DNA of 64,000 nt, taken from positions 99,140 to 163,139 of the forward strand of contig CAYJKV010000001.1 in assembly GCA_964371255.1 (NCBI GenBank), written 5' to 3'. Origin of the DNA: an uncultured Candidatus Saccharibacteria bacterium. Its GTDB lineage: Bacteria > Patescibacteriota > Andersenbacteria > UBA10190. The translations under genes and the position numbers were made by a program. The notes under the pieces are model-generated. The model did not search any database. It had not been told where the DNA came from and saw only the letters and a list, made by a program, of their open reading frames with translations. How positions within the stretch are numbered: position 1 is the stretch's first letter; every line of letters begins with the position of its first letter. Below are positions 1 through 64,000 of this stretch, piece by piece.

Positions 1-155
1 GGACAAGAGTACGCAGATGGGGTGGGGCATGTGGGAATTTTTGGCGGACAGTCAGTAATTCATGCCAGTGCCAGAATGGGTAATGTCGGGGAAGAGCCAG
101 TGAGCATTTTCACAGCGGCTTACGAAGTGGTACGGGTGCGTAGGGTGATTGGTCT

Positions 156-1445
156 TTAACCGCCAGTAGAACATGGCGGTTTTTTTAAGGCGGACAAAAT
201 GTCGCCAATCAGATAGAGAGAGCCGGTTACTAACAACAAGCTGCAGGGGTTAAGTGTTTTAGTGGCAAAGGCGATGGCGGCACGCGGGTTGGGGATAGTG
301 TGTAAGGAATATTTTTGTGGATCAAACAAAGATCGCAGCCGTGGTGCCGGCAAGGGATCGTAATTAGCTTGCGTGAAAACAATTTGTCGAAAGCGGGGAG
401 CGATATGCTTTAAGATTGGCCCCGGATCGGTATCAGACTTACAACCGATGACCAACGTATCGGCCGGAGGAAAGGGGCAAGTATCGAGGGCGGAAGTTAG
501 GGAAGCAAAGCCGGCATCATTGTGAGCACCATCAAGCAGGATAAAGGGATCGCGCGATATGATATCCAAACGACCGGGCCAGACTGTTTTTGCTAATCCC
601 CGGTGAATTGTTTGAGGGTTAATAGCGGGCAGGCTGTTTTTAAGAATAACAGCACCGGTGAGAGCGGTGGAGGCATTGGTTATTTGATGATGGCCCAAAA
701 GAGAAATTTGCCAGTTGCCATTGATCAGGCCAGCGGTGGTGAAACTTTGCCCGTCCAATGAGTGATGCTTTGGTGTGGCCGCGAGAAGCGTGGCCACTGG
801 GTAAAAAGGAGATGATTGCTTCGCGCAAAGGCGGTAAAAGTAAGAAGAGGTCATTGGGTCAATTTCGGCGGTGACGAGCGGTACGTGCGGTTTGATGATT
901 CCAGCTTTATGCTTCGCGATTGCCCTCTTGGTTGATCCTAGCCAGGCGGTGTGATCAATAGCGACGTTGGTAATAATTGAAAGAAGAGGGGTAATCACGT
1001 TGGTCGCGTCCAGGTCGCCGCCCATACCGACTTCAATGACGGCGATGTCAACGGACTGCTGCGCGAAGTGCAGGAAAGCGAGGGCGGTGGTGAATTCAAA
1101 ATAGGTGGGTGAGATATTGGACTGATGGGCGGCATCCCGGACTTGGCTGATGAGATGACTGAGAGCAGAATTGCTAACAGAGCGGCCATTAATCACTATT
1201 CTTTCGTGGAATGAGCAGAGGTGGGGGCTGGTATATAAACCGGTGCAATAGTTGGATTGCTGCAAGATTGAGGCTAGCAAGGCGGAAGTGCTGCCTTTGC
1301 CGTTGGTGCCAGTGATGTGGACAGATTTAAACTTGGTGTGCGGATTATCCAGCGCGGCCATTAAAGAACGCATGGTTTGCAGCCCGGGTTTGATTTTTTC
1401 AAACCGCTGCAGACGCTTCAGGTAGTTCAGCTGTTTATTGATCAT
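156..1445 (-). CDS. folC: folylpolyglutamate synthase / dihydrofolate synthase
   Basis: 429 aa ORF. N-terminal P-loop HITGTNGKGST is typical of the Mur ligase/FolC family. Overall length and layout fit FolC. Confidence 0.8.
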   Translation of the reverse strand: MINKQLNYLKRLQRFEKIKPGLQTMRSLMAALDNPHTKFKSVHITGTNGKGSTSALLASILQQSNYCTGLYTSPHLCSFHERIVINGRSVSNSALSHLISQVRDAAHQSNISPTYFEFTTALAFLHFAQQSVDIAVIEVGMGGDLDATNVITPLLSIITNVAIDHTAWLGSTKRAIAKHKAGIIKPHVPLVTAEIDPMTSSYFYRLCAKQSSPFYPVATLLAATPKHHSLDGQSFTTAGLINGNWQISLLGHHQITNASTALTGAVILKNSLPAINPQTIHRGLAKTVWPGRLDIISRDPFILLDGAHNDAGFASLTSALDTCPFPPADTLVIGCKSDTDPGPILKHIAPRFRQIVFTQANYDPLPAPRLRSLFDPQKYSLHTIPNPRAAIAFATKTLNPCSLLLVTGSLYLIGDILSALKKPPCSTGG

Positions 1446-1508
1446 CGGAAAGACAATAACACTATTCTGACTAGACGCTCAACAATAGATACGCCAAACT
1501 ATATATAG

Positions 1509-2372
1509 ATGAAACATTATCTGGACATGGTGCGTTATGTGCTGAAAAACGGTGAGCGCAAGGTTAACCGGACGGGGGTGGCCACTTTGGCCTGTTTTGC
1601 CTATTTTTATAAGGTTGATTTACAGGCCGGCTTCCCATTGTTGACCACGAAAAAGATGTATTGGGATTCGTTAGTGCATGAATTATTTTGGTATTTATCC
1701 GGTGAAGCTCATATTCGTAATTTAAGAAAGAAGACGAAGATCTGGGATGCCTGGGCGGACAAAAGAGGGCGATTGGAGACAGCCTACGGCCGGTTTTGGC
1801 GGCGTTTTCCGATGCCTAATAAAGGGATTGATGGCGAGAAATGGGGGACTAAATGGGTGACAAAAGACAGGGAAACAGGGCAGAAAGTGTTTGACCAGAT
1901 TGAGTACATAATGGATTCGCTGAAAGAAATTAGAGTAAATCCGGAACATCCAAACCTGCGCAGGCTGGTGGTCTCAGCGTGGCATCCAGGCAACGCGGCG
2001 GAGAGCCGTCTGCCGCCTTGCCATTATACGTTTTGCTTTAATGTGATGGGTGATAAACTAAATTGTCATCTAACGCAGCGTTCCTGTGATATAGCCTTGG
2101 GGGTGCCGTTTAATCTGGCTTGCTACGCATTGTTAACGATGATGATGGCTAAAGAAACGGGCTTTCAGCCCGGTGAGTTTGCTCATTCCCTGCTGGATGC
2201 TCATATTTACGAGAACCATATAGAAGGATTAAAGGAGCAGTTGAAAAGGAAGCCTAAAGGACTGCCGCGGGTAGAGATTGCCGATAAGCCGTTTGACGAA
2301 CTGACGTTTGAAGACGTAACCCTGCATGACTACGTGGCGGATGATGCGATTAAATTTCCGGTGGCTGTTTGA
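1509..2372 (+). CDS. thyA: thymidylate synthase
   Basis: 287 aa. The active-site region RRLVVSAWHPGN...LPPCHYTFCFNV and the C-terminal DAHIYENH motif are characteristic of ThyA. It carries an insert relative to the E. coli protein. Confidence 0.88.
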   Translation: MKHYLDMVRYVLKNGERKVNRTGVATLACFAYFYKVDLQAGFPLLTTKKMYWDSLVHELFWYLSGEAHIRNLRKKTKIWDAWADKRGRLETAYGRFWRRFPMPNKGIDGEKWGTKWVTKDRETGQKVFDQIEYIMDSLKEIRVNPEHPNLRRLVVSAWHPGNAAESRLPPCHYTFCFNVMGDKLNCHLTQRSCDIALGVPFNLACYALLTMMMAKETGFQPGEFAHSLLDAHIYENHIEGLKEQLKRKPKGLPRVEIADKPFDELTFEDVTLHDYVADDAIKFPVAV

Positions 2373-2382
2373 GCCAGGAGAA

Positions 2383-2856
2383 ATGAATATGGACATTCAT
2401 CTTATTGCGGCGTTGACTGACGCTGGAGTAATTGGGAACAGCAGTGGTTTGCCGTGGCATATTGCTGAGGATTTGCAGCGATTCAAGAAAATAACCACAG
2501 GTAAAACTGTGCTGATGGGCCGTCGGACATTTGAGACGATTGGCCGGCCATTGCCGAACAGAGAAAATATTATTTTGGATCAAGAAAAGAAACCTGTCGC
2601 GGGCGCGACGGTTTGTAATTCAATGGCTGATGCTCTGAAGCGGGCGCAGGAAATAGGGACAGATCTATATGTGATTGGCGGGGCGAATGTTTATGCGCAA
2701 ATGTTGCCGATGGTTGACGTGATGCACTTATCGCACGTGAAGAGAGATTATCCTGGCGATGTCTATTTTCCTAAGTACGATAAAACCGAATGGCAGGAGT
2801 TTGCCCGGGAAGAATTTGATGAGTTTACTGCGATAACTTATCGCAGAAAGAAATAA
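2383..2856 (+). CDS. folA: dihydrofolate reductase
   Basis: MNMDIHLIAALTDAGVIGNSSGLPWHIAEDLQRFKKITTGKTVLMGRRTFETIG is a classic DHFR N-terminus. A GGAGAA RBS sits just before the ATG at 2383. The track's 2326 start overlaps the thyA stop, so I chose the internal Met. Confidence 0.85.
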   Translation: MNMDIHLIAALTDAGVIGNSSGLPWHIAEDLQRFKKITTGKTVLMGRRTFETIGRPLPNRENIILDQEKKPVAGATVCNSMADALKRAQEIGTDLYVIGGANVYAQMLPMVDVMHLSHVKRDYPGDVYFPKYDKTEWQEFAREEFDEFTAITYRRKK

Positions 2857-3116
2857 CAGACTGGGAATCGTTTAAAACGATTATTCTATTAATGGCTATT
2901 GGAATGGATATGACCAAAGAAAGTAAAGCCGAAACCCTAAATCTTTAAATCTTAAATAAATTCGAAATCATAATATTCAAATCATTAACTGACGAATAGC
3001 AGAAGTGTGATGTAGTGAGTGGTGGTCTATCTTGGGGGGGGCAATTCGTCCGAAACTGGAGAGGTCAGCTAAATAAATTTTACAAGTTGTTACTTAAATC
3101 TTATTAATTCATTGAT

Positions 3117-4499
3117 ATGCTTAAACGATCGGATCCAAACTTTTATGCCATTTTGCAGAAAGAGGAAAAGAGGCAACGGGACAAATTATCCCTAATTGCC
3201 TCGGAAAACTGTTTTTCGCCGAGCGTGCGAGAAGCGGTTGGATCCGTATTTAGCCATAAATATTCAGAGGGAAACGTAGGAGAGCGCTATTATCAGGGAA
3301 ACGAATATGTCGACGAGTTAGAAAGTTTGGCAATTGAAAGGGCGCGTATGTTGTTTAGGATACCGAAAGATTGGACGGCGAATGTGCAAGCGTTGTCGGG
3401 CAGTAATGCTAATTTGGCCGTGTACTTAGCGTTAATGGAAGCTGGGGATACTTTAATGTCGATGTACTTACCGGACGGAGGGCACTTATCACATGGCTGG
3501 TCTTTTGAACCGGACGAGAACAAACGCAAGGCTGATCTAAGATCTGGCAGCTTAGTTTATCTGGGTGGTAAGCGTCAGGTGCATCTGACATCGCGGTTAT
3601 ATAGGGTGGTGCAATATAAAACGGAGCAGCAAACAAAAATTTTCAATTATGATGAGGTAGAAAAAATAGCGGTAAAATATAAGCCCCGGTTGATTATTAC
3701 GGGTGGGACGGCCTACCCGCGGAACATAGATTATCGACGAATGCGCAAGATCGCCGATAAAGTGGGCGCTTATTATCTAGCGGATATTGCACATGAGGCC
3801 GGACTGGTGGCTGGTCGGGCAGTACCGTCGCCAGTCGGGGTGGCAGACGTGGTAACAATGACTACCCATAAGACGCTACGAGCAGGACGAGGCGCTATTA
3901 TTCTGGCTAATCAAGAATTAATCAAAAAGATAAATCGGGGATTGCTGCCTGGTCTACAGGGTGGGCCACATAACCATAATATTGCTGGCATTGCCGTGGG
4001 CTTAGGGGAAGCACTGCAGCCGGCATTCGCGGATTATGCCAGACAAGTAGTTAAGAATGCTAAGCATTTAGCTAAAACACTGGCCAAGCAAGGCTTTAGG
4101 ATTGTAACAAAGGGGACCGATAAGCACTTATTATTGATTGACCTTAATGATCAGCCAGTCTGGGGCAAGAATTTTGCATATATCTTAGACCGGGCGGGAC
4201 TAGTCACCAACGCTTCCACTTTGCCGTGGGATAGTTCACCGCCGCGTAATCCGGCAGGACTGAGGCTGGGGACACCGTGGGTGACGACGCGTGGAATGAA
4301 AGAGTCCGAAATGGAGATGATCGCCAACTGGATAAAACAAGTGATGCAGATAGCTGCTCCGTGGTCAGAATTGACGGGGGATCGATTAGTGGAGCAAGTG
4401 ACACAGTCAGCGGAGATAAAAAGGATTGCCCGAGAGGTGGCTAAAGTAGGTCGCCAGTTTATGGATTTCCCGAGAAGAGGGATAATGATAAAAGACTGA
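3117..4499 (+). CDS. glyA: serine hydroxymethyltransferase
   Basis: 460 aa. It shows SLIASENCFSPSVREA and the PLP-lysine region TMTTHKTLRAGRGAII. There is a ~25-aa insertion relative to typical 415-aa SHMTs. Confidence 0.85.
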   Translation: MLKRSDPNFYAILQKEEKRQRDKLSLIASENCFSPSVREAVGSVFSHKYSEGNVGERYYQGNEYVDELESLAIERARMLFRIPKDWTANVQALSGSNANLAVYLALMEAGDTLMSMYLPDGGHLSHGWSFEPDENKRKADLRSGSLVYLGGKRQVHLTSRLYRVVQYKTEQQTKIFNYDEVEKIAVKYKPRLIITGGTAYPRNIDYRRMRKIADKVGAYYLADIAHEAGLVAGRAVPSPVGVADVVTMTTHKTLRAGRGAIILANQELIKKINRGLLPGLQGGPHNHNIAGIAVGLGEALQPAFADYARQVVKNAKHLAKTLAKQGFRIVTKGTDKHLLLIDLNDQPVWGKNFAYILDRAGLVTNASTLPWDSSPPRNPAGLRLGTPWVTTRGMKESEMEMIANWIKQVMQIAAPWSELTGDRLVEQVTQSAEIKRIAREVAKVGRQFMDFPRRGIMIKD

Positions 4500-4609
4500 T
4501 TTAAGGGAAAAAGTGACTGATGGATATGCTTCGTAATATACTAACCACATAATAATAATCGAAATGGATATATTTTTGAGCAGGGCAGCGAAGAAGTTAA
4601 TGAGGGGGG

Positions 4610-4867
4610 GTGATTGTCGTGGATAACAAGAGTCTCAGCTTGTGGGCAGCGGTGTTGCTACTAGTGGGAGGTTTAGTGCATTTGATACCTGGCTTATATT
4701 CAGGACTAACTGGTTTGACTGGCGGATTTCCATGGATCCAGGTGGTAGTGGGTGTCCTGTCAGTGATTGTGGCGCTGGTCATGTTTGCAGGCGACAAACA
4801 AGAGGATGGTACCGCGGTTAAGAGCCAACCGGAGAGTCAGCCGTTTGATAGCACTAAGCCAAACTAA
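4610..4867 (+). CDS. small hypothetical membrane protein
   Basis: 85 aa ORF with two hydrophobic helices. It uses a GTG start preceded by a G-rich RBS (gaggggggg). Confidence 0.35.
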   Translation: MIVVDNKSLSLWAAVLLLVGGLVHLIPGLYSGLTGLTGGFPWIQVVVGVLSVIVALVMFAGDKQEDGTAVKSQPESQPFDSTKPN

Positions 4868-5145
4868 CCGGGACAGCTGGCCGGATTAAACATGTGGTCG
4901 GTTGGTGGTCTTTGAGGGATTAACACCTTATGGTATTAAGGTGTTAGTTGGTGTGGGGATAATAACTAAATCCAAACCAGCAATTTTTGCTGGGGTGTTA
5001 AAATTGTGCAGGGATGACAGGTGAGGTTGTGACCGCAGAATAATCGTATAGAGGGAGAAAGAAAAAGCCCCGTGATGAAATATCAAGACGGGGAGAAGGA
5101 GCGATCTAGACAAAATTTTTTGACTAGATGCCCAGTGAAGGAAGA

Positions 5146-5355
5146 TTAATAGTTATCGAGCAAAATTTTTTGAGCCTCTGGACAAAGTAATCGGTCGTCG
5201 TGTGGGCCTGGGCCATAGGTAGGTACACCGAATAATCCGATATGGTGGTTCGCGCAGGCTTGAAGGTGAGCGAGAAAAGTATGACAAGGAATTGATTGGC
5301 CACAGATGTTGCACGTTCGGGTGTGATCACTCTCACTATTATTATTGTTGAACAT
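5146..5355 (-). CDS. small hypothetical protein with C2HC-like cysteine/histidine cluster
   Basis: 69 aa from the internal Met. A GAGGAAG RBS lies 7 nt upstream on the minus strand. The motif is CNICGQSIPCHTFLAHLQACANHH. Confidence 0.3.
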   Translation of the reverse strand: MFNNNNSESDHTRTCNICGQSIPCHTFLAHLQACANHHIGLFGVPTYGPGPHDDRLLCPEAQKILLDNY

Positions 5356-5556
5356 GACATTCTTCCTCGAAGTTGGTGAAGGAACGATGAAGCAAATTAT
5401 TAGTAGTGTAGTGCTTCGAAAGCGGCGTGTCAAAACTACGTGCGTGACGACTTTTATAGTGGCTAGTCAGCGGGGTAATAGCGATTGGCTGGGGAAATAT
5501 TTGGGCTGATGCAGCGATTATAATTTTAGTGATAATGGAGTATGCTAGGTTAAAAG

Positions 5557-6159
5557 ATGGCTAAATTATCAAAGTTTGAGCAATGGTGGTTGAACGCATG
5601 GCCGCACCGATTGCACGTGCGCAGATTTGTCCCGAAGGTTTTGCGGGCATGTCCGGACCCTTTTCGAGGAGAAGTTTTGGAGGTGGGGGCGGGCAGCGGC
5701 TGGTCTTCGCGAATGATTTTAGATACTTTTCCACAAGTCGAATTGACGGCGTCCGACTTAGACCCAAAAACTAGAAATAAGTTTGAGCGCCTGCGCAGCA
5801 AATATGGGCAGCGGTTGATTTTTAAACAAGCAAACCTCATGAACTTGCCGTTTGATAGAGAGTCGTATGATATTGTTTTGGCTATGCATGTCTTACATTT
5901 CTCGTTCGATCTGCGCGCTGCCGTCAGACAGTTCGTCAGGGTACTTCGACCAGGGGGGTTGTTGGGTATTGGCGATTTCAATCCTAAATACCACCGCGGC
6001 TTATTAAAAAGAATGTTCGCGGCATCTTCTCTGCCATGGCGGAAGATGATGGAGGACATGCTGGTGGAGGAGGGTTGTGAAATTCTAGTATCGCAGGGTG
6101 AATTGCATTATTTTATTTGGGCACGTAAGCCATATCCGATCAAACCGAAAGTAAGCTAG
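5557..6159 (+). CDS. class I SAM-dependent methyltransferase
   Basis: Motif I VLEVGAGSGWSS, followed by LRPGGLLGI (post-II/III region). 200 aa. Confidence 0.7.
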   Translation: MAKLSKFEQWWLNAWPHRLHVRRFVPKVLRACPDPFRGEVLEVGAGSGWSSRMILDTFPQVELTASDLDPKTRNKFERLRSKYGQRLIFKQANLMNLPFDRESYDIVLAMHVLHFSFDLRAAVRQFVRVLRPGGLLGIGDFNPKYHRGLLKRMFAASSLPWRKMMEDMLVEEGCEILVSQGELHYFIWARKPYPIKPKVS

Positions 6160-6426
6160 GGAATGAAGTGAAAGCACGAGCACCTTTTCCTGCAGGCATG
6201 GCCTGCGGGCAATATTAGAAATTCGATAGTGCCAAACCCAAAACAAGGAGAGGTTAGAAAAGAACCTAACCTGACAACCAGTGGGGAAATGGTTGGTGAG
6301 GCAATGCAAATTTTCAGATGAGGCACAAAGTGGAGAATGTTTTGGGGTACGGAATTTGGACTCAAGTTATGGACGCGGTGCATGAAATATTGACTTGCCT
6401 GTTTGTTTGCCGCAAGCTGTTTAGCT

Positions 6427-7989
6427 ATGGCCATAGTTTATAAAATATCGAGCAATAGATCGTCCAGGGCAGCGGTTGAGGTGTTGGCTATCCCCACACA
6501 AAATGTAAATTTGGGCTGGCAAGGCTGGCCGAAGGGCGCGGCTGACAAAGTTAAGCAGGAGTTGCGCCGGCGGGGCTGGCAGGCGAACTGGGGCCAAGTA
6601 GAAATTCTAGCAGAGGCCAGGGTGGGGCGGATGGCGTTAGTGGCTATGATCGGTTTAGGACAAAATGAGGATAGCGCCCGACAGCAAGAAGCCATGCGGC
6701 GCGGCATAGCCAGTGTAGTTAGTGAAGCCGGCCGACTGGGCCTGGGAACCGTCGGGATTGATTTATTGAGTAACGGTTTTGGGTGGGAAGTCGCAGCCGC
6801 GGCGGTGGAGGGGATAGAGATGGTCGGTTATGGTTTTACTGCCTATTCGGGAAAGCTGGCCAAGAAGCAGAAGAAAAGCAGCATTAAACAAATTATCATT
6901 TTGTGCCCGGAGGAAAAGCTAAAACAGGTACGGCGGGCAGTGAGGCAGTCTCAGCAACTGCTTAAAGGCGTGGATTTGGCGCGCGATCTGGTTAATCGAC
7001 CAGCCGGGGATATGTCACCAGCTCAACTGGCGAGGACAGCGCAAGAAATAGCGACAAAATCTGAGCTAATTGAAGTGAATATTTTCAATAAAGAACAGGC
7101 TCAGCGCGAAAAGTTCGGTGCTTTTTTGGCGGTGGCGGGTGGTTCGGCGCAGGAACCATATGTCATTCACCTGACATATAGACCGGCAGCGGAAAATATC
7201 AAACGAAAAAAGGTTTGGTTGGTAGGAAAGGGGATTACGTTCGATTCGGGTGGGCTCAGCATCAAGCCGGCCGAACATATGGAAGCAATGAAGAGTGATA
7301 TGGCAGGAGCGGCGGCGGTGCTTGGTTTATTTGCGATATTGGACCGGATGGCAGTGGAGGTGGAAGTGCATGGATTAATAGCCGCGTGTGAAAATATGCC
7401 CTCGGGTACGGCTTACCGACCAGGCGATGTTGTAACAGCCTTGAACGGAAAGACTATTGAGATATTGAATACTGACGCGGAAGGACGCGTTACTTTGGCG
7501 GATGCTTTGTCTTTTGCGGCAGCGCAGGAACCAGATGCAATAGTAGATTTGGCGACATTAACTGGCGCTTGTCTGGTAGCCTTAGGAGAAACGGTGGCCG
7601 GGCTGTGGAGTAATAACGAGGAACTAAAACAGAGTATGGTACAGGCGGCTTATCAGACGGGCGAGAAAGTAGAAACGATGCCTATGCCAGAGGAATACCA
7701 AGTTAAACTTGATAGCACCATTGCCGACATGCAAAACATCTCTAGTTCACGCTACGGGGGCGCGATTGCGGCCGCGATGTTTTTAAAAGAGTTTGTAGGT
7801 GAAATACCATGGGCGCATTTGGACATTGCCGGCCCATCCTATATGGAGCAGCGCTATTTGTCGTATTGGAATCGGGGTGCGACGGGGTTTGGTGTGAGGT
7901 TATTGGCCCAGTGGCTGAAAAGTTTAGGGGCAAAGTCGGAGCGGGAAAGAAAAGAATCAGACAGACTTGATAAACGGACGCAAGAGTAA
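6427..7989 (+). CDS. pepA: leucyl aminopeptidase (M17 family)
   Basis: M17 signature NTDAEGRVTLADAL, plus a metal-binding region (VGKGITFDSGG, DMAGAAAV). The start is uncertain: the track ORF opens with TTG at 6403 and the first ATG is at 6427. Confidence 0.8.
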   Translation: MAIVYKISSNRSSRAAVEVLAIPTQNVNLGWQGWPKGAADKVKQELRRRGWQANWGQVEILAEARVGRMALVAMIGLGQNEDSARQQEAMRRGIASVVSEAGRLGLGTVGIDLLSNGFGWEVAAAAVEGIEMVGYGFTAYSGKLAKKQKKSSIKQIIILCPEEKLKQVRRAVRQSQQLLKGVDLARDLVNRPAGDMSPAQLARTAQEIATKSELIEVNIFNKEQAQREKFGAFLAVAGGSAQEPYVIHLTYRPAAENIKRKKVWLVGKGITFDSGGLSIKPAEHMEAMKSDMAGAAAVLGLFAILDRMAVEVEVHGLIAACENMPSGTAYRPGDVVTALNGKTIEILNTDAEGRVTLADALSFAAAQEPDAIVDLATLTGACLVALGETVAGLWSNNEELKQSMVQAAYQTGEKVETMPMPEEYQVKLDSTIADMQNISSSRYGGAIAAAMFLKEFVGEIPWAHLDIAGPSYMEQRYLSYWNRGATGFGVRLLAQWLKSLGAKSERERKESDRLDKRTQE

Positions 7990-8766
7990 GGAAGTGACAA
8001 AGAGAACAGAACTAACAAGGACTACTGTGGGTCCGGAGGGGGTGTTAAGGGTAGCGCTCAGAAACAAACCACAAATAATTGAAAAGAGGGAGATAGCTAC
8101 ACTGCTAGCGAACATGCTGGTCAGGGAGCGGGTCAAATTTTGTGCGGAGGCGGCGGGGATGACTAGTAGGGCGGTCACTAACACAACACCCACTAATTTG
8201 ATGGCCAGGGCTATTAAACTGGCGAGTAGCAGCATAAAAAGGAGTTCATACTTCCTGACATTAATACCTTCAGCTTGTGCTAGATTGGGATCAAAAGTGA
8301 TAGCGATAAAATGTTTTCCGGAAAAGATGATAATGATAAGAGCAATGATGGAGACGACAATTGTGAGATAAATATCAAATTCGCTGACGGCAAGAATATC
8401 GCCGAATAAGAAGCTGATAAGGTCGGACTGATAGCCAGGAGTGAGCTGTACCAGGATGACGCCCAAGGCGACGGAGCTAGAGAAAAGAACGCCCAGCAGA
8501 GTGTCTAAAGGTAATTTGGTATTGGTGGCGAGTAGGGAGATACCGATGGCTATCACTAACGTAAAAGCCAGGGCACTCAGATACGGATTAACGTGCAGGA
8601 GTAACCCCAGGGCGATACCGGTGAGAGCGGCATGGCCGATGGCGTCGGAGAAAAATGACATTTTCCGCAAGACGACGAAGACACCCACGATGGCCATGAG
8701 TACACCGAGGATGAGCCCGATAATAAGAGTTCGCTGGAAGAAAGGGAGATAAAGAAGATCAAGCAT
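7957..8766 (-). CDS. znuB: ABC transporter permease, Zn/Mn (ZnuB/MntB-like)
   Basis: 269 aa with about 8 TM helices. It looks like the ABC-3 permease family and sits immediately downstream of an ABC ATPase on the same strand. Confidence 0.7.
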   Translation of the reverse strand: MLDLLYLPFFQRTLIIGLILGVLMAIVGVFVVLRKMSFFSDAIGHAALTGIALGLLLHVNPYLSALAFTLVIAIGISLLATNTKLPLDTLLGVLFSSSVALGVILVQLTPGYQSDLISFLFGDILAVSEFDIYLTIVVSIIALIIIIFSGKHFIAITFDPNLAQAEGINVRKYELLFMLLLASLIALAIKLVGVVLVTALLVIPAASAQNLTRSLTSMFASSVAISLFSIICGLFLSATLNTPSGPTVVLVSSVLFVTSLLLRPFIKSV

Positions 8767-8952
8767 AGGTTAAATAAGTTTGAAGTTAAGATGTCGAAAT
8801 CCTCCCAAAGGGATCCCTTAGGGAGAAACAAATTATAAATCTAAAGCATTAAAAATAAGAAACACGTGTTGGACGTTCGGGTTGTTTGGTGATTTGCCTC
8901 TTCCATGCCGTGATTGTTTAGGATTTATAATTTCGGATTTCATACTTTTTGC

Positions 8953-9693
8953 CTAATGGTGGCTGTGCAGAAAGTGGCCGACTTCCGTGCCATACATGTG
9001 CTGCAGGGTTTCATTGGTGAGGACTTTTTGCGGGGTGCCGGCGCAGAGCAGCTTTCTATTTAAACACAGGACTTGATCCGCATAGTTCATAACTATTTGC
9101 AGTTCGTGACTAATGAGAACCATCGTTAATTTTTCTTCTTTTTGGATACGAGACAACAGGGTGTAGATGGTGTCTTGTCCTTCAACGTCAATACCGGCCG
9201 CCGGTTCGTCCAGCAGCAGAAGTTTAGGATGATCCATGAGGCTATAAGCCAGAATAATTCTTTGCAGCTGTCCACCCGAAAGGACGCTTAATCGCTTATT
9301 CAGGAGGTGCTTGGTGTTGGTTTTTGTCAGCAGGTTATACATATGCTGTTTTTCCACGCTGCTTAAGCCTAGAGGACGTTTAGATTTTAAGGAGAAAAGA
9401 CCAGCGACGGTTAAAGGGAATTGCCGGTCGATGTTGATATATTGAGGAATATATGACACTTGAGAAGCAACCTTGTGGTAGCGATCATGATTGGTACCCA
9501 TGATTTCCACAGTACCGCTTTGCTTGGGCAAGAGCTTAAGGAGGCATTTGATCAGCACTGATTTGCCGGCACCGTTGGGCCCAATGATAGCGGTGACCGA
9601 ACCAATAGGTACTTGAAACGAAACATCATCTATGATGCGGTGTTTATCCAGCTCGATGACTAGATTTTGCACATTAAGAGCGAGGGTAGTCAT
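8953..9693 (-). CDS. znuC: ABC transporter ATP-binding protein, Zn/Mn type (ZnuC-like)
   Basis: Walker A GPNGAGKS, ABC signature LSGGQLQR, Walker B LLLLDEP. No cognate substrate-binding gene is adjacent in the window. Confidence 0.75.
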   Translation of the reverse strand: MTTLALNVQNLVIELDKHRIIDDVSFQVPIGSVTAIIGPNGAGKSVLIKCLLKLLPKQSGTVEIMGTNHDRYHKVASQVSYIPQYINIDRQFPLTVAGLFSLKSKRPLGLSSVEKQHMYNLLTKTNTKHLLNKRLSVLSGGQLQRIILAYSLMDHPKLLLLDEPAAGIDVEGQDTIYTLLSRIQKEEKLTMVLISHELQIVMNYADQVLCLNRKLLCAGTPQKVLTNETLQHMYGTEVGHFLHSHH

Positions 9694-9731
9694 AATAAAA
9701 TATTTCCTATACTTTATGTTACACTAAGGCG

Positions 9732-11465
9732 ATGGTGGATGATAATAATAAAAAGGTATTAAATGCACTAGTCGAGCAGGGAATCATCAAAGACGAGAAG
9801 CAAGTCAGTGATATTGAGCAACAATTAGCAGGGGGCGCTACGCTGGAACAGATCTTAGTAGAAACCGACGTAGTAGAAGCGGAAGCGCTGGCGCAAGTAA
9901 AGGCGCAAATACTAGGATTGCCGTATATCGATTTGAGAGAAAAACAGATTCCGAAGGCGGTTTTAGATATTATCCCCGAATCGACGGCGCGAGGACACAT
10001 GATTATTGCTTACGATCAAACGCCGGAACTGCTGCGGGTGGCGATGGCCGATCCGAGCGATCGCCAAATAGTAGAATTTGTCCGGAAAAAAGTGGACCAA
10101 CCGGTCGAAGTGGCGGTAGCGTCAGCGGGCGCAGTGCGGGACACATTGTCCAATTACCAAGAAAGCTTGGAAGCTGAATTGGATGACGTGGTGAGCAAGG
10201 AGTTGAAGCTGGTCAACGAGATAGCAGATGATTTGGGTAAAGCAGCCGAAGACTTACCAATTGTCCGAATTACCCAGGCCATTTTAAAACATGCCATTAT
10301 GGAAGGCGCTTCTGATATTCACATTGAGCCGACGGAAAAAGACGTGGTCATCCGCTATCGAGTAGATGGTATTTTGCATGATATGTTAGTGTTGCCCAAA
10401 GCTGTCTTGGCAGGTTTGATAGCGCGGATAAAAGTATTGAGCAATTTGAAAATAGACGAACATCGTTTACCACAGGACGGACGTTTTATGATTGAATCTG
10501 ACGAATACAAAGTTGCTTTTCGTGTTTCTACCTTACCCGTGTTTGACGGGGAAAAAGTCGTGATGCGCTTGCTCGACGAATCAGGTAAAAAGTTAGGATT
10601 GGATGACATCGGTATCCGGAAAGAAGCGCTGGAGTTAATGAGGCGGATAATCCAGCGCCCACATGGAATGGTGCTGGTCACTGGCCCGACAGGTTCCGGA
10701 AAAACAACGACGCTATATGCGGCGATGAAAGAAGTGAATACGGCTGATGTTAACATCAGTACGATTGAAGATCCAATCGAATATCGGATGCCCCGAATTA
10801 ACCAAACGCAAGTTAAACCGCAAATCGGTCTGACCTTTGCTAACGGCTTAAGAGCGCTAGTCAGGCAAGATCCTGATGTGATTATGGTGGGAGAAATTCG
10901 CGATGAGGAGACGGCCTCGCTGGCAATCAATGCTGCTTTGACAGGACATTTGGTATTAACGACTTTACACACTAACAGTGCAGCCGGAGCCATACCGCGG
11001 ATGCGAGATATGAAAGTGGAAGCCTTCTTGATTGCCTCTACTGTGAACTTGATTATGGCCCAGCGATTAGTGAGGAGGCTGTGTCCGAAATGCCGGAAAG
11101 AACGTAAGTTAGACACGGCTGTGATTGCTGACATAAAAAAAGAATTCAATTCCGAAGAAATATTTAAGACCTTGGTAAAGGAGAAAGTGGTAAAAGCTGG
11201 AGAAGATTGGAAGGACGTGGTGATTTATGAAGCAGTGGGATGCAAGATGTGTCACGATGGTTACAAAGGCCGGATCGGCATATATGAAACCATGGAGATA
11301 ACACCTGAGCTGCAGAAGATGATAGTGCCGACTGTGACAGCTGAGCAATTGGAACAAGCAGCGAGAGAACAAAATGGGATGGTCAGTATGCTGGAAGACG
11401 GTATTATCAAAACTGTCGAAGGAATGACGACATTGGAAGAGGTATTGAGGGTGGCAAGAGAATAA
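9732..11465 (+). CDS. pilB: type IV pilus assembly ATPase PilB (GspE family)
   Basis: 577 aa. N-terminal GspII_E-like region, Walker A GPTGSGKTTT, Asp/His boxes, and a C-terminal tetracysteine CPKC...CKMC zinc motif. Confidence 0.9.
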   Translation: MVDDNNKKVLNALVEQGIIKDEKQVSDIEQQLAGGATLEQILVETDVVEAEALAQVKAQILGLPYIDLREKQIPKAVLDIIPESTARGHMIIAYDQTPELLRVAMADPSDRQIVEFVRKKVDQPVEVAVASAGAVRDTLSNYQESLEAELDDVVSKELKLVNEIADDLGKAAEDLPIVRITQAILKHAIMEGASDIHIEPTEKDVVIRYRVDGILHDMLVLPKAVLAGLIARIKVLSNLKIDEHRLPQDGRFMIESDEYKVAFRVSTLPVFDGEKVVMRLLDESGKKLGLDDIGIRKEALELMRRIIQRPHGMVLVTGPTGSGKTTTLYAAMKEVNTADVNISTIEDPIEYRMPRINQTQVKPQIGLTFANGLRALVRQDPDVIMVGEIRDEETASLAINAALTGHLVLTTLHTNSAAGAIPRMRDMKVEAFLIASTVNLIMAQRLVRRLCPKCRKERKLDTAVIADIKKEFNSEEIFKTLVKEKVVKAGEDWKDVVIYEAVGCKMCHDGYKGRIGIYETMEITPELQKMIVPTVTAEQLEQAAREQNGMVSMLEDGIIKTVEGMTTLEEVLRVARE

Positions 11466-11601
11466 ATAATCAGGATGTAACGTGGAGTTCAACGGAGGCG
11501 TGTCAGGCAGCAGGCTAATCAAGAATGGTGCATTGTGTTAAGCTGGTGTTGTTGGTCGGCGGCTTTCTGTGTGTTAACTCAGGTTTTTATAAATAGGTTT
11601 T

Positions 11602-12819
11602 ATGCCAATATACTCCTTCGAAGGGCGACGTGAAAAAACTGGCGAGGTAGTGCGAGGATTGCGGGAAGCACAGTCACATGCTTTATTAGGTCAAGATTTG
11701 TTGACGGAAGGAATCTTGCTGACGCGCTACACACAGAAGCTACAAAGATTGCCGGGAGCGACAATATATTCAATGATATTTAATCGGGTGCCGGTGATTG
11801 AGCGAGTTTTGTTTTCGCGTTATTTTTCGCTGATGTTACGGGCGGGGATGGATGTTAAACGATCGCTGCAGGCATTGCAACAACAGACACGTAGTAAACC
11901 CCTGAAGATGGCGCTGGAGAGCGTTTACCATGATATTGAACGAGGTCGGACTTTGGCGGAGAGTATGCAGGCGTTTCCGGCGGCTTTTCCTCCTTTGTTT
12001 ATCAGTTTTATCGAGGTGGGGGAAACAACCGGAAGGCTGCAGGAATCGTTGGAAGTATTAGCGAGTCAATTGCAAAAAGAATATGAGTTGAAGAGGGCGG
12101 TTAAGGGAGGGTTAATGTATCCGGCCGTAATTATTCTGGCTTTGATTGCTGTTGGTATTGCCATGATGTTTTTCGTCGTGCCAAAACTGGTGGAGGTGTT
12201 TGAAGGTTTTAATGTGGAGTTGCCCTTAGCAACGCGGGTGCTGATATGGTTTAGTGACTTTTTTCAAAATTACTGGATCGGGATATTCATTGTCGCTTTT
12301 ATGCTGATGGGATGCGCCTGGGGTTTAATGCGAGTGAAATCAGTCCACGCGGCGGTTAATGAGGGATTATTATATCTGCCCATTTTCGGCGGAATTATTC
12401 AAAAGGTAAATCTGGGAAGATTTTCACGTAACCTTAGTTCTCTTTTACAAAGCGGAGTGTCTTTTATTCGGGCATTGGAGATATTAGGCCAGAATACGCC
12501 TCATCCAAGTTATGCTCATGTTTTTTCCGCGGCACGCGAGCACGTGAGGCAAGGTAAGGAACTGAGTAGTTTTTTAGCTGATTTTCAGCGCCTGTTTCCA
12601 CCGATAGTCATCAATGTGATCAAGGTGGGTGAGGAAACAGGTGCTTTAGACCAGGTGCTGGCGGAGACAGCTTTGTTTTATGAGAGTGAAGTAGACCAAA
12701 CCATGAAGAACTTAACATCTATTATGGAACCAATATTAATGGTGGGTGTGGGGTTAGCGGTCGGTGCTTTGGCAGTATCGGTAATTTCACCTATTTATGA
12801 CCTGGTCAACGTTGTCTGA
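11602..12819 (+). CDS. pilC: type IV pilus inner-membrane platform protein PilC (GspF family)
   Basis: 405 aa. It has two GspF repeats and three TM segments, and sits directly after pilB. Confidence 0.85.
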   Translation: MPIYSFEGRREKTGEVVRGLREAQSHALLGQDLLTEGILLTRYTQKLQRLPGATIYSMIFNRVPVIERVLFSRYFSLMLRAGMDVKRSLQALQQQTRSKPLKMALESVYHDIERGRTLAESMQAFPAAFPPLFISFIEVGETTGRLQESLEVLASQLQKEYELKRAVKGGLMYPAVIILALIAVGIAMMFFVVPKLVEVFEGFNVELPLATRVLIWFSDFFQNYWIGIFIVAFMLMGCAWGLMRVKSVHAAVNEGLLYLPIFGGIIQKVNLGRFSRNLSSLLQSGVSFIRALEILGQNTPHPSYAHVFSAAREHVRQGKELSSFLADFQRLFPPIVINVIKVGEETGALDQVLAETALFYESEVDQTMKNLTSIMEPILMVGVGLAVGALAVSVISPIYDLVNVV

Positions 12820-12922
12820 TAGGTATAAAGATCTAAGAAACTCTCTTAGGGCGACCAGACAACAATTAGTTGTTAACGAAGCAGAGGTTAGTGCCTGGTA
12901 TACAGGAAGGGAGTCAAGAGCG

Positions 12923-14410
12923 TTGGGGTCAGCTGGTTTTACAATAATCGAAGTATTGATTGCTGTTTTTGTAGTAAGTACTGCGATCGTTGGGGTGTTT
13001 GGTTTGTTTGCGTTGGGACTACGCCTGGCAGGGGAAAGCGAGAATAGACTGATGGCGATTGCCCTGGCGAACGAAAAAATGGAATTGATCCGAAACTTGC
13101 CATATGTCGATGTTGGAACGCAGGGCGGGATACCGGACGGTGCGATATTGCAGGAAGAGTCGGTGGTGAGAAATAGCGTCAGTTTTCTGGTAGAAACTGA
13201 TATTAGATACGTGGATGACCCTTATGATGGTTTGGTGGGCGAAGGAGGGGCGGGGGGATGTGTGGCCATTGCCCATCGACCCCCGGGCAATCCGAACAAT
13301 TGCAGTGACATGTGCGTGCCGGCCTCGGCGGTAAACGCGCATTTATTGCATGGGGATGCGATGGGCAACTGCGACGGTACGTATAATGGACCGGATGTAC
13401 TGAATACCGACTATAAGCAAGTCAGAGTTGAGGTCTCCTGGCCAAGCCCCAATGAGCCACGACCGATTCTATTAATTACAAAAGTAGCACCGAGTGGGGT
13501 GGAGGGCGGAGAACTTTTTGGCACGTTGGACTTTCTAGCTTTGGACAGCCAAGGTTTGGCAGTGCCATCGGCTGATGTCACTTTAGTTAACAATGAGGTT
13601 GAGCCGGTCGTGAACTATGCTACCCAGACTAATAACGAGGGACGGGTAGTGGTGCCTGGGCTACCAGAGAGCGCGCAAAATTACCAATTGACGGTTAGTA
13701 AGCCAAATTATACTACTGAGCAGACTTATGATATTGGGCCGGATTTTGTACCGGATACTGATCATACGCATTTATCCATGTTGATTGGCGAGGTGACACA
13801 AAAAGCCTTTGTGATTGATTTAGCCAGCCGGCTGGAGATTACTTTTGAAGAAGGTGGCGATAGTACGGAGAATTACTGTGAAGGCGTGCCGCCGTTGGAG
13901 TTAGGTAATGTTGAGCATATACTGCGAGGAACTAAGACTATTGGCATTGATGAGGCGGGGGACCCGGTTTATGTGTATGACTATGCCGGTGTGTCGGATG
14001 TTAACGGACAAAGCGTGCATGAGAACCTCGTATGGGATTCATACGAGTTTAATTTAGCGTCGGGATCAGCTTGTGATATTAAAGAGACGAGCTTATTGCG
14101 GCCAGTGACCATAAATCCCGGAGAGGACTTAGCCATGACGGTCAAATTGGTAAAACATACGCCTGTTTCTTTACAAGTAACAGTTGTTGGTACGGCCGGA
14201 CTGCCAGTGGATAACGCCACGGTGCATTTATTGGGCGACGGAGTGGACGAAACCTTAGGCACGGGACCATGGGGCCAAGTTTTAATGGCTGATTTGCCGG
14301 CCAATGGCCAGTTTGATTTAACGGTTTCAGCACCCGGTTATGTGGAATGGCAGGATAGTGTCGACGTGGAAGACACCACGATGGTCAGGGTAGTGATGAG
14401 CAGTCCTTAA
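12923..14410 (+). CDS. pilin-like protein with prepilin N-terminus and large C-terminal domain
   Basis: Class III signal ...LGSAG|FTIIEVLIAVFVV, with E at +5. The track ORF begins at 12797, overlapping pilC, with a 42-aa leader. A TTG at 12923 preceded by an AGGAAGGGAG RBS would give a short leader. About 500 aa. Confidence 0.65.
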   Translation: MGSAGFTIIEVLIAVFVVSTAIVGVFGLFALGLRLAGESENRLMAIALANEKMELIRNLPYVDVGTQGGIPDGAILQEESVVRNSVSFLVETDIRYVDDPYDGLVGEGGAGGCVAIAHRPPGNPNNCSDMCVPASAVNAHLLHGDAMGNCDGTYNGPDVLNTDYKQVRVEVSWPSPNEPRPILLITKVAPSGVEGGELFGTLDFLALDSQGLAVPSADVTLVNNEVEPVVNYATQTNNEGRVVVPGLPESAQNYQLTVSKPNYTTEQTYDIGPDFVPDTDHTHLSMLIGEVTQKAFVIDLASRLEITFEEGGDSTENYCEGVPPLELGNVEHILRGTKTIGIDEAGDPVYVYDYAGVSDVNGQSVHENLVWDSYEFNLASGSACDIKETSLLRPVTINPGEDLAMTVKLVKHTPVSLQVTVVGTAGLPVDNATVHLLGDGVDETLGTGPWGQVLMADLPANGQFDLTVSAPGYVEWQDSVDVEDTTMVRVVMSSP

Positions 14411-14437
14411 ATTGCTGCGATAGGGCGATAAATTGCT

Positions 14438-15085
14438 ATGGAACAAACTAGCAGGCAAAAAAAAAGAAACAAGACGTTGGGCATGACGTTGCTGGAAATT
14501 TTAGTGGTAGTGTCGATCAGTGTCATTGTCTTAATGGCATTGCTGCGTTTTTTAGTAGCCGGCTATCCGTTATCAAAAACTACCGTGTTACAGCAGCGTT
14601 CAACGGAAACAGCCCGGATTCACTTAAAAAGACTGGTGAAGAGTTTGCGCGAAGCACGGCATTCTGATACCGGTGCTTATCCACTGGTCGCAACAGAACC
14701 ACAGAAAATTATTTATTATGCCAATGTTGATGCTGACCCAGCGACGGAACGTGTTCGTCTGGAGTTATCCGGCCATGATCTTATCCGAGGCGTGACTAAG
14801 CCAACGGGTACGCCATTGACATATAATCTGGAGAATGAAGTAGCGGTTGTAATTATCGGCACGGTGGTGAATGAAGCGGAGAAAATTTTCAGCTATTACA
14901 CCGGTGATTACCCGGTTAACACTGAAGAACTGACACCGACCGACCTGACCGAAGTCAAGTATATTGCCATTAATTTGTTAATAGATTCTGACCAGGCGAT
15001 TGATCCTCCGCCTATTCGGGTGAGATCACAAGTCCAATTGCGTAACTTGAAGACCAATTTAGGTCAGGTAGTGGAAGTGCCGTAG
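14438..15085 (+). CDS. pseudopilin / minor pilin (prepilin-type N-terminal domain)
   Basis: KTLG|MTLLEILVVVSI cleavage/methylation motif, with E at +5. 215 aa. Confidence 0.7.
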   Translation: MEQTSRQKKRNKTLGMTLLEILVVVSISVIVLMALLRFLVAGYPLSKTTVLQQRSTETARIHLKRLVKSLREARHSDTGAYPLVATEPQKIIYYANVDADPATERVRLELSGHDLIRGVTKPTGTPLTYNLENEVAVVIIGTVVNEAEKIFSYYTGDYPVNTEELTPTDLTEVKYIAINLLIDSDQAIDPPPIRVRSQVQLRNLKTNLGQVVEVP

Positions 15086-15163
15086 TTTTAAATATCAGCT
15101 GGTACGGTTAGTCAGGTGGTCGGATAAGTGTTTTTTATTGTGTGGTAATAATCTACAATAATA

Positions 15164-17491
15164 GTGATGAGGATAAATAACAGACAAGCCGGGCAGTCGC
15201 TAGTCGAGGTGTTGATAGCGGCATTTATTCTAGGGATTCTGGCTATCGCTTTAGCGGGCGTGTCGACCTTGGGAACAAAAACAGCGGTTGTGAGTGAGGA
15301 ACGAACGGTGGCACAAGCCATAGCTAATAAAAGGGAGGAGTTGATTAAACTAACACCTTATGTGGACGTAGGATACACGGGAGGCAGTGTACCGGATGGT
15401 ATATTTCCGGCGAGTGAAGTGATTGATACTAACAACCAGGTGTATGAAATGAGGATGGATATAACACTAGTGGATGATCCAGAGAACGGTTGTGTGGATG
15501 CCGGTGGCACTTGTGACGGCAGCACATTAGATGAGGAGACGGCTGATTATAAGAGAGTGGTGATAAGTGTCGTGTACCCGTCAGCCAACGATGCGGCGGA
15601 GGAGGTTAAAGTTGTGACATACAGTGTGCCAGGCCAAGCGGAAGCGTTGTTGAATATGGTGGAGTGTGATCCAACTGATATTACCGGGTCATGTGGAGCG
15701 GGACAGATATGTTGCAACGAGAGGTGTCTAGCCAGGTGTGATCCGGGATCTTGCCCGGAAGGATATAGCTGTGCCGAGAATGGCTGCGGGTGCGTTGAGG
15801 CTGATTGCCCTTGGTGCGATCTGGCGACTTGTTTTGATGACTTTGAATGTGTCGCATCGAACCAGCAATGCTTGGCAGGTAATTGCGTAGCGGAGTGTGC
15901 CAGCGACGGTGATTGCGGGGGGGCGACGTGTTTATATGGATGGTGTTTGGAGTCATGTATAAATAACAGTGAATGCAACGGTGATCAGATTTGCCAAGAC
16001 GGGTCGTGTCAGATGCCTGGTTGCGTCACTAACTATGACTGTAGAGTTGGTTACAGCTGTACGGATTTTCAGTGTCACCCGACAACTTGCGTGGATGATG
16101 CCTATTGTCCCGCTAATTTTGAGTGTGTAGAGAACACCTGCATGCCCGCTGTTTGTGCGGATGGAACTTGTCCTGGTAGTTGGGAGTGTGTTTACGGCAA
16201 ATGCCAACCACCAAATTGTTCAGCGGTGCAATCTTGTAATAGCCTAAATTGTCTAGGAGGCGAATGCCAACCACCGGTATGTGAAAATCACGGTCAATGC
16301 GGCGGGCTGGCAGTTTGTTTAGGGGGGACTTGTACTAGCCCACCGGCTTGCGGGGCAGGTTGCCCAGCTTCATTATCTTGTGTGGGCGGCCTGTGTTACA
16401 AAGCGAATATGACAGTGGCGCCACTGCTTTTAACGGAAGAATGCCCAGCACCAATGGCTTTCCCGTGCCTACCGGCCATAGGTGAGGTGACGGTCACGTG
16501 GTTGCCTGTCGAAGGTGAAATATATTGTGAACCGTCAGTAACCACTGGTGCCTGCACAACTGATCCGAACCCAACGGTTGAATGGAGTGATACTGACGGG
16601 GATGGCAAAACCAATTGCGGAGCGTCGGGATTGCTGAATGCTTGTGAGCCTATTAATCCCATCGAATGCGGGTCTAGTTGTCCTGGTTGTCCAAGCTGCG
16701 CGATAGACAATTTATGTATTGAAGGTCGTTGCATGCCAAAACAACCTTGCCCGGTTGGATACGCCAATCATCCCACTGTGGCAGGAGCTTGTGCAGAAGA
16801 AGTGTCTGTCTCACCACCCGTGACCTGTCCGCCAGGAATATGCGCTGGTTCATATTGTAGCGCGAGCGGGGAGTGTGTGACGGCTGGCTGCGTGACAGAC
16901 GAACAGTGCGGGGCACATGGCAAGTATTTATGTCGTAATAATATATGTATACCATCACTGGCCAGGGATTGTGAGTATTGTACGCCACCGGAAAGAATCT
17001 CTTATTGCCATACACTAGACTGTCCGACTTGCGGTGGTGGCCCAGGATCGGCTTGCACAGATCCGTTAGGCGCTGCGAGTACTGTAGTGTGGTCACAGGA
17101 CCGAACAACAGGTTGTAGTCATTTGATTTGTGCTTACGCCCCAAGTCTTTGCGGCGACGGAATAACGCAGCCAGGGGAGGAATGTGATGGGGGGGATGAT
17201 GTAAATTGTCCCGGGCTATGCAGCGCTTGCCAGTGTCCGGCAGCGGTGTGCGGTAACGGACAGTTGGAGATAGGTGAGACGTGTGACCCTCCTGAGGGTA
17301 CTTCATGTTCACCGGCGGAATGTGGGACGGGCGGTGCGCCACCGTGCTTATGTCAAACTCAAGCACCGCCGCCGTTATGCGGGAACGGATTAATAGATAC
17401 GCTGTCCGGGGAGGGGTGTGATTGGTCAGTGTCGCCAGACTCATGTGTGGGAGGATATTGCAGCGATGTTTGTGTATGTGAGTACCCGTGA
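15164..17491 (+). CDS. giant pilin-like protein with cysteine-rich tandem repeats
   Basis: Prepilin motif NRQAG|QSLVEVLIAAF. The remaining ~700 aa carry more than 100 Cys in tandem ~20-aa units with C-x5-C-x4-C-x4-C spacing. Three C-terminal CG(D/N)G..E.CD units resemble the myxobacterial cysteine-rich repeat. Confidence 0.7.
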   Translation: MMRINNRQAGQSLVEVLIAAFILGILAIALAGVSTLGTKTAVVSEERTVAQAIANKREELIKLTPYVDVGYTGGSVPDGIFPASEVIDTNNQVYEMRMDITLVDDPENGCVDAGGTCDGSTLDEETADYKRVVISVVYPSANDAAEEVKVVTYSVPGQAEALLNMVECDPTDITGSCGAGQICCNERCLARCDPGSCPEGYSCAENGCGCVEADCPWCDLATCFDDFECVASNQQCLAGNCVAECASDGDCGGATCLYGWCLESCINNSECNGDQICQDGSCQMPGCVTNYDCRVGYSCTDFQCHPTTCVDDAYCPANFECVENTCMPAVCADGTCPGSWECVYGKCQPPNCSAVQSCNSLNCLGGECQPPVCENHGQCGGLAVCLGGTCTSPPACGAGCPASLSCVGGLCYKANMTVAPLLLTEECPAPMAFPCLPAIGEVTVTWLPVEGEIYCEPSVTTGACTTDPNPTVEWSDTDGDGKTNCGASGLLNACEPINPIECGSSCPGCPSCAIDNLCIEGRCMPKQPCPVGYANHPTVAGACAEEVSVSPPVTCPPGICAGSYCSASGECVTAGCVTDEQCGAHGKYLCRNNICIPSLARDCEYCTPPERISYCHTLDCPTCGGGPGSACTDPLGAASTVVWSQDRTTGCSHLICAYAPSLCGDGITQPGEECDGGDDVNCPGLCSACQCPAAVCGNGQLEIGETCDPPEGTSCSPAECGTGGAPPCLCQTQAPPPLCGNGLIDTLSGEGCDWSVSPDSCVGGYCSDVCVCEYP

Positions 17492-17512
17492 ATAACGTTT
17501 AGAAAAAAAGAA

Positions 17513-17971
17513 ATGAATGATATTGGATATAATCAGGTGGGCGGTGTGATGCTATTAGTTTTAATGTTAATGATAGTTTTTATTGTGATCGCGAGCGCTA
17601 CTTTGCGTTACGTTATTCGACAATCGCACGAGACTATTGATCAAGAGCAGGAAGAGCAAGCATTTAACGCGGCGGATAGCGGTGTGGCTTACGTTTATTG
17701 GTTGTTAGATCCGGCTGGAGGGCAAAAAGTTCCGGCCGATATCGCAGAAACGACCCGGGCTGTATATGACGACTCGGATGCAGAAATTGGTACTTTTACA
17801 ATTAATGACATAATCACTAACACTGACGAAATCGAGTTTACTTCTACCGGGCGAGACACAGAACTGACCGAGCGCTGCCAAGTAATAAAGGTACGTCTAC
17901 GCCAACCGGTAGATAATGAGAGGTATATCTTAACAGATTGGGATCATTTAGTGGGTTACCCTTGTTCATAA
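17513..17971 (+). CDS. PilX-like minor pilin / pilus assembly protein
   Basis: N-terminal hydrophobic helix QVGGVMLLVLMLMIVF without the conserved E+5, followed by an AADSGVAY segment as in PilX-type proteins. 152 aa. Confidence 0.45.
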   Translation: MNDIGYNQVGGVMLLVLMLMIVFIVIASATLRYVIRQSHETIDQEQEEQAFNAADSGVAYVYWLLDPAGGQKVPADIAETTRAVYDDSDAEIGTFTINDIITNTDEIEFTSTGRDTELTERCQVIKVRLRQPVDNERYILTDWDHLVGYPCS

Positions 17972-17996
17972 TTAAGTTGATCGACTGATTGAGGTT

Positions 17997-19640
17997 ATGA
18001 GAAAAATGAACGGATGGAAAGTCTGGCAGGTATTAAAGTGGCGAGCGCAAGGCCGGGAAGAAGGGTTATCATTAGTGGAGTTATTAGTATTTATTGGCGT
18101 AGGATCTGTCCTGATAGTAACGCTAGGGTTAATCGTGTCGGGAACTTCACGCATCTCACGTCAGCAGATAGAGCAAGGCGCGATTACGGAAAAGGCTAGG
18201 GTGCAATTGGAAAGGATGAGTGATGAAATCCGGAATGCCCAGTATATAGACTGCAACTTGGACGCAGACACGGCGGACGCGGATGAACATTGGCTGTATG
18301 GCGCTAATGATTTTGAAATTATTGTCTTAAGCAATGTGGATGATGATGTGGAAGCCGAACGGGTGAGATATTTTGTACAAGTCGGCACAACAGGTGAGAC
18401 CAAGAAGTTAAAGCGCGGGGTGACGCAGCCCGGTGCATCATTGTGTGATTTTTCAACCAATCCAGAAAACGTTACTACGGTACTGACTGGTTTGGAAAAT
18501 GCGACACCTGATCCGGCAGTCCCTGTTTTCCAGTATTTTACCAGTGGTAATGAGGCGGCGCGTTTGACCACGCCGGTGATTCGTTTGTCTAGTGTGTTGC
18601 GGGTGAGACTGGAGCTGAAGATTGATGAGGACATTAACATTGAGCCGACGATAGTTGATATCGTGACTGATGTGGTACCCCGCGGAGTGGAGGATCCAGG
18701 AATATGTGTAGCGGCGGGGCTGAATTTGCAGCGCTATTCTGATGGGGATCCTTTCGCAGACCAGGCGTATAATTCGTGTCAATCATATTGTTTGGGCAGC
18801 GCCAGTTTGCCGGCCGGGCAATGTTGTCCTTGGTCAGTAGCGTTTTATTGGGATTCGAGCAGCCATATGGTCTGGTCAACATGTGAATGCGCGGATACGT
18901 ATTTGCCTCCGGATATGATTCCTGACAGTGTTAGTCCCGGCAGTTACACTAATTTTGTGCGCTCGTGTTTAAACGGAACGCAGTGCGCAGGACAGAGAGG
19001 TGAAGCCGTATGCGAGCCGAATTGTTTAGACGCGCCTGGACAGTGTGTATGTGTTTGTCCGGGTGGTTTGCCGTCTACGACAGCATGTGATGATGGGGTG
19101 GATAATGATGGTGATGGGACGGCGGACTGTGCGACGTGTGATGGGGTGCTAGGACTGTTTTATGATCCGGGTTGTTCTGGCAGCGCCGACAGTTCAGAGT
19201 GGGGCACGGCTGAGTGCGATGATGGCCAAGCAAATGATTGTGACGGACTCCAAGACTATAGGGTAAATGGAACAGGGGATCCGGACTGTACTGGTCCCAC
19301 AGATAATGATGAAGGTGATTGCTTGGGATGTACCCCGGCACAAGTAATAGGAGTATCACAGTGCAGTGATAGTATAGACAATGATTGTGCGGGAGATGGG
19401 GTGGGTTACGCAGTTATTCCGTCTGATCCACAGTGTCAAAATGCGGCAGATAATAACGAATGGTCGGTGTTAAAACAATGCCACGACGGCTTTGATAACG
19501 ATGGGGATGGAGGCATTGACAGTAATGGTTTCCCGCCGGATTCGGACTGTCCTGGTCCCAGCGAGGATAACGAATGGGGAGAGCCAAGTATTGCCCCAAC
19601 GCCGACGGCAGTAATTACAGAATCACCACCCGTCTTCTAG
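17997..19640 (+). CDS. pilin-like protein with C-terminal Cys/Asp-rich Ca-binding-type repeats
   Basis: Prepilin motif GREEG|LSLVELLVFIGV. The C-terminal 200 aa contain four or more CxDGxDNDxDG...D(P/S)DC units, reminiscent of thrombospondin type-3 / DxDxDG Ca-binding repeats. Confidence 0.65.
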   Translation: MRKMNGWKVWQVLKWRAQGREEGLSLVELLVFIGVGSVLIVTLGLIVSGTSRISRQQIEQGAITEKARVQLERMSDEIRNAQYIDCNLDADTADADEHWLYGANDFEIIVLSNVDDDVEAERVRYFVQVGTTGETKKLKRGVTQPGASLCDFSTNPENVTTVLTGLENATPDPAVPVFQYFTSGNEAARLTTPVIRLSSVLRVRLELKIDEDINIEPTIVDIVTDVVPRGVEDPGICVAAGLNLQRYSDGDPFADQAYNSCQSYCLGSASLPAGQCCPWSVAFYWDSSSHMVWSTCECADTYLPPDMIPDSVSPGSYTNFVRSCLNGTQCAGQRGEAVCEPNCLDAPGQCVCVCPGGLPSTTACDDGVDNDGDGTADCATCDGVLGLFYDPGCSGSADSSEWGTAECDDGQANDCDGLQDYRVNGTGDPDCTGPTDNDEGDCLGCTPAQVIGVSQCSDSIDNDCAGDGVGYAVIPSDPQCQNAADNNEWSVLKQCHDGFDNDGDGGIDSNGFPPDSDCPGPSEDNEWGEPSIAPTPTAVITESPPVF

Positions 19641-19702
19641 CAAGGGATCAGATGGGCTTGAAAGTATTTGCCCAAAGCAAATAAAAAAGCTAAACAATAG
19701 GA

Positions 19703-21235
19703 ATGAAGGCATGGGCTAAATGTTATAAATGGCGAACCTGGTCAAGTAAAACCTGGTTGATAATAGTGTTATTGACAGCCAGTGTGGCGACCCATTTCTT
19801 GTGGTTTGGTTATCCGGGGCAAGTGGTGTTTGACGAAGTGCACTTTGGTAAGTTTGTGACAGCGTATTGCTGCACACACCAGCGTTTTTTTGATATTCAT
19901 CCGCCCCACGCTAAATTATTAATTGCCGGTACGGCTTACTTGTTTGGTTATCGAGGGGGAGTTAATTTTGACCATATCGGACAGGATTATGGCGATGTAG
20001 CCGCTTGGCCGCTGCGTGTCTTTCCGGCCTTGACTGGTGTGTTATTGCCGTTAGTCATTTATGCCCTGCTGCGACAATTAAAAGCTAAGCCAGCGGCAGC
20101 ATTCTGGGGCGGGATGCTGGTGGTGTTGGATAATGCCCTCACTGTACAGACGAGGATTATTGCTTTGGACGGTTTATTGCTAGTGGCCACATTTGGTGCC
20201 CTGGCAGCGTATTTAGCGGCCAGAAACCAAAAGCAGCCAAGCAGTGGGCTAATTTCGTCGAGTGTTGGAGTGAACACCTGGTGGAATTCATTGACGGGCA
20301 GGACACAGATGAAGAGAGAAGGATGGATGTTTTTGCTAGCAGGCTCATTAGTCGGTTTGGCCGTCGGGACAAAATTTACAGGGCTAACGGCTGGTGGGTT
20401 GATCGTAATATTACTAGTTGTTTGGCTGATCAGAATAAGAACCTACACTGAGATCAGAAGATGGATAACAGCCACCGCTTTGATCGTATTGGGAGCAGTA
20501 GTCGTGTATGGCTTGGGGTGGATGATACATTTTATGGTTTTAACCGAACCGGGTGATGGGGATTTGTGGCGGAAACCACAGTGGGAACAACCAATCATGG
20601 CTAGTTTTTGGCGCGAAACAAAAATGATCCATAAAATAATGTATGATGCCAACAGTGGATTGAAAGCGGAGCACCATGACGCGAGCCGCTGGTGGTCCTG
20701 GCCGCTGGTTCGAACACCAGTTTTTTATTGGCAATTTAGTGAAGGGGGAGAGGCAAACAGATCCGGATCAATTTATTTTTTACCTAATCCGTTTTTATGG
20801 TGGGGGACGTCTGCCTTGTTTGTGGTGGTGATATTAGCGATAGTGATTACGGGAGTGAATAATATTACAAGGTGGGCGAAGCGAAGGAAAGAACTTGGCC
20901 AAATGCGACAGCAATGGCAGCAGTCATTCTTGAAGCAGGCGTGGTTGCCGTTAATGGGATACGCGGCATCGTATATACCATTGATGAAAGTAACCAGGGT
21001 CTTATTTCTTTATCATTACCTGACACCCTGGCTGTTTTCCCTGATCGTGACTGTTTTGTGGCTCGAGAGAGTTGGCTGGATTACACCAAAGGAGGCAATA
21101 GATCAACCAAAGAGGTATTGGTTGGTGCTGGGCATAATACTATGCGCATTTATTTTTTTCAGCCCCTTGACGTACGGTTTTTTACTGGGAGAAGGGGTAC
21201 GGGAAGGACTGTTTTGGTTTAAAACGTGGATGTAA
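19703..21235 (+). CDS. GT39-family protein O-mannosyltransferase-like membrane glycosyltransferase
   Basis: 510 aa and polytopic. The loop-1 motif VVFDEVHFGKF is the hallmark DE-containing motif of PMT/GT39 enzymes. Confidence 0.6.
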   Translation: MKAWAKCYKWRTWSSKTWLIIVLLTASVATHFLWFGYPGQVVFDEVHFGKFVTAYCCTHQRFFDIHPPHAKLLIAGTAYLFGYRGGVNFDHIGQDYGDVAAWPLRVFPALTGVLLPLVIYALLRQLKAKPAAAFWGGMLVVLDNALTVQTRIIALDGLLLVATFGALAAYLAARNQKQPSSGLISSSVGVNTWWNSLTGRTQMKREGWMFLLAGSLVGLAVGTKFTGLTAGGLIVILLVVWLIRIRTYTEIRRWITATALIVLGAVVVYGLGWMIHFMVLTEPGDGDLWRKPQWEQPIMASFWRETKMIHKIMYDANSGLKAEHHDASRWWSWPLVRTPVFYWQFSEGGEANRSGSIYFLPNPFLWWGTSALFVVVILAIVITGVNNITRWAKRRKELGQMRQQWQQSFLKQAWLPLMGYAASYIPLMKVTRVLFLYHYLTPWLFSLIVTVLWLERVGWITPKEAIDQPKRYWLVLGIILCAFIFFSPLTYGFLLGEGVREGLFWFKTWM

Positions 21236-21499
21236 AAGGAAACTTGAAGCACGCAACTGAAGAAGTTCGCCCTCAGGGATCCTGTGGGGAGAAGCAAATT
21301 GGCAATACCCCCTAAGGGGTCCCCTCGGGATAAACGTAACAAATCCGAAACTTGATTTAAGGTGAGGCTTGTTGCAGCGAGTTTCGCCGGAAGGCGACTG
21401 TCCTGCTGGACGGCAAATTCCAAAGGCAAAACTACAAACACTCGTTAGAAATAAGAACAAGATAAAAGTAAATAAGTAGGGATGTGATATTATTATGGC

Positions 21500-22888
21500 A
21501 TGCATGACGGGAGGATAGCCGAGACGAAAAAATCGGGCGGTGTGCTGGTGATGACTTTGGTGTTTGTGACCATGTTTTTAGTAATTTTTATTGGCATTTC
21601 TGGCATGGTGAGCCGGACTTATCATGAAACGGTTCTGCAGGCGCATGACGAGTTGGCTTTCCAGGTAGCAGAGGCCGGTTTGAACTATGCCAGGTGGAGG
21701 TTGGCCCATAATGGGGATGATTTGTCGGCGGCTGAAGGGGTGCTGACAGATCAATTGGCGGGTGATTTGGGGGAGTATGAATTAACGTTTGAACAACCGG
21801 TACCCGGTAGTTCAATTGTCAGAATTACATCGGTGGGAACAACATTAACTCAACCGATGCGACAAGTGAATTTGACGGTGTTGTATGGGAGGCCGTCGTT
21901 GGCCAGGTATGCGTCAATTACGAATAATGATGTGTGGTATGGAGGGACGATTTATGGATCGGTGCATGCGAATGGTGGAATTCGTATGGATGGGCAAGCG
22001 GATAGTTTAATGACTTCCGCTAAGGAAACATATGCTTGCCAACCATATCATGGATGTTCGTCACCTTATCAAACAAAACCGGGAATCTGGGGAACGGGGG
22101 AGATACAAGAATTATGGGAGTGGCCGGTGACCAGCGTGGACTACACCTCAATAACCTTAGATCTATTGGACATGAGGGACGCGGCGGATGAGACGGATAC
22201 ACATTATGGGCCATCAGGCGGTTTCGGATATCAGATAGAATTTGCCGGTGATAATACTTATTCCATTTATAAAGTGACAAGTCGTGGACCGTCTATCTGG
22301 TCATGGACTAGTGACACAGACTGGCAATATACGTCGCATGACGTGGGTAACAAGACTCTGATTGAAACTAAGACAGTGCCGGCGGGCGGGGTTATTTTCT
22401 TAGAGGATAGGACTTGGGTAAAAGGAGATATACGTGATCGAATTACGGTTGCGGCAGGCGTTTATCCAGCTAATCCCTCGACTAATGTTGATATCATACT
22501 GAATGGAAATATCAGTTACGGCAACGTGCATGACGGGACGCGGGTTTTTGCCGCAGTGGCACAAAGACATATTCTGATTCCCTGGTCGGGCGCACCGGAT
22601 AACATGCTTCTGGACGGTGCGTATGTAGCACAAAACGGATCGTTTCACCGACGTTATTATCCCAATTGCTGTGGCGCGTCGGCACATCGTCTGAAAACCA
22701 GTTTGACTAGGTATGGAATGGTAGCCAGTAACGGAGTGCCAGCCACGGCCTGGCTAGATGGTGGAACGGTAGTGAGTGGTTTTAGGTCCGGGCAAGCATC
22801 ATATGATGCCAACTTGCTTTATGGTCCGCCACCTTATTTTCCTGCGAATAGCCAATATGAGCTAATTTCCTGGGAGGAAGATCAATGA
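21500..22888 (+). CDS. PilX N-terminal-like large pilus-associated protein
   Basis: TM helix VLVMTLVFVTMFLVIFIGISGMV, then HDELAFQVAEAGLNYARWRL, typical of the PilX_N region. 462 aa, secreted/extracellular-looking. Confidence 0.5.
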   Translation: MHDGRIAETKKSGGVLVMTLVFVTMFLVIFIGISGMVSRTYHETVLQAHDELAFQVAEAGLNYARWRLAHNGDDLSAAEGVLTDQLAGDLGEYELTFEQPVPGSSIVRITSVGTTLTQPMRQVNLTVLYGRPSLARYASITNNDVWYGGTIYGSVHANGGIRMDGQADSLMTSAKETYACQPYHGCSSPYQTKPGIWGTGEIQELWEWPVTSVDYTSITLDLLDMRDAADETDTHYGPSGGFGYQIEFAGDNTYSIYKVTSRGPSIWSWTSDTDWQYTSHDVGNKTLIETKTVPAGGVIFLEDRTWVKGDIRDRITVAAGVYPANPSTNVDIILNGNISYGNVHDGTRVFAAVAQRHILIPWSGAPDNMLLDGAYVAQNGSFHRRYYPNCCGASAHRLKTSLTRYGMVASNGVPATAWLDGGTVVSGFRSGQASYDANLLYGPPPYFPANSQYELISWEEDQ

Positions 22889-23070
22889 TGGTAAAGAGGT
22901 GAATCAGTGAATTGAGTAACTATGTTCGGTTGGTTGCTGGCATTGTTGTCGGTGGCTTGAGGCTCAATGCTTGGTATGGGGGGTGGTTCAGAAAAAGGGA
23001 CGAACGAGGTATAGTGATAAGGAAGTTTAATTATTTAGCTTTATATCTGCAGGAATGAAGGGATCGATTT

Positions 23071-24099
23071 ATGATAGGGATTGATATATCAGATCGTTCA
23101 ATTAAGATGGTACAGAAATCGAATGTGGGTGGAGACCCCGTGCAGTCTTTTTGTTGGCATGTGATCGAGGAAGGAGTAATTGAGCGGGGCATAATTATGG
23201 AACCCAAAAAACTAAGTCAGGCCTTAGTGCAGACGTTTAAACGGTGTCATTTAGCGGTGGATACAGATGATGCGGTGGTGGCATCGATTCCGGAAACACA
23301 GTCCTTCCTGCGGGTGATTGAGATGCCTGATATGACAGACGAAGAGACGGATGAAGGAGTACGATGGGAAGTAGCCCAACATATCCCATTTGGATTGGAA
23401 AATGTTTACATCGACTGGCAACCGATACCGTGTGGTCATCAGTCGGCTAAAGGAATTCGTGAAGTATTGGTTGGAGCGGCCCAGAAAAAAGTGGTTGATC
23501 CACTGTTGGTCGTATTGAAGGAGTTGGATTTAGATGTGGCGGCCTTGGAACTGGAAAGCCAGGCCATTGTGCGGGCGTTAATTTCACCGGAGCTGCAGAC
23601 CAAGCAAGGTATTCTTGTGGTAGATTTAGGCGGCAGTGCAACAAACGTTATTATCCATGACCATGGCGCTATGAGGTTTACGGCTAGTTTGCAGCACGGA
23701 GTCAGAAGGATAGCGGAAGCATTGCCAGCTAAGGACAAGGAGGGTCTGATAGTGCCCACCAATGAGGATTTTGAGCCAGAATTAGCTCGTCGTGTAGCGG
23801 AGGCCATGCGACCGGCACAAGAAGAGTTAGTGATGGAAATTAAGGGGATTGTTGAATTTTATAATGGTATTGATGCAAAACATGAGGTGACCGAAATCCT
23901 GCTGACAGGCGGTGGTTCCAATTATCCAGGACTAGACCGAGTCGTTGCTAAGTATTTTGATGATGTTCATGTGCAGCGGGGGAATCCGTGGGCCAATATT
24001 TTACCTCACAGCCAAATGAGCAAGGTGCCAATGTCACTGAAGGAGTCGGTGCATTTTTCCACCGCGATCGGTTTAGCGTTAAGAAAAATTGAAGCATGA
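23071..24099 (+). CDS. pilM: type IV pilus assembly protein PilM (copy 1)
   Basis: MIGIDISDRSIKMVQ N-terminus, actin-like ATPase fold motifs, and a DLGGSATNV phosphate loop. 342 aa. Confidence 0.8.
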   Translation: MIGIDISDRSIKMVQKSNVGGDPVQSFCWHVIEEGVIERGIIMEPKKLSQALVQTFKRCHLAVDTDDAVVASIPETQSFLRVIEMPDMTDEETDEGVRWEVAQHIPFGLENVYIDWQPIPCGHQSAKGIREVLVGAAQKKVVDPLLVVLKELDLDVAALELESQAIVRALISPELQTKQGILVVDLGGSATNVIIHDHGAMRFTASLQHGVRRIAEALPAKDKEGLIVPTNEDFEPELARRVAEAMRPAQEELVMEIKGIVEFYNGIDAKHEVTEILLTGGGSNYPGLDRVVAKYFDDVHVQRGNPWANILPHSQMSKVPMSLKESVHFSTAIGLALRKIEA

Positions 24100-24629
24100 A
24101 GGACGATATAAATCTCTTACCTAAGCCATTGGTAATAGGTCGAGAAAGACGGGCGTATTTGTTTGGTTTTGGCCGCTTACTGCAGCGGATTGCTTTGCTA
24201 TTAGTTGCTATAATTGTCGGGGAAGTAGTCGTGTATGGCGCTCACTATTATATAGATCAGACTATGGATCAGAGTGGGAAGGCCGATGAGCAAAGCCTGA
24301 GTACGACAGAACAAGCACAAAATGTGAATATGTTGCTGTCTTTGGTAGATAACACGCGCAAGCAATTTGTCAGCTGGTCTTTATTCAGTGAGGAAGTGCT
24401 TAATAGTGCGCCAAGAGAAATTACTATTAGCAAGTTGGAAGTGAAGGAGAAGCTAGGAGCATTAGAGGTGGTGGGTTATTCCAGTCGAAGAGCGTCGGTA
24501 TTGGAATACAAAAATATTTTAGCAGGGTTGAGTTGGGTGAAACGGGTGGATGCACCGCTACAAAACTATGCGATAGGGCCAGACGCCGGTTTTTCTTTCA
24601 GCCTAATTGTTGATAAGGGAGTACAATGA
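24096..24629 (+). CDS. pilN: PilN-like protein (copy 1)
   Basis: INLLP motif near the N-terminus and a single TM. Translationally coupled to pilM. Confidence 0.65.
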   Translation: MKDDINLLPKPLVIGRERRAYLFGFGRLLQRIALLLVAIIVGEVVVYGAHYYIDQTMDQSGKADEQSLSTTEQAQNVNMLLSLVDNTRKQFVSWSLFSEEVLNSAPREITISKLEVKEKLGALEVVGYSSRRASVLEYKNILAGLSWVKRVDAPLQNYAIGPDAGFSFSLIVDKGVQ

Positions 24630-25270
24630 AATCTTTACGCTTGAAAAAATTAATAATTACGAGGTTAATAGGATTGATTGTTGTCGTGTCGTTGGTAGGT
24701 TTAGTAATTGTCGCTGGACGCTTCGTGCAAGGGATAAGAATTCAACTAGCGGAAAGACAGTTAGTCTTGGAGGAGAGTTTAAATAATGCAGTGCATCGGG
24801 CAGCGGTAGCAGATAAACTGGTCCAATACGAACCAGAGATAAAGAGGGTGACTGATACTGTTCCGTGGCGTGATGGGATAGGGCAAGTGATTGAGATGGT
24901 GGAGTTGGAAGCAAAAAAGTGGGGAGTGGCTGTACTGGTACCGAAAATTAACGAGGAACCAAAATTTGATGAGAGTGGTGTCCCTGTTCCACAAACCGGG
25001 CCGACAAGGTTGATCCGCTTAAAAGTAGAGGCAACGGGTAACCCCTTGGCACTAATGAATTTTTTGCATAGTTTGGAAAATTTGCCCTATTTAATCAATC
25101 CCCTGTCATTTGTTTTAGATAATGAAGATGAGAGTGTAAACACAGTTGGTCCAGCAGCTTTGGCACCGGCTTTGTCGGGTTCCAAGGAAGAAAGAGAACA
25201 AAAAACAGTGCAGCAGTCTTCCTTAAAAGCGGATTTTCTTCTCACCGTGCGGGTAGAAGAACTTAAATAA
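24626..25270 (+). CDS. pilO: PilO-like protein (copy 1)
   Basis: Single N-terminal TM plus coiled coil. Position after pilN, with a 4-nt overlap. Confidence 0.5.
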   Translation: MKSLRLKKLIITRLIGLIVVVSLVGLVIVAGRFVQGIRIQLAERQLVLEESLNNAVHRAAVADKLVQYEPEIKRVTDTVPWRDGIGQVIEMVELEAKKWGVAVLVPKINEEPKFDESGVPVPQTGPTRLIRLKVEATGNPLALMNFLHSLENLPYLINPLSFVLDNEDESVNTVGPAALAPALSGSKEEREQKTVQQSSLKADFLLTVRVEELK

Positions 25271-25274
25271 TATT

Positions 25275-25625
25275 ATGAAAATTGATTGGCAAAGCATCAG
25301 TAATTTAGCGGACAAGAAAAGCTGGTATCAGATCAGCAGTCGCTTGCGGGTATTAGTGCATCAGGCACCGCGCATCTTGTTCATAAGACATAGTCATATT
25401 ATTGACATTATCGCGGTGGGTATGGGGCTGCTGTTGGCCTCCTATTTAGTCTTTCTATTGGTATTTAAACCACCAACCGACATTAACATGAATAATGCAC
25501 AAAAGTGGGATTTGCAGATAGACACCCTTAAAGATTTGAGTAATTGGGTAATTGAGCGTCAAAAGGAAAAAGAAAGAGTACTGGAATTTAACCGCAGCGA
25601 AATATTTAAAATGCCGATTAATTAA
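25275..25625 (+). CDS. hypothetical membrane protein (pilus module accessory?)
   Basis: 116 aa with one TM (IIAVGMGLLLASYLVFLLVF). It lies between the two pilMNO modules. Confidence 0.35.
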   Translation: MKIDWQSISNLADKKSWYQISSRLRVLVHQAPRILFIRHSHIIDIIAVGMGLLLASYLVFLLVFKPPTDINMNNAQKWDLQIDTLKDLSNWVIERQKEKERVLEFNRSEIFKMPIN

Positions 25626-25631
25626 AGACGT

Positions 25632-26684
25632 ATGATCGGGATAGATTTATCAGATCGTTCAATAAAAATTGTTGAAACCAGAGGGGACGAGAACCCTGTG
25701 CTACGGACTTTGTGTTGGTCACCTTTGGCACCAAATCTGCTAAGACGAGGTGTGGTGCAGGATGTGGCATTGGTCTCAGAGGCCTTGAAAGTAGCGATGA
25801 CGAAATGTTCACCCATTCCCGTCGAAGGCGGTGACGTAGTGGCTTCGATACCGGAGGTGCAATCTTTTGTCCGTGTCTTGGAAGTGCCAGCGATGTCCGA
25901 GAGGGAAATGGATGAAGCGGTACAATGGGCAGTGCGGCGACACATTCCGTTTGATTTGGACCGGGTTTATATTGATTGGGAGGAACTGGACCTGGCGTCT
26001 GATATGCCGCAGCACAAACAAGTGTTAGTCGGGGCGGCCCAACGCGATGTGGTGGATCCGCTGCTGACAGTTTTGGATAGTTTGGGTTTTAACGTGGTGG
26101 CTTTAGAACTTGAGGCACAAGCCGTGATGCGGTGTCTATTGCCACGAGATATTACCGAGACAAGGGATATTCGAGGTGTTCTAGTGGTTGATTTGGGGGC
26201 CACGTCGACGAATGTTATTTTATTTGATCAGGGAGCAATGCGTTTCACAGCTAGTGTGCAAGTGGGTGGCGATGATTTGACACAGCAATTAGCGCACGCG
26301 CTAAATTTAAAGCCGGCCCAGGCGATGGAAATCAAAGCAAAAGTTGGCGCTGGCTTCATTAAGGATGAACCGGCAGCAGCGCAAGCTTTACAGAGCGCAA
26401 CCTTGAATTTAGCCCGCATGGTAGAAAGAGCCGTACAGGAGATGACAGTACAGTTGCCGCGTGAACAGAGAATGAGAACAATATTGCTGACAGGCGGGAA
26501 TGCAAATTTGGTTGGTATTCGGGAGCTGTTTGGCAGTGTTTTCACTGGTATTCCTGTGCAATATGGCAATCCTTGGACGAATTTGCAACAAGAAAAGAGG
26601 CGAATTGGTCTTAATCTGACGGTCGGAGATGCCATGCATTTTACGACTGCGATCGGGTTGGCACTACGCGAGGTTGATTATTAA
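25632..26684 (+). CDS. pilM: type IV pilus assembly protein PilM (copy 2)
   Basis: MIGIDLSDRSIKIVE. Paralogous to copy 1, sharing VVASIPE.QSF.RV.E.P and DLG..STNVI. 350 aa. Confidence 0.8.
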   Translation: MIGIDLSDRSIKIVETRGDENPVLRTLCWSPLAPNLLRRGVVQDVALVSEALKVAMTKCSPIPVEGGDVVASIPEVQSFVRVLEVPAMSEREMDEAVQWAVRRHIPFDLDRVYIDWEELDLASDMPQHKQVLVGAAQRDVVDPLLTVLDSLGFNVVALELEAQAVMRCLLPRDITETRDIRGVLVVDLGATSTNVILFDQGAMRFTASVQVGGDDLTQQLAHALNLKPAQAMEIKAKVGAGFIKDEPAAAQALQSATLNLARMVERAVQEMTVQLPREQRMRTILLTGGNANLVGIRELFGSVFTGIPVQYGNPWTNLQQEKRRIGLNLTVGDAMHFTTAIGLALREVDY

Positions 26685-26699
26685 TATAACCAGCAAAAC

Positions 26700-27278
26700 A
26701 TGGCTCGTCATTTAAACTTGCTACCTGTCGAACGTCGAGAGCATTTAAGACGCGGTGCTTTGTTAGTGTCAAGTGTGCGGATTGTGAAAACGTTGCTGAT
26801 GGGGCTGGGAGTGATGTCAGGTGGGGCAGTGCTCATTGGATTAAGTTTGTGGGGTTTGACTTTTACTTATGCAAGTTCCGGAAGTTCAGAGCTAGAACAA
26901 CAAGTGGGGGCATACGTACAGTTAAAGGACATTATTGCTCGGCAAAATCAGGTGCTGAACCAAGTTAATCGTCTAGGTTCAGAGAGGTTAGTGTGGTCGG
27001 ATTATCTCGGGGGATTTCTATCGGAAGTTCCGCCCGGCACGACAATTAATATTTTAACAGCTGATACAACTAGCGGGATGGTGACTTTTTCTGGTGAAGC
27101 GCTCACAAGAAATTCCTTGGTGGTCTTTGAAGAAAGGCTAAGCCAATTAGAATGGGTGGCGTCTGTGGCAGCGCCGCGACAGAATTTATTACAAAGAAGT
27201 AATCCTGAGTATAGTTTCGAGTTGAAGCTCAAACCGATGGGTGGGGTAAGTTTTAATGATGATGCGATGGCTTTATGA
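26700..27278 (+). CDS. pilN: PilN-like protein (copy 2)
   Basis: LNLLP motif and a single TM. Confidence 0.6.
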   Translation: MARHLNLLPVERREHLRRGALLVSSVRIVKTLLMGLGVMSGGAVLIGLSLWGLTFTYASSGSSELEQQVGAYVQLKDIIARQNQVLNQVNRLGSERLVWSDYLGGFLSEVPPGTTINILTADTTSGMVTFSGEALTRNSLVVFEERLSQLEWVASVAAPRQNLLQRSNPEYSFELKLKPMGGVSFNDDAMAL

Positions 27279-27937
27279 GTAATAGTTTCACTAACCAAGG
27301 GACAAGCGCCGCTAAGGTATTAGTGGTCTTGAGTGTGGCGGTATTGCTACTAGCCGGCTTACAGCCATTTTTGTGGAGCTGGGTTAAAAATCGGTCAATA
27401 GCTTTACATGAATTGAGGATTCAAGCGGAACAAATAGAAGAAGTGAAAAAAAGAACAAAAGAAATGGAAGATAATTATAACAACCAAAAGATATTTGTGG
27501 CTCAACTTGATTCTGTCGTACCGCAGAGTCGCAACGCACTGCAGGTGATTGAGCGGTTGGAAACGGCAACTCAAGGATTAAATGTTAAGTTAGAGGTGTC
27601 GCGGATTGATGAAGGGGCGGAGCTGAAACTGGGGGAAGGAGCCGGGCCGGAAGAATCTGGTTTGGTCGAACCGGTGCCGGATCTTGCCAGAGATAATAGC
27701 AAACCGGGTAACTCGGTATTTCCATTATTTATTACGGTTACAGTAACCGGTAAGCCAGAAGCGTTAGTAGAATATATTGACGTGGTTGAACATGTCCAAG
27801 AATTATCTTATATACAAAAATTTACGATATCACCGGCAGTATCTGCACAAAACCTGACAGTTGAAGACAGCGAATTTCAGCTGTTAATGACGGTGGTATT
27901 TTATTTACAAGGACAACCTGATGGATCAATCGAATGA
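27275..27937 (+). CDS. pilO: PilO-like protein (copy 2)
   Basis: N-terminal TM plus coiled coil. 4-nt overlap with pilN2. Confidence 0.5.
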   Translation: MSNSFTNQGTSAAKVLVVLSVAVLLLAGLQPFLWSWVKNRSIALHELRIQAEQIEEVKKRTKEMEDNYNNQKIFVAQLDSVVPQSRNALQVIERLETATQGLNVKLEVSRIDEGAELKLGEGAGPEESGLVEPVPDLARDNSKPGNSVFPLFITVTVTGKPEALVEYIDVVEHVQELSYIQKFTISPAVSAQNLTVEDSEFQLLMTVVFYLQGQPDGSIE

Positions 27938-28256
27938 CAAACTATTAAATCGCTCTTGGCAAGAGTGGGTAAGAATCGGCGGCAATTACCTGGTAGTAAT
28001 TATTACTCATTCATGGGTGAGGGTTACTATAATGTTATTATTGATGCTCGCTCTGGCCTGGTTATCGTTCACCAGGGGATACATTCCGTTAACAGAGGAT
28101 GTGGAGTTGCCAGTCAGTGTACTGGAAAATAATCCTAGTCTAGATATCAGAACATTACAAACGATCAATACCGATCGGGCAGAACGGGTAAGACGAGAGA
28201 GGCTGGATTACTCTAGTTATGCCAGGGTGTTAGTGGCGCCTGAGAAAAATAATTAA
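27921..28256 (+). CDS. hypothetical small membrane protein
   Basis: 111 aa with one TM. Overlaps the pilO2 end. Confidence 0.3.
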   Translation: MDQSNDKLLNRSWQEWVRIGGNYLVVIITHSWVRVTIMLLLMLALAWLSFTRGYIPLTEDVELPVSVLENNPSLDIRTLQTINTDRAERVRRERLDYSSYARVLVAPEKNN

Positions 28257-28276
28257 GGGCGAAGGCGAGCGGCGTT

Positions 28277-28714
28277 TTGTTTGAGCTTGGAACAATGGAT
28301 TCAAGAGATACAGTATTGGCCTTTGGCACTTTTGATCCTCTTCATCCGGGGCACGAATATTTTTTACGACAGGCAAAAAAATTCGGCGATAAACTCTTGG
28401 TGGTAGTGGCCCGAGACAGTTATATCAGAGCAGTAAAAAAGAGGGAGCCCCGCAAGATTGAGCTAGTAAGGCAAGGTGATCTGCAAAAACTAGGAATTGT
28501 TGATAAAGTGATCTTGGGGAAGGAATGGCCGGCCCAGGATCAATATGGATTATTGCGAGAATTGTCTTATAACGTGTTGGCGCTGGGTTATGACCAACGA
28601 CCTGATGATGAAACGGTAAGAAAAGAACTAGACCAGATTGGCCGCGGGGATGTTAAGGTGGTGAGACTCAAGGCGTATCGTCCTAAAATATATAAATCTT
28701 CTCTGATAAAATAA
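28277..28714 (+). CDS. cytidylyltransferase-like nucleotidyltransferase (HxGH family; RibL/TagD-like)
   Basis: AFGTFDPLHPGHEYFL is the (T/H)xGH nucleotidyltransferase motif. 145 aa. Confidence 0.6.
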   Translation: MFELGTMDSRDTVLAFGTFDPLHPGHEYFLRQAKKFGDKLLVVVARDSYIRAVKKREPRKIELVRQGDLQKLGIVDKVILGKEWPAQDQYGLLRELSYNVLALGYDQRPDDETVRKELDQIGRGDVKVVRLKAYRPKIYKSSLIK

Positions 28715-28726
28715 GGAGAGCAGGAA

Positions 28727-29572
28727 CTAAGAACGCCATTGTTTGAGGACTTGGTCGTATACTTCTGGTGTAGACACATCAAACCACTGATCTTCGAATG
28801 GATAGCCAAACAAGCGGCCAGTGTTGGTTAGTTTAGGAAAGACATCTTTTTCTAACGACAGCGGGCGGGGTTGTTTTTTGATAAAGTCGAAGACGGAGTA
28901 ATCGAAGGCGGCGCATCCGGCGAAAACCAAACGTGAGGTATCGTCGGCGATGACAGGCTTCTCAGAGAATTCCACAATTCGGGAACCGCGTAATTTAACC
29001 GCACCAAAGGCTGATGGATCTACCACCGAAGTTAGGGCCAACGTGCCAACTGCCGCCTTATTAGCCAAATGGAACTGAAGGAACTCAGTCAGATCCAAAT
29101 TAAGCAACACGTCGCTGTAGAGCAAGAGGAAAGGGCTTGGTTCTAAGTGCGGTTGGGCAGCGAGCAGGGCACCGCCTGTCCCGGTTGGTTTGCGCTCTTT
29201 TACGTACGTAATATTGACGCCTAGCCTGGAACCGTCACCGAAATGATGCTCAATTTTATGGGCTAAGTGGCTGACTGTAATCAAGATGTTTTTAATACCA
29301 TGATTGCGCAGTAACGTAATGCCATATTCCAGCAGCGGTTTGCCGTTGACGGGGATTAAGGGTTTGGGAATTTCGTAGGTGAAAGGACGCATTTTGACAC
29401 CCTGGCCACTGGCTAAGATGACAGCCTGATGCGTGTCGATATGCAGGGCACGGCCTAGGACCACTTCGAGGGCGTGGGAACGGTTGCGGATGCGCTGATG
29501 ATCAATGGTGCGATCGAGCGAGTGCAGCAAGTCTTCCCGGATGGTGATGGTAATACGTTCGCGTTTGGGCAT
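28727..29572 (-). CDS. sugar-phosphate nucleotidyltransferase with N-terminal ribbon-helix-helix (CopG-like) domain
   Basis: Residues 1-45, MPKRERITITIREDLLHSLDRTI...SHALEVVLGRAL, fit an RHH fold. Residues 48-281 carry the NTP_transferase motifs AVILASGQGVKMRP...IPKPLIPVNGKPLLEY. Confidence 0.6.
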   Translation of the reverse strand: MPKRERITITIREDLLHSLDRTIDHQRIRNRSHALEVVLGRALHIDTHQAVILASGQGVKMRPFTYEIPKPLIPVNGKPLLEYGITLLRNHGIKNILITVSHLAHKIEHHFGDGSRLGVNITYVKERKPTGTGGALLAAQPHLEPSPFLLLYSDVLLNLDLTEFLQFHLANKAAVGTLALTSVVDPSAFGAVKLRGSRIVEFSEKPVIADDTSRLVFAGCAAFDYSVFDFIKKQPRPLSLEKDVFPKLTNTGRLFGYPFEDQWFDVSTPEVYDQVLKQWRS

Positions 29573-29852
29573 AAGAGATAAGAATAATCAATTTAGAATC
29601 GAAGCAAAGAAGCATTATCTTGTATCATATTATGACATATTTTGCCAGTAGGGGATGGTGAGTGGAATCTTTATCTGTCAGCGGGCGTTGACAAACAAAA
29701 ACCGTGAGGAGCGAGGCAGGAGGGAGGAGGTGGTAGCGGATAGGGTAGCTGGGTACTGTTTGGTGGAAATTAGTTAGGATGATAATAGTGGATTCCAGTA
29801 TGGCGATAAACTAACTCTGTTGTCGGAAGCACAAGCTGATATACTAAGAAGC

Positions 29853-30794
29853 ATGAATGAGGTTGTGTCATTGCCACCCGGGGTCGCCATTGCGATAATT
29901 GCCTTCTTACTGAGCTTGTTGCCAGCAGGGTTATTCATCTGGCTGTGGTATTTGCGACGAGTAGATAGACCGGTACCCAGCCGAACAGTAGCTATATCTT
30001 TCTTGATTGGTCTTTTACTTGTTTGGCCGGCTTTTAAGTTAGAAGCATGGGCGTCAGATGTTTGGTATGCGGTGTCACCAGCGACGGCGCATTATTTTGT
30101 AGGGGCGGTACTGCCGCTGCAGGGAATGGCTGATGTCTTTCTGCCGGCACTGGGCACTTTTGTTGTAGTAGCGACAGTGGAAGAAGGTTTGCGATTTTTG
30201 ATGTTGCTATTGTGGTACAGAAAAAGTCGGGATATTGATCAGGTGTTTGATGGTTTGGTGGTGGGCATAGCGGCCGGACTAGGTTTCGCGACGATGGAGA
30301 ACACGCTATATTTTTTAAATTTATTTACGCAAGGAAGTTTCGATACGCTGGTGTTTGTCTTTTTCCTGCGCTTTATGATTTCAACTTTGGCGCATATATC
30401 GTTCGCAGGTTTGATGGGGGTAATGCTCGCGCGTGGCATCTTTGCTATCTATAAAGTGCAAAAAAGACAGTGGATCATTTTGGCCTTGCTTGTGCCGTGG
30501 TTTTTGCATGGTTTGTATGATCTGTTATTGGGGCTGAATTTGACGATTTATGCCGTGCTGATGTTGTTGCCGTGCTTACTGATATTAGTCGCGTGGATAA
30601 ACCGCCGGGAATTTTTTGCGATAGCCAGACAGCACGGCAAAATATTGGTCAATCAGCGAGCACCGGAAACTCGCTCGATGATAGTGATGCGGAAATATTT
30701 CAAACAAACTGAATCACCCTGGAATATTTATGCTCCCTGGCTGCGCGAGAGGCGTTTGAGGTATACTATTCTTAAGGACTTGGAAAAGGACTAA
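29853..30794 (+). CDS. PrsW-family intramembrane protease
   Basis: EEGLRFL and GFATMENTLYF motifs, with multiple TMs. The track ORF starts with TTG at 29820; the first ATG is at 29853. Confidence 0.6.
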   Translation: MNEVVSLPPGVAIAIIAFLLSLLPAGLFIWLWYLRRVDRPVPSRTVAISFLIGLLLVWPAFKLEAWASDVWYAVSPATAHYFVGAVLPLQGMADVFLPALGTFVVVATVEEGLRFLMLLLWYRKSRDIDQVFDGLVVGIAAGLGFATMENTLYFLNLFTQGSFDTLVFVFFLRFMISTLAHISFAGLMGVMLARGIFAIYKVQKRQWIILALLVPWFLHGLYDLLLGLNLTIYAVLMLLPCLLILVAWINRREFFAIARQHGKILVNQRAPETRSMIVMRKYFKQTESPWNIYAPWLRERRLRYTILKDLEKD

Positions 30795-30796
30795 AT

Positions 30797-31240
30797 ATGA
30801 CTAGAGCACAGATAACGGTGGTGGTATTAATTGCGCTAGTATTACTAGTTGTTTTGGGTTTGGTTGCATCGCGCGTTGGAGGATCAGCAATTCGTACTTC
30901 CGGCCAGGTCCGGATTGGGCAGTTAGAGTTATCCAGTAATAAAATATTACCGGGTGCGCCGGTTACGGTTAGTTATGATTTGATTGAGCTGGACGCGGTG
31001 GATGATGCCTCAATGGTAATGGTTAGGACACCCACGGAAAGCATTGTGATTAGCGAGGTCAGCAGGGCGGAGCTAGGGAACGGTACGTTTATCGTGACTG
31101 TCCCCTGTGAAAAGTATGAAGCACTAGAGAAGAATAAAGCAGGCAGGTTCGTGTTGGTGCTAAACAAAGACCAGCGAGTGCTAGCGCAGAGTGAGCAGTT
31201 TACTTTATTGCCAGCCGGGCCGGAATGCATTTATAAGTAA
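30797..31240 (+). CDS. hypothetical single-pass membrane protein
   Basis: 147 aa with an N-terminal TM (ITVVVLIALVLLVVLGLVA). Confidence 0.35.
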   Translation: MTRAQITVVVLIALVLLVVLGLVASRVGGSAIRTSGQVRIGQLELSSNKILPGAPVTVSYDLIELDAVDDASMVMVRTPTESIVISEVSRAELGNGTFIVTVPCEKYEALEKNKAGRFVLVLNKDQRVLAQSEQFTLLPAGPECIYK

Positions 31241-31303
31241 CAGCCAGCGGATTAACCGAACTACCGCGTTGGCGGTATTTTTTTACGGATGTGATGGGTA
31301 ATA

Positions 31304-32248
31304 TTATGCGACGAGGTCGGGCAGTGACCGGAAGTAATCAATGGTTTTTGTCAGGCCAACGGTCAGGGGAGTGGTCGGATGCCAATTCAGTAATTGCTTG
31401 GCTTTAGTGATGTCCGGTTGGCGACGCTTTGGATCGTCTTGCGGGATTTCTTTATAGACTGGACTGACGGACGGGCCGATCAGGGCAATGACCTGGTCCG
31501 CTAATTCTTGCATGGTAACTTCCTCCGGATTGCCAATGTTAACTGGCCCGGTTTCCTGGTCTTGATTCATCATCCGGATCAGGCCCTCGACATTATCATC
31601 GACATAACAGAAGGAGCGGGTGTGTGAGCCATCGCCATAAATGGTAATGGGTTGCCGGCGCAGAGCTTGGAGAATAAAATTACTGACTACTCGACCGTCG
31701 TCCGGATGCATGCGGGGACCGTAAGTATTAAAAATGCGCACCAGGCGGAGGCTTAAGTTATGTTCACGGTGATAATCCATGCAAAGGGTTTCGGCCACGC
31801 GTTTTCCTTCGTCGTAGCAAGCGCGCGGGCCGAGGCAGTTGACGGATCCTTTGTAGCTTTCCGGTTGGGGATGAACTTCGGGATCGCCATAAACCTCCGA
31901 GGTTGAGGCTTGTAGAATACGAGCTTGCTTGGCTTTCGCGAGGCCAAGCATGTTGATCACCCCTTTGGTGTTGGCTTTAACGGTACGGATAGGATCTTGC
32001 TGGTAGTGAACGGGGGAGGCAGGACAGGCCAGATTATATATCTGATCAATTGGCTGATCTAAATAAAGCGGATCGATAATGTCGTGCTCAAGCAGTGTGA
32101 ACTTTTTATTGGTTAATAAATGCTCAATGTTGCGGTGCTGGCCAGTAAAAAAATTATCAAGACAGATAACCGTGTGGCCGTCGGCCAACAGACGTTCGCT
32201 AAGATGGCTGCCGATGAAGCCTGCCCCGCCGGTAATTAGAATAACCAT
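31304..32248 (-). CDS. UDP-glucuronate decarboxylase (UDP-xylose synthase)-like NAD-dependent dehydratase
   Basis: [14 protein letters not shown] Rossmann motif and the DNFFTG motif characteristic of UXS, plus a YxxxK catalytic region. 314 aa. Confidence 0.75.
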
Positions 32249-32446
32249 ATGCTTTTATAAACATAAGACGGATAAAGGAAAGAGTAAAACGGGTTTAATG
32301 CGCAATGGCCAAGGTCCAAGCAAGACCTCAGCGGTATGGTTAACAACCTATGGCGGCAAGAGAGCAGCGGCAATAACACTAACGAAACATTAAAATATAA
32401 CTTACAAAAAACAGTCCCAGGACTGCTCGTCAAGACGTTTTTTGTG

Positions 32447-32803
32447 TTACGCTTTGCTTTTTTGCACTTGTTCGACGATAGCTTGGAAAGTCTCAGGGTA
32501 ACTGATGGCTATTTCGGAAAGGACTTTGCGATCCAGCTCGACGTTGGTGGCGCGCAGCTGATGGATCAGTCTAGAGTAGGTGGTGCCATGCAATCGAGCG
32601 GCAGCATTGATATCGGTTTGCCACTCTTGCCTTTTCACAGCTTTCTTTTTACGGCGATCAAAGTAAGCGTGCTGGCCGGCTTTCAAGACAGCTTCCTTGG
32701 CTAACTTAAATACTTTACTGCGTCGCCCGCGGTAACCTTTGGCGCGCTTGAGCCACTTATGATGGCGAGCTTTAGTCTGGGGACTGTTGCTGGTGCGTGA
32801 CAT
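32447..32803 (-). CDS. rplT: 50S ribosomal protein L20
   Basis: 118 aa. KRAKGYRGRRSKVFKLAKEAVLKAGQHAYFDRRKKK is typical L20. Confidence 0.9.
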   Translation of the reverse strand: MSRTSNSPQTKARHHKWLKRAKGYRGRRSKVFKLAKEAVLKAGQHAYFDRRKKKAVKRQEWQTDINAAARLHGTTYSRLIHQLRATNVELDRKVLSEIAISYPETFQAIVEQVQKSKA

Positions 32804-32832
32804 ATGGGTATAAAAGATTAATTGGACTTATC

Positions 32833-33027
32833 TTACTGGTAAGGCAATAGATCGTGCAAGTTTGCTTTATCGGCTGACTTAACCAGGCGCCCAGAATGTT
32901 TGCGGCGTGTTTCATCACCAGTGTTCTTGGCATTAAAATGAGATTGGTTAATCGTCTGGTGTTTAGCTTTTCCCCGTGAGGAAAAACTGAATCTTTTATT
33001 GGCAGCGCGGTTGGTTTTTTGCTTCAT
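32833..33027 (-). CDS. rpmI: 50S ribosomal protein L35
   Basis: 64 aa, basic. MKQKTNRAANKRFSFSSRGKAKH. Position between infC and rplT. Confidence 0.85.
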   Translation of the reverse strand: MKQKTNRAANKRFSFSSRGKAKHQTINQSHFNAKNTGDETRRKHSGRLVKSADKANLHDLLPYQ

Positions 33028-33092
33028 AAAATAGGGAGAAAACAGGAAATTAACAGATAAAGAGGCGGAAAATGTATGATAGGGGATAAATA

Positions 33093-33638
33093 CTAACGTG
33101 TCAACAGGGCAGATAAACCGCGAGGCGAGCGTCCAACCCGGCCCTCGATTTTTGCTCCACCGGGCACGGCGACGACAAAATCATGCAGCTTTTGTTCGGC
33201 CATCCGCTCGCGGCTTCGTTCACGGCCGCGAAGGCGTATTTCCAGTTTAACTTTATTGCCTTCTGCCAAAAAGCGGTCAGCCTGAGTGAGGCGAAGGTTC
33301 CAATCATGCTCACCAATCTTGAAACCAATGCGTACGCCTTTAATGTTGCCGGTCTTACTGATTTTCTTTTGTTTGGCTTGTTTCTTACTCTTTTCGTACA
33401 TGTGCTTGCCAACATCCATAAGTCGGGCGACGGGTGGATCGGTTTTTTCGGCGACGACAACCAAGTCTGTCCCCGCTTCCTCCGCTTTCGCGCGAGCTTC
33501 GCTGGTGGGCATGACGCCCAATTGCTCACTGTCGACGCCGATCAGGCGTACTTGAGAAGCAAAAATTTCCTCGTTGGTGGGAGGTTTTTTAACCTGCGGC
33601 TTGGGCCTGGAACGAAAACGGCGGCGACGAGATGACAT
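33093..33638 (-). CDS. infC: translation initiation factor IF-3
   Basis: EIFASQVRLIGVDSEQLGVMPTSEARAKAEEAGTDLVVV...KGVRIGFKIGEHDW. Canonical infC-rpmI-rplT order on the minus strand. Confidence 0.9.
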   Translation of the reverse strand: MSSRRRRFRSRPKPQVKKPPTNEEIFASQVRLIGVDSEQLGVMPTSEARAKAEEAGTDLVVVAEKTDPPVARLMDVGKHMYEKSKKQAKQKKISKTGNIKGVRIGFKIGEHDWNLRLTQADRFLAEGNKVKLEIRLRGRERSRERMAEQKLHDFVVAVPGGAKIEGRVGRSPRGLSALLTR

Positions 33639-33980
33639 AGTGGAATAATTTCAAAATCCAAATGACAAATGTCAAAAGGAGATAAGTATAACTTAAATTT
33701 TAGAGTGATGCGGTTTTGCGCATCTGGGGGGTATATTAGAGGTTATTTTCGCATTTGGCAATATGAGGATGAATAGCTACTTAGGAATACCTTATCTGTG
33801 AATGGTTTCTGAGTGTGTTTATGAGGTATTGGTTGGTAACTAAATGTCCAATGACCAATAACCTAAAAGTCAAAGCTCAATTGATCCTCCTTTTTCGAGA
33901 AACATAAATGATCATAAAACAGTTTTTACTATCGAGGGTCGGTATTTTTTTAGTAGGGGAGGGATGCTATTGTTAAATCT

Positions 33981-34427
33981 ATGAAAACAGTTGTTAACAA
34001 AAGGGCAAGGTTTGATTATGAGTTGATTGAAAAATACGAAGGAGGGCTTGTTTTGTTGGGTACTGAAGTAAAGTCGGTGAAGGCGGGGAATATCAGTCTC
34101 AAAGGATCCTTTGTGACTTTTCATGGTGATGAACCATATCTAACAAACGCGACTATTCCGCCATGGCAGGTGATTAACGCGCCGGCCGATTATGACCCAG
34201 AACGGTCTCGAAAGATATTGCTTACCAAAGCGGAAATAAAAGAGTTGATAGGAGCGAAACAGACAAGGGGGTTGACAATAGTGCCTGTGCGTGTCTATAC
34301 TAAAGGACCTCGAGTAAAAATTGAGATAGCGTTGGCTAAGGGAAAGCAAATGGTGGATAAGAAGAAGGAAAAGAAGGAGAAAGATATTGCCCGGGAAACG
34401 CAAAGGTTTTTAAGAGGGAAAGAATGA
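33981..34427 (+). CDS. smpB: SsrA-binding protein
   Basis: 148 aa. RARFDYELIEKYEGGLVLLGTEVKSVKAGNISLKGSFV is a typical SmpB core, with a basic C-terminal tail. Confidence 0.9.
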   Translation: MKTVVNKRARFDYELIEKYEGGLVLLGTEVKSVKAGNISLKGSFVTFHGDEPYLTNATIPPWQVINAPADYDPERSRKILLTKAEIKELIGAKQTRGLTIVPVRVYTKGPRVKIEIALAKGKQMVDKKKEKKEKDIARETQRFLRGKE

Positions 34428-34648
34428 AATGTCCAATGACCAATTCCCAATGTCCAATCAATGACCAAATCCCAAAGATAATAGACACAAATTAATATCA
34501 AAATATAAACAGAAAATCTAAGGTGTTGTTTGTTGAATTTATAATTTGTTAGGATTTCGTGAAGAAGGGAGAGGTTGAGAGTAGTTAGTCTGACCGGCGC
34601 TGTAGTTTGCTAACGATGAGGGGCATGCCCTGTCGTTCGCGAACGACA

Positions 34649-35039
34649 GGGCATGTTAGGCTTCGATGGAATGTTGTTTGTTCAATTAGCGTGTAGTGAG
34701 GGGTGAATGACTCACTCAAATCAATTGTTCACAAAGTTACGTGCAAACTTATTTAGTCGCGTGAAGGCAGCTTTTGCTCCTTCATTTGCGCCAGCTTTCG
34801 CTTAATACCGAAAGCCATCGTGTTAGATCAGCCGTTGGATCTTCTCACGGTGTCAACCTAAACGGCTATATATATTGAGAATTGAGAGGCTTAATATACA
34901 AACTGCACTAAATCTCACACTGTCTGGAATACTTGGCTGGTCTGCTGGTTCCAGGTAGTGTAAAAAAATTAGTCCAGCTACACACGTAGAAAATTGGATA
35001 ATATCGTTTCAGACGGCGGTTCAATTCCGCCCATGTCCA
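34649..35039 (+). ncRNA. ssrA: tmRNA (transfer-messenger RNA)
   Basis: The 5' end GGGCAUGUUAGGCUUCGAUGG matches the tmRNA 5' consensus. The 3' end GACGGCGGUUCAAUUCCGCCCAUGUCCA has a T-arm plus acceptor strand that pairs with the 5' GGGCAUG, including a G-U at position 3 as in E. coli. CCA is not encoded. It lies immediately downstream of smpB. The candidate tag ORF at 34767-34805 encodes AAFAPSFAPAFA, ending in AFA as in some known tags. Confidence 0.75.
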
Positions 35040-35173
35040 CTGATATGAGGGAAGGGAGGTATCCCTTCCCTCATCGAAAAATTGCCTGGCAATTTTCCTG
35101 CTCCTATTCCACAAGGTGTCCTCAGTTTCCGGCGGAGCCGGAAATTCGGATTTAATTAAAATGTACTTGACCC
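35031..35173. repeat. repeat R1: ssrA 3'-end plus ~130-bp downstream unit with three palindromes
   Basis: Begins CCATGTCCACTGATATGAGGGAAGGGAGGTATCCCTTCCCTCA, then AAAATTGCCTGGCAATTTT, then TTCCGGCGGAGCCGGAA, then a T-rich run ending ATGTACTTGACCC. Copy 1 overlaps the true tmRNA 3' end. Confidence 0.85.
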
Positions 35174-35283
35174 TCTTTTTATTGACCCCCTTTTTACCAC
35201 ACCGTTGACATAATGAAAATAAAATTATACTTTAGGCAGTCCAGTTAAGACTGTTATTTCAACTTACAATAAAGGAATGGGCA

Positions 35284-36051
35284 ATGAATCCATACATCGG
35301 TATTACCGACTTCATGGACTTCGGACAAGTTCAGGAAATGTCGCAAGGGTTTGCCGCTCATCAACCGCTAGGATCAAACCGGATGTTACATGTGGGTGTG
35401 ATGATGAGCTACAAGACGCTTCATGGCATCCTGAGCAAGTGGCAAGATGTTTTCCCTTTGAAGGAACGGATTGCTAGCATCTTTTCCTCTAGCAAGGTGT
35501 ACAACTGTTTGCACTACGCGGACTACGACAACAATCCCGATCTCGGGAAAAGTCTTGCAACCGCGGTCTCTTATGGTGGCATTGGCATGCATGCCCTTCA
35601 ACTCGACATGACCTGGCCGGATCGGAATGAGATCGCAAAAGGAGTTCACACTTCGTGTAAGCAGATCGAAGTTATTCTCCAGATTGGCAAGAATGCACTG
35701 GAAGAAGTCGGCAACGATCCGCAAAGAGTTGTTGAGCGTCTAGGTGAGTATGAAGGCGTGGTCCAACGCGTATTGCTAGACAAGAGTATGGGGAGGGGGC
35801 TCGGCATGGACGCTGCTAATCTCATCTCGTTTGTGCGAGCAATTAGGAAAAGTTTTCCAACGCTCGGAATTGGAGTTGCTGGTGGTCTCGGACCGGAAAC
35901 GATTCAGTTGGTCGAATCGCTTGTCGCAGTGTTTCCGGATTTGAGCATTGATGCTCAAGGAAAACTTCGTCCGAGCGGGAACGCTCTCGATCCGATTGAT
36001 TGGGACATGGCTCGAACTTACCTTATTAAAGCCCATCAGCTTTTTGCCTGA
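35284..36051 (+). CDS. TrpF (phosphoribosylanthranilate isomerase)-like TIM-barrel protein
   Basis: N-terminal YIGITD and C-terminal VAGGLGPE...DLSIDAQGKLRPSG...KDxxxxxF echo TrpF motifs. No other trp genes are nearby. It lies between repeats R1 and R2. Confidence 0.45.
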   Translation: MNPYIGITDFMDFGQVQEMSQGFAAHQPLGSNRMLHVGVMMSYKTLHGILSKWQDVFPLKERIASIFSSSKVYNCLHYADYDNNPDLGKSLATAVSYGGIGMHALQLDMTWPDRNEIAKGVHTSCKQIEVILQIGKNALEEVGNDPQRVVERLGEYEGVVQRVLLDKSMGRGLGMDAANLISFVRAIRKSFPTLGIGVAGGLGPETIQLVESLVAVFPDLSIDAQGKLRPSGNALDPIDWDMARTYLIKAHQLFA

Positions 36052-36155
36052 TGACAATCTTGCAGCTCTCGCTCTTTGTAGTGAGAGCTTTTTTTGCTTA
36101 ATTTAGTAACACAAACAAACGAAATAACTCCGTCCGCAAAGTGTTCCAACCGTTT

Positions 36156-36289
36156 CCGCCCATGTCCACTGATATGAGGGAAGGGAGGTATCCCCTCCCT
36201 CATCGAAAAATTGCCTGGCAATTTTCCTGCTCCTATTCCACAAGGTGTCCTCAGTTTCCGGCGGAGCCGGAAATTCGGATTTAGTTAAA
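36156..36289. repeat. repeat R2 (copy of R1 including TTCCGCCCATGTCCAC ssrA 3'-end segment)
   Basis: About 95% identical to R1 over ~125 bp. It shares 16 nt of the tmRNA 3' end and diverges in the last ~15 bp. Confidence 0.85.
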
Positions 36290-36321
36290 TTTCAAACATC
36301 GGGTGTTTGAATTTTCTAACT

Positions 36322-36948
36322 CTAGTTTGGATTGTTTGGCTCGTTTTTGATTGAAATAGTAGGAGACGCACCTCTAACTTTAATACCCCCTTTGTTTGGC
36401 CGCTCAAACATGGCAAATTCCCTTAGTCTCTTTTGATTAAGTTCCTTCGACATTCTTATATTATCCTGGGCAAGACGTTCTGCTAAATTAACGGCTCTAT
36501 CAGCTAAGGCGCCTGTTCGCACGTTCTCGCTTTTTAAAGATTGGGTTAAGTCGGAAATATATTGATTCATTGTCTCTCGTGATTTTTCCGCCTCCCTATC
36601 CAGTCTGACTTTTTCCTCAATTACTTCAGTAACGGGGCGAAGTCCTCCCTTAATCCCAAAAAAATTAAATCCATCGAGTGAAAAGAGCAGATAAGCAAAA
36701 ACCCGTTTAAAATAAAGGAGTCCAAACAATGCCACTAATGGCCAGGGTAGTTTTTCCAGGACGGGAGCTGACTTTTCAATCAGTTGTAATAAGCGATTGA
36801 ATTGAACTTCAGAGAAAACATCAATGCTCGCATAGATACCAGCGCCAATTGTTCCCACGAAAAGGAGGAGCCCTAAAGTTATATCAATTCTTAAACTGAT
36901 ATTTTTTAATATTCCGATAATTTCTTTTATTCCTATCCTCCGAAACAT
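36322..36948 (-). CDS. hypothetical membrane protein
   Basis: 208 aa with 2-3 TMs at the N-terminus and a charged coiled-coil C-terminus. Flanked by the TTCAAACATCGGGTGTTTGAA hairpin repeats. Confidence 0.4.
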   Translation of the reverse strand: MFRRIGIKEIIGILKNISLRIDITLGLLLFVGTIGAGIYASIDVFSEVQFNRLLQLIEKSAPVLEKLPWPLVALFGLLYFKRVFAYLLFSLDGFNFFGIKGGLRPVTEVIEEKVRLDREAEKSRETMNQYISDLTQSLKSENVRTGALADRAVNLAERLAQDNIRMSKELNQKRLREFAMFERPNKGGIKVRGASPTISIKNEPNNPN

Positions 36949-37384
36949 ACCGTGATTATCTCTCTGTAGTCCTAGAAGTCAATTAGACGTGAGGCTGTAA
37001 ATATTGCGTCTTCATGAAATTCAAACACCCGACATTTGAAAAGCCATGACCAGGCCGATAAGGGCGATATCTGGCCTATCGGTATAATAATTGAGATTCA
37101 AGCAATATTTACATATCTGCATGTGTGCCGTAGAGCAGATGGTGCCAGGACTATTGCTGATACATTACACTTACTATTAGATTATGAGGGCTAGAAGCCG
37201 TATTGTGGTTATTCAAACATCGGGTGTTTGAATTTTTAATTTTTGGAATGCTGTTTTTTTTCAAAACAGACCAAATAAACCCCTTCGCATAGTCTGGCAT
37301 TGATTTTGCCACTAAATAGCCTCATTATACAGAACAGACGTTCTTTTTGGTTGGGGTACCTTACATTTCTAATTTTATGAAGGG

Positions 37385-37582
37385 ATGGGTCACATGGCTC
37401 AGTTTGATGATCTTGAGCTAAACAGAGCCGCAGAAGAGGTACACGCGGCTGCGCAGGCTGGCAGAGACGGTTATAGTGATGCTGCCACGCGCTGGCTAGA
37501 CGAGACAACGGATGCGGCCAAGCAAGCCATCAATGACAGAGTTGTCGAAAAGTACGGGGAGGAACATCGGCGCAAGTTTTAG
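37385..37582 (+). CDS. small conserved hypothetical protein (paralog A)
   Basis: 65 aa, with its own RBS (GAAGGGA) and a terminator hairpin after the stop. Its C-terminus AINDRVVEKYGEEHRRKF parallels the 41380 ORF. Confidence 0.5.
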   Translation: MGHMAQFDDLELNRAAEEVHAAAQAGRDGYSDAATRWLDETTDAAKQAINDRVVEKYGEEHRRKF

Positions 37583-37726
37583 TGTGCTAGAAGGCAAGCG
37601 AAGCATATCGACGAGCGCACAGTTCTTAGATAGCGACATCGAACAGATCCAAGACAACCGCCGTGGGTAACTGCAGCGGTTTTTTAAAATCGCTCTTGTA
37701 ATACAAGTAAACCAAACAACTTTTTT

Positions 37727-37895
37727 CGCAAAGTGTTCCAACTCGATCTCACCATGTCCACTGATATGAGGGAAGGGAGGTATCCCTTCCCTCATCGAAA
37801 AATTGCCTGGCAATTTTCCTGCTCCTATTCCACAAGGTGTCCTCAGTTTCCGGCGGAGCCGGAAATTCGGATTTAATTAAAATGTACTTGACCCC
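37727..37895. repeat. repeat R3 (third copy, contains CCATGTCCAC ssrA 3'-end segment)
   Basis: Near-identical to R1, including the tail ATGTACTTGACCC. It shares the upstream CGCAAAGTGTTCCAAC with R2. It is followed by a C7-T4-C9-T8 homopolymer tract. Confidence 0.85.
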
Positions 37896-38266
37896 CCTTT
37901 TCCCCCCCCTTTTTTTTCCTCTTGTTAATTATCGTCGCAAATGAATGAATTAAAGGAAATGAATTAAAGATTAATCCTTTAATACTATTTCATATGCCCT
38001 AGTCTACGACCTGCGAGGACATATGTTTGTGGTGAATACCATACATCCTTGACATGGAGACTGTAAGTATCTAGATTTGTTGGTTCAGGTTTGTTTGGTC
38101 GCTTCGCGTTGTTCATTACAGAAAGGTGGGTAAGATGCCAGGAGGAATTCGTTTGCAGCGTGATTCTCGTGAAGGGCGGCGTTGGTTGCACACGATTCGA
38201 GGTACTGTTACTGGCCATGCCGTACGGGTTACGGGTTGGTGGATCTTTAAGGAGCGGATTGCGATT

Positions 38267-38566
38267 ATGAAAATCGCTCTCGATCCAAGCCAAGTAGAGG
38301 CCTTCAACCGTTTGGCGCGCCAGACGATGTGCGTCGACGATAGTGGTAATTTGGCCGGAATCGCACAGGCTCTGAGTATTGGTGTAGCTGAGGCCAAGCT
38401 CGCAGAGTTTCCGGTGGGTGCCAATGTCGCTGTTGTGTTTGGATATGCTGGACCGATTGAGCAGTTCTTCAATGGCCGGGATCCTCTGGCAGTAGTTGAT
38501 ATCAAAATCATCACTGCAGATACCGTGCTGCCGAATGAGGTTAAGGTGTCCCTGGTAGATGTTTAA
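38267..38566 (+). CDS. hypothetical protein
   Basis: 99 aa from the internal ATG, with an AAGGAG RBS. The track ORF begins at 38126. A terminator hairpin ACCGCC..GGCGGTTTTTTA follows. Confidence 0.35.
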   Translation: MKIALDPSQVEAFNRLARQTMCVDDSGNLAGIAQALSIGVAEAKLAEFPVGANVAVVFGYAGPIEQFFNGRDPLAVVDIKIITADTVLPNEVKVSLVDV

Positions 38567-38702
38567 CTAAGGCCTGACACACCCGTCCATCGAACGTAAC
38601 CGCCCAAGTCTCTTTCATGGGACCGTGGCGGTTTTTTATTGGGCGAAAATAAAAAGCGGGTTAGATACAATTGTTTGAGCAATTATATTAACCCGTTGTC
38701 AG

Positions 38703-39644
38703 CTATGATTTCGGAATCGGCTGGTGGCATGACACTCGCGAGCGCATGTACTGCCATGATGCGTCGTTGGAAACGAAAAAGGCGACGATGTACAGCAGGA
38801 TGCCGCAAAACTTGCTTATTGCTACCGACTCGCCAAAGAAGAGCATTCCCGCGATCATGGTGGTAGAAAGATAGGTACCGTTCATGACCAGACTTTTGAG
38901 AGCAATGCCAGCACCGGATTTGTAGCTCATCACCTTGAAGGACCACATCGCCAGAACCAGCAAACCGACAACAAACGAGAACGCGTATATGCGCAGAATG
39001 TTGTTTGTGGTTGGCAGGATGATGGCAAACGAATTTAAGCATGACAAGGCAATGAGGCAACAGGCCAGTGTTCCGACACCACCCCAAAAGTTTTTAGCCA
39101 TGGGGTGAATCTGTTTGATCCAACGGGAAAGAAGTTCATTGACCACGCCGAGCACCATGACACCGCCTGACAACCATACCCAGGCAGGCAAGGAGAGTAA
39201 TTCCGTGAGGCTTGGCAGTCCCAGAACGACATAGCCAGCGAAAATGCCGAGGATGAAGCCACCCAGGGTGCGCAGACTAAAGCGGTCTTTGAAGACCAAT
39301 GAATCAATCACGGCACTGGGGAAAATCGCCAGAGTGATGATGAACGTGGAAACCCCGATACTGCCGTTGAAGCGTGGCAGAAATACGCTGAAAGCGAGCA
39401 CGGTCATAAAGAAGGCGACAATACCGAACGCTAGTGCGCCGAAAAGCAAACGTTTGTCACACCAGGTAGAGATACGGCGGCGACGCAGCACGCCATAGCC
39501 GATGGTGATTTGCACGAGGCTGATGATGAGCGCTGCCAGAACCATGTGTGCAAACAAAGTGCTGGCGTAACCGACTAACTTCTGCAGGATTTTGGTGAAC
39601 GTTTTAGTAAGTGCTTCACCGAACGACCATAGTACCCATTGCAT
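38703..39644 (-). CDS. polytopic membrane protein, EamA/DMT-like transporter
   Basis: 313 aa with about 10 TM helices. The size and topology fit the drug/metabolite transporter superfamily. Confidence 0.4.
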   Translation of the reverse strand: MQWVLWSFGEALTKTFTKILQKLVGYASTLFAHMVLAALIISLVQITIGYGVLRRRRISTWCDKRLLFGALAFGIVAFFMTVLAFSVFLPRFNGSIGVSTFIITLAIFPSAVIDSLVFKDRFSLRTLGGFILGIFAGYVVLGLPSLTELLSLPAWVWLSGGVMVLGVVNELLSRWIKQIHPMAKNFWGGVGTLACCLIALSCLNSFAIILPTTNNILRIYAFSFVVGLLVLAMWSFKVMSYKSGAGIALKSLVMNGTYLSTTMIAGMLFFGESVAISKFCGILLYIVAFFVSNDASWQYMRSRVSCHQPIPKS

Positions 39645-39920
39645 CGTAAAACCCCTGGAGGATTAGATGGCAAGTCCGTATCGTGTTGGTAAGGAACGAC
39701 TGCTAAAATTAGCAGATTTATAGGAAAGAACAAGAGTAAGTGGAGTTTTTCTTTGCTCAAGGTTAGGCGGGATTACAAAGAGTTTTAGAATTTGACGGAA
39801 TTGATAAATATTGTTACAGGTTAGTGTTGTGTAGATACGACAGTACGTTCACAATTTTTGGTTTTCAGGTAAATCAGACAGAACCGAGAATGTCTGGTTC
39901 TGGAGAAGGAGTATCGTACC

Positions 39921-41216
39921 ATGTCAACATTTGATCCGCCTCTCGAGGCTGCTGGCAATTCGACAGATGAGTTTGATCCTTACTATAAATGGCTATCAAT
40001 TCCACCAAATCAGCAGCCGCCTAATCTCTACCGTTTATTAGGGGTTGAACCATTTGAGGAAGATCGTGAAGTTATTAGCTGCGCAGTTGATCGGCAAGCG
40101 GCTTATGTCCGTTCCTGTAAACTTGGCCAGCGTGGCAATTCATGTGAAGATGTCCTAACTGAGATTTTTCAAGCGAAGGTTTGTTTGTTGGATCCCGTGC
40201 GCAAAGCCGAATACGATCAAGGGTTACGGGACCAACTGACCGTAGTCGTCAAATCAGGTGTGGCACAAGTAGGTATTAGACAAGCTGGTCAACCCAAGCG
40301 GCGCAAAAAGAAGAGTGTTTTGTGGGAGGTAACCAAGACGGTGTTGGGCGGTATTGGAGGATTATTCTTTGCCACCCTGATGCTGTGGTATGGCCTTGGT
40401 GTTGATCCGTTGGGTGTTATGGCGCCTAAGGAGCCCAACCTCTCTAAAGCTCAGGTCGAGGCAGTAGATCGTGACAATGCTGACCAGCAGTTAAAAAGTG
40501 AGCTCAAGAGAGCCCATCAAGAGGGGCAGGCAGCAAAACGTAAAATTAACAACCTGCAAACAGACAATGTGGGACAAGGGAGAAGCCTGGCAGGCAGACA
40601 GCAAATAAAATCAGCAGAGGACTTGGGATGGATAGACCTATTGAAATTGATCGACGTTAATAAACATGTCGTCGTTGGCAGATGGTCTCGTAACAAAGAC
40701 GGGGTAAGCACAGAACCGGCCTTAGGTTCCCGAATAACCGTTCCTAGTTTTTTAGACGGTAGCTATGAGATAAGCGTCGATTTTACCAAGCAGACGGGTA
40801 ACGAATCTGTTACTGTGATATTGCCTGTCCACACCACTAGCTGCGTTTTTTATCTGAGTGGGTGGGAGAATTCAGTCCATGGTCTAGGCCTTGTTGACGA
40901 AACATATCCTGGCTCTTGGCGGGAAAATTATGAATTGGCCAAGAAGTTCCTGATTGTCAATAACCAGCGTTACCGTTTGGATATAAGCGTGAATATCCAG
41001 AAGGACACTGTAACTATCGATACCCAGCTCGATCGAAAGCCGCTCTACTCTTGGCAGGGGAAGATTGATAGATTATCGATCTCCTCTTCTACAACTATGC
41101 CCAATCGTAATTCATTGGGACTGGGAGCTTCCCAGGGCAGGTGCACTTTCCATCGGGTGGAACTACGTCTTTTGGGGTCAGGCACTGGCGCATCGGTTCT
41201 TTCGAACCTCAAGTAG
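39921..41216 (+). CDS. membrane-anchored protein with J-domain-like N-terminus
   Basis: The N-terminus DPYYKWLSIPPNQQPPNLYRLLGVEPFEEDREVISCAVDRQAAYVRS...KAEYDQGL resembles J-domain helices II-IV but lacks HPD. One TM follows (VLGGIGGLFFATLMLWYGLGV), then a coiled coil and a ~200-aa C-terminal domain. Confidence 0.45.
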   Translation: MSTFDPPLEAAGNSTDEFDPYYKWLSIPPNQQPPNLYRLLGVEPFEEDREVISCAVDRQAAYVRSCKLGQRGNSCEDVLTEIFQAKVCLLDPVRKAEYDQGLRDQLTVVVKSGVAQVGIRQAGQPKRRKKKSVLWEVTKTVLGGIGGLFFATLMLWYGLGVDPLGVMAPKEPNLSKAQVEAVDRDNADQQLKSELKRAHQEGQAAKRKINNLQTDNVGQGRSLAGRQQIKSAEDLGWIDLLKLIDVNKHVVVGRWSRNKDGVSTEPALGSRITVPSFLDGSYEISVDFTKQTGNESVTVILPVHTTSCVFYLSGWENSVHGLGLVDETYPGSWRENYELAKKFLIVNNQRYRLDISVNIQKDTVTIDTQLDRKPLYSWQGKIDRLSISSSTTMPNRNSLGLGASQGRCTFHRVELRLLGSGTGASVLSNLK

Positions 41217-41379
41217 GGGAATGGAAATAGCTAGTACGTTACCCACATAAATTGCTGTGGGTTTTTTTATTGGTATAAGCAGTAAGAATACAGTGGCCGT
41301 TTGACGAGGATTGCTAAGGTGTTAACATGTCTGGTTCGGTGAAGGAGTTGTACTTTTGGGTTTTTGAAAGGGTTTAATT

Positions 41380-41568
41380 ATGAGTCGTTGGGATGATGAT
41401 GTGTTGAGAGAGGCGGCTAATTATGTCCATTATGAGCTTGGTAATGATCGGGATGCATACCAAGCAACAGCGCGACGGTTTTTGAATGACGACAGTACGG
41501 AGGCGCTGCAGGCAATCAACGACAAGGTGGTTGATTTGTTTGGGCATGATTATCGGGTGCGCTTTTAG
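41380..41568 (+). CDS. small conserved hypothetical protein (paralog B)
   Basis: 62 aa. Its C-terminus AINDKVVDLFGHDYRVRF is paralogous to 37385..37582. It has its own RBS and terminator (CCGTCTAC..GTAGACGGTTTTT). Confidence 0.5.
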   Translation: MSRWDDDVLREAANYVHYELGNDRDAYQATARRFLNDDSTEALQAINDKVVDLFGHDYRVRF

Positions 41569-41722
41569 TGGACTGCCTTTTGTCTTAGAGAAGTAGAACC
41601 CTTTGTCACCGTCTACCAAGCACCGTAGACGGTTTTTAAAAGTTGTGCCTAATCTTCGCGGTGATTGTTGTTGACATAGACTGGATAATGCAGTAGTTAG
41701 TAGATAGTTCTCTTTATGTTAG

Positions 41723-41995
41723 GTGTTTGGCAAATCTTCTCTGGGGAATGGAAAAATGAATTGCAAACAAAAAGGTTGTAACAGCGATTTGAGTACAGGG
41801 CGGGAAATTCCAATTCGTACGGGTTGTGCAGCGTTTCGTCAGGGAATCGCGTGTCCAGCCTGTGGCCGGGTCCATTTCAGTGATGGGTTGCTTGTCTTCA
41901 ACCGACAGCACCATGAAGTATTTCTTGACGGTGATGACATGGTGAACCGCGACCAAGATGGAGTTGAGACAAGTCGGTTTCTGGTAGGCACCTGA
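41723..41995 (+). CDS. possible small zinc-ribbon protein
   Basis: CKQKGC...CPACG cysteine pairs. The overlapping antisense ORF is equally possible, so this call is weak. Confidence 0.2.
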   Translation: MFGKSSLGNGKMNCKQKGCNSDLSTGREIPIRTGCAAFRQGIACPACGRVHFSDGLLVFNRQHHEVFLDGDDMVNRDQDGVETSRFLVGT

Positions 41996-42153
41996 GAACG
42001 TCGTGCTGCAGCCGCTTGGTCAGAACCCCTTCATCCTTTGACATGGCTTAGGGTGAGTGCGTTAAGGGTTCTTTTTTATTGTTGGCAAGATAGGTATGGC
42101 CTCAATTGAGAAGCGTCGGGGGCAATTAGCGCCGGAGTTAATGGGGTCTTGAT

Positions 42154-42182
42154 TTGACATTATAGGAAGACTCGTATATAAA
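42154..42182 (+). promoter_or_regulatory. sigma70-like promoter upstream of csrA
   Basis: TTGACA, then a 17-nt spacer, then TATAAA. The downstream leader contains GGA motifs (CAGGAT, AGGAGGAG) overlapping the SD. Confidence 0.45.
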
Positions 42183-42245
42183 TTTTACGGTTGTGTTCTT
42201 TTTAGATATCGGGACAGGATTCCATTTGGGCAGGAGGAGAAGATC

Positions 42246-42449
42246 ATGCTAGTACTCTCGAGGAAAAAAAACGAGTCGATTGTCATCAACGATGATATCA
42301 CGATAGTAGTTGTGGAAATTCGTGGTGACAAGGTTCGGCTCGGGGTCGATGCACCGAAAGAGGTTCCTGTGCACAGGCGCGAGGTATACGAGGCGATTCA
42401 ACGAGAACTCAGGGATAGTGAGGTTTTGCCAGAAGATGAGACTGGTTAG
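42246..42449 (+). CDS. csrA: carbon storage regulator CsrA
   Basis: [51 protein letters not shown] is a near-canonical CsrA. 67 aa. Confidence 0.9.
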
Positions 42450-42609
42450 CTTTCTTCCTTTTGTGGGTTCCTGTCCGCGTCAGTAAATTTTACAAAATTT
42501 CCTGGCGCTTTTTTATATCAAATCAAGTTTGATGAGTTGTGCCTAGCTTTTGTGTCGTGGTTTGGCGGAGTGCTTGACATTCCTTGCTGGTTTTTGTTAG
42601 GTTAGAAAT

Positions 42610-42711
42610 ATGAATTTAGCACTAGCACAATTCGGTTGGTACAGCCTGTTTATGATGATTATTCTGTTCGTGATGAACGAACATGTGCTAGGTATTGATG
42701 TAAGCGCCTGA
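42610..42711 (+). CDS. candidate small hydrophobic peptide (33 aa)
   Basis: ATG...TGA encoding MNLALAQFGWYSLFMMIILFVMNEHVLGIDVSA. It lies between a TTGACA -35-like element and a strong terminator hairpin at 42741-42772. Not in the track because it is under 60 aa. Confidence 0.25.
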   Translation: MNLALAQFGWYSLFMMIILFVMNEHVLGIDVSA

Positions 42712-42740
42712 AGAATTAATAAATAGACCTTTACATGAGC

Positions 42741-42772
42741 CCCTAGCACATAGCTAGGGACTTTTTGTTTTG
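42741..42772 (+). terminator. rho-independent terminator
   Basis: CCCTAGCACATAGCTAGGG stem-loop followed by ACTTTTTGTTTTG. Confidence 0.6.
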
Positions 42773-42802
42773 TACCTTTGTACCTTTGAAAGTTAGGTTT
42801 GT

Positions 42803-44173
42803 GTGTCGTTATCTGAAAGGAGTGGTAAGAGTATGGCTTCTGTGGGTTTGAATCTGACAGGCTTTAAGAGTGAGACAGAGGTTCTCGTCCAGATTGCTCG
42901 TGACCTTGGGCAGTACCACCGTGAGGGTAGGCAGAGTGATTTTATCAGGACGTTAGAGTCACTTGGTATGGATACCGATGAGGCACGGCAGTATTGGGAG
43001 GCGTTGTTGCCATCAAAGGAATGCAACGGTCAGTGGAGGCATGCACGCAACAATTCCGAGCTGGCAGGCTTGCTTGGAGTGCTTTTGGACGGCCAGAAGA
43101 TCTTGCGTAACCGCTTGCTCTATCGGCTGGTTGAGTGTCACTTTCCAGACATTCTGCAGGCTCGGTTTACGGGACTTTACCACTTGGGTGGCAAGGCCAG
43201 CCGAGGTAACCATCCTGAGCGGCGCATGGTCCATTTCGACAAGTTTCCTTTGGGCAGAGATGGTCAGTCAATGGCTGTTCACTACCTCTACAAAGGTGTT
43301 CAGCCGGCGCAGTTTGCCGCAGAGGTTATGAGGGCAGCCGTTCCATTGCAAGAGGTCTTGGGTGAGGCGTTGGGCATTAAGATGGCTGAGTTCATCTTTA
43401 ACCACAAAATGTTGATTCCTCCCCCGACGGTAGCACGGCTTCTAGCAAGAGTGATCGAAGCTGGTCAACAGGGGCAGTCTATCACTGTCGTAGGGGCTTT
43501 TTGTCCGGATTATGCCTATGAAGAAACGGGGAATCCACAGATTCCCTATCGTTACACCTTTGATGGCCTCGGCCAAGGTGTCGGACTAGTCGCTCAGCAG
43601 TTTGCGCGCATCGTGCCTGGCTTCTCTCGACTCCTCGCTGAGCTTGGTGTGTCGCACCAGATCGTGCTGGCGATTGGCGATTTCGAGGCTGATTCTCAGG
43701 CAGTACTTGACCGCGTTGGTGTTGATCGCAACGAATTTGTTCGGCGCTGCCAGGGTTCACTCGATGCGTTCCAACAAAGGATTCCCAACGACATTCCATT
43801 ACAGCTCGAGCTATTCGCAGCAGCTCGGGGTGGTGAACGGTTTCGTCGTTACGCGACTGAGGCCACTGCTCGGTTCCTGCAGGACGATTTTGGCCATATG
43901 GTCGATGTTTATCCCAGTCTGAGTAACGTTATTGCACGAATTCCTGCGCAGTACCAGACCTTTTACGAGCGTTGGTATAAGTGCGGTATGGACGATAAGC
44001 AAGTGCGTGGGATTGTCTTCGCTCAGGGGGGTGAATATTCAGCCATGGCTCGCATCTTCACCGAGGATTTCGGCAGCAATATTGTGGTTCTAGCTGGCGA
44101 CCGGCCTGAGATGCATCTCTTTAACTGTCTGTATCAGGCGGTACCAGCGTTGTGTGCCAAAAGAGCTTATTAA
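42803..44173 (+). CDS. hypothetical protein, unknown family (456 aa)
   Basis: Long ORF with GC richer than its surroundings. I recognise no motifs in it. Contains ITVVGAFCPDYAYEETG and GGEYSAMARIF segments. Confidence 0.5.
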   Translation: MSLSERSGKSMASVGLNLTGFKSETEVLVQIARDLGQYHREGRQSDFIRTLESLGMDTDEARQYWEALLPSKECNGQWRHARNNSELAGLLGVLLDGQKILRNRLLYRLVECHFPDILQARFTGLYHLGGKASRGNHPERRMVHFDKFPLGRDGQSMAVHYLYKGVQPAQFAAEVMRAAVPLQEVLGEALGIKMAEFIFNHKMLIPPPTVARLLARVIEAGQQGQSITVVGAFCPDYAYEETGNPQIPYRYTFDGLGQGVGLVAQQFARIVPGFSRLLAELGVSHQIVLAIGDFEADSQAVLDRVGVDRNEFVRRCQGSLDAFQQRIPNDIPLQLELFAAARGGERFRRYATEATARFLQDDFGHMVDVYPSLSNVIARIPAQYQTFYERWYKCGMDDKQVRGIVFAQGGEYSAMARIFTEDFGSNIVVLAGDRPEMHLFNCLYQAVPALCAKRAY

Positions 44174-44241
44174 CTTTCTTCTCTTGTTCCCTGCCCGTTG
44201 TTATTCTAGACTACGGGCAGTTTTTCTTTAATATTATATGT

Positions 44242-45363
44242 ATGAAATCTACCGCCTATTTACTCGTAGACGATCGTGGACCAGAGATACGACATCGCAG
44301 TGGTCTAACAGCTCCAGATAAATTTATTTATCTTGCACCCATGGACGGGGTGCCAGTAGTATTTTTTGATGCTCGGGAGTTTGGCATACAGAAAGAAAAA
44401 TTAAATCAGTTGAGAAATGGTGTTGTCATTAAGGCATTAGAACCCTATATGGCAAAAATACAAAAAAAATCCGCTGGGCCATTCGTCGCGACATTATTGG
44501 CAATATTAAAGGAAAACAAAATAGATAATCTATTAGTATCAGCATCGTTGCCTTACGTTATAGCTCATGAGTTAGAAGCAGCAGGGAAAAAACTTACTGT
44601 CTATTCGTACGAAAAAGAACGGGAACATAAAACTTCCCAAGAACTTAATTACATTATTGATGCTCAGCGTGTTAATGAACAGGCGTTCGAATTAGCCTGG
44701 AATATCTTGAAAGAAAGCAAGATAAGAAGAAATCGACTAATGTATCGTGAGCAAGTGCTTACTAGCGAACTGCTGAAATCGATCATCAGAAAATTTCTTT
44801 TGGATCAAGAGTTAGACTGTCCAGATGGTATTATTGTGGCTTCTGGTGACCAAACAAGTAGGCCGCATGATATGGGAGAAGGTCCGCTACTGCCGAATGA
44901 GTGCATTATCATCGACATTTTCCCGCGTTCAGAAAAAACAGGGTTCTTTGCTGACATGACCCGCACCTTTGTTAAGGGAGAACCAAGTGAAAAAATTAAA
45001 TCATTATTTACGGCGGTGGAGGCTGTTCAAAAAAAAGTTGCTGCCAGTATTGAAGTTGGAGATTCTTGTGCACAAGTTCATCAACTGACCATTAATGCTT
45101 TTGCTGACTTGGGACATCCTGCTTCTCATGAATGTGGCTTCATGCATGGCACAGGCCATTCATTAGGTCTTAGCATTCATGAAGGTCCTTACCTTAATGC
45201 TCATGCCGATCGCAATGTTGAGCCAGGAATGGTTTTTACTATTGAACCAGGGTTGTATTACCCGGATATTGGTGGGGTACGCATTGAAGATATTGTGATT
45301 TTTACAGCGGCAGGCGAGAAAAAAAATATAAATCATTTTGCTAAGCCTTGTTTTATACTATGA
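44242..45363 (+). CDS. M24-family metallopeptidase (Xaa-Pro aminopeptidase/creatinase-like)
   Basis: C-terminal pita-bread fold motifs HGTGHSLGLSIHE and VFTIEPGLYYPDIGGVRIEDIV. The start was chosen at the internal ATG 44242. The track start at 44152 overlaps the upstream gene. Confidence 0.75.
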   Translation: MKSTAYLLVDDRGPEIRHRSGLTAPDKFIYLAPMDGVPVVFFDAREFGIQKEKLNQLRNGVVIKALEPYMAKIQKKSAGPFVATLLAILKENKIDNLLVSASLPYVIAHELEAAGKKLTVYSYEKEREHKTSQELNYIIDAQRVNEQAFELAWNILKESKIRRNRLMYREQVLTSELLKSIIRKFLLDQELDCPDGIIVASGDQTSRPHDMGEGPLLPNECIIIDIFPRSEKTGFFADMTRTFVKGEPSEKIKSLFTAVEAVQKKVAASIEVGDSCAQVHQLTINAFADLGHPASHECGFMHGTGHSLGLSIHEGPYLNAHADRNVEPGMVFTIEPGLYYPDIGGVRIEDIVIFTAAGEKKNINHFAKPCFIL

Positions 45364-45710
45364 ATAAGTTTGTTTTTTCTAAATCAGACGCGACAAAATA
45401 CAGTATAGACGGAGGGAAATGTTATTTATATCCACATAGTTCTACTGGACGCCTATCGGCAGCCTTAGTTGAACAAGAAGGTCGATATCCATCGGATGGT
45501 TACCGTCAGAATGTTGTTTGCACGGAGGCAATATTCATCGTTCAAGGAGATTTTATTATTACGTTAAATGGTAAGATAAATAAGTTGAAACCACACGATG
45601 TGGTTTACATAGTTCCCGGCACTCCTTACGCAATAGAGGGCAAGGGGACTGTTTTTGTTTTTATTGAGCCAAAGTGGGATTCTACCCAAAACACAGCAAC
45701 TGTTGGGTGA
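45360..45710 (+). CDS. cupin-domain protein
   Basis: About 116 aa with a beta-rich cupin_2-like core (IFIVQGDFIITLNGK...VVYIVPGTPYAIEG). ATGA overlap with the upstream stop. Confidence 0.5.
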   Translation: MNKFVFSKSDATKYSIDGGKCYLYPHSSTGRLSAALVEQEGRYPSDGYRQNVVCTEAIFIVQGDFIITLNGKINKLKPHDVVYIVPGTPYAIEGKGTVFVFIEPKWDSTQNTATVG

Positions 45711-46737
45711 TGGTGCCGATATGTGTAGCGGCGACGACCATGTACGGATCCGTGAGTGATTTGCGGCTAGGACTGGCTTTAAGGACGTTTGAGTCATTTG
45801 ATTGGGGAGGGATAGACACCGTGGTGGTGGACGGCTCCGGTCTTTAAGTTAGGCAGGAACTGGAAAAAACAGGTGCGTTGATAGTGTCTGACATACCGGT
45901 CCGCTAATGGCGGGAGCGCACAATGGTTCTTTTTTATCTATAAAATATATATTGTGATAAAATCCAAATGTCAAAGTTCAAATATCCAGCCTGCGTAGAA
46001 GCTTCATCCATATGATATTCGTGACGTGAATCCGCGGGTGGCGGTACCAATATATTTATATAAGTTTCTGAGCGGGCGGGAAGAATTGGAAAGCAGCACG
46101 ATGAAGCACTTACAGGAAAGTTACAAGCCTTATGTAAAAGAACTAAGGGGGGTGAGTGTGAAATATTTATTGCCCGGGGAAAGTTTTGAGTATGGGGGAG
46201 AGGAGTAATCAGGCGATAATCATAAATATGATTACTGGCAGGAGGGGCAATGATCTGGAGAAAGTGGTTTTGGGTGGCAGGAAGTGTGCTTGACTGGGCG
46301 CTGAACTAGTTTTACGTTGCTTAGGCGGTATTTATTATAGTTCGTTTCACGAGTAAATAAGGAGGTTAACTGGCGCTGATTTGTCTTTCAGGGGGTTGTA
46401 CTTCCGGAAGGATTGGCTGGGATGGGTTTTGGCGGGAGTCTTAGTTTAATATCTGCAGGAAAGGATATTGTAATGGGACACAAACGGCGACGACGCAAGA
46501 AACATCACAAGTGCGGACATAAGGGGTTCGGGACGTATTGTCATCGATGTGCAGAGGAGGGAAAATCGTTGGACGGTTTTAAGTCCGCTTCCGCTCTGCG
46601 CGCTCAAAGAAGGATTTCTGGGTCACGACGATCCCTTGCTTCTTATTTAGGCTTGGACTGGTAACGATGGATGGGCTGGGCACAGCTAAACAGCTTCGTT
46701 GTTTAACGAGGCTTTTTTATTTCTAACGTACAGGTTA

Positions 46738-47019
46738 TTAATCGGCGAGCTTTTCGAGCAATTCGCGTTTGGCGGCTTCAGCCTCAGCGCTGTCCACTGA
46801 ATCGGATGTATTCTGCTTAAATTCTCGAGCGACTTCGATAACGTCTCTTTCTGTGATGCCGCCGCCGCTGCGTTGGCGCAGACGTTTCATGATAGCTTTT
46901 TTGTCCTCGTTACTAAGAATACTGATGTTATTTAAGGCATGGCGGATATCCAGACGCGATAGCTTGTCTTTGTTGGAAGTGAAAAATAAGCCCATAAGGT
47001 GATATGAACTACCATACAA
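46738..47019 (-). CDS. hypothetical protein
   Basis: 93 aa acidic ORF with a helical C-terminus (AEAEAAKRELLEKLAD). Confidence 0.3.
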   Translation of the reverse strand: MYGSSYHLMGLFFTSNKDKLSRLDIRHALNNISILSNEDKKAIMKRLRQRSGGGITERDVIEVAREFKQNTSDSVDSAEAEAAKRELLEKLAD

Positions 47020-47252
47020 ATAAATAGGGGAGGTGACCAGAGGGTTTGGATTTATGGAGAAATCTCAATGACCAAGACACAATGACTAATGAATGGCCAA
47101 GTCCCAGGTTGCAATTAAGTTCAAATGTCAAAATCCAAATATCAAATCAAATCCAAATGTCCAATGACCAAAGTCCAATGACCAATCAAACCTTAATGAC
47201 CAATGACCAAGGTGAGAAAATACGAAAATAAAGGAATCCAGTTTCTGTCTGT

Positions 47253-50108
47253 TTGGTTAACTCACGTGGTCAAGTTAGGATGAGAATGATGTCTGGTGCA
47301 TGGTTAAATAAAATTGACTGGAAGAATGAGGGGGTAGCGCTGGTGATGATGGCGGCAACTTGGCTGGGATTTTTTTGGCGGCAGATTTTTCAGGGACTGG
47401 TATATTTCCAGGCTGATATTGGCGTTGTCTTTTATCCTTTGGAGTATGTGTATGGAGTTTTTCAGCATGCCCGGCAATTACCGGTTTGGAGCACTGAATT
47501 CGGTTTTGGTCATCCGCTTCTCGCCTGGGGCCAGCTAGGATTTTTTACACCGGTACATGTGGTGTTGAGAGAGATAGGATTACAGGCACTCAATGTAATC
47601 CAAGTGTCGATGATGGTGCATTTTGCTTTAGGGTTACTAGGGATGTACGTATGGTTGCGCAGGCGCCACTGCCATTCTTTAGCGGCGTCGTTGGGTGCAA
47701 TAGTTTTTGTATTTAATGGCTATAACGTCAGTCATATTTTGCACCTTAACTTTTTTATTGGTGTGATGTTGCTGCCGTGGGGGTTAGTCGCTCTAGACGG
47801 ACTGATAAGAAAAGTGACGGTAGTTAGAACGGCGTTACTGGGTGTGGTGGTAGCGGTTATTGTGTTGAGCGCGCACGCCCAGATAGCGTTGTACTGTCTG
47901 CTGTTAATAATGCTGGTTGGTGTGATTGTGATTAAACGTTGGACGGCGAAATTGATTTTGGGCTTGGCCACAGCAGCAATATTGGGTGTTTTATTATCAT
48001 CTTTGGCCTGGTTGCCACTATGGGAATTTTTGCCTTATCAAGACAGGACTGGCGGGATCACTACCCAGGAATTGTATAATTTCAGTTATCCCTGGTGGCA
48101 CGCTATCACCCTGGTACTGCCGACATACTTTGGGGATCTGGAGAGTTATTGGGGCGCCAATAGTTACTTGGAATTGGGGGCATATGTGGGATTATTACCC
48201 CTGCTATTGGCGGGGATGGGATTAACAGTTGGCAGATGGCGGCGTGATCGGGATAAGTGGGCAGCCGCAACATTATTGTTGGTGGGCGTGTTATTAATCC
48301 TAGGCCGTTATTCGTGGATATATCGCAACCTGGTCGAGAGAGGCTGGTGGCCGCCATTTACGGCGCCGAGCAGGTGGTTGCTGCTGGTCGTGTTTGGACT
48401 AGCCTGGCTGAGCGCACAGGGATTAAATAAATTTTATGAGCAGGGAAGGAGTAAGGAAGAGCTAATTAAAATTGGGGGAGGAATTCTATTGGTCCTGCTA
48501 ATTTTTCTGCCCTGGGGGATGAGCGAATATGCCACTAACTGGCAGAGTATTAATGCGGGGGAGGCGGGATTGGCTTTAATGGCATTAATCGTCGGTGGTT
48601 TGAGTTTAGTGATTGTTAGCAGACCGCTGTTGGTAAGATGGTGGTCCTTAATCGCGGTGGGATTGGCGGCCGTAACGTTGGTGTCTTTCGGGTGGCAATT
48701 GTACCCGCTGGTTGATCGGCAAGAGATATCCAAACAAACCGCATTAGCGGAAGAAGTTGCCGATTATAACAAACAACATATAGTGCCGGCTCGAATATAT
48801 AGCGATAAAGTGTTATTGCGAAAAGACAGGGCGATGCCGGCACCGCAGATCGAAATAAAGAGAACAGGCGAGTTGGGAAATAATCTTTGGGTGCAGCAAA
48901 GTATTCGGGCGGAAAAGAATGATTGGTCATGCGTGAATTTGGCGATTGAGTCGGATCGTATATCGGGCGGCATGATCGAGATGAGCATACTGAAGCAAGA
49001 TGGATTAGCTGTGGTCCGACAGGAAAGATTGCCAGCGGCGGCGATTACGGACGCCGGGCGACAAACTATTTGCTTCGAACCAATTAGAGACAGCGCTGGC
49101 CGTCAATATTGGATAACGTTCCGGTCGTTGCAGGAAGGAGGGCGTGTCCAGTTGTTCTACCAGGCGGGGGAAGGTGAGGTTTTTTATTTGGTACGGGTGG
49201 CACAACCGACGGAGAAACAACTGGCACAGTCGAAGAAAGACGCACGTCTAGTAATGGAATTACTATATGGACCGGAGGCTAATGATGAGCACAGGCTCAT
49301 GACCAGGCATTTGAACGCCATCGTTGGAGCTAGCAGTGCGCGATGGATTGGTTCAATTTCAATCAAGCGATATCGGGATTTTGTGAAGGAGTTGTTTGCT
49401 AACGATCGGGACACAGTGGACGGAGATGGCCAGCATGTACTGGTGAGAAACAGGAAACTTTTCGACTTAGCCGGCGTGACGCATTTCGCGCAGCGGCTGG
49501 AAGAAGGGGCAACCGACGCTATGCCGGATAACGGTTTTCGCACTGTGAAGGAAGAAAAAGTGCGGGGGATTACCTACCGGTTATATGAAAACGAACAGGT
49601 TTACCCCAGGGCTTTTATCGTTCCGAAGGCAATAATTGAAACAAATCAGCAGGCAATTTTAACGGCTATGAGCCGTGAAGGTTTTGATCCCCGTCAGACG
49701 GTTTATTTAGAAGATCCATCCGGCCAGCTGACAGTCAGTGACGGGATGGCGGGAGGGGGAGGATCTGGTGAGGTTAAAGTAATAAAATACGAGCCGACAA
49801 GGATTGATGTGCGCGTGGATATTAATCAGGCGAGCTGGCTGGTACTGACTGACTCATATACTCCATTGTGGGGGGCGTTCGTGGATGATAAACCGACGAA
49901 GCTGTTTATTGCGGACCAATTGTTTCGGGCGACGCCGGTGCCGGCCGGCGAGCATGTAGTATCTTTTAGGTATAAATCGCCGATGGCAGCACGAGCCGTG
50001 CAATTAACATACGGAGGGATATTCTTAGTGCTGCTCTTATTTGCATTGAATATATTGAATATGCGAAACTGGCAGCATGACAAAAATACAACTGCAGACG
50101 GAGATTAA
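47253..50108 (+). CDS. large polytopic membrane protein, YfhO-like (putative lipid-linked glycosyltransferase)
   Basis: 951 aa with at least 12 TM helices in the first ~450 aa, then a large extracytoplasmic domain with a terminal TM. The architecture matches the YfhO family. Confidence 0.45.
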   Translation: MVNSRGQVRMRMMSGAWLNKIDWKNEGVALVMMAATWLGFFWRQIFQGLVYFQADIGVVFYPLEYVYGVFQHARQLPVWSTEFGFGHPLLAWGQLGFFTPVHVVLREIGLQALNVIQVSMMVHFALGLLGMYVWLRRRHCHSLAASLGAIVFVFNGYNVSHILHLNFFIGVMLLPWGLVALDGLIRKVTVVRTALLGVVVAVIVLSAHAQIALYCLLLIMLVGVIVIKRWTAKLILGLATAAILGVLLSSLAWLPLWEFLPYQDRTGGITTQELYNFSYPWWHAITLVLPTYFGDLESYWGANSYLELGAYVGLLPLLLAGMGLTVGRWRRDRDKWAAATLLLVGVLLILGRYSWIYRNLVERGWWPPFTAPSRWLLLVVFGLAWLSAQGLNKFYEQGRSKEELIKIGGGILLVLLIFLPWGMSEYATNWQSINAGEAGLALMALIVGGLSLVIVSRPLLVRWWSLIAVGLAAVTLVSFGWQLYPLVDRQEISKQTALAEEVADYNKQHIVPARIYSDKVLLRKDRAMPAPQIEIKRTGELGNNLWVQQSIRAEKNDWSCVNLAIESDRISGGMIEMSILKQDGLAVVRQERLPAAAITDAGRQTICFEPIRDSAGRQYWITFRSLQEGGRVQLFYQAGEGEVFYLVRVAQPTEKQLAQSKKDARLVMELLYGPEANDEHRLMTRHLNAIVGASSARWIGSISIKRYRDFVKELFANDRDTVDGDGQHVLVRNRKLFDLAGVTHFAQRLEEGATDAMPDNGFRTVKEEKVRGITYRLYENEQVYPRAFIVPKAIIETNQQAILTAMSREGFDPRQTVYLEDPSGQLTVSDGMAGGGGSGEVKVIKYEPTRIDVRVDINQASWLVLTDSYTPLWGAFVDDKPTKLFIADQLFRATPVPAGEHVVSFRYKSPMAARAVQLTYGGIFLVLLLFALNILNMRNWQHDKNTTADGD

Positions 50109-51366
50109 GGAAAATGTAAGCACACGGGAAACTTGCCGAGTTTGCGGGCAGGGAAATATGCAGCCGGTCTTAACCTTGGGCGAGCATAGCGTATCGACTT
50201 TTGTGACGAATATGGATGAAGAAGCGGTGAAAGCGCCGTTGGAGTTAGTGCTTTGTGATAGCGGAGCGGGCGGGTGCGGTTTATTACAATTGAAACATAC
50301 GGTGGACAACGAAGTGATGTACCGAAATTATTGGTATCGTTCGGGGGTTAACCAGACGATGATCGCGGCACTGGGAGATATCGCGCACCGGACTGAAGAA
50401 ATGGTTGCACTGAAACCGGGTGACGTGGTGATAGATATCGGTAGCAACGATAATACTTTGCTGAAATCCTATTCCGTCAAAGGTTTACAGTCGATTGGCT
50501 TTGAACCGGCCCGCTCAATTTTGCCCTATGCGAAAGAGGGCGCGACCAGGGTAGTTAATGATTTTTTTTCCCGGGAAGGCGTGGCCGCGTTGAACCTGAG
50601 CAGTCCGGTTAAAGTAATAACAGCCATCGCCATGTTTTATGATCTGGAGGATCCGAATAAATTTGTCGGGGACATGAAAAGCTGTCTGGCCGACGACGGG
50701 ATGATCGTGATCCAGCAAGCATACTTACCGGTCATGTTAAGAGATAATATTTTTGATAATATCTGCCATGAACACTTGGAATATTATTCTCTGTTATCGA
50801 TGGAGGCTTTGTTTGGCCGACATGGTCTGGAAGTGGTTGATGTGGAATTAAATGATGTGAATGGGGGCAGTTTCCGGACCTATATTACGCATCAGGGGGG
50901 TCAAGTGAAGCATCTGCAACCGGGGGCGCAAGAGCGACTAGAGCAAATGCGGCAAACGGAACGAGCGATGCGACTGGGGAGCAGGCAAGTGTACTTAGAT
51001 TTTGCTGCCCGAGTGGAAAATATAAAGCGGCAGGTGACAGCCTTTGTTAAGAGTGAAGTAGCAACCGGTAAAAAAGTATATGTTTATGGCGCGTCAACAA
51101 AAGGGAATACTTTGTTACAATATTGCGGTTTAGATGATAGTCTGATTACGGCGGCAGCGGACAGAAATCCAGACAAGTGGGGTCGCAGGACAGTCGCGAC
51201 CAATATTCCGATAGTTTCAGAAGCTGAGGCACGCGCCGCGAAGCCGGATTATTTTTTGGTATTACCCTGGCATTTTATGGCGGAGTTCAAGCAAAGGGAG
51301 CAAGCCTGGCTTAATGGAGGCGGCAAGTTTATTGTGCCGCTGCCCCAGTTTGATGTGATAAGTTGA
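50077..51366 (+). CDS. SAM-dependent sugar C-methyltransferase (TylCIII/NovU-like)
   Basis: N-terminal zinc-binding CRVCGQ...C domain, SAM motif VVIDIGSNDNTLL, and a C-terminal C-methyltransferase domain. 429 aa. Confidence 0.65.
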   Translation: MTKIQLQTEIKENVSTRETCRVCGQGNMQPVLTLGEHSVSTFVTNMDEEAVKAPLELVLCDSGAGGCGLLQLKHTVDNEVMYRNYWYRSGVNQTMIAALGDIAHRTEEMVALKPGDVVIDIGSNDNTLLKSYSVKGLQSIGFEPARSILPYAKEGATRVVNDFFSREGVAALNLSSPVKVITAIAMFYDLEDPNKFVGDMKSCLADDGMIVIQQAYLPVMLRDNIFDNICHEHLEYYSLLSMEALFGRHGLEVVDVELNDVNGGSFRTYITHQGGQVKHLQPGAQERLEQMRQTERAMRLGSRQVYLDFAARVENIKRQVTAFVKSEVATGKKVYVYGASTKGNTLLQYCGLDDSLITAAADRNPDKWGRRTVATNIPIVSEAEARAAKPDYFLVLPWHFMAEFKQREQAWLNGGGKFIVPLPQFDVIS

Positions 51367-51400
51367 TAGTAATGATGGGTGGCGTCGAACGAAGCGCGAT

Positions 51401-52105
51401 CTAGCCAAACTTAATTTTCCAGGGCAGCAACACAGAATCGAGAATGATTTTATTTGTCATCTTGGACTCGCCTTGGTGGCGCTTTGGCCATTTAACCGGA
51501 TGCTCCCTGAGCTTAAAACCTTGTTGCGTGAGTTTGAATTTTAATTCAAAGAGAAAACCATAGCCGTCGGAGCGAAATTGATCAAGATTAATGGCGCGAA
51601 GAACGTGAACCGGTAAAGCCAGATAGCCGGTGGTACAGTCGCGGATTTGCAAACCTAGGATGGTTTGAACATAGCGCTGGGCGAAACGGCTAAGGAGCTG
51701 CCGCCATAAAGAAATGCCAGGAAAAGTGGTGCCAGGCGCGTGACGAGAACCCAAGGATACGTCCGCCCCATGGTCAAGCAGGGCAAGGAGGTGCGGGATT
51801 TCTTGCGGATCATGCGAGAAATCCGCATCCATAGTGATGACTGTGTCATGGGCATTGCTTTTCAGAACGCGGCGAAACCCGTCCAGATAAGACTTAGCAA
51901 AACCGCGGTCAGATAGGCGGACTAAGATGTCCAGGTGGGGATATTTTATTTGAAGTGATTTAACGATCGCGGCCGTGCCATCTGGCGAATTGTCGTCAAT
52001 TACCAAAATGGACAGGTTGGGATTAACTGTAAAGGTGCGCTCAATAATGAGCTTAATATTCTTGGCTTCGTTATAAGTGGGAATTAGGACAATGGGTTTG
52101 TGCAT
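51401..52105 (-). CDS. GT2 polyprenol-phosphate mannose synthase (Dpm1/Ppm1-like)
   Basis: IVLIPTYNEAKNI...LVIDDNSPDGTAAI...ITMDADFSHDPQ are canonical DPM1-type GT2 motifs (DxD, DAD). 234 aa. Confidence 0.8.
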   Translation of the reverse strand: MHKPIVLIPTYNEAKNIKLIIERTFTVNPNLSILVIDDNSPDGTAAIVKSLQIKYPHLDILVRLSDRGFAKSYLDGFRRVLKSNAHDTVITMDADFSHDPQEIPHLLALLDHGADVSLGSRHAPGTTFPGISLWRQLLSRFAQRYVQTILGLQIRDCTTGYLALPVHVLRAINLDQFRSDGYGFLFELKFKLTQQGFKLREHPVKWPKRHQGESKMTNKIILDSVLLPWKIKFG

Positions 52106-52208
52106 ATGGCTAAAGGTATAGTATAACGGGCGATTGGAAAAATATCCCAGGGAAACCAGGCGCTAGATGCCAATGGACGCAGGACCGGAATGTCATCATA
52201 CTTAAGGC

Positions 52209-52736
52209 GTGAGTCATAAACGACATCAGAGATATTGGCAGCGTTTTTTATTGCCGGGAGAAAATGTGATCTTTTGTTTTGGAGTGAGTAGCGCATATCT
52301 AACTATCTTTTGGCTGTTACCAGCAGTAACGATGACGGTGATTGCCGGCTATGCTGCTACAATTAATATCATGCTTGGTTTATTGCTGAGTTTGGTGGCC
52401 GCCGCGGTTTATCTGCCAATAATTTATCAGAGATATTTTATTCATTACGCGATTACTGATCGCCGTGTCATGACGAGAGAAGGGCTTTTGCATAAAACAT
52501 TTGTGACGGCGGATCTGCCGTCGGTGACGGATATCACTATTAATGAATCTTTTCTAGAAAGAATTTTTACGCGGACTGGAGTGATTGGCATTAACACTGC
52601 CGGCAGCAATCATGTGGAGTTACATTTTGATCATGTCAAAAGACCGTTTGTGCTGCGAAAAGAGATTTACCGTAATCAATACAAGGTAATTGAGGAAAGG
52701 AAATTAGCATCTTTGCAAAAGGGCGGATTCAATTAG
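52209..52736 (+). CDS. membrane protein with bacterial PH (YdbS/DUF304-like) domain
   Basis: Two N-terminal TMs, then IHYAITDRRVMTREGLLHKTFVTADLPSVTDITINESFLERIFTRTGVIGINTAG, typical bPH_2. Confidence 0.5.
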   Translation: MSHKRHQRYWQRFLLPGENVIFCFGVSSAYLTIFWLLPAVTMTVIAGYAATINIMLGLLLSLVAAAVYLPIIYQRYFIHYAITDRRVMTREGLLHKTFVTADLPSVTDITINESFLERIFTRTGVIGINTAGSNHVELHFDHVKRPFVLRKEIYRNQYKVIEERKLASLQKGGFN

Positions 52737-52862
52737 AGGCCAAGTAGAAAGCAATGGGGAGTATGTCCTATTCTGTCTTGTCTGATTGCAAAACTTAGAA
52801 ATATGGTGAGGGGCTTAAATATGTGAGTATTTAGCCTTTTTTATTATTTGGGCAATCAGCCC

Positions 52863-52891
52863 TTGACTTAACTATCGTAATGGTGTATACT
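52863..52891 (+). promoter_or_regulatory. strong sigma70-type promoter
   Basis: TTGACT, then a 17-nt spacer, then TATACT. Confidence 0.55.
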
Positions 52892-52897
52892 ACTTAG

Positions 52898-53112
52898 TTG
52901 TTCGTTGACAACTTGTCTCTTGCTAATAAAAGCGATCTTGTGGACGATGATCGCGGCGAGCTTGTGCCTGTCCCGTCAATTACCTAACGTCCAGCTGACT
53001 TTGCTTCAGAAGGGAGCTGAATGACCTTGGTGCTAAAGGTTTGAAGATCGGCTGGCAGATACGCAGTAAACCTGTGTGTTTTTACGCTTATAGCACACGC
53101 AAGCGTTTTTTA
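52898..53112 (+). ncRNA. candidate small RNA or structured 5' leader
   Basis: About 215 nt with no convincing ORF. It lies between the strong promoter and a hairpin plus T-run at 53082-53110 (ACGCTT...AAGCGTTTTTTAT). Its identity is unknown. Confidence 0.3.
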
Positions 53113-53155
53113 TGACAATGGGTGGTGCTCGCAATAAGTCTATTGTGTCCGAACT

Positions 53156-53854
53156 GTGTTGAACTTGTTGAACTTATCGAAGGGTATTGCAATGTTGATC
53201 CAGAATATTCAGACAGCGTGTCGGGGAAGGAATGGGAACGGAAGCCGGTGCCGACACATGGTAAGTGGTTACGGTGTTTGTGCGCAGCACGACGGCACAG
53301 AGCTTGTTGGGCCTCCCGGAGTGATCTTATTGAAGGCGAGGATTAATCGGAAGAGAGTGGAGGCTTTGGTGAAAGCAGGGGTGCGAGAGAAGAAGCGTGA
53401 TGAGAATAGCCTGGATGCCAAGCATTCCGCAGAAGCTCAGGCTTTGGAACGACAACCCCAAGCATATCGTGACAAGGCCGACAGCGGTGTGCCAGTGTTC
53501 GGAAAAGATGGCGCTAAGGGTGTAGCAGTGGATGACGTGTGGGTGTCTTTGGAGAGGGTCGGCTATACGACCACGGACGCTCACTTTTATCGTCAGGACA
53601 AGGATGCGCAAAGCGGCATGGCGACGGTGACTGTTGAATTTATGCTCGGTGAGCATGATGAGATTGATGATAAGGCGGCTGCTGCGTGCTGGGCGTGTTT
53701 CTGCGAGAGCTACGGGTTTGTACATGTGTGGAGTAATCCACCAAAACTTGGCATCGGTCCGACTTGTACGGTCAACTGCTCTCATCGTCAAGAAGTTCCA
53801 CCACAAGCTCGGCTCGTGTGGGACGAAGGTTTCTGGGCGCTGGAAGAAGTATAG
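53156..53854 (+). CDS. hypothetical protein
   Basis: 232 aa. Contains CRGRNGNGSRCRH...C..H and CWACFCESYGFVHVW cysteine clusters. The start is uncertain. Confidence 0.4.
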   Translation: MLNLLNLSKGIAMLIQNIQTACRGRNGNGSRCRHMVSGYGVCAQHDGTELVGPPGVILLKARINRKRVEALVKAGVREKKRDENSLDAKHSAEAQALERQPQAYRDKADSGVPVFGKDGAKGVAVDDVWVSLERVGYTTTDAHFYRQDKDAQSGMATVTVEFMLGEHDEIDDKAAAACWACFCESYGFVHVWSNPPKLGIGPTCTVNCSHRQEVPPQARLVWDEGFWALEEV

Positions 53855-53925
53855 ACTGAGCTGTGACCTGTGTTCTTTGTAGAGTTGTTACATACCCCCA
53901 CCTTTTTTCCAAAAGGTGGGTTTTT

Positions 53926-55329
53926 TTATTTGGAAGAGTTGAATGGTAACTGGGGTGTGAATTGTAACACATCAAGAGCGGCTTTAACCGATCCAGTGCC
54001 TAGCACAGATTTAGTGTCGACAAAGTCTTGCTTGACCCAAGAAGGGACGGGCGTGCCCTCGTATAGGTTGAATAATGATAGGAGAAAGGTAGTAGCATAG
54101 GATGCTTTCGGTAGGGTAAAGGAAAGTATAACACCCGCGGGTACGCTTTTTATGTGATGAAGTTGGGGTTTAATATACGGTTGGATGCTCCTTTCTTTTT
54201 GTTGGAAATAAGGAAGCTGGCTCAGGTGTTTGGCGTAATCGTTGATGGCGTGCTTGTTCAGATAACTGCGATATAACTGGTCTGCTTCGGGGCCGCTTAG
54301 TGGCAGGGGGAGGGGGGAGGGTACCGAGTTGGGTTGTTGGCGGGCATGCGATAATAGATGGTTAACTAGAAAACTGACGTAGCCATAGATCCAGAAACGA
54401 ACCTGGTCTTGGATGGACATTAAGGCTTTAAGGTTGTTGCCTGGATGATCAATTAATGTTTCCAGGACGGTACATTCGTGCCGCAGGGAGTAGGCAAGCA
54501 GATCAAAGGCTTGGCGCATGGCTGGCCAATCGCCATAAGATTTGGCAGCTGCTTGTCTGACCTCCCGATAGATTGGGGTATCGAAGGGGCCTGGTTGTAT
54601 CAGAAACATTTTAATGGCATCAGAGAAACGTCCCTGGCAAAGCAGCCGGCCTAATTGCGGATTAAGAAGACGATGGCCAAAGCGTTGCACACCATAAAAG
54701 TTGGCATAACCGGACTGCGCCAGATTAGATATTCGATCCGCCAGGGCCTGTTCATTGGCAGGTGCATCGGTGCGAATTAAAATAGTGAATTTGTTGCCTT
54801 GTAATTGACCGACAGCGATCGCTCCTTTCCCGGCGTGTTGAGGCTTGACGAAAAAGTTTGTAATTAGATCTTGATTAACTTTGTTCCAATTGGCCCCCCG
54901 GATACTGATTCTTTGGCTGGTGATGGCGCTGGCATCCTTAATACCGGCGTAGCCAATTTTTTCCGGCTGGACATGCAAGGCCATGGCCAATTGCTGGACG
55001 GCTTCAGGTGTCCCGAGTGCTACTTTGACCAAGTCGGCATACAGGGTGGGCAAAGTAAGATCGACGTCGGGGTCAGACGAGGCTGGTTCAATAGTGGCTG
55101 TTTGGTGGTCGTGACATAACTCTTCAACGATAAAGTCAGTGGGAAAAAGTCTGATATAACCACTCGGCCGAGCTGATAGACCGGTAATGCCAATGTGTTG
55201 TAAGATGTCATCTGGATTGATTGAAGTCGGGCGGCTGAATTTTTCGGGGTGTTTAGCTTGAAGGCCGGCCAAGCGCTGTTGTTGTTGGTCGCGGCGGGAA
55301 GTTAAACTGGGTCTTTGTTTATTCATCAA
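53926..55329 (-). CDS. truD: tRNA pseudouridine(13) synthase
   Basis: Motifs FPTDFIVEE, AGIKDASAITSQ and YANFYGVQRFG match the TruD catalytic signatures. 467 aa. Confidence 0.75.
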   Translation of the reverse strand: MMNKQRPSLTSRRDQQQQRLAGLQAKHPEKFSRPTSINPDDILQHIGITGLSARPSGYIRLFPTDFIVEELCHDHQTATIEPASSDPDVDLTLPTLYADLVKVALGTPEAVQQLAMALHVQPEKIGYAGIKDASAITSQRISIRGANWNKVNQDLITNFFVKPQHAGKGAIAVGQLQGNKFTILIRTDAPANEQALADRISNLAQSGYANFYGVQRFGHRLLNPQLGRLLCQGRFSDAIKMFLIQPGPFDTPIYREVRQAAAKSYGDWPAMRQAFDLLAYSLRHECTVLETLIDHPGNNLKALMSIQDQVRFWIYGYVSFLVNHLLSHARQQPNSVPSPLPLPLSGPEADQLYRSYLNKHAINDYAKHLSQLPYFQQKERSIQPYIKPQLHHIKSVPAGVILSFTLPKASYATTFLLSLFNLYEGTPVPSWVKQDFVDTKSVLGTGSVKAALDVLQFTPQLPFNSSK

Positions 55330-55361
55330 TTAGGTATACTAGAATTAAGAATAGATAAAAT

Positions 55362-57065
55362 ATGTTAAATCTGGAAGAAAATATTAAGGACGATATTAAG
55401 CAAGGTCTGGAACAGGCTAAAAAAAAGCTGCGCTGGCCGGATGGTGTTGATGATATTAGTTTGGTCGTGGAGAGACCAGCTAAGGGAGATCGAGGCGATT
55501 ACGCGTCGCCCGTGGCATTATTGCTGACCAAGATCGTCGGTAAACCGCCGATGGAGATCGTAAAAATAATCGCCGAGCATATGCCGAAGAAGGAATATGT
55601 AGGCCGGATCAAAGCGGCAGCACCGGGGTACTTGAATATCTGGCTGAACCCAGGCTGGATGACGGCGCGCTTAAATAATTTAATTCAAGATAACGTGTGC
55701 GATACGGTTAAGGCGGGAGAGGGGAAAAGCGTGAACCTGGAATTTATTTCTGCCAACCCGACGGGACCGCTGACCTTAGGCAATGTGCGGTCGGCGTTTA
55801 GTGTTGATACTTTAGGCAAGGTACTGGAATGCGCCGGATTCAATGTGACGCGGGAATATTATTTTAATGATACTGGTGCTCAGGTGAAGAAATTGGGTGA
55901 GTCAATTATGCGGAGAATCCTGCAGCAAGCAGGAGAGCAGGTGGATTATGGGGAGGGCTTATATCAAGGCGAATATATTATAGAGCTGGGGAAAGAGGTG
56001 GCAGAAGGTTTGAAAGAAAATGAGAATAAGGAGCTGACGCACGCAGATTTAGCGGGTGGCCAGATGATAGAAAAAGTCGGCAGCATAGCGGCGATGCGGT
56101 TGATGGGTGATATCAAGCGGACAATCGCGGAGGACTTGAAAATTGAGTTTGATGTCTGGACGTCAGAGGAGGACTTGCGCCAGAAGGGGAAAGTGGCGGA
56201 AGTAATAGAGAAGTTAAAGCAAAGCGACAAGGTTTACAAAAAAGACGGGGCCTGGTATTTGAAAACCACTGACTATGGGGACAGTGAAGACCGGGTGGTC
56301 ATAAAAAGCGATGGCGAGTATGCGTATATCGCACCGGATATCGCGTACCACCAGGATAAATATGATCGGGGTTTCGATGAAATATTTACGTTTGTCGGCG
56401 CGGACCATCAGGGACATTTGCCAAAAGTGAAAGCAGCGATGGAAGCGCTGGGGAATGATGTTAATAAATTACACCAGGTGACCAATCAGTGGCTCCGCAT
56501 GATTAAAGACGGCAAGTCTGTGAAATTATCGAAGAGGGCAGGGCAGATAGTGACGCCAAAGGACTTAATAGACGAAGTGGGTTATGATGCGACGCGGTTT
56601 TTTATGGTCCAGTACGCGTTGAACACGCACATGGATTTTGATATCGGCATAGCCAAAGAGCGAAGTGAAAGAAACCCAGTCTATTATGTGCAGTACGCGT
56701 ATGTCAGGCTGCAGTCTATTTTACGACAAGCGAAAGAGCGGGCGGTTATTAATGAAGTCGGCGAAGTGTTCGATCTGTCGAACAGCCCAGCCTTAACGCA
56801 CGTGCAGGAACTGAATTTAATGAGGCAGCTGTATCGCCTGCCGGAGGTTATCGCGGGAGTAGCCAATAGGTTTGAGGTGCATGACCTGCCCTATTTTGCT
56901 ATGGAGTTAGCGAAGGCAATCCACGTGTTTTATAAACATGTACCGGTGTTGGCCGGTGAGGACCAGGAATTGATTAAGAATCGTCTGCAGTTGGTTTTAG
57001 CAGCCCGGCAAGTGATGGGGAAAATATTGGACTTGATCGGAGTGGGCAAGCCGGATGTGATGTAA
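55362..57065 (+). CDS. argS: arginyl-tRNA synthetase
   Basis: Class I HIGH-region ISANPTGPLTLGNVRSA and KMSKS-like VKLSKRAG. The C-terminal DALR anticodon-binding domain ends in DVM. 567 aa. Confidence 0.9.
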   Translation: MLNLEENIKDDIKQGLEQAKKKLRWPDGVDDISLVVERPAKGDRGDYASPVALLLTKIVGKPPMEIVKIIAEHMPKKEYVGRIKAAAPGYLNIWLNPGWMTARLNNLIQDNVCDTVKAGEGKSVNLEFISANPTGPLTLGNVRSAFSVDTLGKVLECAGFNVTREYYFNDTGAQVKKLGESIMRRILQQAGEQVDYGEGLYQGEYIIELGKEVAEGLKENENKELTHADLAGGQMIEKVGSIAAMRLMGDIKRTIAEDLKIEFDVWTSEEDLRQKGKVAEVIEKLKQSDKVYKKDGAWYLKTTDYGDSEDRVVIKSDGEYAYIAPDIAYHQDKYDRGFDEIFTFVGADHQGHLPKVKAAMEALGNDVNKLHQVTNQWLRMIKDGKSVKLSKRAGQIVTPKDLIDEVGYDATRFFMVQYALNTHMDFDIGIAKERSERNPVYYVQYAYVRLQSILRQAKERAVINEVGEVFDLSNSPALTHVQELNLMRQLYRLPEVIAGVANRFEVHDLPYFAMELAKAIHVFYKHVPVLAGEDQELIKNRLQLVLAARQVMGKILDLIGVGKPDVM

Positions 57066-57202
57066 CGGAAAAGCACAAAGTACTGGCGAAGCGATTTTCC
57101 ATAGCGTCCCAGAATATGCGATGTTTGCCAGCGGTATAATATGTCCGAAGGGTGGCCGCTGGCAAATATGGGTAAGGGCTCAGCCGAGCCGCATACACAC
57201 GA

Positions 57203-57535
57203 TTAAGTGATGTTGTATTTGTTTATTTTTAATACGATATATCCAGCTAGTGTGTAAAGTAAAATACTAGTTATCCCGAGGAAGAAATAATTTGCATAAG
57301 CCGAATCGGAGGACAGGAGTCGAGATAGCTGCACACTTGGTATGAGTGGTATTGCTAAGAATCCCGTAAAACATGAATCCGCGGTCGTGATAACTGCTGG
57401 TGAGCCTAGATGATCATAGCCGAAAGCACTACATCCCGCTATCTCTTGATGAATTACAGGAATAAAACCAACGAGCGTCAGGATGATCGCGATGTAAATT
57501 ATTTTTTTCATAGTTTTTAACGTTAATAAATACAA
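57203..57535 (-). CDS. hypothetical membrane protein
   Basis: 110 aa with two TMs, in an AT-rich segment. Confidence 0.3.
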   Translation of the reverse strand: MYLLTLKTMKKIIYIAIILTLVGFIPVIHQEIAGCSAFGYDHLGSPAVITTADSCFTGFLAIPLIPSVQLSRLLSSDSAYANYFFLGITSILLYTLAGYIVLKINKYNIT

Positions 57536-57694
57536 TTTTGCTTAACGTTAGGGATATACGCAGTTTTTCTGGAACGAAGTGGAAGAAAAATTTGGGTGAG
57601 GGGCGAGCCGAGTCCCGAACCGCATATGCTGTGTTATACGCCCCGACGACCGTAGGGGGAGAGCGCAGCGGGGCTTGAGTAATTTTCTGGGGCG

Positions 57695-58402
57695 TTAATC
57701 AATTTTGGTGTTATTGATGATGTCATACTTCAAATGCAGGTAAGAATCATTTAGTTTTTTCACTTCGGTTAATTTCAACGCTTTTATCAGACTTAATTCT
57801 TTAACAGAAGTTAAAGATTTTCCGTCGATCAAAGAGGACGTATCTTTTCCACCGATTAAAGTTGGTGCAACAACAATAGAGATTTTATCAATCAATTTAT
57901 TCCTTAAAAAAATCGAGTTTAGCGTTCCGCCAGTTTGGATAGTTACTCTATCAATTCCATAATCCTGTTTCAGTTTTCTGAACAAATCAACAAAATCAAT
58001 TTTGTTCTTATAGTAGATAATTTGCAGATTGTCGGCATCTTTCCTCTTGAAGGCAGGATGATTTTTGTTCGTGGTAATTATGTAAAGTTTCTTGCTTTTT
58101 TTAAGGAAATTATCTACGCCTGTTTTGTTAAGGTGTGGTTCATTGTCAATAATCAGAAAACTGACTGGCAATTTTATGAGATTTTTTTGAGGTTTGTTTG
58201 CCCCAACTTTTTCCATTACTCTGCCTGAATTTAATGAGTGAAAGTCGGTGGTTTTTTCAATATCATAATATTGCTTCAAGCCCTCTTTGATCCCTTGTAT
58301 TTTAGGAAAATCTTTATCGACATCTAATTTATCATTACTTCCCGTTGAAATTTTTCCATCAACCGAAGTGAGCATGAATAAAGTTGTGATTGGTTTGTCC
58401 AT
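57695..58402 (-). CDS. dihydrofolate reductase-family protein (RibD C-terminal domain-like)
   Basis: LFMLTSVDGKISTG N-terminus and ...IQTGGTLNSIFL...VAPTLIGG are typical of the RibD_C/DHFR-like fold. Lys-rich, in an AT-rich region. Confidence 0.55.
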   Translation of the reverse strand: MDKPITTLFMLTSVDGKISTGSNDKLDVDKDFPKIQGIKEGLKQYYDIEKTTDFHSLNSGRVMEKVGANKPQKNLIKLPVSFLIIDNEPHLNKTGVDNFLKKSKKLYIITTNKNHPAFKRKDADNLQIIYYKNKIDFVDLFRKLKQDYGIDRVTIQTGGTLNSIFLRNKLIDKISIVVAPTLIGGKDTSSLIDGKSLTSVKELSLIKALKLTEVKKLNDSYLHLKYDIINNTKID

Positions 58403-58701
58403 AATATAAAACTAAATGATTCTTCTTTATAAAAACATCGTTTCGTAGCCCCAGAAAATCATTTTACTTAACAGGTTGATATAGATACTTACTTTGGTAA
58501 AAGTATCATTAATAGTGTGTTATACAAACTATAGATAGGATTGGCGTTTGGGGCACAGCAATATCAGAACGACGCAAATTTATATGCAAGTGACAAATCC
58601 GGCTTTAAAAAAGATAAAGAGCCCGCTGTGAGAAGTGGTAATCGTAGTCGATAATATATTCCTTTTGATTTATGCTGAAGATGAAGTAATATTAAAGTCC
58701 T

Positions 58702-59388
58702 ATGAGAATTGGTATCGACGCACACATCATATTAGCCAAGCATAAAAGGTATGACCCTAAGATTGCCAGGTATACGGAGAAGTTGATCGCGAATTTGATA
58801 GCCGCGGATAAAAAAGCTGAGCATACCTGGGTGCTTTTTTTCGACGCACGGATGAAGGGGTCAAAGAAATTGAAAAAGTTTGAGTTGCCAAATGTGGAAA
58901 TTAAGCACTTTCCGTTTGTTCAATACCGCAAGTACTTGCCGGTACTGTATTCGCACATGCTCATCTCGTCATTTCTGACCGCGGCCAGATTGGACGTATT
59001 CCATTCGCCGGAAGGTTTAATTCCTTTCCTTTATCCCGGCCGAATTGTCACCACCTTTCATTACGTACCGACCGGCGAAAGTGAAAGCAACATATTTGTC
59101 CGAACATTTATGTTAGGAGCGCGCGCGGCCTTTGCGCAGCTGTGTAAAAGAGCGAAAAAGATTGTGGTGAATAATGGGGCTGATAAAACATTGCTGCTGG
59201 ATAAGCATAGCTGTGATAATAAGCAGGTGATTGTCATGGCCACGGAGGACATCGCGCAAGTGGAATGGGACAAGCGGGTTAAGGATTTAATGGGCTTGTA
59301 TAAAGAAGTAGGACGGAAGAAGTCCAAAAAAACTCCGGTGAAAAAACTAGACAAAAAAGACAGGAAAAAAGGTTCAGATAAGAAATAG
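58702..59388 (+). CDS. truncated GT4-like glycosyltransferase N-terminal domain (possible gene remnant) with Lys-rich tail
   Basis: MRIGIDAHIIL...ARYTEKLIANL...LDVFHSPE resembles a GT4 N-terminal domain, but the catalytic C-terminal domain is absent. It ends in a KKSKKTPVKKLDKKDRKK tail. Confidence 0.35.
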   Translation: MRIGIDAHIILAKHKRYDPKIARYTEKLIANLIAADKKAEHTWVLFFDARMKGSKKLKKFELPNVEIKHFPFVQYRKYLPVLYSHMLISSFLTAARLDVFHSPEGLIPFLYPGRIVTTFHYVPTGESESNIFVRTFMLGARAAFAQLCKRAKKIVVNNGADKTLLLDKHSCDNKQVIVMATEDIAQVEWDKRVKDLMGLYKEVGRKKSKKTPVKKLDKKDRKKGSDKK

Positions 59389-59501
59389 TTTCGACGAGGA
59401 AAGGTGGAGCAATAGGCGGGGCGGTTTTGTGCTGCAGCTGTTAATAAAGATAGCAACAACTGAGAGGGGAAACCGCAACTTCACTTGGCATTAAAGCGCT
59501 G

Positions 59502-62500
59502 ATGTGGTTTCTTAATGATATGGTAAAGAAAAGGCAACAATTTGAGGAGATCCCGTCCCGAGTGAACGTGAATGAGCTGGAACGGGGGATCTTGAGGTTC
59601 TGGGAGGATCAAAAAATATTCCAGAAATCGCTGGATATTAATAAAGATAAAGAGCAGTTTACTTTTTATGATGGTCCGCCCTATGCGACAGGGAAGCCTC
59701 ATTACGGTCATATTTTACAATCCGCGATCAAGGACACGGTCCTCCGATACAAGACAATGCGGGGATATTTTGTGCCGCGGCGAGTCGGCTGGGATTGCCA
59801 TGGATTGCCGGTTGAGACGTTGGTGGAAAAGGAAATGGGCATCAAGTCCAAAAGAGACATAGAAGATAAAATCGGCATAGAGCAATTTAATAACAAATGC
59901 CGGGAAACGGTTTTTCGTTATATTGATGATTTTACGAACACACTGAAAAGGATTGGCCGGTGGGCTGATTATGAGCAAGCTTACGCGACAGTGAATAGGG
60001 ATTACATGGAAACCGAATGGTGGGTTTTTAACAAATTATGGGAACAAGGTTTGGTTTATCGAGCGTTCCGGTCAACGCCATACTGCATCAGGTGCGCTAC
60101 GCCACTGTCGAATTTTGAGGTGACGATAAACTATAAAGATACCAAGGATACGGCTGTGTATGTAATGTTGCCGGTGGCGGGAGAAGATAATTTATTCTTA
60201 CTGGTGTGGACGACAACCCCCTGGACGTTACCGGGAAACGTGGCCGTCGCTTATAATCCTGATCCAAGTTTTGCTTACGTGGTAGTTAAGGATGGCGAGC
60301 GCAATTTGGTTTTGGAAAAAAGCCGGGCCGAAGTGCTGTGGGGCGACCAGGTTGAAGTGGTCAGGGAGCTGACGGGGGCAGATTTGGCCAAGCTAGCAGG
60401 CTATGAACCTTTATATCCGGAAGTGCTGGTTAACATGGAAGGGGTAGAAAAAAGGAAGATGTATACGTTAGTGAAGTCTGACCATGTTGTGAAGGATGAA
60501 GGTACGGGTTTAGTCCATATCGCGCCAGCTTTCGGAGAGGAGGATGCCGCGATTGGCAAAAGCCAAGGCCTGCCGACCTTGAGAACGGTGGACGTGGATG
60601 GGAAATTTACTAACGACGTAAAAAAATGGGCAGGGGAGAATATTTTTGCAGCCAATGAAAAAATCGTCACTGATTTAGAGGAGAGGGGCTTATTATTTAA
60701 GAAAGAGAAATATCAGCACAGTTATCCTTTTTGCTGGCGTTGCGATACGCCTTTGATTTATTACGCACTGAACAGCTGGTTTGTAAAAATTAACGGCAGC
60801 GGATTGAAAGAACGGATGCTATCGGCGGCGGAGAAAATCGACTGGACGCCTAAGCACATCAAGAAAGGCAGGTTTTGGAAGGGCATTGAGTCAGCGCCTG
60901 ATTGGGCGGTATCGCGCAATCGTTATTGGAGCGTACCGATGCCGGTCTGGCACTGTAAGCAGTGCGACACCCAGGTTTGCGTGGAGAGCATCGCACGGCT
61001 TCAGGCATTATCGGGTGCTAATAATGAGCAGGTTAAAGACATACATCGTCCTTACGTAGATGATATTACTTGGACTTGTTCATGCGGTGGGACTATGAAG
61101 AGAGTTGAAGAAGTGTTGGACGTTTGGTTTGACGCGGGATCGATGCCCTATGCGCAGTTGCACTTTCCGTTCGAGAATGAACAGCAGGCTAGGGATAGTT
61201 TTCCGGCAGACTTTATTGTCGAAGCGGTGGAGCAGACGCGGTTATGGTTTTATGTCATGCACGTGCTGGCCTTGGCTTTAACCGATAAGTCTGTTAGCCG
61301 ACAGGTTGGTTTAGGGGAGGACAGCCCAGCCTTTGTGAGCGCCATCGGTTCGGGATTAATTTTTGCTGAGGACGGGCGCAAGCTGTCAAAAAAGCTGAAG
61401 AATTATCCAGAGATGGAACCGACTCTGGAAAGATTTGGGGCAGATGTGCTGCGGCTATATTTACTGAGCAGTGCCAGTCTGGGAGAGCCTTATCGGTTTG
61501 CCGAGAAAGATTTAAGACGCATGCAAAGCAATACTTATATGACGTTGTGGAATGTTTACAGTTTTTTTGTACGATATGCCAACACGCACAATTGGCAGCC
61601 GAGCAAGCGGGCCGTACGATCTGATAATGTGCTGGATGTATGGATAACAGCTAGACTAAAAGATTTTAAGAACGAGGTGGTCAGAGCCACAGATAAGTAT
61701 CAGGTAGATAAGGCAGCGCGCCAATTTATTCCTTTTATTGATGATTTAAGCAATTGGTATGTGAGACGATCGCGCAATAGATTTCAGCGCCCCGTTGATG
61801 ATCAAGAAAGGGAAGCTGCATTTGGGACCCTGCATGAAGTATTAGTTGAGGTGTCTAAAGTAATGGCACCGTATATGCCGTTTGTAACGGAAGCCATTTT
61901 TAAAAACCTGATGAAGCATGGTGAATCTGTCCATTTAGAGAGAATATTGGAACCAGAAGAATTAGATGAGACGGAACAAAAACTGTTGCTGGAAATGGCG
62001 AAGGCACGGGAGGCCGTGGCCGTGGGGCTGGCGCTGCGCGCGAAAAGCGGTATCAAAGTACGTCAGCCACTCTGTGCCTTGTTGGTCAAAGGCGATCCGG
62101 TGAGTGAAACCCTAACAGAAATGATTCGCGAGGAATTGAACGTTAAGGCGGTAAACTTCGTAAAAGAGCTGGCCGACCGAGAGTCTTTGGTCAGGTCCGA
62201 GGAGGCAGGCAAACTGGAAGCAATGCTGGATACGGCAATTACCAAAGAGCTGAAATCCGAGGGGCAGGCCAGGGAAGTAGTGAGGCACGGCCAGGTGCTG
62301 CGGCGGGAAGCCGGTTATGCCTTGGACGATCGGATTGAACTGGTGTTTGCGACCGATGATAGTGAGCTGGAACAGGTATTAATAGACAACAAGAAATATA
62401 TTTTAGAAGCGCTGCAAGCAAACAAGGTAATAAAAAAGAAAGTGGCAGCCGATGAGGCTCAGGATTTAGAGATAGACGGGAAAAAATTATATTTAGGCGT

Positions 62501-62510
62501 GAAAAAATAA
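59502..62510 (+). CDS. ileS: isoleucyl-tRNA synthetase (type 2, eukaryote-like)
   Basis: HIGH motif PPYATGKPHYGHIL, KMSKS motif KLSKKLKN, CP1 editing-domain features and a zinc-binding Cys cluster. 1002 aa, lacking the bacterial type-1 C-terminal Zn finger. Confidence 0.9.
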   Translation: MWFLNDMVKKRQQFEEIPSRVNVNELERGILRFWEDQKIFQKSLDINKDKEQFTFYDGPPYATGKPHYGHILQSAIKDTVLRYKTMRGYFVPRRVGWDCHGLPVETLVEKEMGIKSKRDIEDKIGIEQFNNKCRETVFRYIDDFTNTLKRIGRWADYEQAYATVNRDYMETEWWVFNKLWEQGLVYRAFRSTPYCIRCATPLSNFEVTINYKDTKDTAVYVMLPVAGEDNLFLLVWTTTPWTLPGNVAVAYNPDPSFAYVVVKDGERNLVLEKSRAEVLWGDQVEVVRELTGADLAKLAGYEPLYPEVLVNMEGVEKRKMYTLVKSDHVVKDEGTGLVHIAPAFGEEDAAIGKSQGLPTLRTVDVDGKFTNDVKKWAGENIFAANEKIVTDLEERGLLFKKEKYQHSYPFCWRCDTPLIYYALNSWFVKINGSGLKERMLSAAEKIDWTPKHIKKGRFWKGIESAPDWAVSRNRYWSVPMPVWHCKQCDTQVCVESIARLQALSGANNEQVKDIHRPYVDDITWTCSCGGTMKRVEEVLDVWFDAGSMPYAQLHFPFENEQQARDSFPADFIVEAVEQTRLWFYVMHVLALALTDKSVSRQVGLGEDSPAFVSAIGSGLIFAEDGRKLSKKLKNYPEMEPTLERFGADVLRLYLLSSASLGEPYRFAEKDLRRMQSNTYMTLWNVYSFFVRYANTHNWQPSKRAVRSDNVLDVWITARLKDFKNEVVRATDKYQVDKAARQFIPFIDDLSNWYVRRSRNRFQRPVDDQEREAAFGTLHEVLVEVSKVMAPYMPFVTEAIFKNLMKHGESVHLERILEPEELDETEQKLLLEMAKAREAVAVGLALRAKSGIKVRQPLCALLVKGDPVSETLTEMIREELNVKAVNFVKELADRESLVRSEEAGKLEAMLDTAITKELKSEGQAREVVRHGQVLRREAGYALDDRIELVFATDDSELEQVLIDNKKYILEALQANKVIKKKVAADEAQDLEIDGKKLYLGVKK

Positions 62511-62794
62511 AGCTGCTAAGGCAGGACATTAAAGGGAAGTGACATTATGAAATGTCACTAAAATAGGAGGCTGGGTTTGCTGCTTCTGCGCCCCCGCCCG
62601 ATGGCTTCGTCCTTCGACAAGCTCAGGGCTGCAGGCGCTCGGCGGGGGTCTCCCGAAGCGTCACCCGCGTTTATTAATAAATGACATTTCATGATGTGAT
62701 GTCTAAAGTAGTATGCCGGCTTGATTATCAGGGCTGGGTAATGTATTACAAATAGGCGTTTTGGACTTTGACCAATTGAATTAAGGAACTAGTT

Positions 62795-63349
62795 ATGAAC
62801 AATGAGCTGTCGTTGCATTTTCAGGAGCCGGGATTTATCGCGCGCCATGGACGCCTGACAGATGCTGAGTATGGCCAAGGCTTGGATAATATCGTGGTAG
62901 CATGTGTCGATGTGGCGGTGATGTGTGGAGCGAGGATGTTGGTGGGTCAGCGCATGAACGAACCTTATAAACATGGTTGGTGGATCTGTGGGGGCAGAAT
63001 GTTGCCGGGTGAACAGCGTGAGCAGACGGCCCGAAGGATCGTACACCGTGAGATTGGCTTGGAAATTTCAGCCTTGAAACGGTTCGAAGATTTGCAGTTA
63101 ACCATCCCCTTTGTCTGGTCGACTCGCGCCCAATTGCCAACGGAGTATGGTTGTCACATGGTAGGCATGTATTACATGCTGCGGTTGGACACAGGGGAAA
63201 AAGAGAGAATGACAAGGACAGAAGATTTTCTGCAACATGAGTGGGTAGATGTACTGGGCATAGCGAGAGGCGAGCCGGCTGGCATTGTTTGGCATGAAGC
63301 GATGCGCATGGTCGGACTGGCAGTCAGCCAGAGAATGAACGGGGGATAG
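62795..63349 (+). CDS. NUDIX hydrolase
   Basis: Nudix box GGRMLPGEQREQTARRIVHREIGLEI, matching the Gx5Ex7REUxEExGU pattern approximately. 184 aa. Confidence 0.55.
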   Translation: MNNELSLHFQEPGFIARHGRLTDAEYGQGLDNIVVACVDVAVMCGARMLVGQRMNEPYKHGWWICGGRMLPGEQREQTARRIVHREIGLEISALKRFEDLQLTIPFVWSTRAQLPTEYGCHMVGMYYMLRLDTGEKERMTRTEDFLQHEWVDVLGIARGEPAGIVWHEAMRMVGLAVSQRMNGG

Positions 63350-63489
63350 ATCTGATGAAGGCGGCGTGACCAAGAATGTTGTTTTACCCCCACACCCAGA
63401 AAGCGCCGGCCTTTAAGGCCGGTGATGAATGGTTTTGATATTAGCTCCGCTAAAAAGCCCTGACCTTTAGGCCAGGGTGTAGGGGTTTA

Positions 63490-63549
63490 CACGGACCGGG
63501 TCCGTGTTTTTTAAACAAAAACTCCACCAGGATCAGGTGGAGTTTTTGC
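63490..63549. terminator. pair of hairpin terminators (bidirectional)
   Basis: CACGGACCGGGTCCGTG plus TTTTTT, then AAAAA plus CTCCACCAGGATCAGGTGGAG plus TTTTT. They sit between the convergent NUDIX and DUF11 genes. Confidence 0.6.
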
Positions 63550-63587
63550 TTGCTTTATCCCACGGTCGCGGGATAAGTCAGGCAAGC

Positions 63588-64000
63588 TTAGAGATATTTC
63601 TTTAAGGAGACCACGAGTCCGAGAGAGCCGATAAGTATAGAAGCAGCGCTGGTTGTGCCTGCACCGGTAGCGGCGGTGACAGGAACAGCGATTGGCTTGG
63701 TAGTGGCAGCTGCAACGCGGCCTGGTACGGAGACGATAGTCGTGTCGGTGTCGGTATCAGACAAGCCTTTATTCTCGCTTCGAGCCTTGACAGAATTGAC
63801 TAGTGATTTTCCGTCCTGGGCATTCCGGTCGACACGAACCTCAACAAAGAATGTTAGGGATTCACCACCGCTCAGGGCGATGTCAGACCACGTGACTGTG
63901 TTGCCTTCGACACGGCCGTCGCTGGATACTTCAGTGATTGTGACTAAACCGGGAACGGTGTCTGTTATCTCAAGATCATCAATAGTACCTTCACCGTCAT
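63588..64000 (-). CDS. C-terminal part of a surface protein with DUF11-type repeat and C-terminal TM anchor (partial, continues beyond window)
   Basis: The minus-strand frame is open from the window edge to the TAA at 63588-63590. Translation gives ...ITDTVPGLVTITEVSSDGRVEGNTVTWSDIALSGGESLTFFVEVRV (a DUF11-like conserved repeat), then ...TDTDTTIVSVPG..., ending in a hydrophobic segment SILIGSLGLVVSL plus KKYL, a sorting-signal-like arrangement. Confidence 0.55.
   Translation of the reverse strand, partial: DGEGTIDDLEITDTVPGLVTITEVSSDGRVEGNTVTWSDIALSGGESLTFFVEVRVDRNAQDGKSLVNSVKARSENKGLSDTDTDTTIVSVPGRVAAATTKPIAVPVTAATGAGTTSAASILIGSLGLVVSLKKYL

Follow-up and report, generated by a model that had tools for sequence, protein, structure and literature searches.

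The tmRNA gene (ssrA) in the analyzed window, a 64-kb stretch of DNA, is followed by three copies of a repeat (R1, R2, and R3) that enclose two small gene cassettes. We consider it probable, on balance, that the array consists of two integrase-less cassettes inserted in turn at the tmRNA 3' end, a well-known hotspot of integration; such an array would be a tandem accretion of CIME-like (cis-mobilizable) islets. The features of the locus are as follows.

33981-34427, plus strand: smpB (PF01668), the tmRNA partner and last gene of the conserved synteny block
34649-35040, plus strand: ssrA, the tmRNA gene (from Rfam RF00023); CCA is not encoded, and the gene proper ends at the discriminator A35039
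35026-35172, plus strand: R1, the true ssrA 3' end (35026-35040), U1 (35041-35160), and the start of flank A
35284-36051, plus strand: p255, a TIM-barrel protein (AF2 pLDDT 91.7), cassette 1
36064-36089, plus strand: intrinsic terminator of p255 (terminator scan)
36106-36289, plus strand: R2, flank B (36106-36150), an ssrA copy (36155-36169), and U2 (36170-36289)
36291-36311, unstranded: REP- or terminator-like hairpin TTCAAACATCGGGTGTTTGAA, also at 37020-37040 (inverted) and 37212-37232
36322-36948, minus strand: p208, a predicted membrane protein and ORFan, cassette 2, with a promoter-like site at 36982-36955
37385-37582, plus strand: p65, a small gene of cassette 2, paralogue of p62 (41380-41568)
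37698-37893, plus strand: R3, flank B' (37698-37742), an ssrA copy (37752-37761), U3 (37762-37881), and the start of A'
38135-38566, plus strand: p143, the first gene past the array, which opens a stretch of uncharacterised genes to about 44 kb

The tmRNA gene was identified with Rfam at 34649-35042 (RF00023, 120 bits, E = 1.9e-46); ARAGORN missed it. Just upstream lies smpB, which is 90-95% identical in sister species with the same upstream gene order. The host is an uncultured CPR bacterium, Andersenbacteria-like, and the window also codes for a type IV pilus or competence-like cluster (PilB, PilC, PilM, and a prepilin).

According to the first-pass annotation, each repeat opens with the ssrA 3' end, and two cassettes lie between the repeats. 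Exact 35-nt and 27-nt probes confirmed the three copies, matching only at 35031, 36160, and 37752 (0 matches expected from shuffles). The 130-nt cores (35031-35160, 36160-36289, and 37752-37881) showed 98.5-100% identity: R1 and R3 are identical at 130/130 positions, and R2 carries two differences, a T>C that disrupts a base pair in hairpin 1 and an A>G close to the right end. In each copy, 10-15 nt from the end of the tmRNA gene are followed by ~120 nt of trailer (unit U), and ~90% of the identity block falls outside ssrA. As in islands at tRNA and tmRNA genes, an intact target is accompanied by direct repeats of its 3' end, with 15 nt of ssrA in R2 (TCCGCCCATGTCCAC, 36155-36169) and 10 nt in R3 (37752-37761); the copied nucleotides cover the acceptor 3' strand and the discriminator. 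This left repeat edge inside ssrA is the classic attR-type scar pattern.

The flanks of the three copies fall into distinct combinations. Left flank B is common to R2 and R3 (69% identity over 60 nt, including the exact 16-mer CGCAAAGTGTTCCAAC, which the rest of the window lacks), and right flank A is common to R1 and R3 (identical through 35172/37893). The right flank of R2, designated C, is its own and unlike flank A of the other two copies. The junction types are ssrA-U-A, B-U-C, and B'-U-A'. Unit U is strongly structured when folded (z = -3.5 and -4.1), and the two hairpins, 9-bp palindrome, and T-run noted at first pass are all present. The palindrome, read at first pass as a protein-binding site, is at most a putative one.

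35045-35074, unstranded: hairpin 1 of U (13-bp stem), again at 36174-36203 and 37766-37795
35078-35096, unstranded: perfect 9+1+9 palindrome AAAATTGCCTGGCAATTTT, that is, AAAATTGCC-T-GGCAATTTT, again at 36207-36225 and 37799-37817
35124-35146, plus strand: hairpin 3 (GC-rich 10-bp stem) followed by the U-rich tail UUCGGAUUUAAUU; terminator-like

Three close species, with ssrA 94.7-96.7% identical, keep the upstream synteny, and each has a different sequence from the tmRNA 3' end onward. Homology to L112-L119 (94.7% in the ssrA region) and to L124 (96.7%) ends at 35041, placing the interruption exactly at the target gene, and the three-repeat array is wholly absent from the nearest other species. 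Downstream of ssrA, the sister species carries an IS element and a GmrSD/methylase/Fic island. In L124 the sequence is another one, and a short ORF in it looks GIY-YIG nuclease-like when read by eye. Hairpin 3 is the sole part of U kept in the sister ssrA trailer (41-nt match, 35131-35169 vs L112 5031-5071), and the TTCAAACATCGGGTGTTTGAA hairpin motif is also present in the L112 island. Since the window lacks the trailer type common to L124, L016, L021, L022, and L023, U represents a derived replacement. A search of the 64 kb did not find the ancestral trailer, which would be expected where the array ends distally.

A further relative, L018, has a 23-nt ssrA end identical to that of the window, and a prophage occupies this site. 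The prophage encodes a large serine recombinase (514 aa, 1404-2948, minus strand; Resolvase, Recombinase, and Zn_ribbon domains), the stop codon of which falls inside the ssrA 3' end, as well as a tyrosine integrase and a small terminase subunit. The synteny breaks at ssrA, together with this recombinase-bearing prophage, indicate that ssrA is an insertion junction in the clade. These comparisons support the integration scar proposed at first pass.

The cassettes themselves, as the first-pass annotation had stated, are accompanied by no integrase. Neither they nor the 64-kb window yielded a recombinase domain by Pfam among ORFs of at least 180 aa, five of which in the window had no Pfam match whatever; an integrase of the array's own beside an att site, as islands at tRNA and tmRNA genes carry, was likewise found in neither. 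Phmmer searches with XerD, Hin, and lambda Int over window and locus ORFs of at least 120 aa also found none; this screen missed the L018 serine recombinase and is blind to that class. Searches of IMG/VR, JGI metagenomes, phage records, and plasmid records returned no copy of unit U.

No presence/absence or alternative-junction variants were seen in at least 23 contigs from many samples. These contigs come from one population, because all are 99.7-100% identical, which makes their agreement a weak test; in the population sampled, the array has become fixed. It had been argued beforehand that the same repeats with identical content in related genomes would point to an ancient fixed structure; the layout is the same in every contig found, within that one population, and the nearest other species do not have it.

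The cassette units are 1.1 and 1.6 kb long, with one or two genes each. In cassette 1, p255 had been called TrpF-like, which holds at the level of the TIM-barrel fold and no further: the AF2 model gave generic TIM-barrel structural matches only (TM 0.5-0.6), and assignment as TrpF or phosphoribosylanthranilate isomerase was rejected, there being no PRAI match in Pfam or NCBIfam. More broadly, p255 had no Pfam, NCBIfam, PHROG, or PADLOC match, and its match to ribulose-phosphate epimerase was weak (E = 3.6e-4). Its homologues number >1000 in CPR at 60-83% identity. Between organisms whose SmpB and IF3 are about 50% and about 35% identical, respectively, p255 is 76-83% identical, and no match reached 84% or more, the level expected of a sister-species orthologue. 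Judged by these identities, p255 is far more conserved than housekeeping proteins. In cassette 2, p208 matched itself alone among 5.8 billion proteins and has a local GC of 0.38-0.40 vs 0.45-0.50 around it, and p65 is 40% identical to p62 (E = 3e-14). A terminator-like hairpin of p65 is seen in the sequence; the terminator scan did not call it. From the ORFan status and low GC of p208 and the conservation pattern of p255, the cargo of both cassettes looks accessory.

The surroundings of p255 were also compared across other CPR lineages, where direct repeats of at least 30 nt bracket p255 in 7 of 52 loci vs 4 of 212 control genes; of these four, two make up the cassette adjoining p255. The direct repeats have no sequence in common between lineages, and in several (L052, L068, and L034) they are hairpins. 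L068 and L102 also have three-copy arrays that include p255, with unrelated repeats of their own. In L030, L036, L072, and L099, p255 is adjoined by a pseudo 3' end of ssrA or a tRNA; these pseudo-ends lie between the RNA gene and p255, which is outside, not between, the repeats. Within 5 kb of p255, phmmer found no known recombinase in 80 loci, a search in which large serine recombinases are undetectable. It is conceivable, though we think it unlikely, that p255 and its flanking direct repeats form a mobile CPR unit not previously described. Such a unit would be an integrase-less single-gene cassette at the 3' sides of tRNA and tmRNA genes that builds short arrays, with the ssrA array of the window, L068, and L102 as instances, and it might be moved by a trans-acting enzyme of an unrecognised type, or through homologous exchange after uptake of DNA.

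To account for the junctions in the window, we propose that each cassette inserted from a circular form bearing an att-like site ~190 bp long, made up of left arm B, 10-15 nt copied from the ssrA 3' end, and unit U with its three hairpins. Recombination with the resident site would have occurred twice, within the common core and U segment. The resident site before the insertions would have been ssrA-U-A'. Insertion of the p208/p65 cassette (attP = B'-U-C), followed by that of the p255 cassette (attP = B-U-A), would yield exactly ssrA-U-A, B-U-C, and B'-U-A'. Simple tandem duplication was considered and rejected: it does not predict this junction pattern, and it fails because the cassette contents are unrelated, whereas sequential Campbell-type insertions do predict the pattern. 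The recombinase would presumably have been supplied in trans by a related element, as an ssrA-specific enzyme like the one at the same ssrA end of the relative L018. The 130-bp identity may have been kept since then by gene conversion, or the events may be very recent. The insertion model is also supported by the ssrA junctions of the clade, the derived trailer, the accessory-looking cargo, and the repeats and pseudo 3' ends near p255 in other CPR lineages. Against it count the lack of a recombinase in the screens and of junction variants among the contigs, the missing ancestral trailer, the negative database searches for U, the position of p255 outside the pseudo-end repeats of L030, L036, L072, and L099, and an identity block far longer than a site-specific recombinase needs.

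That length is better suited to homologous recombination, which we regard as a clearly less probable origin. The cassettes would again be inserted at U, with the same topology. Without any site-specific recombinase, RecA-dependent Campbell insertion and excision of circles could take place at the 130-142-bp repeats, or transformed DNA flanked by U could be exchanged by double-crossover replacement. The minimal mobile elements of Neisseria are akin to such U-flanked replacement by natural transformation. Long, near-perfect identity fits this process and gene conversion better than it fits an integrase core, a recognisable recombinase is missing from the window, and its PilB/PilC/PilM/prepilin cluster could take up DNA. 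The unrelated direct repeats around p255 elsewhere would likewise fit a process with no sequence preference. However, homologous recombination leaves unexplained why the left repeat edge lies inside the ssrA 3' end and why motif B, which is not part of ssrA, abuts the ssrA fragment in both distal copies. Recombination between direct repeats also mainly deletes, but the array is fixed.

An origin with no mobile element at all is, in our estimate, unlikely. The repeat would then be a three-hairpin terminator or insulator module, duplicated or gene-converted behind two transcription units and kept for its 3' function. R1, R2, and R3 each lie downstream of a plus-strand transcription unit (ssrA, p255, and p65, respectively), the strongly structured U has a terminator-like hairpin at its end, the array is invariant across contigs, and the p255-bracketing repeats of L052, L068, and L034 are hairpins. 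In L027, an inverted copy of the trailer closely follows a minus-strand gene on its 3' side and is oriented relative to this gene as the trailer is to ssrA. Several observations argue against such a module. p255 and p65 already have terminators of their own upstream of R2 and R3, and a terminator needs neither 10-15 nt of the tmRNA gene nor the shared arm B. The junction pattern and the unrelated cassette contents do not follow from simple duplication. Moreover, U is lineage-specific, synteny breaks at ssrA in all close relatives, and control genes are seldom bracketed by repeats.

A very improbable reading is an integron-like or otherwise new cassette system, in which ssrA-U would be attI-like, B-core-U attC-like, and an unrecognised recombinase encoded elsewhere. 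In integron arrays and CALINs, small cassettes follow one another, and behind each lies a structured site for recombination, similar in sequence from one cassette to the next. The array resembles them in that each cassette comprises one or two genes, a terminator, and a similar structured B-U site of ~190 bp. The three-copy p255 arrays of L068 and L102 with their unrelated repeats, and the 80 loci with no known recombinase at most 5 kb from p255 (phmmer, blind to large serine recombinases), speak for such a system. However, an attC site is a single imperfect palindrome with R''/L''-L'/R' boxes that forms one long bulged hairpin. Judged from folding, U forms three hairpins independent of one another, and its two ends show no symmetry. 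The promoterless cassettes of one orientation behind IntI, attI, and Pc are not what we found: gene directions are mixed and the cassettes have their own promoters and terminators, p208 lying on the opposite strand with a promoter-like site and p255 having its own terminator. There is neither IntI nor another candidate enzyme, the array is anchored at a tmRNA gene, and its anatomy is already explained by the known ssrA-island model.

The first-pass worry that collapsed or duplicated contig ends produced the array can be dismissed, because contigs of at least five independent sample assemblies (L002/L010, L007, L008, L012, L131, and L132) cross all three copies into the same unique flanks at 99.8-100% identity, and the contigs that have an end within the repeats (L001 at 35040, L013 at 35031, L011, L003, L009, L133, and L134) show the breaks expected of a repeat longer than the assembler's k-mer.

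Insertion of two cassettes in turn at the tmRNA 3' end can be set against several known classes of repeats and islands. A MITE, with its terminal inverted repeats, target-site duplications, and dispersed copies, would not account for the repeats, since no inverted repeat joins the ends of U and the 64 kb contain only three copies, which are clustered. REP and terminator intergenic repeats are, like U, short hairpin-rich non-coding units behind genes; unlike them, the present repeats contain a piece of the tmRNA gene and have a left arm in common, cluster at ssrA, and adjoin existing terminators. Prochlorococcus tycheposons (bioRxiv 10.1101/2020.12.28.424599) form islands by tRNA and tmRNA genes of a streamlined genome, in which successive integrations push older elements inward and scattered partial tRNA repeats and degenerate remnants are found. 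They differ from the present array in carrying tyrosine recombinases and replication modules, and their repeats are partial tRNAs of about 40 nt rather than a 130-nt trailer unit.

The closest counterparts are the ssrA-specific islands of Dehalococcoides (McMurdie et al. 2011, PMC3146451), which lie in tandem directly downstream of a single tmRNA gene, with ssrA itself or a directly repeated ssrA 3' end as the boundaries of each island. Their ssrA repeats have extra conserved bases and, upstream, an element-side motif that does not align with ssrA and was read as marking the integration point (PMC3146451); arm B of the present array is comparable to this motif. Some Dehalococcoides units have no integration module and were proposed to be cis-mobilizable (PMC3146451). 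The reverse-strand DsiB-like recombinase that overlaps ssrA or its repeat at attL is not seen in the window, and L018 has this same layout, the gene of its large serine recombinase reaching into the ssrA 3' end. In contrast to the many-kb Dehalococcoides islands, the units here measure 1.1 and 1.6 kb, none has an integration module, the 10-15 nt of repeated ssrA are followed by identity of 98.5-100% for about 120-130 nt past the gene, and the host is a CPR bacterium.

The absence of integration genes recalls CIMEs, which keep attL and attR and have lost the integrase and transfer genes, and tandem arrays arise by ICE/IME accretion when another element integrates into a resident att site (both reviewed in PMC5704250). 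Here too the cassettes are flanked by near-identical core and U sequences with no recombinase. CIMEs are decayed ICE/IME mobilised by a cognate integrase; for the present cassettes, a parent element of this sort and such mobilisation would be putative, and there is no conjugation context. The first-pass description of an array of a kind not well described was too strong in light of the tandem ssrA islands (PMC3146451) and ICE/IME accretion (PMC5704250). The kind of array is already known from tandem ssrA islands and integrase-less CIMEs, and it occurs here in an unusually small form that carries no integrase.

A full-length tmRNA gene (ssrA) was located with Rfam (120 bits) just downstream of smpB, which encodes its partner. 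The gene proper stops at the discriminator A35039, and the CCA is not encoded. Despite the high Rfam score of the tmRNA, ARAGORN detected neither a tmRNA nor a tRNA anywhere in the 64 kb of the window. Exact probes from the post-ssrA sequence gave three matches and none elsewhere in the 64 kb, with zero matches expected in shuffles. Together with the Rfam placement, these probes confirmed the first-pass annotation of three repeats (R1, R2, and R3) that begin with the ssrA 3′ end, bounding the cassettes as follows:

33981-34427, smpB
34649-35042, tmRNA gene
35031-35160, shared 130-nt core in R1
35284-36051, p255, the gene of cassette 1
36160-36289, shared 130-nt core in R2
37385-37582, p65 (65 aa), which lies with p208 in cassette 2
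37752-37881, shared 130-nt core in R3

No difference separates R1 from R3 across the 130 nt, while R2 deviates at two positions, one of which breaks a base pair in hairpin 1. The ssrA-derived part, corresponding to the acceptor 3′ strand and the discriminator, comprises 15 nt in R2 and 10 nt in R3. The unit that follows these bases (U) folds as three hairpins (z = -3.5), the last of which is terminator-like, and the perfect 9+1+9 palindrome reported previously is present within this fold. U had no match to a known RNA family even at E up to 5, and none in phage records, plasmid records, IMG/VR, or JGI metagenomes. In addition to the features described in the first pass, a left arm is common to R2 (B) and R3 (B′), matching at 69% across 60 nt and containing the exact 16-mer CGCAAAGTGTTCCAAC. 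R1 and R3 also share a right flank (A and A′), which is identical through 35172/37893 and continues as a related C/T-rich tract. The right flank of R2 (C) is different from A. No further ssrA 3′-end copies were found in the window, or in the relatives within the available flanks.

Two local features accompany these elements. The slippage-prone C/T tract between R3 and p143, the first gene beyond the array, holds a C8T8 homopolymer run at 37905-37920, and its counterpart after R1 carries a tandem TTGACCC(C/T)CTTTTTA duplication. Upstream, at 34624-34655, CATGCCCTGTCGTTCG and CGAACGACAGGGCATG make up a perfect 32-nt palindrome with 97-100% conservation in relatives. The tmRNA starts within it, at 34649, and the 5′ acceptor strand of the tmRNA constitutes the right arm of the palindrome, which may fold into a leader hairpin and so sequester the 5′ end of the tmRNA in its precursor.

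Look-ups with smpB, p255, p208, and p143 retrieved contigs that stem from numerous samples, all within a single ENA project. In at least five independent assemblies, the sequence continues across the three copies into the same unique flanks, which rules out the artefact of collapsed or duplicated contig ends that the first-pass annotation had raised. Some other contigs end within a repeat copy, as a repeat exceeding the assembler's k-mer would predict. All array contigs are 99.7-100% identical to the window, without layout polymorphism, and represent one population that does not inform on the older history. The array is real and fixed in the sampled population.

The 23-nt ssrA 3′ end is common to 12 GTDB species labelled Andersenbacteria or Saccharibacteria, and the organism therefore belongs to the CPR. 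The tmRNA genes of relatives were located with Rfam, as nhmmer and ARAGORN both missed them. The sequences downstream of ssrA in the closest relatives are:

Sister species (L025, L112-L119; SmpB 90%): ssrA region 94.7% identical to the window; the tmRNA 3′ end is followed by 190 nt of unrelated sequence, by 41 nt that correspond to the end of U (35131-35169), and by an IS element plus an island encoding GmrSD, a methylase, and Fic
L124: ssrA region 96.7% identical to the window; a third, different sequence after the tmRNA 3′ end, followed by a short ORF resembling a GIY-YIG nuclease (by eye)
L120 (SmpB 74%): a run of small unannotated genes after the tmRNA

From the pilus genes to smpB, the gene order upstream of ssrA is shared by the window, the sister species, and L124, and the homology of both relatives to the window stops at 35041. 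The maintained upstream order, this common stop, and the differing trailers mark the tmRNA 3′ end as a recombination junction in this clade. The L124 trailer type is also found in L016, L021, L022, and L023, and is thus probably ancestral. It is absent from the window, which identifies U as a lineage-specific replacement and not the native trailer. Neither the sister species nor L124 or L120 has a second ssrA-end copy within the available sequence.

In the corresponding region of the sister species (L112 4840-14224), the IS element encodes DDE_Tnp_1 and has perfect inverted repeats of 20 bp, at 5208 and 6226; most sister-species assemblies break at this IS. The defence-type island behind it encodes GmrSD+HNH, an EcoRI methylase, DUF2130, an HTH_17/MerR protein, and Fic. 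Farther upstream, at 9700-28000 in the window, a type IV pilus/competence-like cluster (PilB/T2SSE, PilC/T2SSF, two PilM, and a prepilin with N_methyl), which the relatives also retain, could be relevant to DNA uptake.

The cassette 1 gene p255 matched nothing in Pfam, NCBIfam, PHROG, or PADLOC. Structure prediction gives a TIM barrel with high confidence (pLDDT 91.7), the structural neighbours of which are all generic barrels, and a weak match to ribulose-phosphate epimerase was detected. The earlier label "TrpF-like" thus holds for the fold, but not for the family, given the lack of a Pfam or NCBIfam match. More than 1000 CPR homologues show 60-83% identity, reaching 76-83% between organisms whose SmpB and IF3 are ~50% and ~35% identical, respectively. 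The best homologues remain below 84%; a sister-species orthologue should reach at least this value, allowing for incomplete MAGs. Distant homologues (30-38% identity) occur in huge phages. In cassette 2, p208 is an ORFan within a low-GC stretch, and p65 has a 40%-identical paralogue of 62 aa at 41380-41568, 4 kb downstream of the cassette. Both cassettes carry expression signals of their own: p208 has a promoter-like site, p255 has a terminator called by the scan, and p65 is followed by a terminator-like hairpin visible in the sequence.

Within the window, a REP-/bidirectional-terminator-like hairpin (TTCAAACATCGGGTGTTTGAA) has three copies, in cassette 2 only (36291-36311, 37020-37040, and 37212-37232); it also occurs in the sister-species ssrA island (L112 7999-8018 and 12024-12043). 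From ssrA to the M24 peptidase gene (35200-44200), none of the eight ORFs tested had a significant match in Pfam, PHROGs, NCBIfam, or PADLOC, with the latter three scans excluding the CsrA gene and a 90-aa ORF of this stretch. The genes of this interval have no homologue in the 10 kb after the sister-species ssrA. The variable region may reach well past R3.

The three junctions read ssrA-U-A, B-U-C, and B′-U-A′. Simple tandem duplication predicts paralogous cassette contents, and the cassettes are not paralogous; the anatomy of U fits neither an integron attC site nor a MITE. We moderately favour a reading in which two integrase-less islets accreted in tandem at ssrA via the core and U, with the enzyme acting in trans, to give an array that is now fixed. 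The starting point would be a resident site, ssrA-U-A′. Insertion of a p208/p65 circle carrying the site B′-U-C would produce ssrA-U-C ... B′-U-A′, and a second insertion, of a p255 circle with the site B-U-A at the new proximal site, would generate exactly the observed array. The recombination site would then consist of B, the core, and U, spanning ~190 bp, a length close to that of an arm-containing attP.

In agreement with the initial statement that no integrase is present, none was detected within the 64-kb window. Pfam identified no recombinase domain among the ORFs of at least 180 aa, five of which lacked any Pfam match, and phmmer with XerD, Hin, and lambda Int, a screen weak for the serine class, identified no recombinase among the ORFs of at least 120 aa. 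Likewise, phmmer found none within 5 kb of p255, in a screen that would miss large serine recombinases. Its sole match was a tyrosine integrase in the relative L018, whose ssrA 3′ end is identical to that of the window and which carries a prophage-like element at 1404-5544. There, a 514-aa large serine recombinase is encoded on the opposite strand, with its stop codon inside the ssrA 3′ end, followed by the tyrosine integrase and a small terminase subunit. This serine recombinase was missed by phmmer and identified by ORF reading and Pfam; the phmmer negatives are therefore weak for serine recombinases. For the tandem accretion of the two islets, the enzyme would most likely have been supplied in trans by a related ssrA-targeting element. 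Neither excision, polymorphism, nor a helper enzyme was observed that would attest to mobility at present.

Alternatively, homologous recombination or gene conversion, instead of a site-specific enzyme, could have built the array. The 130-142-bp identity block, with ~90% of its length outside the gene, suits this route at least as well as a site-specific enzyme, but overall we judge it unlikely. A purely functional origin as reiterated terminators seems quite improbable, as it leaves unexplained the ssrA bases inside the copies, the shared arm B, the pre-existing terminators, and the junction pattern.

Several other CPR lineages (L026-L031 and L036) also have p255 on the 3′ side of their ssrA, in either gene orientation. 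L030 and L036, where p255 is opposite in orientation to ssrA, have pseudo ssrA 3′ ends in the interval between the two genes. In L027, the ssrA trailer recurs as a perfect inverted repeat of 190 bp (7277-7466 and 8829-9018) that flanks p255 and a MazG-like gene, a recurrent p255 neighbour. This repeat is also perfect in L028 and L029 and 92% identical in L026, and the segment between the repeats is potentially invertible. These loci suggested p255 as a fixed ssrA neighbour, an idea ruled out by the lack of smpB/ssrA near most of 80 further loci and by the p255-free 10 kb after the sister-species ssrA. The distribution of p255 is patchy. Of 45 non-redundant cases from the 80 further loci, 12 have a tRNA no more than 700 nt from p255, compared with 7/74 control genes (p = 0.02), and the tRNA 3′ end faces p255 in nine of the 12. 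Direct repeats of at least 30 nt bracket p255 at 7/52 loci, compared with 4/212 control genes (p = 0.001), and two of those four control genes belong to a cassette adjoining p255. L068 resembles the window in having three repeat copies around two cassettes, with an unrelated repeat and neighbour gene. This wider pattern is suggestive, and we regard it as doubtful that p255 cassettes form, within CPR genomes, an integrase-free mobile unit in its own right. Duplicated tRNA 3′ ends are not p255-specific, occurring at a similar rate at other tRNAs (2/20 vs 2/18). Individual cases include three tandem tRNA-Ser pseudo 3′ ends, ~100-150 nt apart, between the tRNA and p255 (L099 6800-7110, minus strand), and a split pseudo 3′ half of tRNA-Tyr in the same position (L072 4100-4270).

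How CPR/Patescibacteria, with their tiny genomes, gain and exchange genes is very poorly understood. The tmRNA gene appears to be a working insertion hotspot in this Andersenbacteria-like clade, because three species with near-identical ssrA have three different downstream contents and one relative carries a serine-recombinase prophage at this very site. Insertion here would be able to leave units down to one gene, bounded by an unusually long tmRNA-trailer repeat. If the p255 pattern of high conservation, patchiness, direct-repeat bracketing, and neighbouring tRNA/tmRNA 3′ ends is true, it would suggest a simple route of cassette exchange in the CPR, and p255 would be worth characterising. 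If it fails, the locus would be an ordinary decayed island array.

Tandem islands at ssrA are known from Dehalococcoides, where they are bounded by 20-bp ssrA repeats, each abutted by a conserved element-side motif, and where integrase-less units are proposed to be cis-mobilizable (PMC3146451). The recombinase layout in L018 is that of DsiB in these islands (PMC3146451). The anatomy of the window array matches that of known tandem islands at the tmRNA gene, including their integrase-less units. In contrast to these systems, its units contain only one or two genes each and no integration genes at all, its repeat lies mostly in the trailer, and its host is a member of the CPR.

Follow-up and report, generated by a model that had tools for sequence, protein, structure and literature searches.

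A membrane-anchored, HPD-less J-like protein with a predicted lectin-type domain in an Andersenbacteria genome, most likely acquired from Planctomycetota

The stretch of DNA that was analysed (64,000 nt; hereafter the window) contains a gene at positions 39,921–41,216 of the forward strand, which begins with ATG and encodes a protein of 431 amino acids. The first-pass annotation had placed the open reading frame at exactly these positions, and the two motifs that it had quoted, DPYYKWLSIPPNQQPPNLYRLLGV and KAEYDQGL, are both found in the product. A Shine–Dalgarno-like sequence, GGAGAAGGAG (39,902–39,911, same strand), is read 9 nt before the ATG, and a consensus scan located a terminator-like hairpin (41,241–41,262) with a T-run that extends to 41,272 on the same strand, the stop codon lying 25 nt upstream. 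Searches of Pfam, NCBIfam and the PDB with the whole protein as a single sequence returned noise only. Resolved by region, the protein is shown by sequence, profile and structural evidence to be built of four parts, namely an HPD-less J-fold, a transmembrane (TM) anchor, a variable stalk and a lectin-type domain. These are preceded by a poorly conserved N-terminal extension (residues 1–17; 39,921–39,971), in which ortholog identity is 35–53%, dN/dS is 0.3–1.0 and pLDDT is low.

The J-fold domain occupies residues 18–105 (39,972–40,235) and opens with a family-specific leader, FDPYYKWLSIPPNQQPPN, before J helices I–IV. A profile of 12 N-terminal domains searched against the PDB matched E. coli DnaJ across the entire J-domain with an E-value of 2 × 10−4; of its 16 PDB matches, 15 were J-domains, a resemblance far beyond chance. 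Comparison of the N-terminal family with a J-domain alignment in hhalign gave a probability of 91.7% (E = 7.9 × 10−7). The AlphaFold2 (AF2) model of the domain (pLDDT 82.8) exhibits the predicted four-helix J-domain fold; when it was searched against the PDB with Foldseek, the top 34 matches were J-domains (probability 1.0; TM-score 0.7–0.83 on the target), superposing with an rmsd of about 2–2.8 Å across 65–75 columns. A J-domain-like N terminus had been proposed at the outset, with a profile search as the means of checking it, and the relationship was indeed found. The Pfam DnaJ model (PF00226) gives the window protein an E-value of 0.083 and 13.5 bits, under its cut-off of 27.8, and matches 7 of 12 family members weakly.

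The HPD tripeptide is absent from the entire 431-residue protein, as had been noticed earlier. In HMMER and hhalign alignments, which agree on this point, V63-R64-S65 (40,107–40,115) falls opposite H33-P34-D35 of E. coli DnaJ. HPD is likewise missing between helices II and III in each of 202 family domains; the family loop consensus is instead [VLI]-R/K-[TS], with V (42%), L (41%) or I (15%) at the first position, R (77%) or K (9%) at the second and T (32%) or S (29%) at the third. The window protein conforms to this [VLI]-[RK]-[ST] motif, such that ‘degenerate’, the term originally applied to the domain, does not fit: a conserved alternative loop motif is present in place of HPD. The residues of DnaJ that dock to DnaK are R22, K26, R27, K48 and K51 (PMC8215388). 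At the corresponding positions, the profile and hhalign alignments give I52/S53, V56/D57, D57/gap, T80 and F83 in the window protein, where the family as a whole has I, A, D, N and A as its consensus. The helix II/III docking surface retains none of its five basic residues, with an acidic helix II. Because both HPD and the five basic docking residues are missing, the J-like domain would be unable to act as a canonical activator of the DnaK ATPase.

A basic juxtamembrane stretch, KRRKKK (residues 126–131; 40,296–40,313), precedes a single predicted TM helix at residues 137–161 (40,329–40,403), which scores 1.45–1.69 in 19-residue Kyte–Doolittle windows and agrees with the hydrophobic helix reported in the first-pass annotation. 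From the KRRKKK stretch and the positive-inside rule, we infer that the N terminus is cytoplasmic and the C terminus outside. The polar, charged stalk that follows (residues 162–235; 40,404–40,625) evolves rapidly, with ortholog identity of 30–39% and dN/dS of 0.3–0.6. A coiled coil had been suggested for this region but is not confirmed: in a crude heptad scan, the window stalk has no clean heptad register, and one ortholog only (the P0003 type, residues 189–218) shows one.

The remainder of the protein, previously described as a C-terminal domain of about 200 residues, is structured over about 185 residues (236–419; 40,626–41,177). Its AF2 model (pLDDT 88.6, pTM 0.85, 13 strands) exhibits the two-sheet jelly-roll β-sandwich of the concanavalin-A-like superfamily, that is, a predicted lectin/CBM-type fold. 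The best Foldseek match is CBM66 (4azz; E = 1.8 × 10−6, probability 1.0), accompanied by legume lectins, VIP36 and galectins, with 160 matches at E ≤ 10−3; the fold match is moderate (TM-score 0.5–0.66, rmsd about 5 Å). Although the β-sandwich fold is common to CBM66/DUF1080 (the 3-keto-disaccharide hydrolase family), legume lectins, VIP36, galectins and the window domain, the latter differs from them in having no sequence match to any Pfam or NCBIfam family (PF06439, PF13385 and others) and none to PDB sequences when its profile was used as the query. Judged from the model, the domain probably binds a ligand, likely a glycan. Both this domain (dN/dS 0.10–0.13 among orthologs) and the J-like domain (about 0.15) are under purifying selection, with dN/dS of about 0.1–0.15, and the linker and stalk reach 0.3–0.6.

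The N-terminal module consists of FDPYxxWLGIPPxxQPPNxYRLLG and then a J-fold in which [VLI]-R-[ST] replaces HPD, and it defines a family of at least 10,115 clusters (50% identity) at E ≤ 10−3 and 4,096 at E ≤ 10−30. The window protein matches the family HMM with an E-value of 1.2 × 10−46, carries the signature FDPYxxWL.IP...PP.xYRLL...YD..L at its N terminus and retains all invariant columns (F18, D19, P20, Y21, W24, L25, I27, P33, P34, Y37, R38, L39, L40, V51, G69, A85, L89, L90, Y98, D99 and L102). Among 159 members, the module starts within 30 residues of the N terminus in 152 and is followed by a TM helix in 136 (exactly one in 127), and 2–5 tandem copies of it are present in 44; the predicted order in the window protein is likewise module, single TM helix and extracytoplasmic domain. 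In a sample of 64 members, FGE-sulfatase (8), Laminin_G_3 (5), NPCBM (4), WD40 (3), DUF1080 (2) and also PA14 are among the C-terminal domains, and Laminin_G_3, DUF1080, NPCBM or PA14 takes the place of the lectin-like domain elsewhere in the family. The full architecture with the same C-terminal family recurs in 11 other representatives, for example P0084 on a 3.96-Mb contig, and in the planctomycete loci L039, L037, L047, L043, L016 and L059. A word-indexed protein search with the 93-residue N-terminal domain alone gave 1 candidate, which reflects a limitation of the word index and not absence.

The module is encoded at no fewer than 575 GTDB loci, of which the best 80 are almost all from Planctomycetota (GC at least 0.5, median 0.62). 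A few of these 80 bear other metagenome-assembled genome (MAG) labels (Peribacteraceae, Nealsonbacteria, Actinomycetes and Gammaproteobacteria), which we tentatively attribute to misbinning because their GC is 0.56–0.69. The earlier impression of a lineage-restricted family was thus sound for the best 80 loci, whereas the view that membrane-anchored, HPD-less J-like domains are uncommon does not hold at this number of clusters. The module is an uncurated, undescribed family, and literature searches turned up no description of its motif, of planctomycete J-like proteins or of atypical planctomycete Hsp70s. Despite comprising over 10,000 clusters, it has gone undescribed because J-domain censuses discard sequences that lack HPD (PMC10410713) and because neither Pfam nor NCBIfam has a model for it.

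Several known systems resemble the window protein in part. The J-domain of DnaJ/Hsp40 (PF00226; E. coli DnaJ residues 1–70, PDB 1BQZ/5NRO) has four helices in common with the window domain, in the same helix I register (YxLLG), with a similar helix II/III core, KxxYD in helix IV and homology that profiles detect. The window family differs from it in having [VLI]-R-[ST] for HPD, an acidic helix II devoid of the basic docking residues, a conserved 17-residue leader (FDPYxxWLGIPPxxQPPN) before helix I and a score for the window domain under the Pfam gathering threshold. ARC6/Ftn2 (ZipN), of chloroplast and cyanobacterial division, has a similar layout, with an HPD-less J-like domain on the cytoplasmic or stromal side, a TM helix and a C terminus across the membrane; in ARC6, chloroplast Hsp70s are not bound by the J-like domain, which instead modulates other interactions (bioRxiv 10.1101/2024.01.08.574726). 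This likeness is an analogy from the description of ARC6, as the PDB sequence and fold searches returned no ARC6/ZipN match. ARC6 differs in having PPQ in the loop, FtsZ binding and another C-terminal domain, whereas the present family is centred on Planctomycetota and its C-terminal domains are highly varied. Pam16/Tim16 and other J-like (DNAJD-type) proteins, which according to PMC11349236 and PMC8605242 are regulatory or binding and not ATPase-activating, also have an HPD-less J-fold, but are eukaryotic, organellar and paired with a true J-protein, Pam18. Finally, DjlA, DjlB and DjlC with DnaK/HscC are inner-membrane-tethered J modules dedicated to particular Hsp70 paralogs (PMC8215388). 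They share with the window protein a J-type module on the membrane, but keep HPD or HPE, carry the module at the other end relative to the anchor and have no extracytoplasmic lectin-type domain.

The host is not a planctomycete. The IF3 and SmpB proteins encoded in the window cluster with Andersenbacteria/Parcubacteria and are at least 90% identical to proteins of Candidatus Andersenbacteria/Parcubacteria GW2011_GWA2_45_14, and by these markers the window is from a CPR/Andersenbacteria genome. The difference between this host and the phylum in which the family is centred points to horizontal transfer. No fewer than 23 contigs, drawn from several samples and reaching 247 kb in length, encode the identical protein with gene order unchanged, and these contigs also carry Andersenbacteria-type IF3, L20, SmpB and tmRNA. 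Its ortholog group is small (about four sequence types; 4 loci in JGI metagenomes), and homology to the P0002 ortholog loci is confined to positions 39,785–41,276, a single gene with the terminator-like hairpin inside, in differing contexts. Upstream lies a tmRNA gene (34,649–35,042, forward strand; Rfam RF00023, 120 bits), at the 3′ end of which synteny with the related Andersenbacteria contig L092 stops (blastn, window position 35,041). A 184-nt direct repeat comprising the tmRNA 3′ end plus a hairpin (repeat-search family D1, with a k-mer check) occurs in three forward-strand copies at 34,977–35,160, 36,106–36,289 and 37,698–37,881, with identities of 82–100% and two small islets between them; inserted DNA is thus flanked by direct copies of the tmRNA 3′ end, as in a tmRNA-targeted island. 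Placement of the J-like gene inside this delimited island was considered and rejected. The gene starts 2 kb past the last att-like repeat, and the open reading frames between 35,284 and 44,173 include no integrase-like family, for which reasons it is assigned to the variable flank.

The proposal of horizontal acquisition within an accessory region is therefore supported, and more strongly than could be known at the outset, by the Andersenbacteria host, the end of synteny at the tmRNA and the single-gene homology. The csrA described as the neighbouring gene is present (42,246–42,449; Pfam E = 1.9 × 10−27), 1 kb downstream with two small open reading frames between; the adjoining open reading frames have no family matches, in keeping with the reported neighbour of unknown family. 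The comparison of GC and codon usage that had been recommended does not mark the gene as foreign: its GC is 0.477 and the window's 0.468, and its GC3 is 0.468, so that composition does not independently support transfer. The window contains no second copy of the J-like or lectin-like domain. A phage vector is not indicated, as a scan of viral contigs gave the module in 3 loci only. Together, the Planctomycetota-centred family, the few orthologs, the single-gene homology, the synteny break and the purifying selection make an old horizontal acquisition from Planctomycetota the most likely history on sequence grounds, with the direction of transfer based on parsimony and a midpoint-rooted neighbour-joining tree of domains that are about 29% identical.

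Gene neighbourhoods in Planctomycetota offer a candidate partner. Of 80 planctomycete loci, 8 contain an Hsp70 gene, which lies directly next to the J-like gene in 6–7 of them. Hsp70 adjacency is limited to 10% of the planctomycete loci sampled, and Hsp70 is the only neighbour family that recurs among the 80 (maximum 8/80). An anti-sigma-factor arrangement (cytoplasmic domain, TM helix, periplasmic sensor and adjacent ECF sigma factor) was also considered and set aside, as Hsp70 was the sole recurring neighbour. All seven informative Hsp70 sequences are atypical, having D at DnaK position 167, Y or F at 378 and R, K, T or N at 217, and their scores fall far under the DnaK and HscA equivalog cut-offs. 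In DnaK, R167 is the contact of the HPD aspartate. Because an Asp replaces this arginine in the alignments, the interface may be charge-swapped, which suggests a rewired J/Hsp70 interface between the J-like module and the D167 Hsp70. Neither a GrpE-like protein nor another chaperone partner was found beside the planctomycete Hsp70s, and the 64-kb window has no Hsp70 gene.

On balance, we lean towards a membrane protein of J-like and lectin-type domains that is derived from a planctomycete and whose J-like domain serves as a non-canonical docking module, possibly for an Hsp70. The gene would have arrived as a single-gene unit, early enough that its composition now matches that of the host, and would since have been maintained in Andersenbacteria under purifying selection. 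Most likely, the J-like domain would be a cytoplasmic docking module that couples the ligand-binding domain outside to a cytoplasmic partner, the best candidate for which in the donor phylum would be the atypical Hsp70 paralog with Asp at the DnaK R167 position. A less probable but still substantial alternative is that the domain is an Hsp70-independent interaction or oligomerization module like that of ARC6/Ftn2 (ZipN), beside which Hsp70 genes occur incidentally. The shared layout with ARC6, whose J-like domain works without binding chloroplast Hsp70s (bioRxiv 10.1101/2024.01.08.574726), is consistent with this, as are the 72 of 80 planctomycete loci with no Hsp70 nearby, the tandem copies in 44 of 159 members, which would fit a scaffold or self-association, and the conservation of the domain in a CPR genome with no known dedicated Hsp70 partner. 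Yet 6–7 adjacent Hsp70s at 80 paralogous loci greatly exceed chance by a rough reckoning based on usual Hsp70 copy numbers, and these neighbours share R167D, Q378Y/F and an altered E217, exactly the sites of J-domain contact.

The two other readings are each improbable. A divergent but working co-chaperone, recruiting and activating the housekeeping DnaK at the membrane in the manner of DjlA, DjlB or DjlC, would account for the retained J-fold and KxxYD signature of helix IV, and bacteria do have membrane-anchored J-domain proteins (PMC8215388); it is difficult to reconcile with the lack of HPD in all 202 domains, given that ATPase stimulation is lost on substitution of HPD in all systems tested (PMC8215388), or with the loss of the five basic docking residues, the acidic helix II and a Pfam DnaJ score of 13.5 bits, under the cut-off of 27.8. 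Similarly slim are the prospects that the gene is not foreign, being either planctomycete DNA binned or assembled into a CPR genome by mistake or a CPR gene of ancient vertical descent. MAG taxonomic labels are sometimes wrong, and GC and GC3 match the window. However, a binning or assembly artefact, or vertical descent, fits poorly with the identical protein and gene order on 23 or more contigs with Andersenbacteria-type IF3, L20, SmpB and tmRNA, the tiny ortholog group (some four sequence types, with 4 JGI loci), the single-gene homology block in differing contexts and the occurrence of both domain families otherwise in high-GC Planctomycetota.

A bolder extension of the favoured docking-module reading, which we put forward tentatively and regard as doubtful, is that the J-like module and the atypical Hsp70 form an orthogonal, charge-swapped pair serving thousands of receptors, with the Andersenbacteria copy as a cross-phylum acquisition. 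On the J side, HPD would have become xR[ST] and helix II acidic; on the Hsp70 side, R167 would have become D and E217 basic. Such a pair would serve single-pass receptors with binding domains outside the cell, and its acquisition by Andersenbacteria might reflect physical association with planctomycete hosts, the lectin domain being used for attachment.

If the xR[ST] loop does pair with Asp167-type Hsp70s, it would represent a natural, orthogonal and re-engineered J/Hsp70 interface, and would provide a handle on how periplasmic binding domains are coupled to the cytoplasm in Planctomycetota. For CPR biology, the locus encodes what is predicted to be a surface-exposed lectin-type protein, apparently imported from another phylum and kept by selection, which offers a testable clue to the cell-surface interactions of an uncultured CPR lineage.

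The open reading frame at positions 39921-41216 (+ strand; ATG start in the ORF list) lies exactly where the first-pass annotation had placed it and encodes a protein of 431 amino acids. The sequence GGAGAAGGAG can be read 9 nt 5′ of the ATG, a hairpin with a T-run follows the gene at 41241-41272 (+), and csrA lies 1 kb 3′ (42246-42449). In keeping with that annotation, no HPD is present, here checked over all 431 residues. Searches of Pfam, NCBIfam and PDB sequences with the whole protein as a single sequence returned only noise. A profile was built from an alignment (A1) of 12 N-terminal domains, comprising the window protein and database relatives, and run against PDB sequences; it matched the J-domain of Escherichia coli DnaJ over the entire domain (E 2e-4), and J-domains accounted for 15 of 16 matches. 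In a profile–profile comparison, A1 aligned with eight classical J-domains over 66 columns (Prob 91.7%, E 7.9e-7). For an AlphaFold2 model of aa 1-110 (pLDDT 82.8), the top 34 Foldseek matches in the PDB were J-domains without exception (prob 1.0, target TM 0.6-0.83, rmsd ~2-2.8 Å). These three comparisons bear out the J-domain relationship proposed from the sequence, and the original observation is confirmed: the domain is a member of the J-domain superfamily on grounds of both fold and detectable homology.

The same domain fails the features that define a J-domain protein: it has no HPD and no basic docking face, and it scores under the threshold of the curated model (Pfam DnaJ, 13.5 bits versus 27.8). 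In both alignments, V63-R64-S65 stands opposite H33-P34-D35 of DnaJ. DnaJ docks onto DnaK through five basic residues, R22, K26, R27, K48 and K51 (PMC8215388), and the corresponding positions here are I52/S53, V56/D57, D57/gap, T80 and F83. With the HPD and all five docking positions changed, the domain keeps the J-fold and the KxxYD signature of helix IV but retains none of the known requirements for DnaK activation.

The sole strongly hydrophobic segment (aa 137-161) is preceded by a basic run, K126-RRKKK-131; by the positive-inside rule, the N-terminus is predicted to be cytoplasmic and the C-terminus to lie outside. The stalk that follows is polar and weakly conserved. A coiled coil had been claimed for it; in a crude heptad scan, the window protein lacks a clean register, and one ortholog has one. 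Relatives of the C-terminal domain (aa 226-431) occur in Planctomycetota MAGs, in proteins named only as hypothetical and often after a helical-repeat region, and a profile of the domain found no match among PDB sequences. An AlphaFold2 model from 17 sequences is a beta-sandwich (pLDDT 88.6, pTM 0.85) with 160 Foldseek matches in the PDB at E ≤ 1e-3, the best being CBM66 (4azz, E 1.8e-6), followed by VIP36, legume lectins and galectins. The model identifies a predicted concanavalin-A-like lectin/glucanase fold, and the likeness to CBM66/DUF1080 and lectins is one of fold only. This fold, together with binding modules at the same position in other family members, suggests that the domain binds a ligand, probably a glycan. 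In a 263-aa metagenomic relative (P0005), an ASCH domain (PF04266) takes the place of the J-like domain, TM helix and stalk and is fused in frame to a lectin-like domain of the type found in the 60%-identical ortholog P0002; this fusion arose either in assembly, as a chimera, or by natural recombination.

The established anatomy is a J-fold inside, without DnaK-activating features, one TM helix and a lectin-type domain outside. ARC6/Ftn2(ZipN) is closest to it in architecture; as membrane-tethered J-type modules, DjlA, DjlB and DjlC are comparable, and Pam16 is likewise an HPD-less J-like module.

The first-pass annotation held such proteins to be uncommon, which is wrong: an exhaustive search of 1.84 billion cluster representatives with the A1 HMM yielded 10,115 matches at E ≤ 1e-3, 8,604 at E ≤ 1e-10 and 4,096 at E ≤ 1e-30. 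In a census of 159 members, the module lies within 30 residues of the N-terminus in 152 and is followed by a TM helix in 136 (median gap 60 residues); exactly one TM helix is present in 127, and 44 carry two to five tandem copies of the module. None of 202 family domains contains HPD. Their loop instead has the consensus H-[VLI]-R(77%)/K(9%)-[TS]-[FY]-Q-[TS]-G, with an acidic helix II, so the label ‘degenerate’ needs correction; the best-conserved stretch is a leader, FDPYxxWLGIPPxxQPPN, preceding helix I. The C-terminal modules of 64 sampled members are diverse and of extracytoplasmic type, including FGE-sulfatase (8), Laminin_G_3 (5), NPCBM (4), WD40 propellers (3), DUF1080 (2) and PA14. No Pfam or NCBIfam model covers the module, and our literature search found no description of the family; a large census of J-proteins excluded HPD-less sequences by design (PMC10410713).

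In a scan of GTDB with one genome per species, at least 575 loci encode the module. The best 80 of these were inspected. Several often come from one genome, and their labels are almost all Pirellulales, Planctomycetaceae, Thermoguttaceae or Planctomycetota; the lineage-specific flavour noted in the sequence was thus read correctly. All 80 have GC ≥ 0.5 (median 0.62). A few loci carry other MAG labels (L052, Peribacteraceae, 2.9 kb; L058, Nealsonbacteria, 5.5 kb; L003; L053), two of them CPR; GC of 0.56-0.69 and short contigs suggest misbinning, and independent transfers into other CPR lineages are a possible alternative. Three IMG/VR contigs (L089-L091) also encode the module; their domains are 46-52% identical to that of the window. 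The window itself is from a Patescibacteria/CPR, non-planctomycete genome, its IF3 and SmpB clustering at 90% identity with proteins from Candidatus Andersenbacteria and Parcubacteria bacterium GW2011_GWA2_45_14. At least 23 contigs, the longest 247 kb, encode the identical 431-aa protein with gene order preserved, which rules out a binning artefact, and P0002 comes from the Andersenbacteria MAG series that also supplied an IF3 and SmpB pair.

The gene lies in the variable region next to the tmRNA gene (34649-37881 with its repeats). Three direct copies of a 184-nt unit (34977-35160, 36106-36289 and 37698-37881), each consisting of the tmRNA 3′ end and the hairpin ATGAGGGAAGGGAGGTATCCCTTCCCTCAT, bound two small islets of one or two ORFs each, for which neither a family match nor an integrase was found; copies and islets resemble what serial integrations at tmRNA would leave behind. 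Among relatives, many contigs stop shortly past tmRNA. The J-like gene, 2 kb past the third copy, is not within a delimited island. A 25-nt palindromic element, TTCAAACATCGGGTGTTTGAATTTT, occurs at 36291-36315 and 37212-37236, with an inverted copy at 37017-37041, and resembles a REP-type element; related Andersenbacteria contigs carry multiple, tandem copies adjoining Y1 (IS200/RAYT-like) transposase genes (L081, 3103-3222 and 4039-4108; L082, 4896-5015). Two paralogous 62-aa ORFs (40% identity, E 2e-14; no Pfam or NCBIfam match) lie inside the second islet (37394-37582) and 164 nt 3′ of the J-like gene (41380-41568). The + strand shows very strong GC skew (0.2-0.29) across most of the 64 kb, where nearly all genes are co-oriented; the skew drops to between -0.04 and 0.13 at ~31-41 kb and 43-46 kb, around this region; for the J-like gene it is 0.11, versus 0.22-0.27 for large + strand genes elsewhere.

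Orthologs are very few: the protein search yielded four sequence types, and four loci turned up in JGI metagenomes. One related contig from Andersenbacteria (L092) runs collinear with window positions 30261-35041 at 75-90% nucleotide identity; homology ends exactly at the tmRNA 3′ end, beyond which a transposase, a GmrSD/HNH protein, a methylase and a Fic protein replace the window genes. Homology to the P0002 loci, in which Y1 (IS200-type) transposases flank the gene, is confined to 39785-41276, that is, the J-like gene with its upstream region and terminator. The divergent 5′ neighbour (38703-39644, - strand) encodes a 313-aa multi-pass membrane protein with a weak EamA-like match (E 0.0067); at another ortholog locus (L100), the EamA-like gene (3055-3996, -) is still linked in changed order, 2 kb 3′ of the J-like gene with a Y1 transposase between. 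The full architecture with the same lectin-like family occurs in several planctomycete GTDB loci and in big-genome relatives, such as P0084 on a 3.96-Mb contig. In a neighbour-joining tree of the lectin-like domain, weak at identities of ~29%, Andersenbacteria form one clade within planctomycete diversity. Composition gives no sign of foreign origin (GC 0.477 and GC3 0.468 versus 0.468 for the window), so the gene was not acquired recently. A comparison of three orthologs gave dN/dS values of ~0.15 for the J-like domain, 0.10-0.13 for the lectin-like one and 0.3-0.6 for linker and stalk, all rough as dS is near saturation; both domains appear functional in these genomes. These observations argue that the gene was probably taken up as a complete unit from Planctomycetota by horizontal transfer and has been kept since. 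In essence the earlier interpretation holds up; rarity, ‘degeneracy’ and composition are the points to correct.

Clustering of all flanking ORFs at the 80 planctomycete loci revealed no widely recurring neighbour family and no sigma factor. The commonest neighbour is an Hsp70-superfamily gene, present at eight loci (L013, L014, L028, L035, L044, L047, L056 and L063), immediately adjacent and mostly divergent in six or seven of them. These proteins match Pfam HSP70 (E 1e-114) and score 320-394 bits against DnaK/HscA equivalog models, far under the cut-offs of 620-1019, which marks them as atypical paralogs. In DnaK, R167 and Q378 bond the aspartate of the HPD (PMC8215388). Aligned to E. coli DnaK, all seven neighbours whose sequence spans position 167 carry Asp there, in the context (L/I)-D-I-(I/V)-NEPTAA versus K-R-I-I-NEPTAA, and the PDB alignment shows this exchange too; Q378 is replaced by Y or F and E217 by R, K, T or N, and the interdomain linker VLLLD is not conserved. 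The J-like family has a conserved Arg beside the HPD-aspartate position and Asp/Glu at the basic docking sites of DnaJ. This pattern of substitutions, seen in alignments and at 10% of the sampled loci, matches what would be expected if the J-like domain and the neighbouring Hsp70 formed a charge-swapped, orthogonal J/Hsp70 pair. The chief alternative is an Hsp70-independent interaction domain, which the module may be instead, a role shown for the J-like domain of ARC6 (bioRxiv 10.1101/2024.01.08.574726). No Hsp70 gene was found within the 64-kb window.

Beyond the first-pass annotation, our analysis adds the size and architecture of the family, the taxonomic discordance between a family of Planctomycetota and its CPR host genome, and the lead from R167D in Hsp70. 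The identity of the host, a CPR and non-planctomycete organism, changes what the finding of this gene means. We rate the family as distinct, uncurated and very large, with its own conserved loop motif, and here found outside its home phylum.

Follow-up and report, generated by a model that had tools for sequence, protein, structure and literature searches.

On the plus strand of the stretch of DNA analysed here (64,000 nucleotides, hereafter the window), a csrA gene is followed by a small hydrophobic open reading frame and by a large one encoding a protein, hereafter X, that resisted assignment to any family. The question raised by this arrangement is whether csrA, the small ORF and X form one module, in which X or the small RNA/ORF would be an effector controlled by CsrA or an antagonist of CsrA, as the first-pass annotation had proposed, or whether they are neighbours under separate control.

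The csrA gene and its leader

The csrA gene carries a set of expression signals of its own:

42154–42182 (+): promoter-like site, TTGACA-N17-TATAAA; a putative element read from the sequence and unlisted by the consensus scanner
42190–42245 (+): csrA 5' leader with four GGA triplets (42212, 42217, 42233 and 42236), including ACAGGAU and the Shine-Dalgarno (SD) sequence AGGAGGAG
42246–42449 (+): csrA, 67 aa (Pfam CsrA, NCBIfam equivalogs)
42477–42514 (+): intrinsic terminator of csrA, from the fold: hairpin GCGTCAG...CTGGCGC followed by T6, dG -12.1

Based on its scores against Pfam CsrA (E=1.9e-27, 95.4 bits for a cut-off of 27) and the NCBIfam equivalogs NF002469 (92.9 bits, cut-off 73) and TIGR00202 (90.4 bits, cut-off 70.1), all above the curated cut-offs, the gene is a bona fide, full-length member of the CsrA family (PF02599/TIGR00202), as it had been named from the sequence. 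Its product has the small size of the family (~60-75 aa), the N-terminal MLxLxRK strand, and a VPVHRREVY stretch in which the VHR(E/R)E motif keeps its conserved Arg. The 60 nt upstream of the gene hold four GGA triplets, two of them inside the SD, with ACAGGAU 16 nt further upstream, so that the description of a leader with GGA motifs at the SD stands. At least four GGA occur in just 3.3% of 60-nt intervals of this sequence (P 0.033), and the count is the highest among the 16 gene leaders compared; the enrichment is real but modest. A GGA at the SD and another 16 nt upstream are spaced in a way that fits bridging by a CsrA dimer. It is thus plausible that CsrA represses its own translation via these sites, and the gene resembles the autoregulated csrA of Escherichia coli in being full-length and in the placement of its GGA triplets. 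It differs from the known CsrA/RsmA systems in its CPR host and in the partners found with it: FliW or flagellar Pfam domains are absent from the ~28 window ORFs scanned (+/-10 kb, plus FliW-sized ORFs elsewhere), in agreement with the lack of flagellar context remarked on before, none adjoins csrA in the homologous locus L008, and Rfam reports no decoy RNA of the CsrB/RsmZ type in the window leader or in 11 whole homologous loci. The host, a CPR bacterium, presumably lacks flagella.

Relation of csrA to the downstream operon

Downstream of the csrA terminator lie a second promoter and three genes:

42574–42603 (+): promoter of the X operon leader, TTGACA-N18-TAGGTT, with the transcription start expected at or next to the ATG of the small upstream ORF (uORF)
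42833–44173 (+): X, 446 aa, with an N-terminal helical domain (~1-195) and a C-terminal CDPS/class-Ic-aaRS-like Rossmann domain (~196-446), predicted from alignments and AlphaFold
44191–44225 (+): read from the sequence, a hairpin (7 bp, loop of 16 nt) with T5 behind it, separating X from the M24 gene
44242–45363 (+): M24-family metallopeptidase, 373 aa (Pfam Peptidase_M24, 9e-41), following X in every CPR locus with enough flank
45360–45710 (+): small cupin of ~116 aa without the usual His metal ligands (weak Cupin_2, alignment A2), kept in all loci; its ATG overlaps the M24 stop codon

The frame of X is open from a GTG at 42803 to 44173, which gave the 456 aa reported before. The likely start is the ATG at 42833, behind AAAGGAG. 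The protein then has 446 aa, and this is also where a database entry of identical sequence and length (446 aa) and every homologue start. The GC content of X (52.8%) does exceed that of its immediate neighbours, as had been observed, but is similar to that of the IF3, epimerase and EamA-like genes of the window; it is the M24 and cupin genes further downstream that stand out (GC3 of 0.31-0.32, versus 0.55 for X). The region had also been called ssrA-proximal, and Rfam indeed locates a tmRNA at 34649-35042 that ARAGORN missed. The tmRNA 3' end and its flank are repeated three times. An island integrated at ssrA that would contain both csrA and X was set aside: the att-like repeats stop at 37914, 4.3 kb short of csrA, with no further copy.

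In the window csrA lies 0.4 kb upstream of X, and it is found 0.4-1.3 kb upstream of X in five species of one Peribacteria-type subclade (L008/L030, L027, L028, L029, L031). These appear to be two independent juxtapositions, more than chance placement would suggest, and to them could be added the GGA-rich csrA leader and the GGA found in segment 2 of the X leader (described below) in 13 of 15 aligned Andersen-type leaders. Yet the two leaders that lack this GGA are precisely those of the window and of its closest relative, L040, and the window X leader transcript (42610-42832) is poor in possible CsrA sites, with 2 GGA in 223 nt (background mean 4.8), located in the terminator stem and in the SD. 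A CsrB-like decoy between csrA and X was rejected on this ground, and Rfam gives no match in the leader. Furthermore, some 27 other distinct loci have no csrA upstream of X, among them the relatives whose X is 71% (L068) and 63% (L002) identical and which have other genes there, and a cupin paralogue in opposite orientation sits between csrA and X in four of the five Peribacteria loci. In L008, L028, L029 and L031, csrA is followed by a hairpin and a T-run, according to our reading of these sequences.

The csrA terminator at 42477-42514 precedes the separate promoter at 42574-42603, X has its own probable attenuator, and the conserved partners of X are the downstream M24 peptidase and cupin. 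A module centred on CsrA is therefore not supported, and we regard it as very unlikely. The arrangement would rather correspond to two independent transcription units side by side, a monocistronic csrA and the X operon, and csrA is an ordinary, self-contained and only recent neighbour of the latter. The recurrence of the adjacency in a second, unrelated CPR subclade is left unexplained by the attenuator-operon model developed below.

A candidate attenuator in the X operon leader

Between its promoter and X, the leader contains the following parts:

42610–42711 (+): uORF of 33 codons, encoding a hydrophobic candidate leader peptide with a single Trp codon (42637-42639); uORFs of 23-43 codons lie at the same position elsewhere
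42622–42628 (+): segment 1 (CTAGCAC), able to form a putative anti-antiterminator with 42685-42691; weakly supported in the window (z -1.3)
42687–42700 (+): segment 2, predicted 5' strand of the antiterminator, within the 3' part of the uORF (leader alignment and folds)
42734–42747 (+): segment 3, 3' strand of the antiterminator, of which 42741-42747 is also the 5' arm of the terminator; both alternative helices covary
42741–42767 (+): attenuator terminator, CCCTAGC-ACATA-GCTAGGG followed by ACTTTTTG (terminator scan, fold and covariation)
42680–42779 (+): match of covariance model R1 to the leader core, 80.2 bits, the window sequence being part of the R1 training set

The description of a 33-aa hydrophobic ORF between a promoter and a terminator was accurate (42574-42603 and 42741-42767), and the promoter-uORF-terminator layout that precedes X in the window recurs in about 30 homologous leaders, with promoters at -240 to -340 relative to X in most loci and terminators at -40 to -210 in most leaders. 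The R1 match is the only one on the plus strand of the window, where a single weak match on the opposite strand overlaps it; across 525 kb the model finds the motif upstream of X, including in L057, on which it was not trained, along with weak matches in other clades.

The most likely role of the ORF is that of a leader peptide in a transcription attenuator. Transcription would begin on the ATG of a leader ORF of 23-43 codons (the 33-aa ORF in the window) or a few bases ahead of it. The 3' part of this ORF would supply the 5' strand of an antiterminator, and the 3' strand of the antiterminator would double as the 5' arm of an intrinsic terminator located shortly upstream of X. A ribosome that finishes the leader ORF would mask the antiterminator strand, so that the terminator forms and transcription stops, while a ribosome stalled earlier would let the antiterminator form and X, the M24 peptidase and the cupin be transcribed. 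The most plausible place for such stalling would be the one conserved Trp codon, under a shortage of charged tRNA-Trp. Taken as a whole, a separate csrA unit next to a ribosome-mediated attenuator that controls a CPR operon of X, M24 peptidase and cupin, X founding a new enzyme family, is the explanation that we consider probable.

The two mutually exclusive helices both covary in the alignment. Over 13 leaders, 90.8% of the terminator cells are paired, with 5 pairs changed on both sides (28-64% in slid controls), and 82.1% of the antiterminator cells, with 9 pairs changed on both sides (35-54%). For the antiterminator, none of 500 shuffles reached the observed percentage of pairing, the number of cells changed on both sides or the covariation score, and one of 500 reached the count of doubly changed pairs; column 128/190, for instance, is U-A in 7 sequences and C-G in 6. 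In Peribacteria- and Moraniibacteria-type leaders the 5' arm of the terminator, once its 3' arm is removed, pairs with a segment in the 3' part of the uORF, whose end is no more than ~30 nt from the stop; this holds in 11 further leaders, in all of those where a terminator was found. The same uORF/antiterminator/terminator logic thus recurs in three CPR clades. Segment 1 is the weaker part of the model: its pairing with segment 2 is significant only in some individual leaders and stronger in several relatives, with a consistent position.

The ATG of the uORF hardly varies and keeps a constant, short spacing from the -10 box, its frame stays open for 23-43 codons in 25 leaders when another frame has a median of 13, and the uORF always ends in or just after the antiterminator strand. 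A Trp codon occurs in 19 of 22 uORFs chosen regardless of composition, versus roughly 40% expected. Widening the set to GTG and TTG starts gives 29 of 32, but the additional uORFs were picked for containing Trp, which leaves 19 of 22 as the sole unbiased figure. In Peribacteria leaders the loop at the 3' end of segment 1 contains this codon, a placement that matches the geometry of trpL.

The known systems closest to this design are the trpL, pheL, pheM, hisL and thrL attenuators of E. coli. They too have a short ORF near the promoter, a terminator before the first gene, a strand shared between antiterminator and terminator and masked by the ribosome at the end of the ORF, and an upstream segment able to sequester the antiterminator; the Peribacteria-type leaders further share with trpL the position of the Trp codon at the 3' end of segment 1. 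In contrast, the X leaders have a single Trp codon, a leaderless or nearly leaderless uORF without SD, and an unusually conserved antiterminator; the genes controlled constitute neither a biosynthetic operon nor a canonical aaRS, and the host is a CPR bacterium. We found no attenuator described in CPR in the literature searched.

Several observations weigh against ribosome dependence. Conservation in segment 2 exceeds the requirements of pairing, with invariant G, T and A positions and two mismatches, A.C and G.G, kept in 10-11 of 13 sequences. The uORF frame shifts against these nucleotides, and a ligand- or protein-binding RNA would suit at least as well in this respect. None of the uORFs has a recognisable SD, which would call for leaderless or almost leaderless translation. 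L002 contains the RNA core a second time, there with a uORF of just 6 codons without Trp, and a clean U-tract is missing in four leaders (L004, L019, L020, L022). Trp sensing meets difficulties of its own: there is a single Trp codon and no tandem Trp codons or run of sensed codons, the window Trp codon is 46 nt upstream of the antiterminator strand, and the conservation of W-H coincides partly with an ATGCCA/TGGCAT hairpin.

Together, the conserved nucleotides read in differing frames, the 6-codon uORF of L002 and the missing SD could point to a riboswitch or a protein-dependent antiterminator, in which the long hairpin formed by segment 2, an inner hairpin and segment 3 would bind a metabolite, a tRNA or a protein, and the uORF would be incidental or secondary. 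We judge this rather unlikely. Rfam returned no riboswitch, T-box or Csr RNA for the window leader and 11 whole loci, either at gathering thresholds or with E up to 10, and the fixed ATG, the long open frame and the constant end of the uORF also speak against it. Moreover, Peribacteria and Moraniibacteria keep the logic with unrelated sequences, which a shared aptamer would not predict, and Trp is kept across clades whose nucleotides differ.

The same data bear on whether the 33-aa ORF encodes a functional hydrophobic micro-protein, or whether promoter and terminator delimit an independent small RNA that has nothing to do with X. The peptide is hydrophobic, its gene is flanked by a promoter and a terminator, and 67% of its amino acids are identical in L040. 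Across three clades, however, the unit always lies directly upstream of X in the same orientation, peptide sequences other than the Trp are not kept between clades, and in every case the ORF offers the terminator 5' arm an alternative partner, which is the signature of an attenuator. Both variants thus appear highly improbable, and a leader peptide that acts through attenuation is the reading we retain.

The X protein and its operon partners

The trio of X, M24 peptidase and cupin is present in 40 of the 41 distinct loci with enough downstream flank, all from Patescibacteria/CPR, and is found across Andersen-, Peri-/Peregrini-, Moranii-, Komeili- and other Parcubacteria. The peptidase matches PF00557 with 140 bits (cut-off 23), and D225, D238, H306, E335 and E349, which we take to be the five metal ligands expected of the family (D, D, H, E, E), are invariant in alignment A3. 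The cupin is more divergent: the window protein scores 21.5 bits against Cupin_2 (PF07883), under the gathering score of 27.2, its homologues match the same family, sometimes weakly, and alignment A2 has no invariant His. Functional annotation is absent from all members of the X-operon families that we examined.

The initial impression that the large protein belongs to no known family was right: X has no meaningful match among Pfam, NCBIfam or PDB sequences, searched with the single sequence and with a profile, the names of cluster members of 10 distant relatives were uninformative, and no description of the family or the operon appears in the literature searched. Weak matches to PprA and to de novo helical bundles were dismissed, being confined to the N-terminal helices. 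X would found an unannotated enzyme family that has no Pfam or NCBIfam model. Its invariant residues include C224-P-D-Y, D283-F-E285, Y378, W381, Q398, E401-Y402, D423-R-P, R444 and Y446, and the C-P-D-Y, GDFE, QxxEY and D(R)P motifs are invariant or nearly so across at least 419 representative clusters. On an alphaproteobacterial-looking contig (L011), three tandem paralogues carry related catalytic domains joined to different N-terminal regions.

The AlphaFold model of X (pLDDT 92.5 for the full protein, 94.6 for the catalytic domain) gives a fold-level indication. With the full-length model, the top 28 Foldseek matches in the PDB are all cyclodipeptide synthases (CDPSs) or TyrRS/TrpRS (probability 0.75-1.0), and the domain alone yields the same ranking (E down to 1e-4, TM 0.42-0.54), with TM about 0.5 at 8-13% identity. 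The catalytic domain is thus predicted to adopt a Rossmann fold resembling that of class Ic aaRS and CDPSs, and this likeness of the model did not come with sequence or profile similarity. Compared with TyrRS/TrpRS, to which it is similar in fold (TM 0.3-0.5) and, through leader-peptide regulation that parallels the pheST type, possibly in control, X has no anticodon-binding domain, neither HIGH nor KMSKS among the conserved columns of alignments A1 and A6, and no match to the Pfam tRNA-synt families, including tRNA-synt_1b.

The comparison with CDPSs (PF16715; AlbC, YvmC, Rv2275) goes further. X shares with them the class Ic aaRS Rossmann fold without the ATP-binding signature motifs, a catalytic domain of suitable size and, as we read the motifs (G-I-S-P-F in CDPSs, A-F-C-P-D in X), a potential acyl-accepting residue right after the first strand. 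CDPSs carry their acyl-accepting Ser at this place, and Cys224 of X, placed by its position after strand 1 and not by residue-level superposition, may replace Ser37 of CDPSs. X could then be a genuine CDPS that makes a diketopiperazine from two aminoacyl-tRNAs, with the M24 peptidase and the cupin as tailoring enzymes, and CDPS structures are indeed its best or joint-best fold matches. But PF16715 matched none of 52 close and 40 distant family members, even with E up to 10, and hhalign gave no signal between the X family and a single CDPS or an 18-sequence CDPS alignment (0.2% probability for A6 versus A5), which led us to drop membership and to keep only the statement on fold. The CDPS residues S37, Y178, E182 and Y202 are nearly invariant (PMC7566563), and in X no counterparts of Y178, E182 and Y202 are identifiable, nor one of S37 beyond the Cys discussed above. 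X also has an additional N-terminal domain of 195 residues, its Cys motif is followed by an inserted beta-hairpin, and it is accompanied by an M24 peptidase and a cupin, not by cyclodipeptide oxidases, P450s or methyltransferases. Lastly, one would hardly expect amino-acid starvation to induce an enzyme that uses up aminoacyl-tRNA, and an operon set among housekeeping genes across a phylum-level radiation is unlike the sporadic CDPS clusters. A genuine CDPS is accordingly an improbable identity for X.

Our best guess is that X would act on an aminoacyl or peptide substrate by covalent catalysis with a Cys and, together with the M24 peptidase, would help supply amino acids. Tentatively, X may be a new family that combines the aaRS/CDPS scaffold with a catalytic Cys and forms, with a prolidase-like M24 peptidase and a non-metal cupin, a CPR salvage pathway switched by a Trp-sensing attenuator. 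In one coherent version of this possible pathway, X would open or transfer an amide or ester bond of a compound derived from amino acids, for instance a diketopiperazine, aminoacyl ester or aminoacyl-tRNA, after which the peptidase would free the amino acids; the tandem paralogues of L011 would put this chemistry to a second use.

For the csrA question that this locus first raised, the outcome is sobering, as CsrA is a self-contained neighbour. Patescibacteria (CPR) make up a large, mostly uncultured share of bacterial diversity, with small genomes and few known regulatory systems, and leader-peptide attenuation is documented mainly in Proteobacteria and a few other phyla. The X leader provides a testable candidate cis-regulatory RNA in CPR that resembles a classical leader-peptide attenuator, upstream of a three-gene unit conserved across CPR whose examined family members are functionally unannotated. 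If the Cys-dependent chemistry of X holds true, it would add to the enzymes derived from the class I synthetase scaffold. The attenuator would point to limitation for amino acids, probably Trp, as the signal, which may serve as a starting hypothesis for the biochemistry of this operon.

csrA as a neighbour of the X operon

The 446-aa protein X, its flanking genes and the regulatory elements discussed here are arranged as follows (positions in the window).

Features of the csrA-X region
34649-35042, tmRNA gene (ssrA)
35025-35160, 36154-36289 and 37752-37914, direct repeats of the tmRNA gene end
42154-42182, csrA promoter read from the sequence, TTGACA-N17-TATAAA
42246-42449, csrA, 67 aa
42477-42514, csrA terminator, a 32-nt hairpin followed by T6
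42574 onwards, promoter of the X leader, TTGACA-N18-TAGGTT
42610-42711, upstream ORF (uORF) of 33 aa
42687-42700 and 42734-42747, antiterminator strands
42741-42759, terminator of the X leader, followed by a T-run
42833-44173, plus strand, X
44242-45363, M24 metallopeptidase
45360-45710, cupin

The csrA product matches the Pfam CsrA model (1.9e-27) and scores above the curated cut-offs of two NCBIfam CsrA equivalogs, as the first-pass annotation had anticipated; it had likewise noted no flagellar context, and neither FliW nor flagellar domains were found in the about 28 ORFs scanned. There are four GGA motifs in the csrA leader (∼56 nt), of which one is within ACAGGAU and two are located 16 nt downstream in the Shine-Dalgarno sequence (SD) AGGAGGAG. 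Four or more GGA occur in just 3.3% of the 60-nt windows of this stretch, and the other gene leaders checked have at most two each. The GGA richness described earlier is thus real but modest, and by analogy with the E. coli csrA we infer that the gene may be autoregulated. The terminator lies directly 3' of csrA, and a hairpin with a T-run was also read at this place in four other loci; csrA therefore looks monocistronic, and is in itself an ordinary gene.

An upstream csrA accompanies X in two places only: in the window (and the identical metagenome contig L001), and in five species that form a Peribacteria-type subclade; in four of these, a second cupin paralogue in opposite orientation separates the two genes. 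Since relatives whose X is 71% and 63% identical have a DUF3850 gene and a PHP-domain gene, respectively, upstream of X, the adjacency in the window is recent. The X leader of the window, examined for GGA motifs as CsrA sites, is poor in them, which argues against direct CsrA control of X there. Given the terminator of csrA, the few loci where both genes meet and this GGA-poor leader, the CsrA-centred module proposed from the sequence is very probably wrong, although csrA recurs near X in two unrelated lineages, a recurrence of which the attenuator model presented below gives no account. In a minority of lineages, csrA is thus a self-contained neighbour of the X operon.

In the region close to ssrA, the tmRNA gene was detected by Rfam and missed by ARAGORN, and its last ∼18 nt together with 118-165 nt of 3' flank are found as three direct repeats, 96-98% identical, within 34977-37914. 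They are separated by two short inserts, of which one carries a 255-aa ORF and the other a 65-aa ORF and, on the minus strand, an ORF of 208 aa; this arrangement looks like the remnants of tandem integration at ssrA. Two paralogous small ORFs (37385-37582, 65 aa, ...AINDRVVEKYG; 41380-41568, 62 aa, ...AINDKVVDLFG), one in the ssrA-proximal insert and one just upstream of csrA, had no Pfam or NCBIfam match.

A conserved operon of X, an M24 metallopeptidase and a cupin

X had been described as a 456-aa protein of no recognizable family. Its ORF does extend from a GTG at 42803, but the most likely start is the ATG at 42833 behind AAAGGAG, giving 446 aa: an identical 446-aa protein exists in the database, and every homologue aligns from this position. 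The second half of the description stood, as X matched nothing in Pfam, NCBIfam or the PDB sequences in either single-sequence or profile searches. All 81 close homologues lack a name or are labelled "hypothetical"; where a source is named, it is Candidatus Andersenbacteria, Moraniibacteria, Komeilibacteria or Parcubacteria, which places the window in a genome of the Patescibacteria, the candidate phyla radiation (CPR).

Neighbourhoods of X were collected from assemblies, 27 GTDB species genomes and 28 metagenome contigs, and all loci were searched by tblastn with CsrA, X, the M24 peptidase and the cupin of the window. An M24 metallopeptidase and a cupin of ∼115 aa lie 3' of X in every locus of the CPR with enough downstream sequence (40 distinct loci), in the order X-cupin-M24 in some lineages. 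These three genes hence form a conserved CPR operon. The M24 protein (Peptidase_M24, 9e-41) has invariant acidic and histidine residues at the positions expected for metal ligands; the cupin has no conserved histidine. The sole exception to the trio is locus L011, with three tandem X paralogues and neither an M24 nor a cupin gene. In these paralogues (8001-13622; 522, 485 and 609 aa), the catalytic domain of X follows differing N-terminal regions, and the neighbouring genes are of alphaproteobacterial type (NDUFA12, MlaD, RibD, ChpT-like).

Several further observations concern the operon and its surroundings. Within 42833-45710, GC3 is 0.55 for X versus 0.31-0.32 for M24 and cupin (window mean GC 0.47), possibly because some of the operon was replaced with DNA acquired from a relative of lower GC. 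Between the X stop and the M24 start, a hairpin CTGCCCG...CGGGCAG with a 16-nt loop, followed by T5 (44191-44225), may serve as an additional terminator inside the operon or as a processing site. The M24 gene is one intact ORF in the window and was called in two pieces (237 and 163 aa) in L001 (5152-6379), probably through an assembly frameshift or strain variation. The second cupin paralogue found upstream of X in Peribacteria-type loci (L027-L029 and L031, on the minus strand in the csrA-X gap; L005, 5065-5610) is ∼160-180 aa long with a hydrophobic N-terminal extension. Genes for prephenate dehydratase, chorismate mutase/prephenate dehydrogenase and an aminotransferase come right after X-cupin-M24 in L006 (9120-11942), and a prephenate dehydratase gene abuts the trio in L005 (8989-9891), neighbours that hint at a possible link to aromatic amino acids. 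In L002 and L012, the trio lies between type IV pilus genes and an epimerase-L20-L35-IF3-SmpB-tmRNA block; in the window (21500-34500 compared with these two loci), the epimerase-to-tmRNA block is upstream (31304-35042) and the trio has been relocated to beyond the tmRNA gene.

The leader of X and its alternative helices

In most homologous loci, X is preceded by a sigma-70-type promoter (240-340 nt away), an ATG-initiated ORF of 23-43 codons and an intrinsic terminator (40-210 nt away), in this order. This uORF has no SD and begins 6-13 nt past the -10 box, and would thus be translated from a leaderless or nearly leaderless transcript. An alignment of 13 Andersenbacteria-type leaders revealed a conserved core, C(U/C)GGAAGUU(G/A)AUGG ... 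AUCUUU-loop-AAAGAU ... CCAUGAGCUCCC(A/G)G ... C(U/C)GGGAGCUC, in which the strand CCAUGAGCUCCCAG is common to two mutually exclusive helices. In the terminator, 90.8% of the alignment cells are paired and five pairs are changed on both sides (slid controls, 28-64% paired); in the antiterminator, which joins this strand to the end of the uORF, these values are 82.1% and nine (slid controls, 35-54%). None of 500 shuffles reached the percentage paired, the cells changed on both sides or the covariation score observed for the antiterminator, and one of 500 reached its number of double-change pairs; one of its pairs alternates cleanly between U-A (seven sequences) and C-G (six sequences). A possible further partner for the 5' strand of the antiterminator (segment 2) lies close to the start of the uORF (segment 1). 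Support for this pairing is moderate per sequence, and segment 1 changes in step between subgroups in the alignment as read by eye (CAACUUCCA, CCAUUAAUUUCG, and CUAGCAC in the window).

Peribacteria- and Moraniibacteria-type leaders follow the same logic with unrelated sequences: once the 3' arm of the terminator is excluded from folding, the 5' arm pairs with a segment in the 3' part of the uORF that ends no more than ∼30 nt from the stop, in the 11 further leaders in which a terminator was found. We thus consider it very likely that a terminator/antiterminator switch exists; a conserved promoter-uORF-antiterminator-terminator leader precedes the X operon, and the 33-aa ORF is best read as an attenuator leader peptide. 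Peribacteria-type leaders (L005, L008, L021, L025-L031) have a second conserved element in the stretch from the terminator to the start of X, ∼60-150 nt before the gene, made of a hairpin closed by GGGCAG...CUGCCC and then GACC(U/G)ACG(C/U)A(A/G)AGGAAAGG, which is present with or without csrA nearby.

A covariance model of the leader core, run over 525 kb comprising the window and the loci, matched upstream of X, including in L057, which was outside the training set, and weakly in L025, L033 and L056. The window contains one plus-strand match (42680-42779), overlapped by a weak match on the opposite strand. Three matches lie off the main X leader. One, in L002, is a second RNA core (8897-9053; match 8940-9036, 43.7 bits) with a TTGACA promoter of its own and a uORF of six codons (MSRMLR); this copy precedes a 143-aa gene of no assigned function just past the cupin, so that, judging from this arrangement, the same RNA switch appears to govern at least one gene besides the X operon. 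The weaker matches in L023 (5630-5728) and L057 (1626-1726), directly upstream of the main leader, suggest tandem duplicated leader-terminator units.

As to the signal, the only feature of the leader peptides shared between clades is a single Trp, present in 19 of 22 uORFs picked regardless of composition (∼40% would be expected, given how frequent Trp is in the proteins of the window); the next residue is often His or another aromatic one. Peribacteria-type leaders (MYICAGRHLWNVFTTKGGGHVSQ) have their Trp codon at the 3' end of segment 1, within the loop, which is the geometry of trpL; a ribosome stalled at this codon would free segment 2 and let the antiterminator form. The conserved Trp and this geometry favour ribosome-mediated attenuation responding to charged tRNA-Trp, in which stalling, probably at Trp, would turn on the X-M24-cupin operon. 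The main rival is an antiterminator that depends on a ligand or a protein: the antiterminator strand is conserved beyond the needs of pairing, including two mismatches, none of the uORFs has an SD, and that of the second L002 copy has only six codons. On balance we lean towards a ribosome-dependent switch. Sensing of Trp itself is a more tentative proposal, as there is one Trp codon rather than a run, and the W-H conservation overlaps in part with an ATGCCA/TGGCAT hairpin. The attenuator is a new case of a known mechanism, in a radiation for which the literature searched describes none.

Fold and putative chemistry of X

An exhaustive profile search with X retrieved 419 representative clusters (50% identity; E below 1e-3), most of ∼400 aa, whose common part is the C-terminal ∼260 residues; forty distant members had no family assignment and no informative name. 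Invariant or nearly so throughout the family are C224-P-D-Y227, D283-F-E285, Y378, W381, Q398, E401-Y402 and D423, and the C-terminal R444 and Y446 are invariant among 52 closer homologues. AlphaFold2 modelled full-length X (pLDDT 92.5, pTM 0.84) with a helical N-terminal part and a five-stranded Rossmann-type C-terminal domain (alone: pLDDT 94.6, pTM 0.91). In the Foldseek comparison proposed in the first-pass annotation, with the full-length model against the PDB, the top 28 matches are all cyclodipeptide synthases (CDPS; 5ocd, 6ez3, 2x9q, 5mlp, 6y4b, 3oqh and others) or TyrRS/TrpRS (6bqy, 2jan, 2cyc, 4jfa), and the domain alone gave the same ranking (E down to 1e-4, probability ∼1.0, TM 0.42-0.54, 8-13% identity). 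The fold of X is therefore probably CDPS/aaRS-like.

CDPS are defined by a class-Ic-like Rossmann fold and the almost strictly conserved S37, Y178, E182 and Y202 (PMC7566563). X did not match the CDPS Pfam model, profile-profile comparison of its family with an 18-member CDPS alignment gave nothing, and the HIGH and KMSKS motifs are absent from X. We therefore take X to be neither a member of the CDPS family nor an aaRS, but a remote structural relative of both. Right after the first strand comes the invariant Cys224, within the motif G-A-F-C-P-D, where CDPS have G-I-S-P-F in the alignment and TyrRS has G-F-D-P-T. This position suggests that Cys224 may stand in for the acyl-accepting Ser of CDPS, and X may act through it on an aminoacyl or peptide substrate; use of aminoacyl-tRNA is unlikely. 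Together with the prolidase-like M24 enzyme, such an activity would fit a role in salvaging amino acids in CPR cells that are auxotrophic. X represents an unannotated family in a known fold class, and the genes that accompany it in the operon are conserved throughout a radiation of phylum level.
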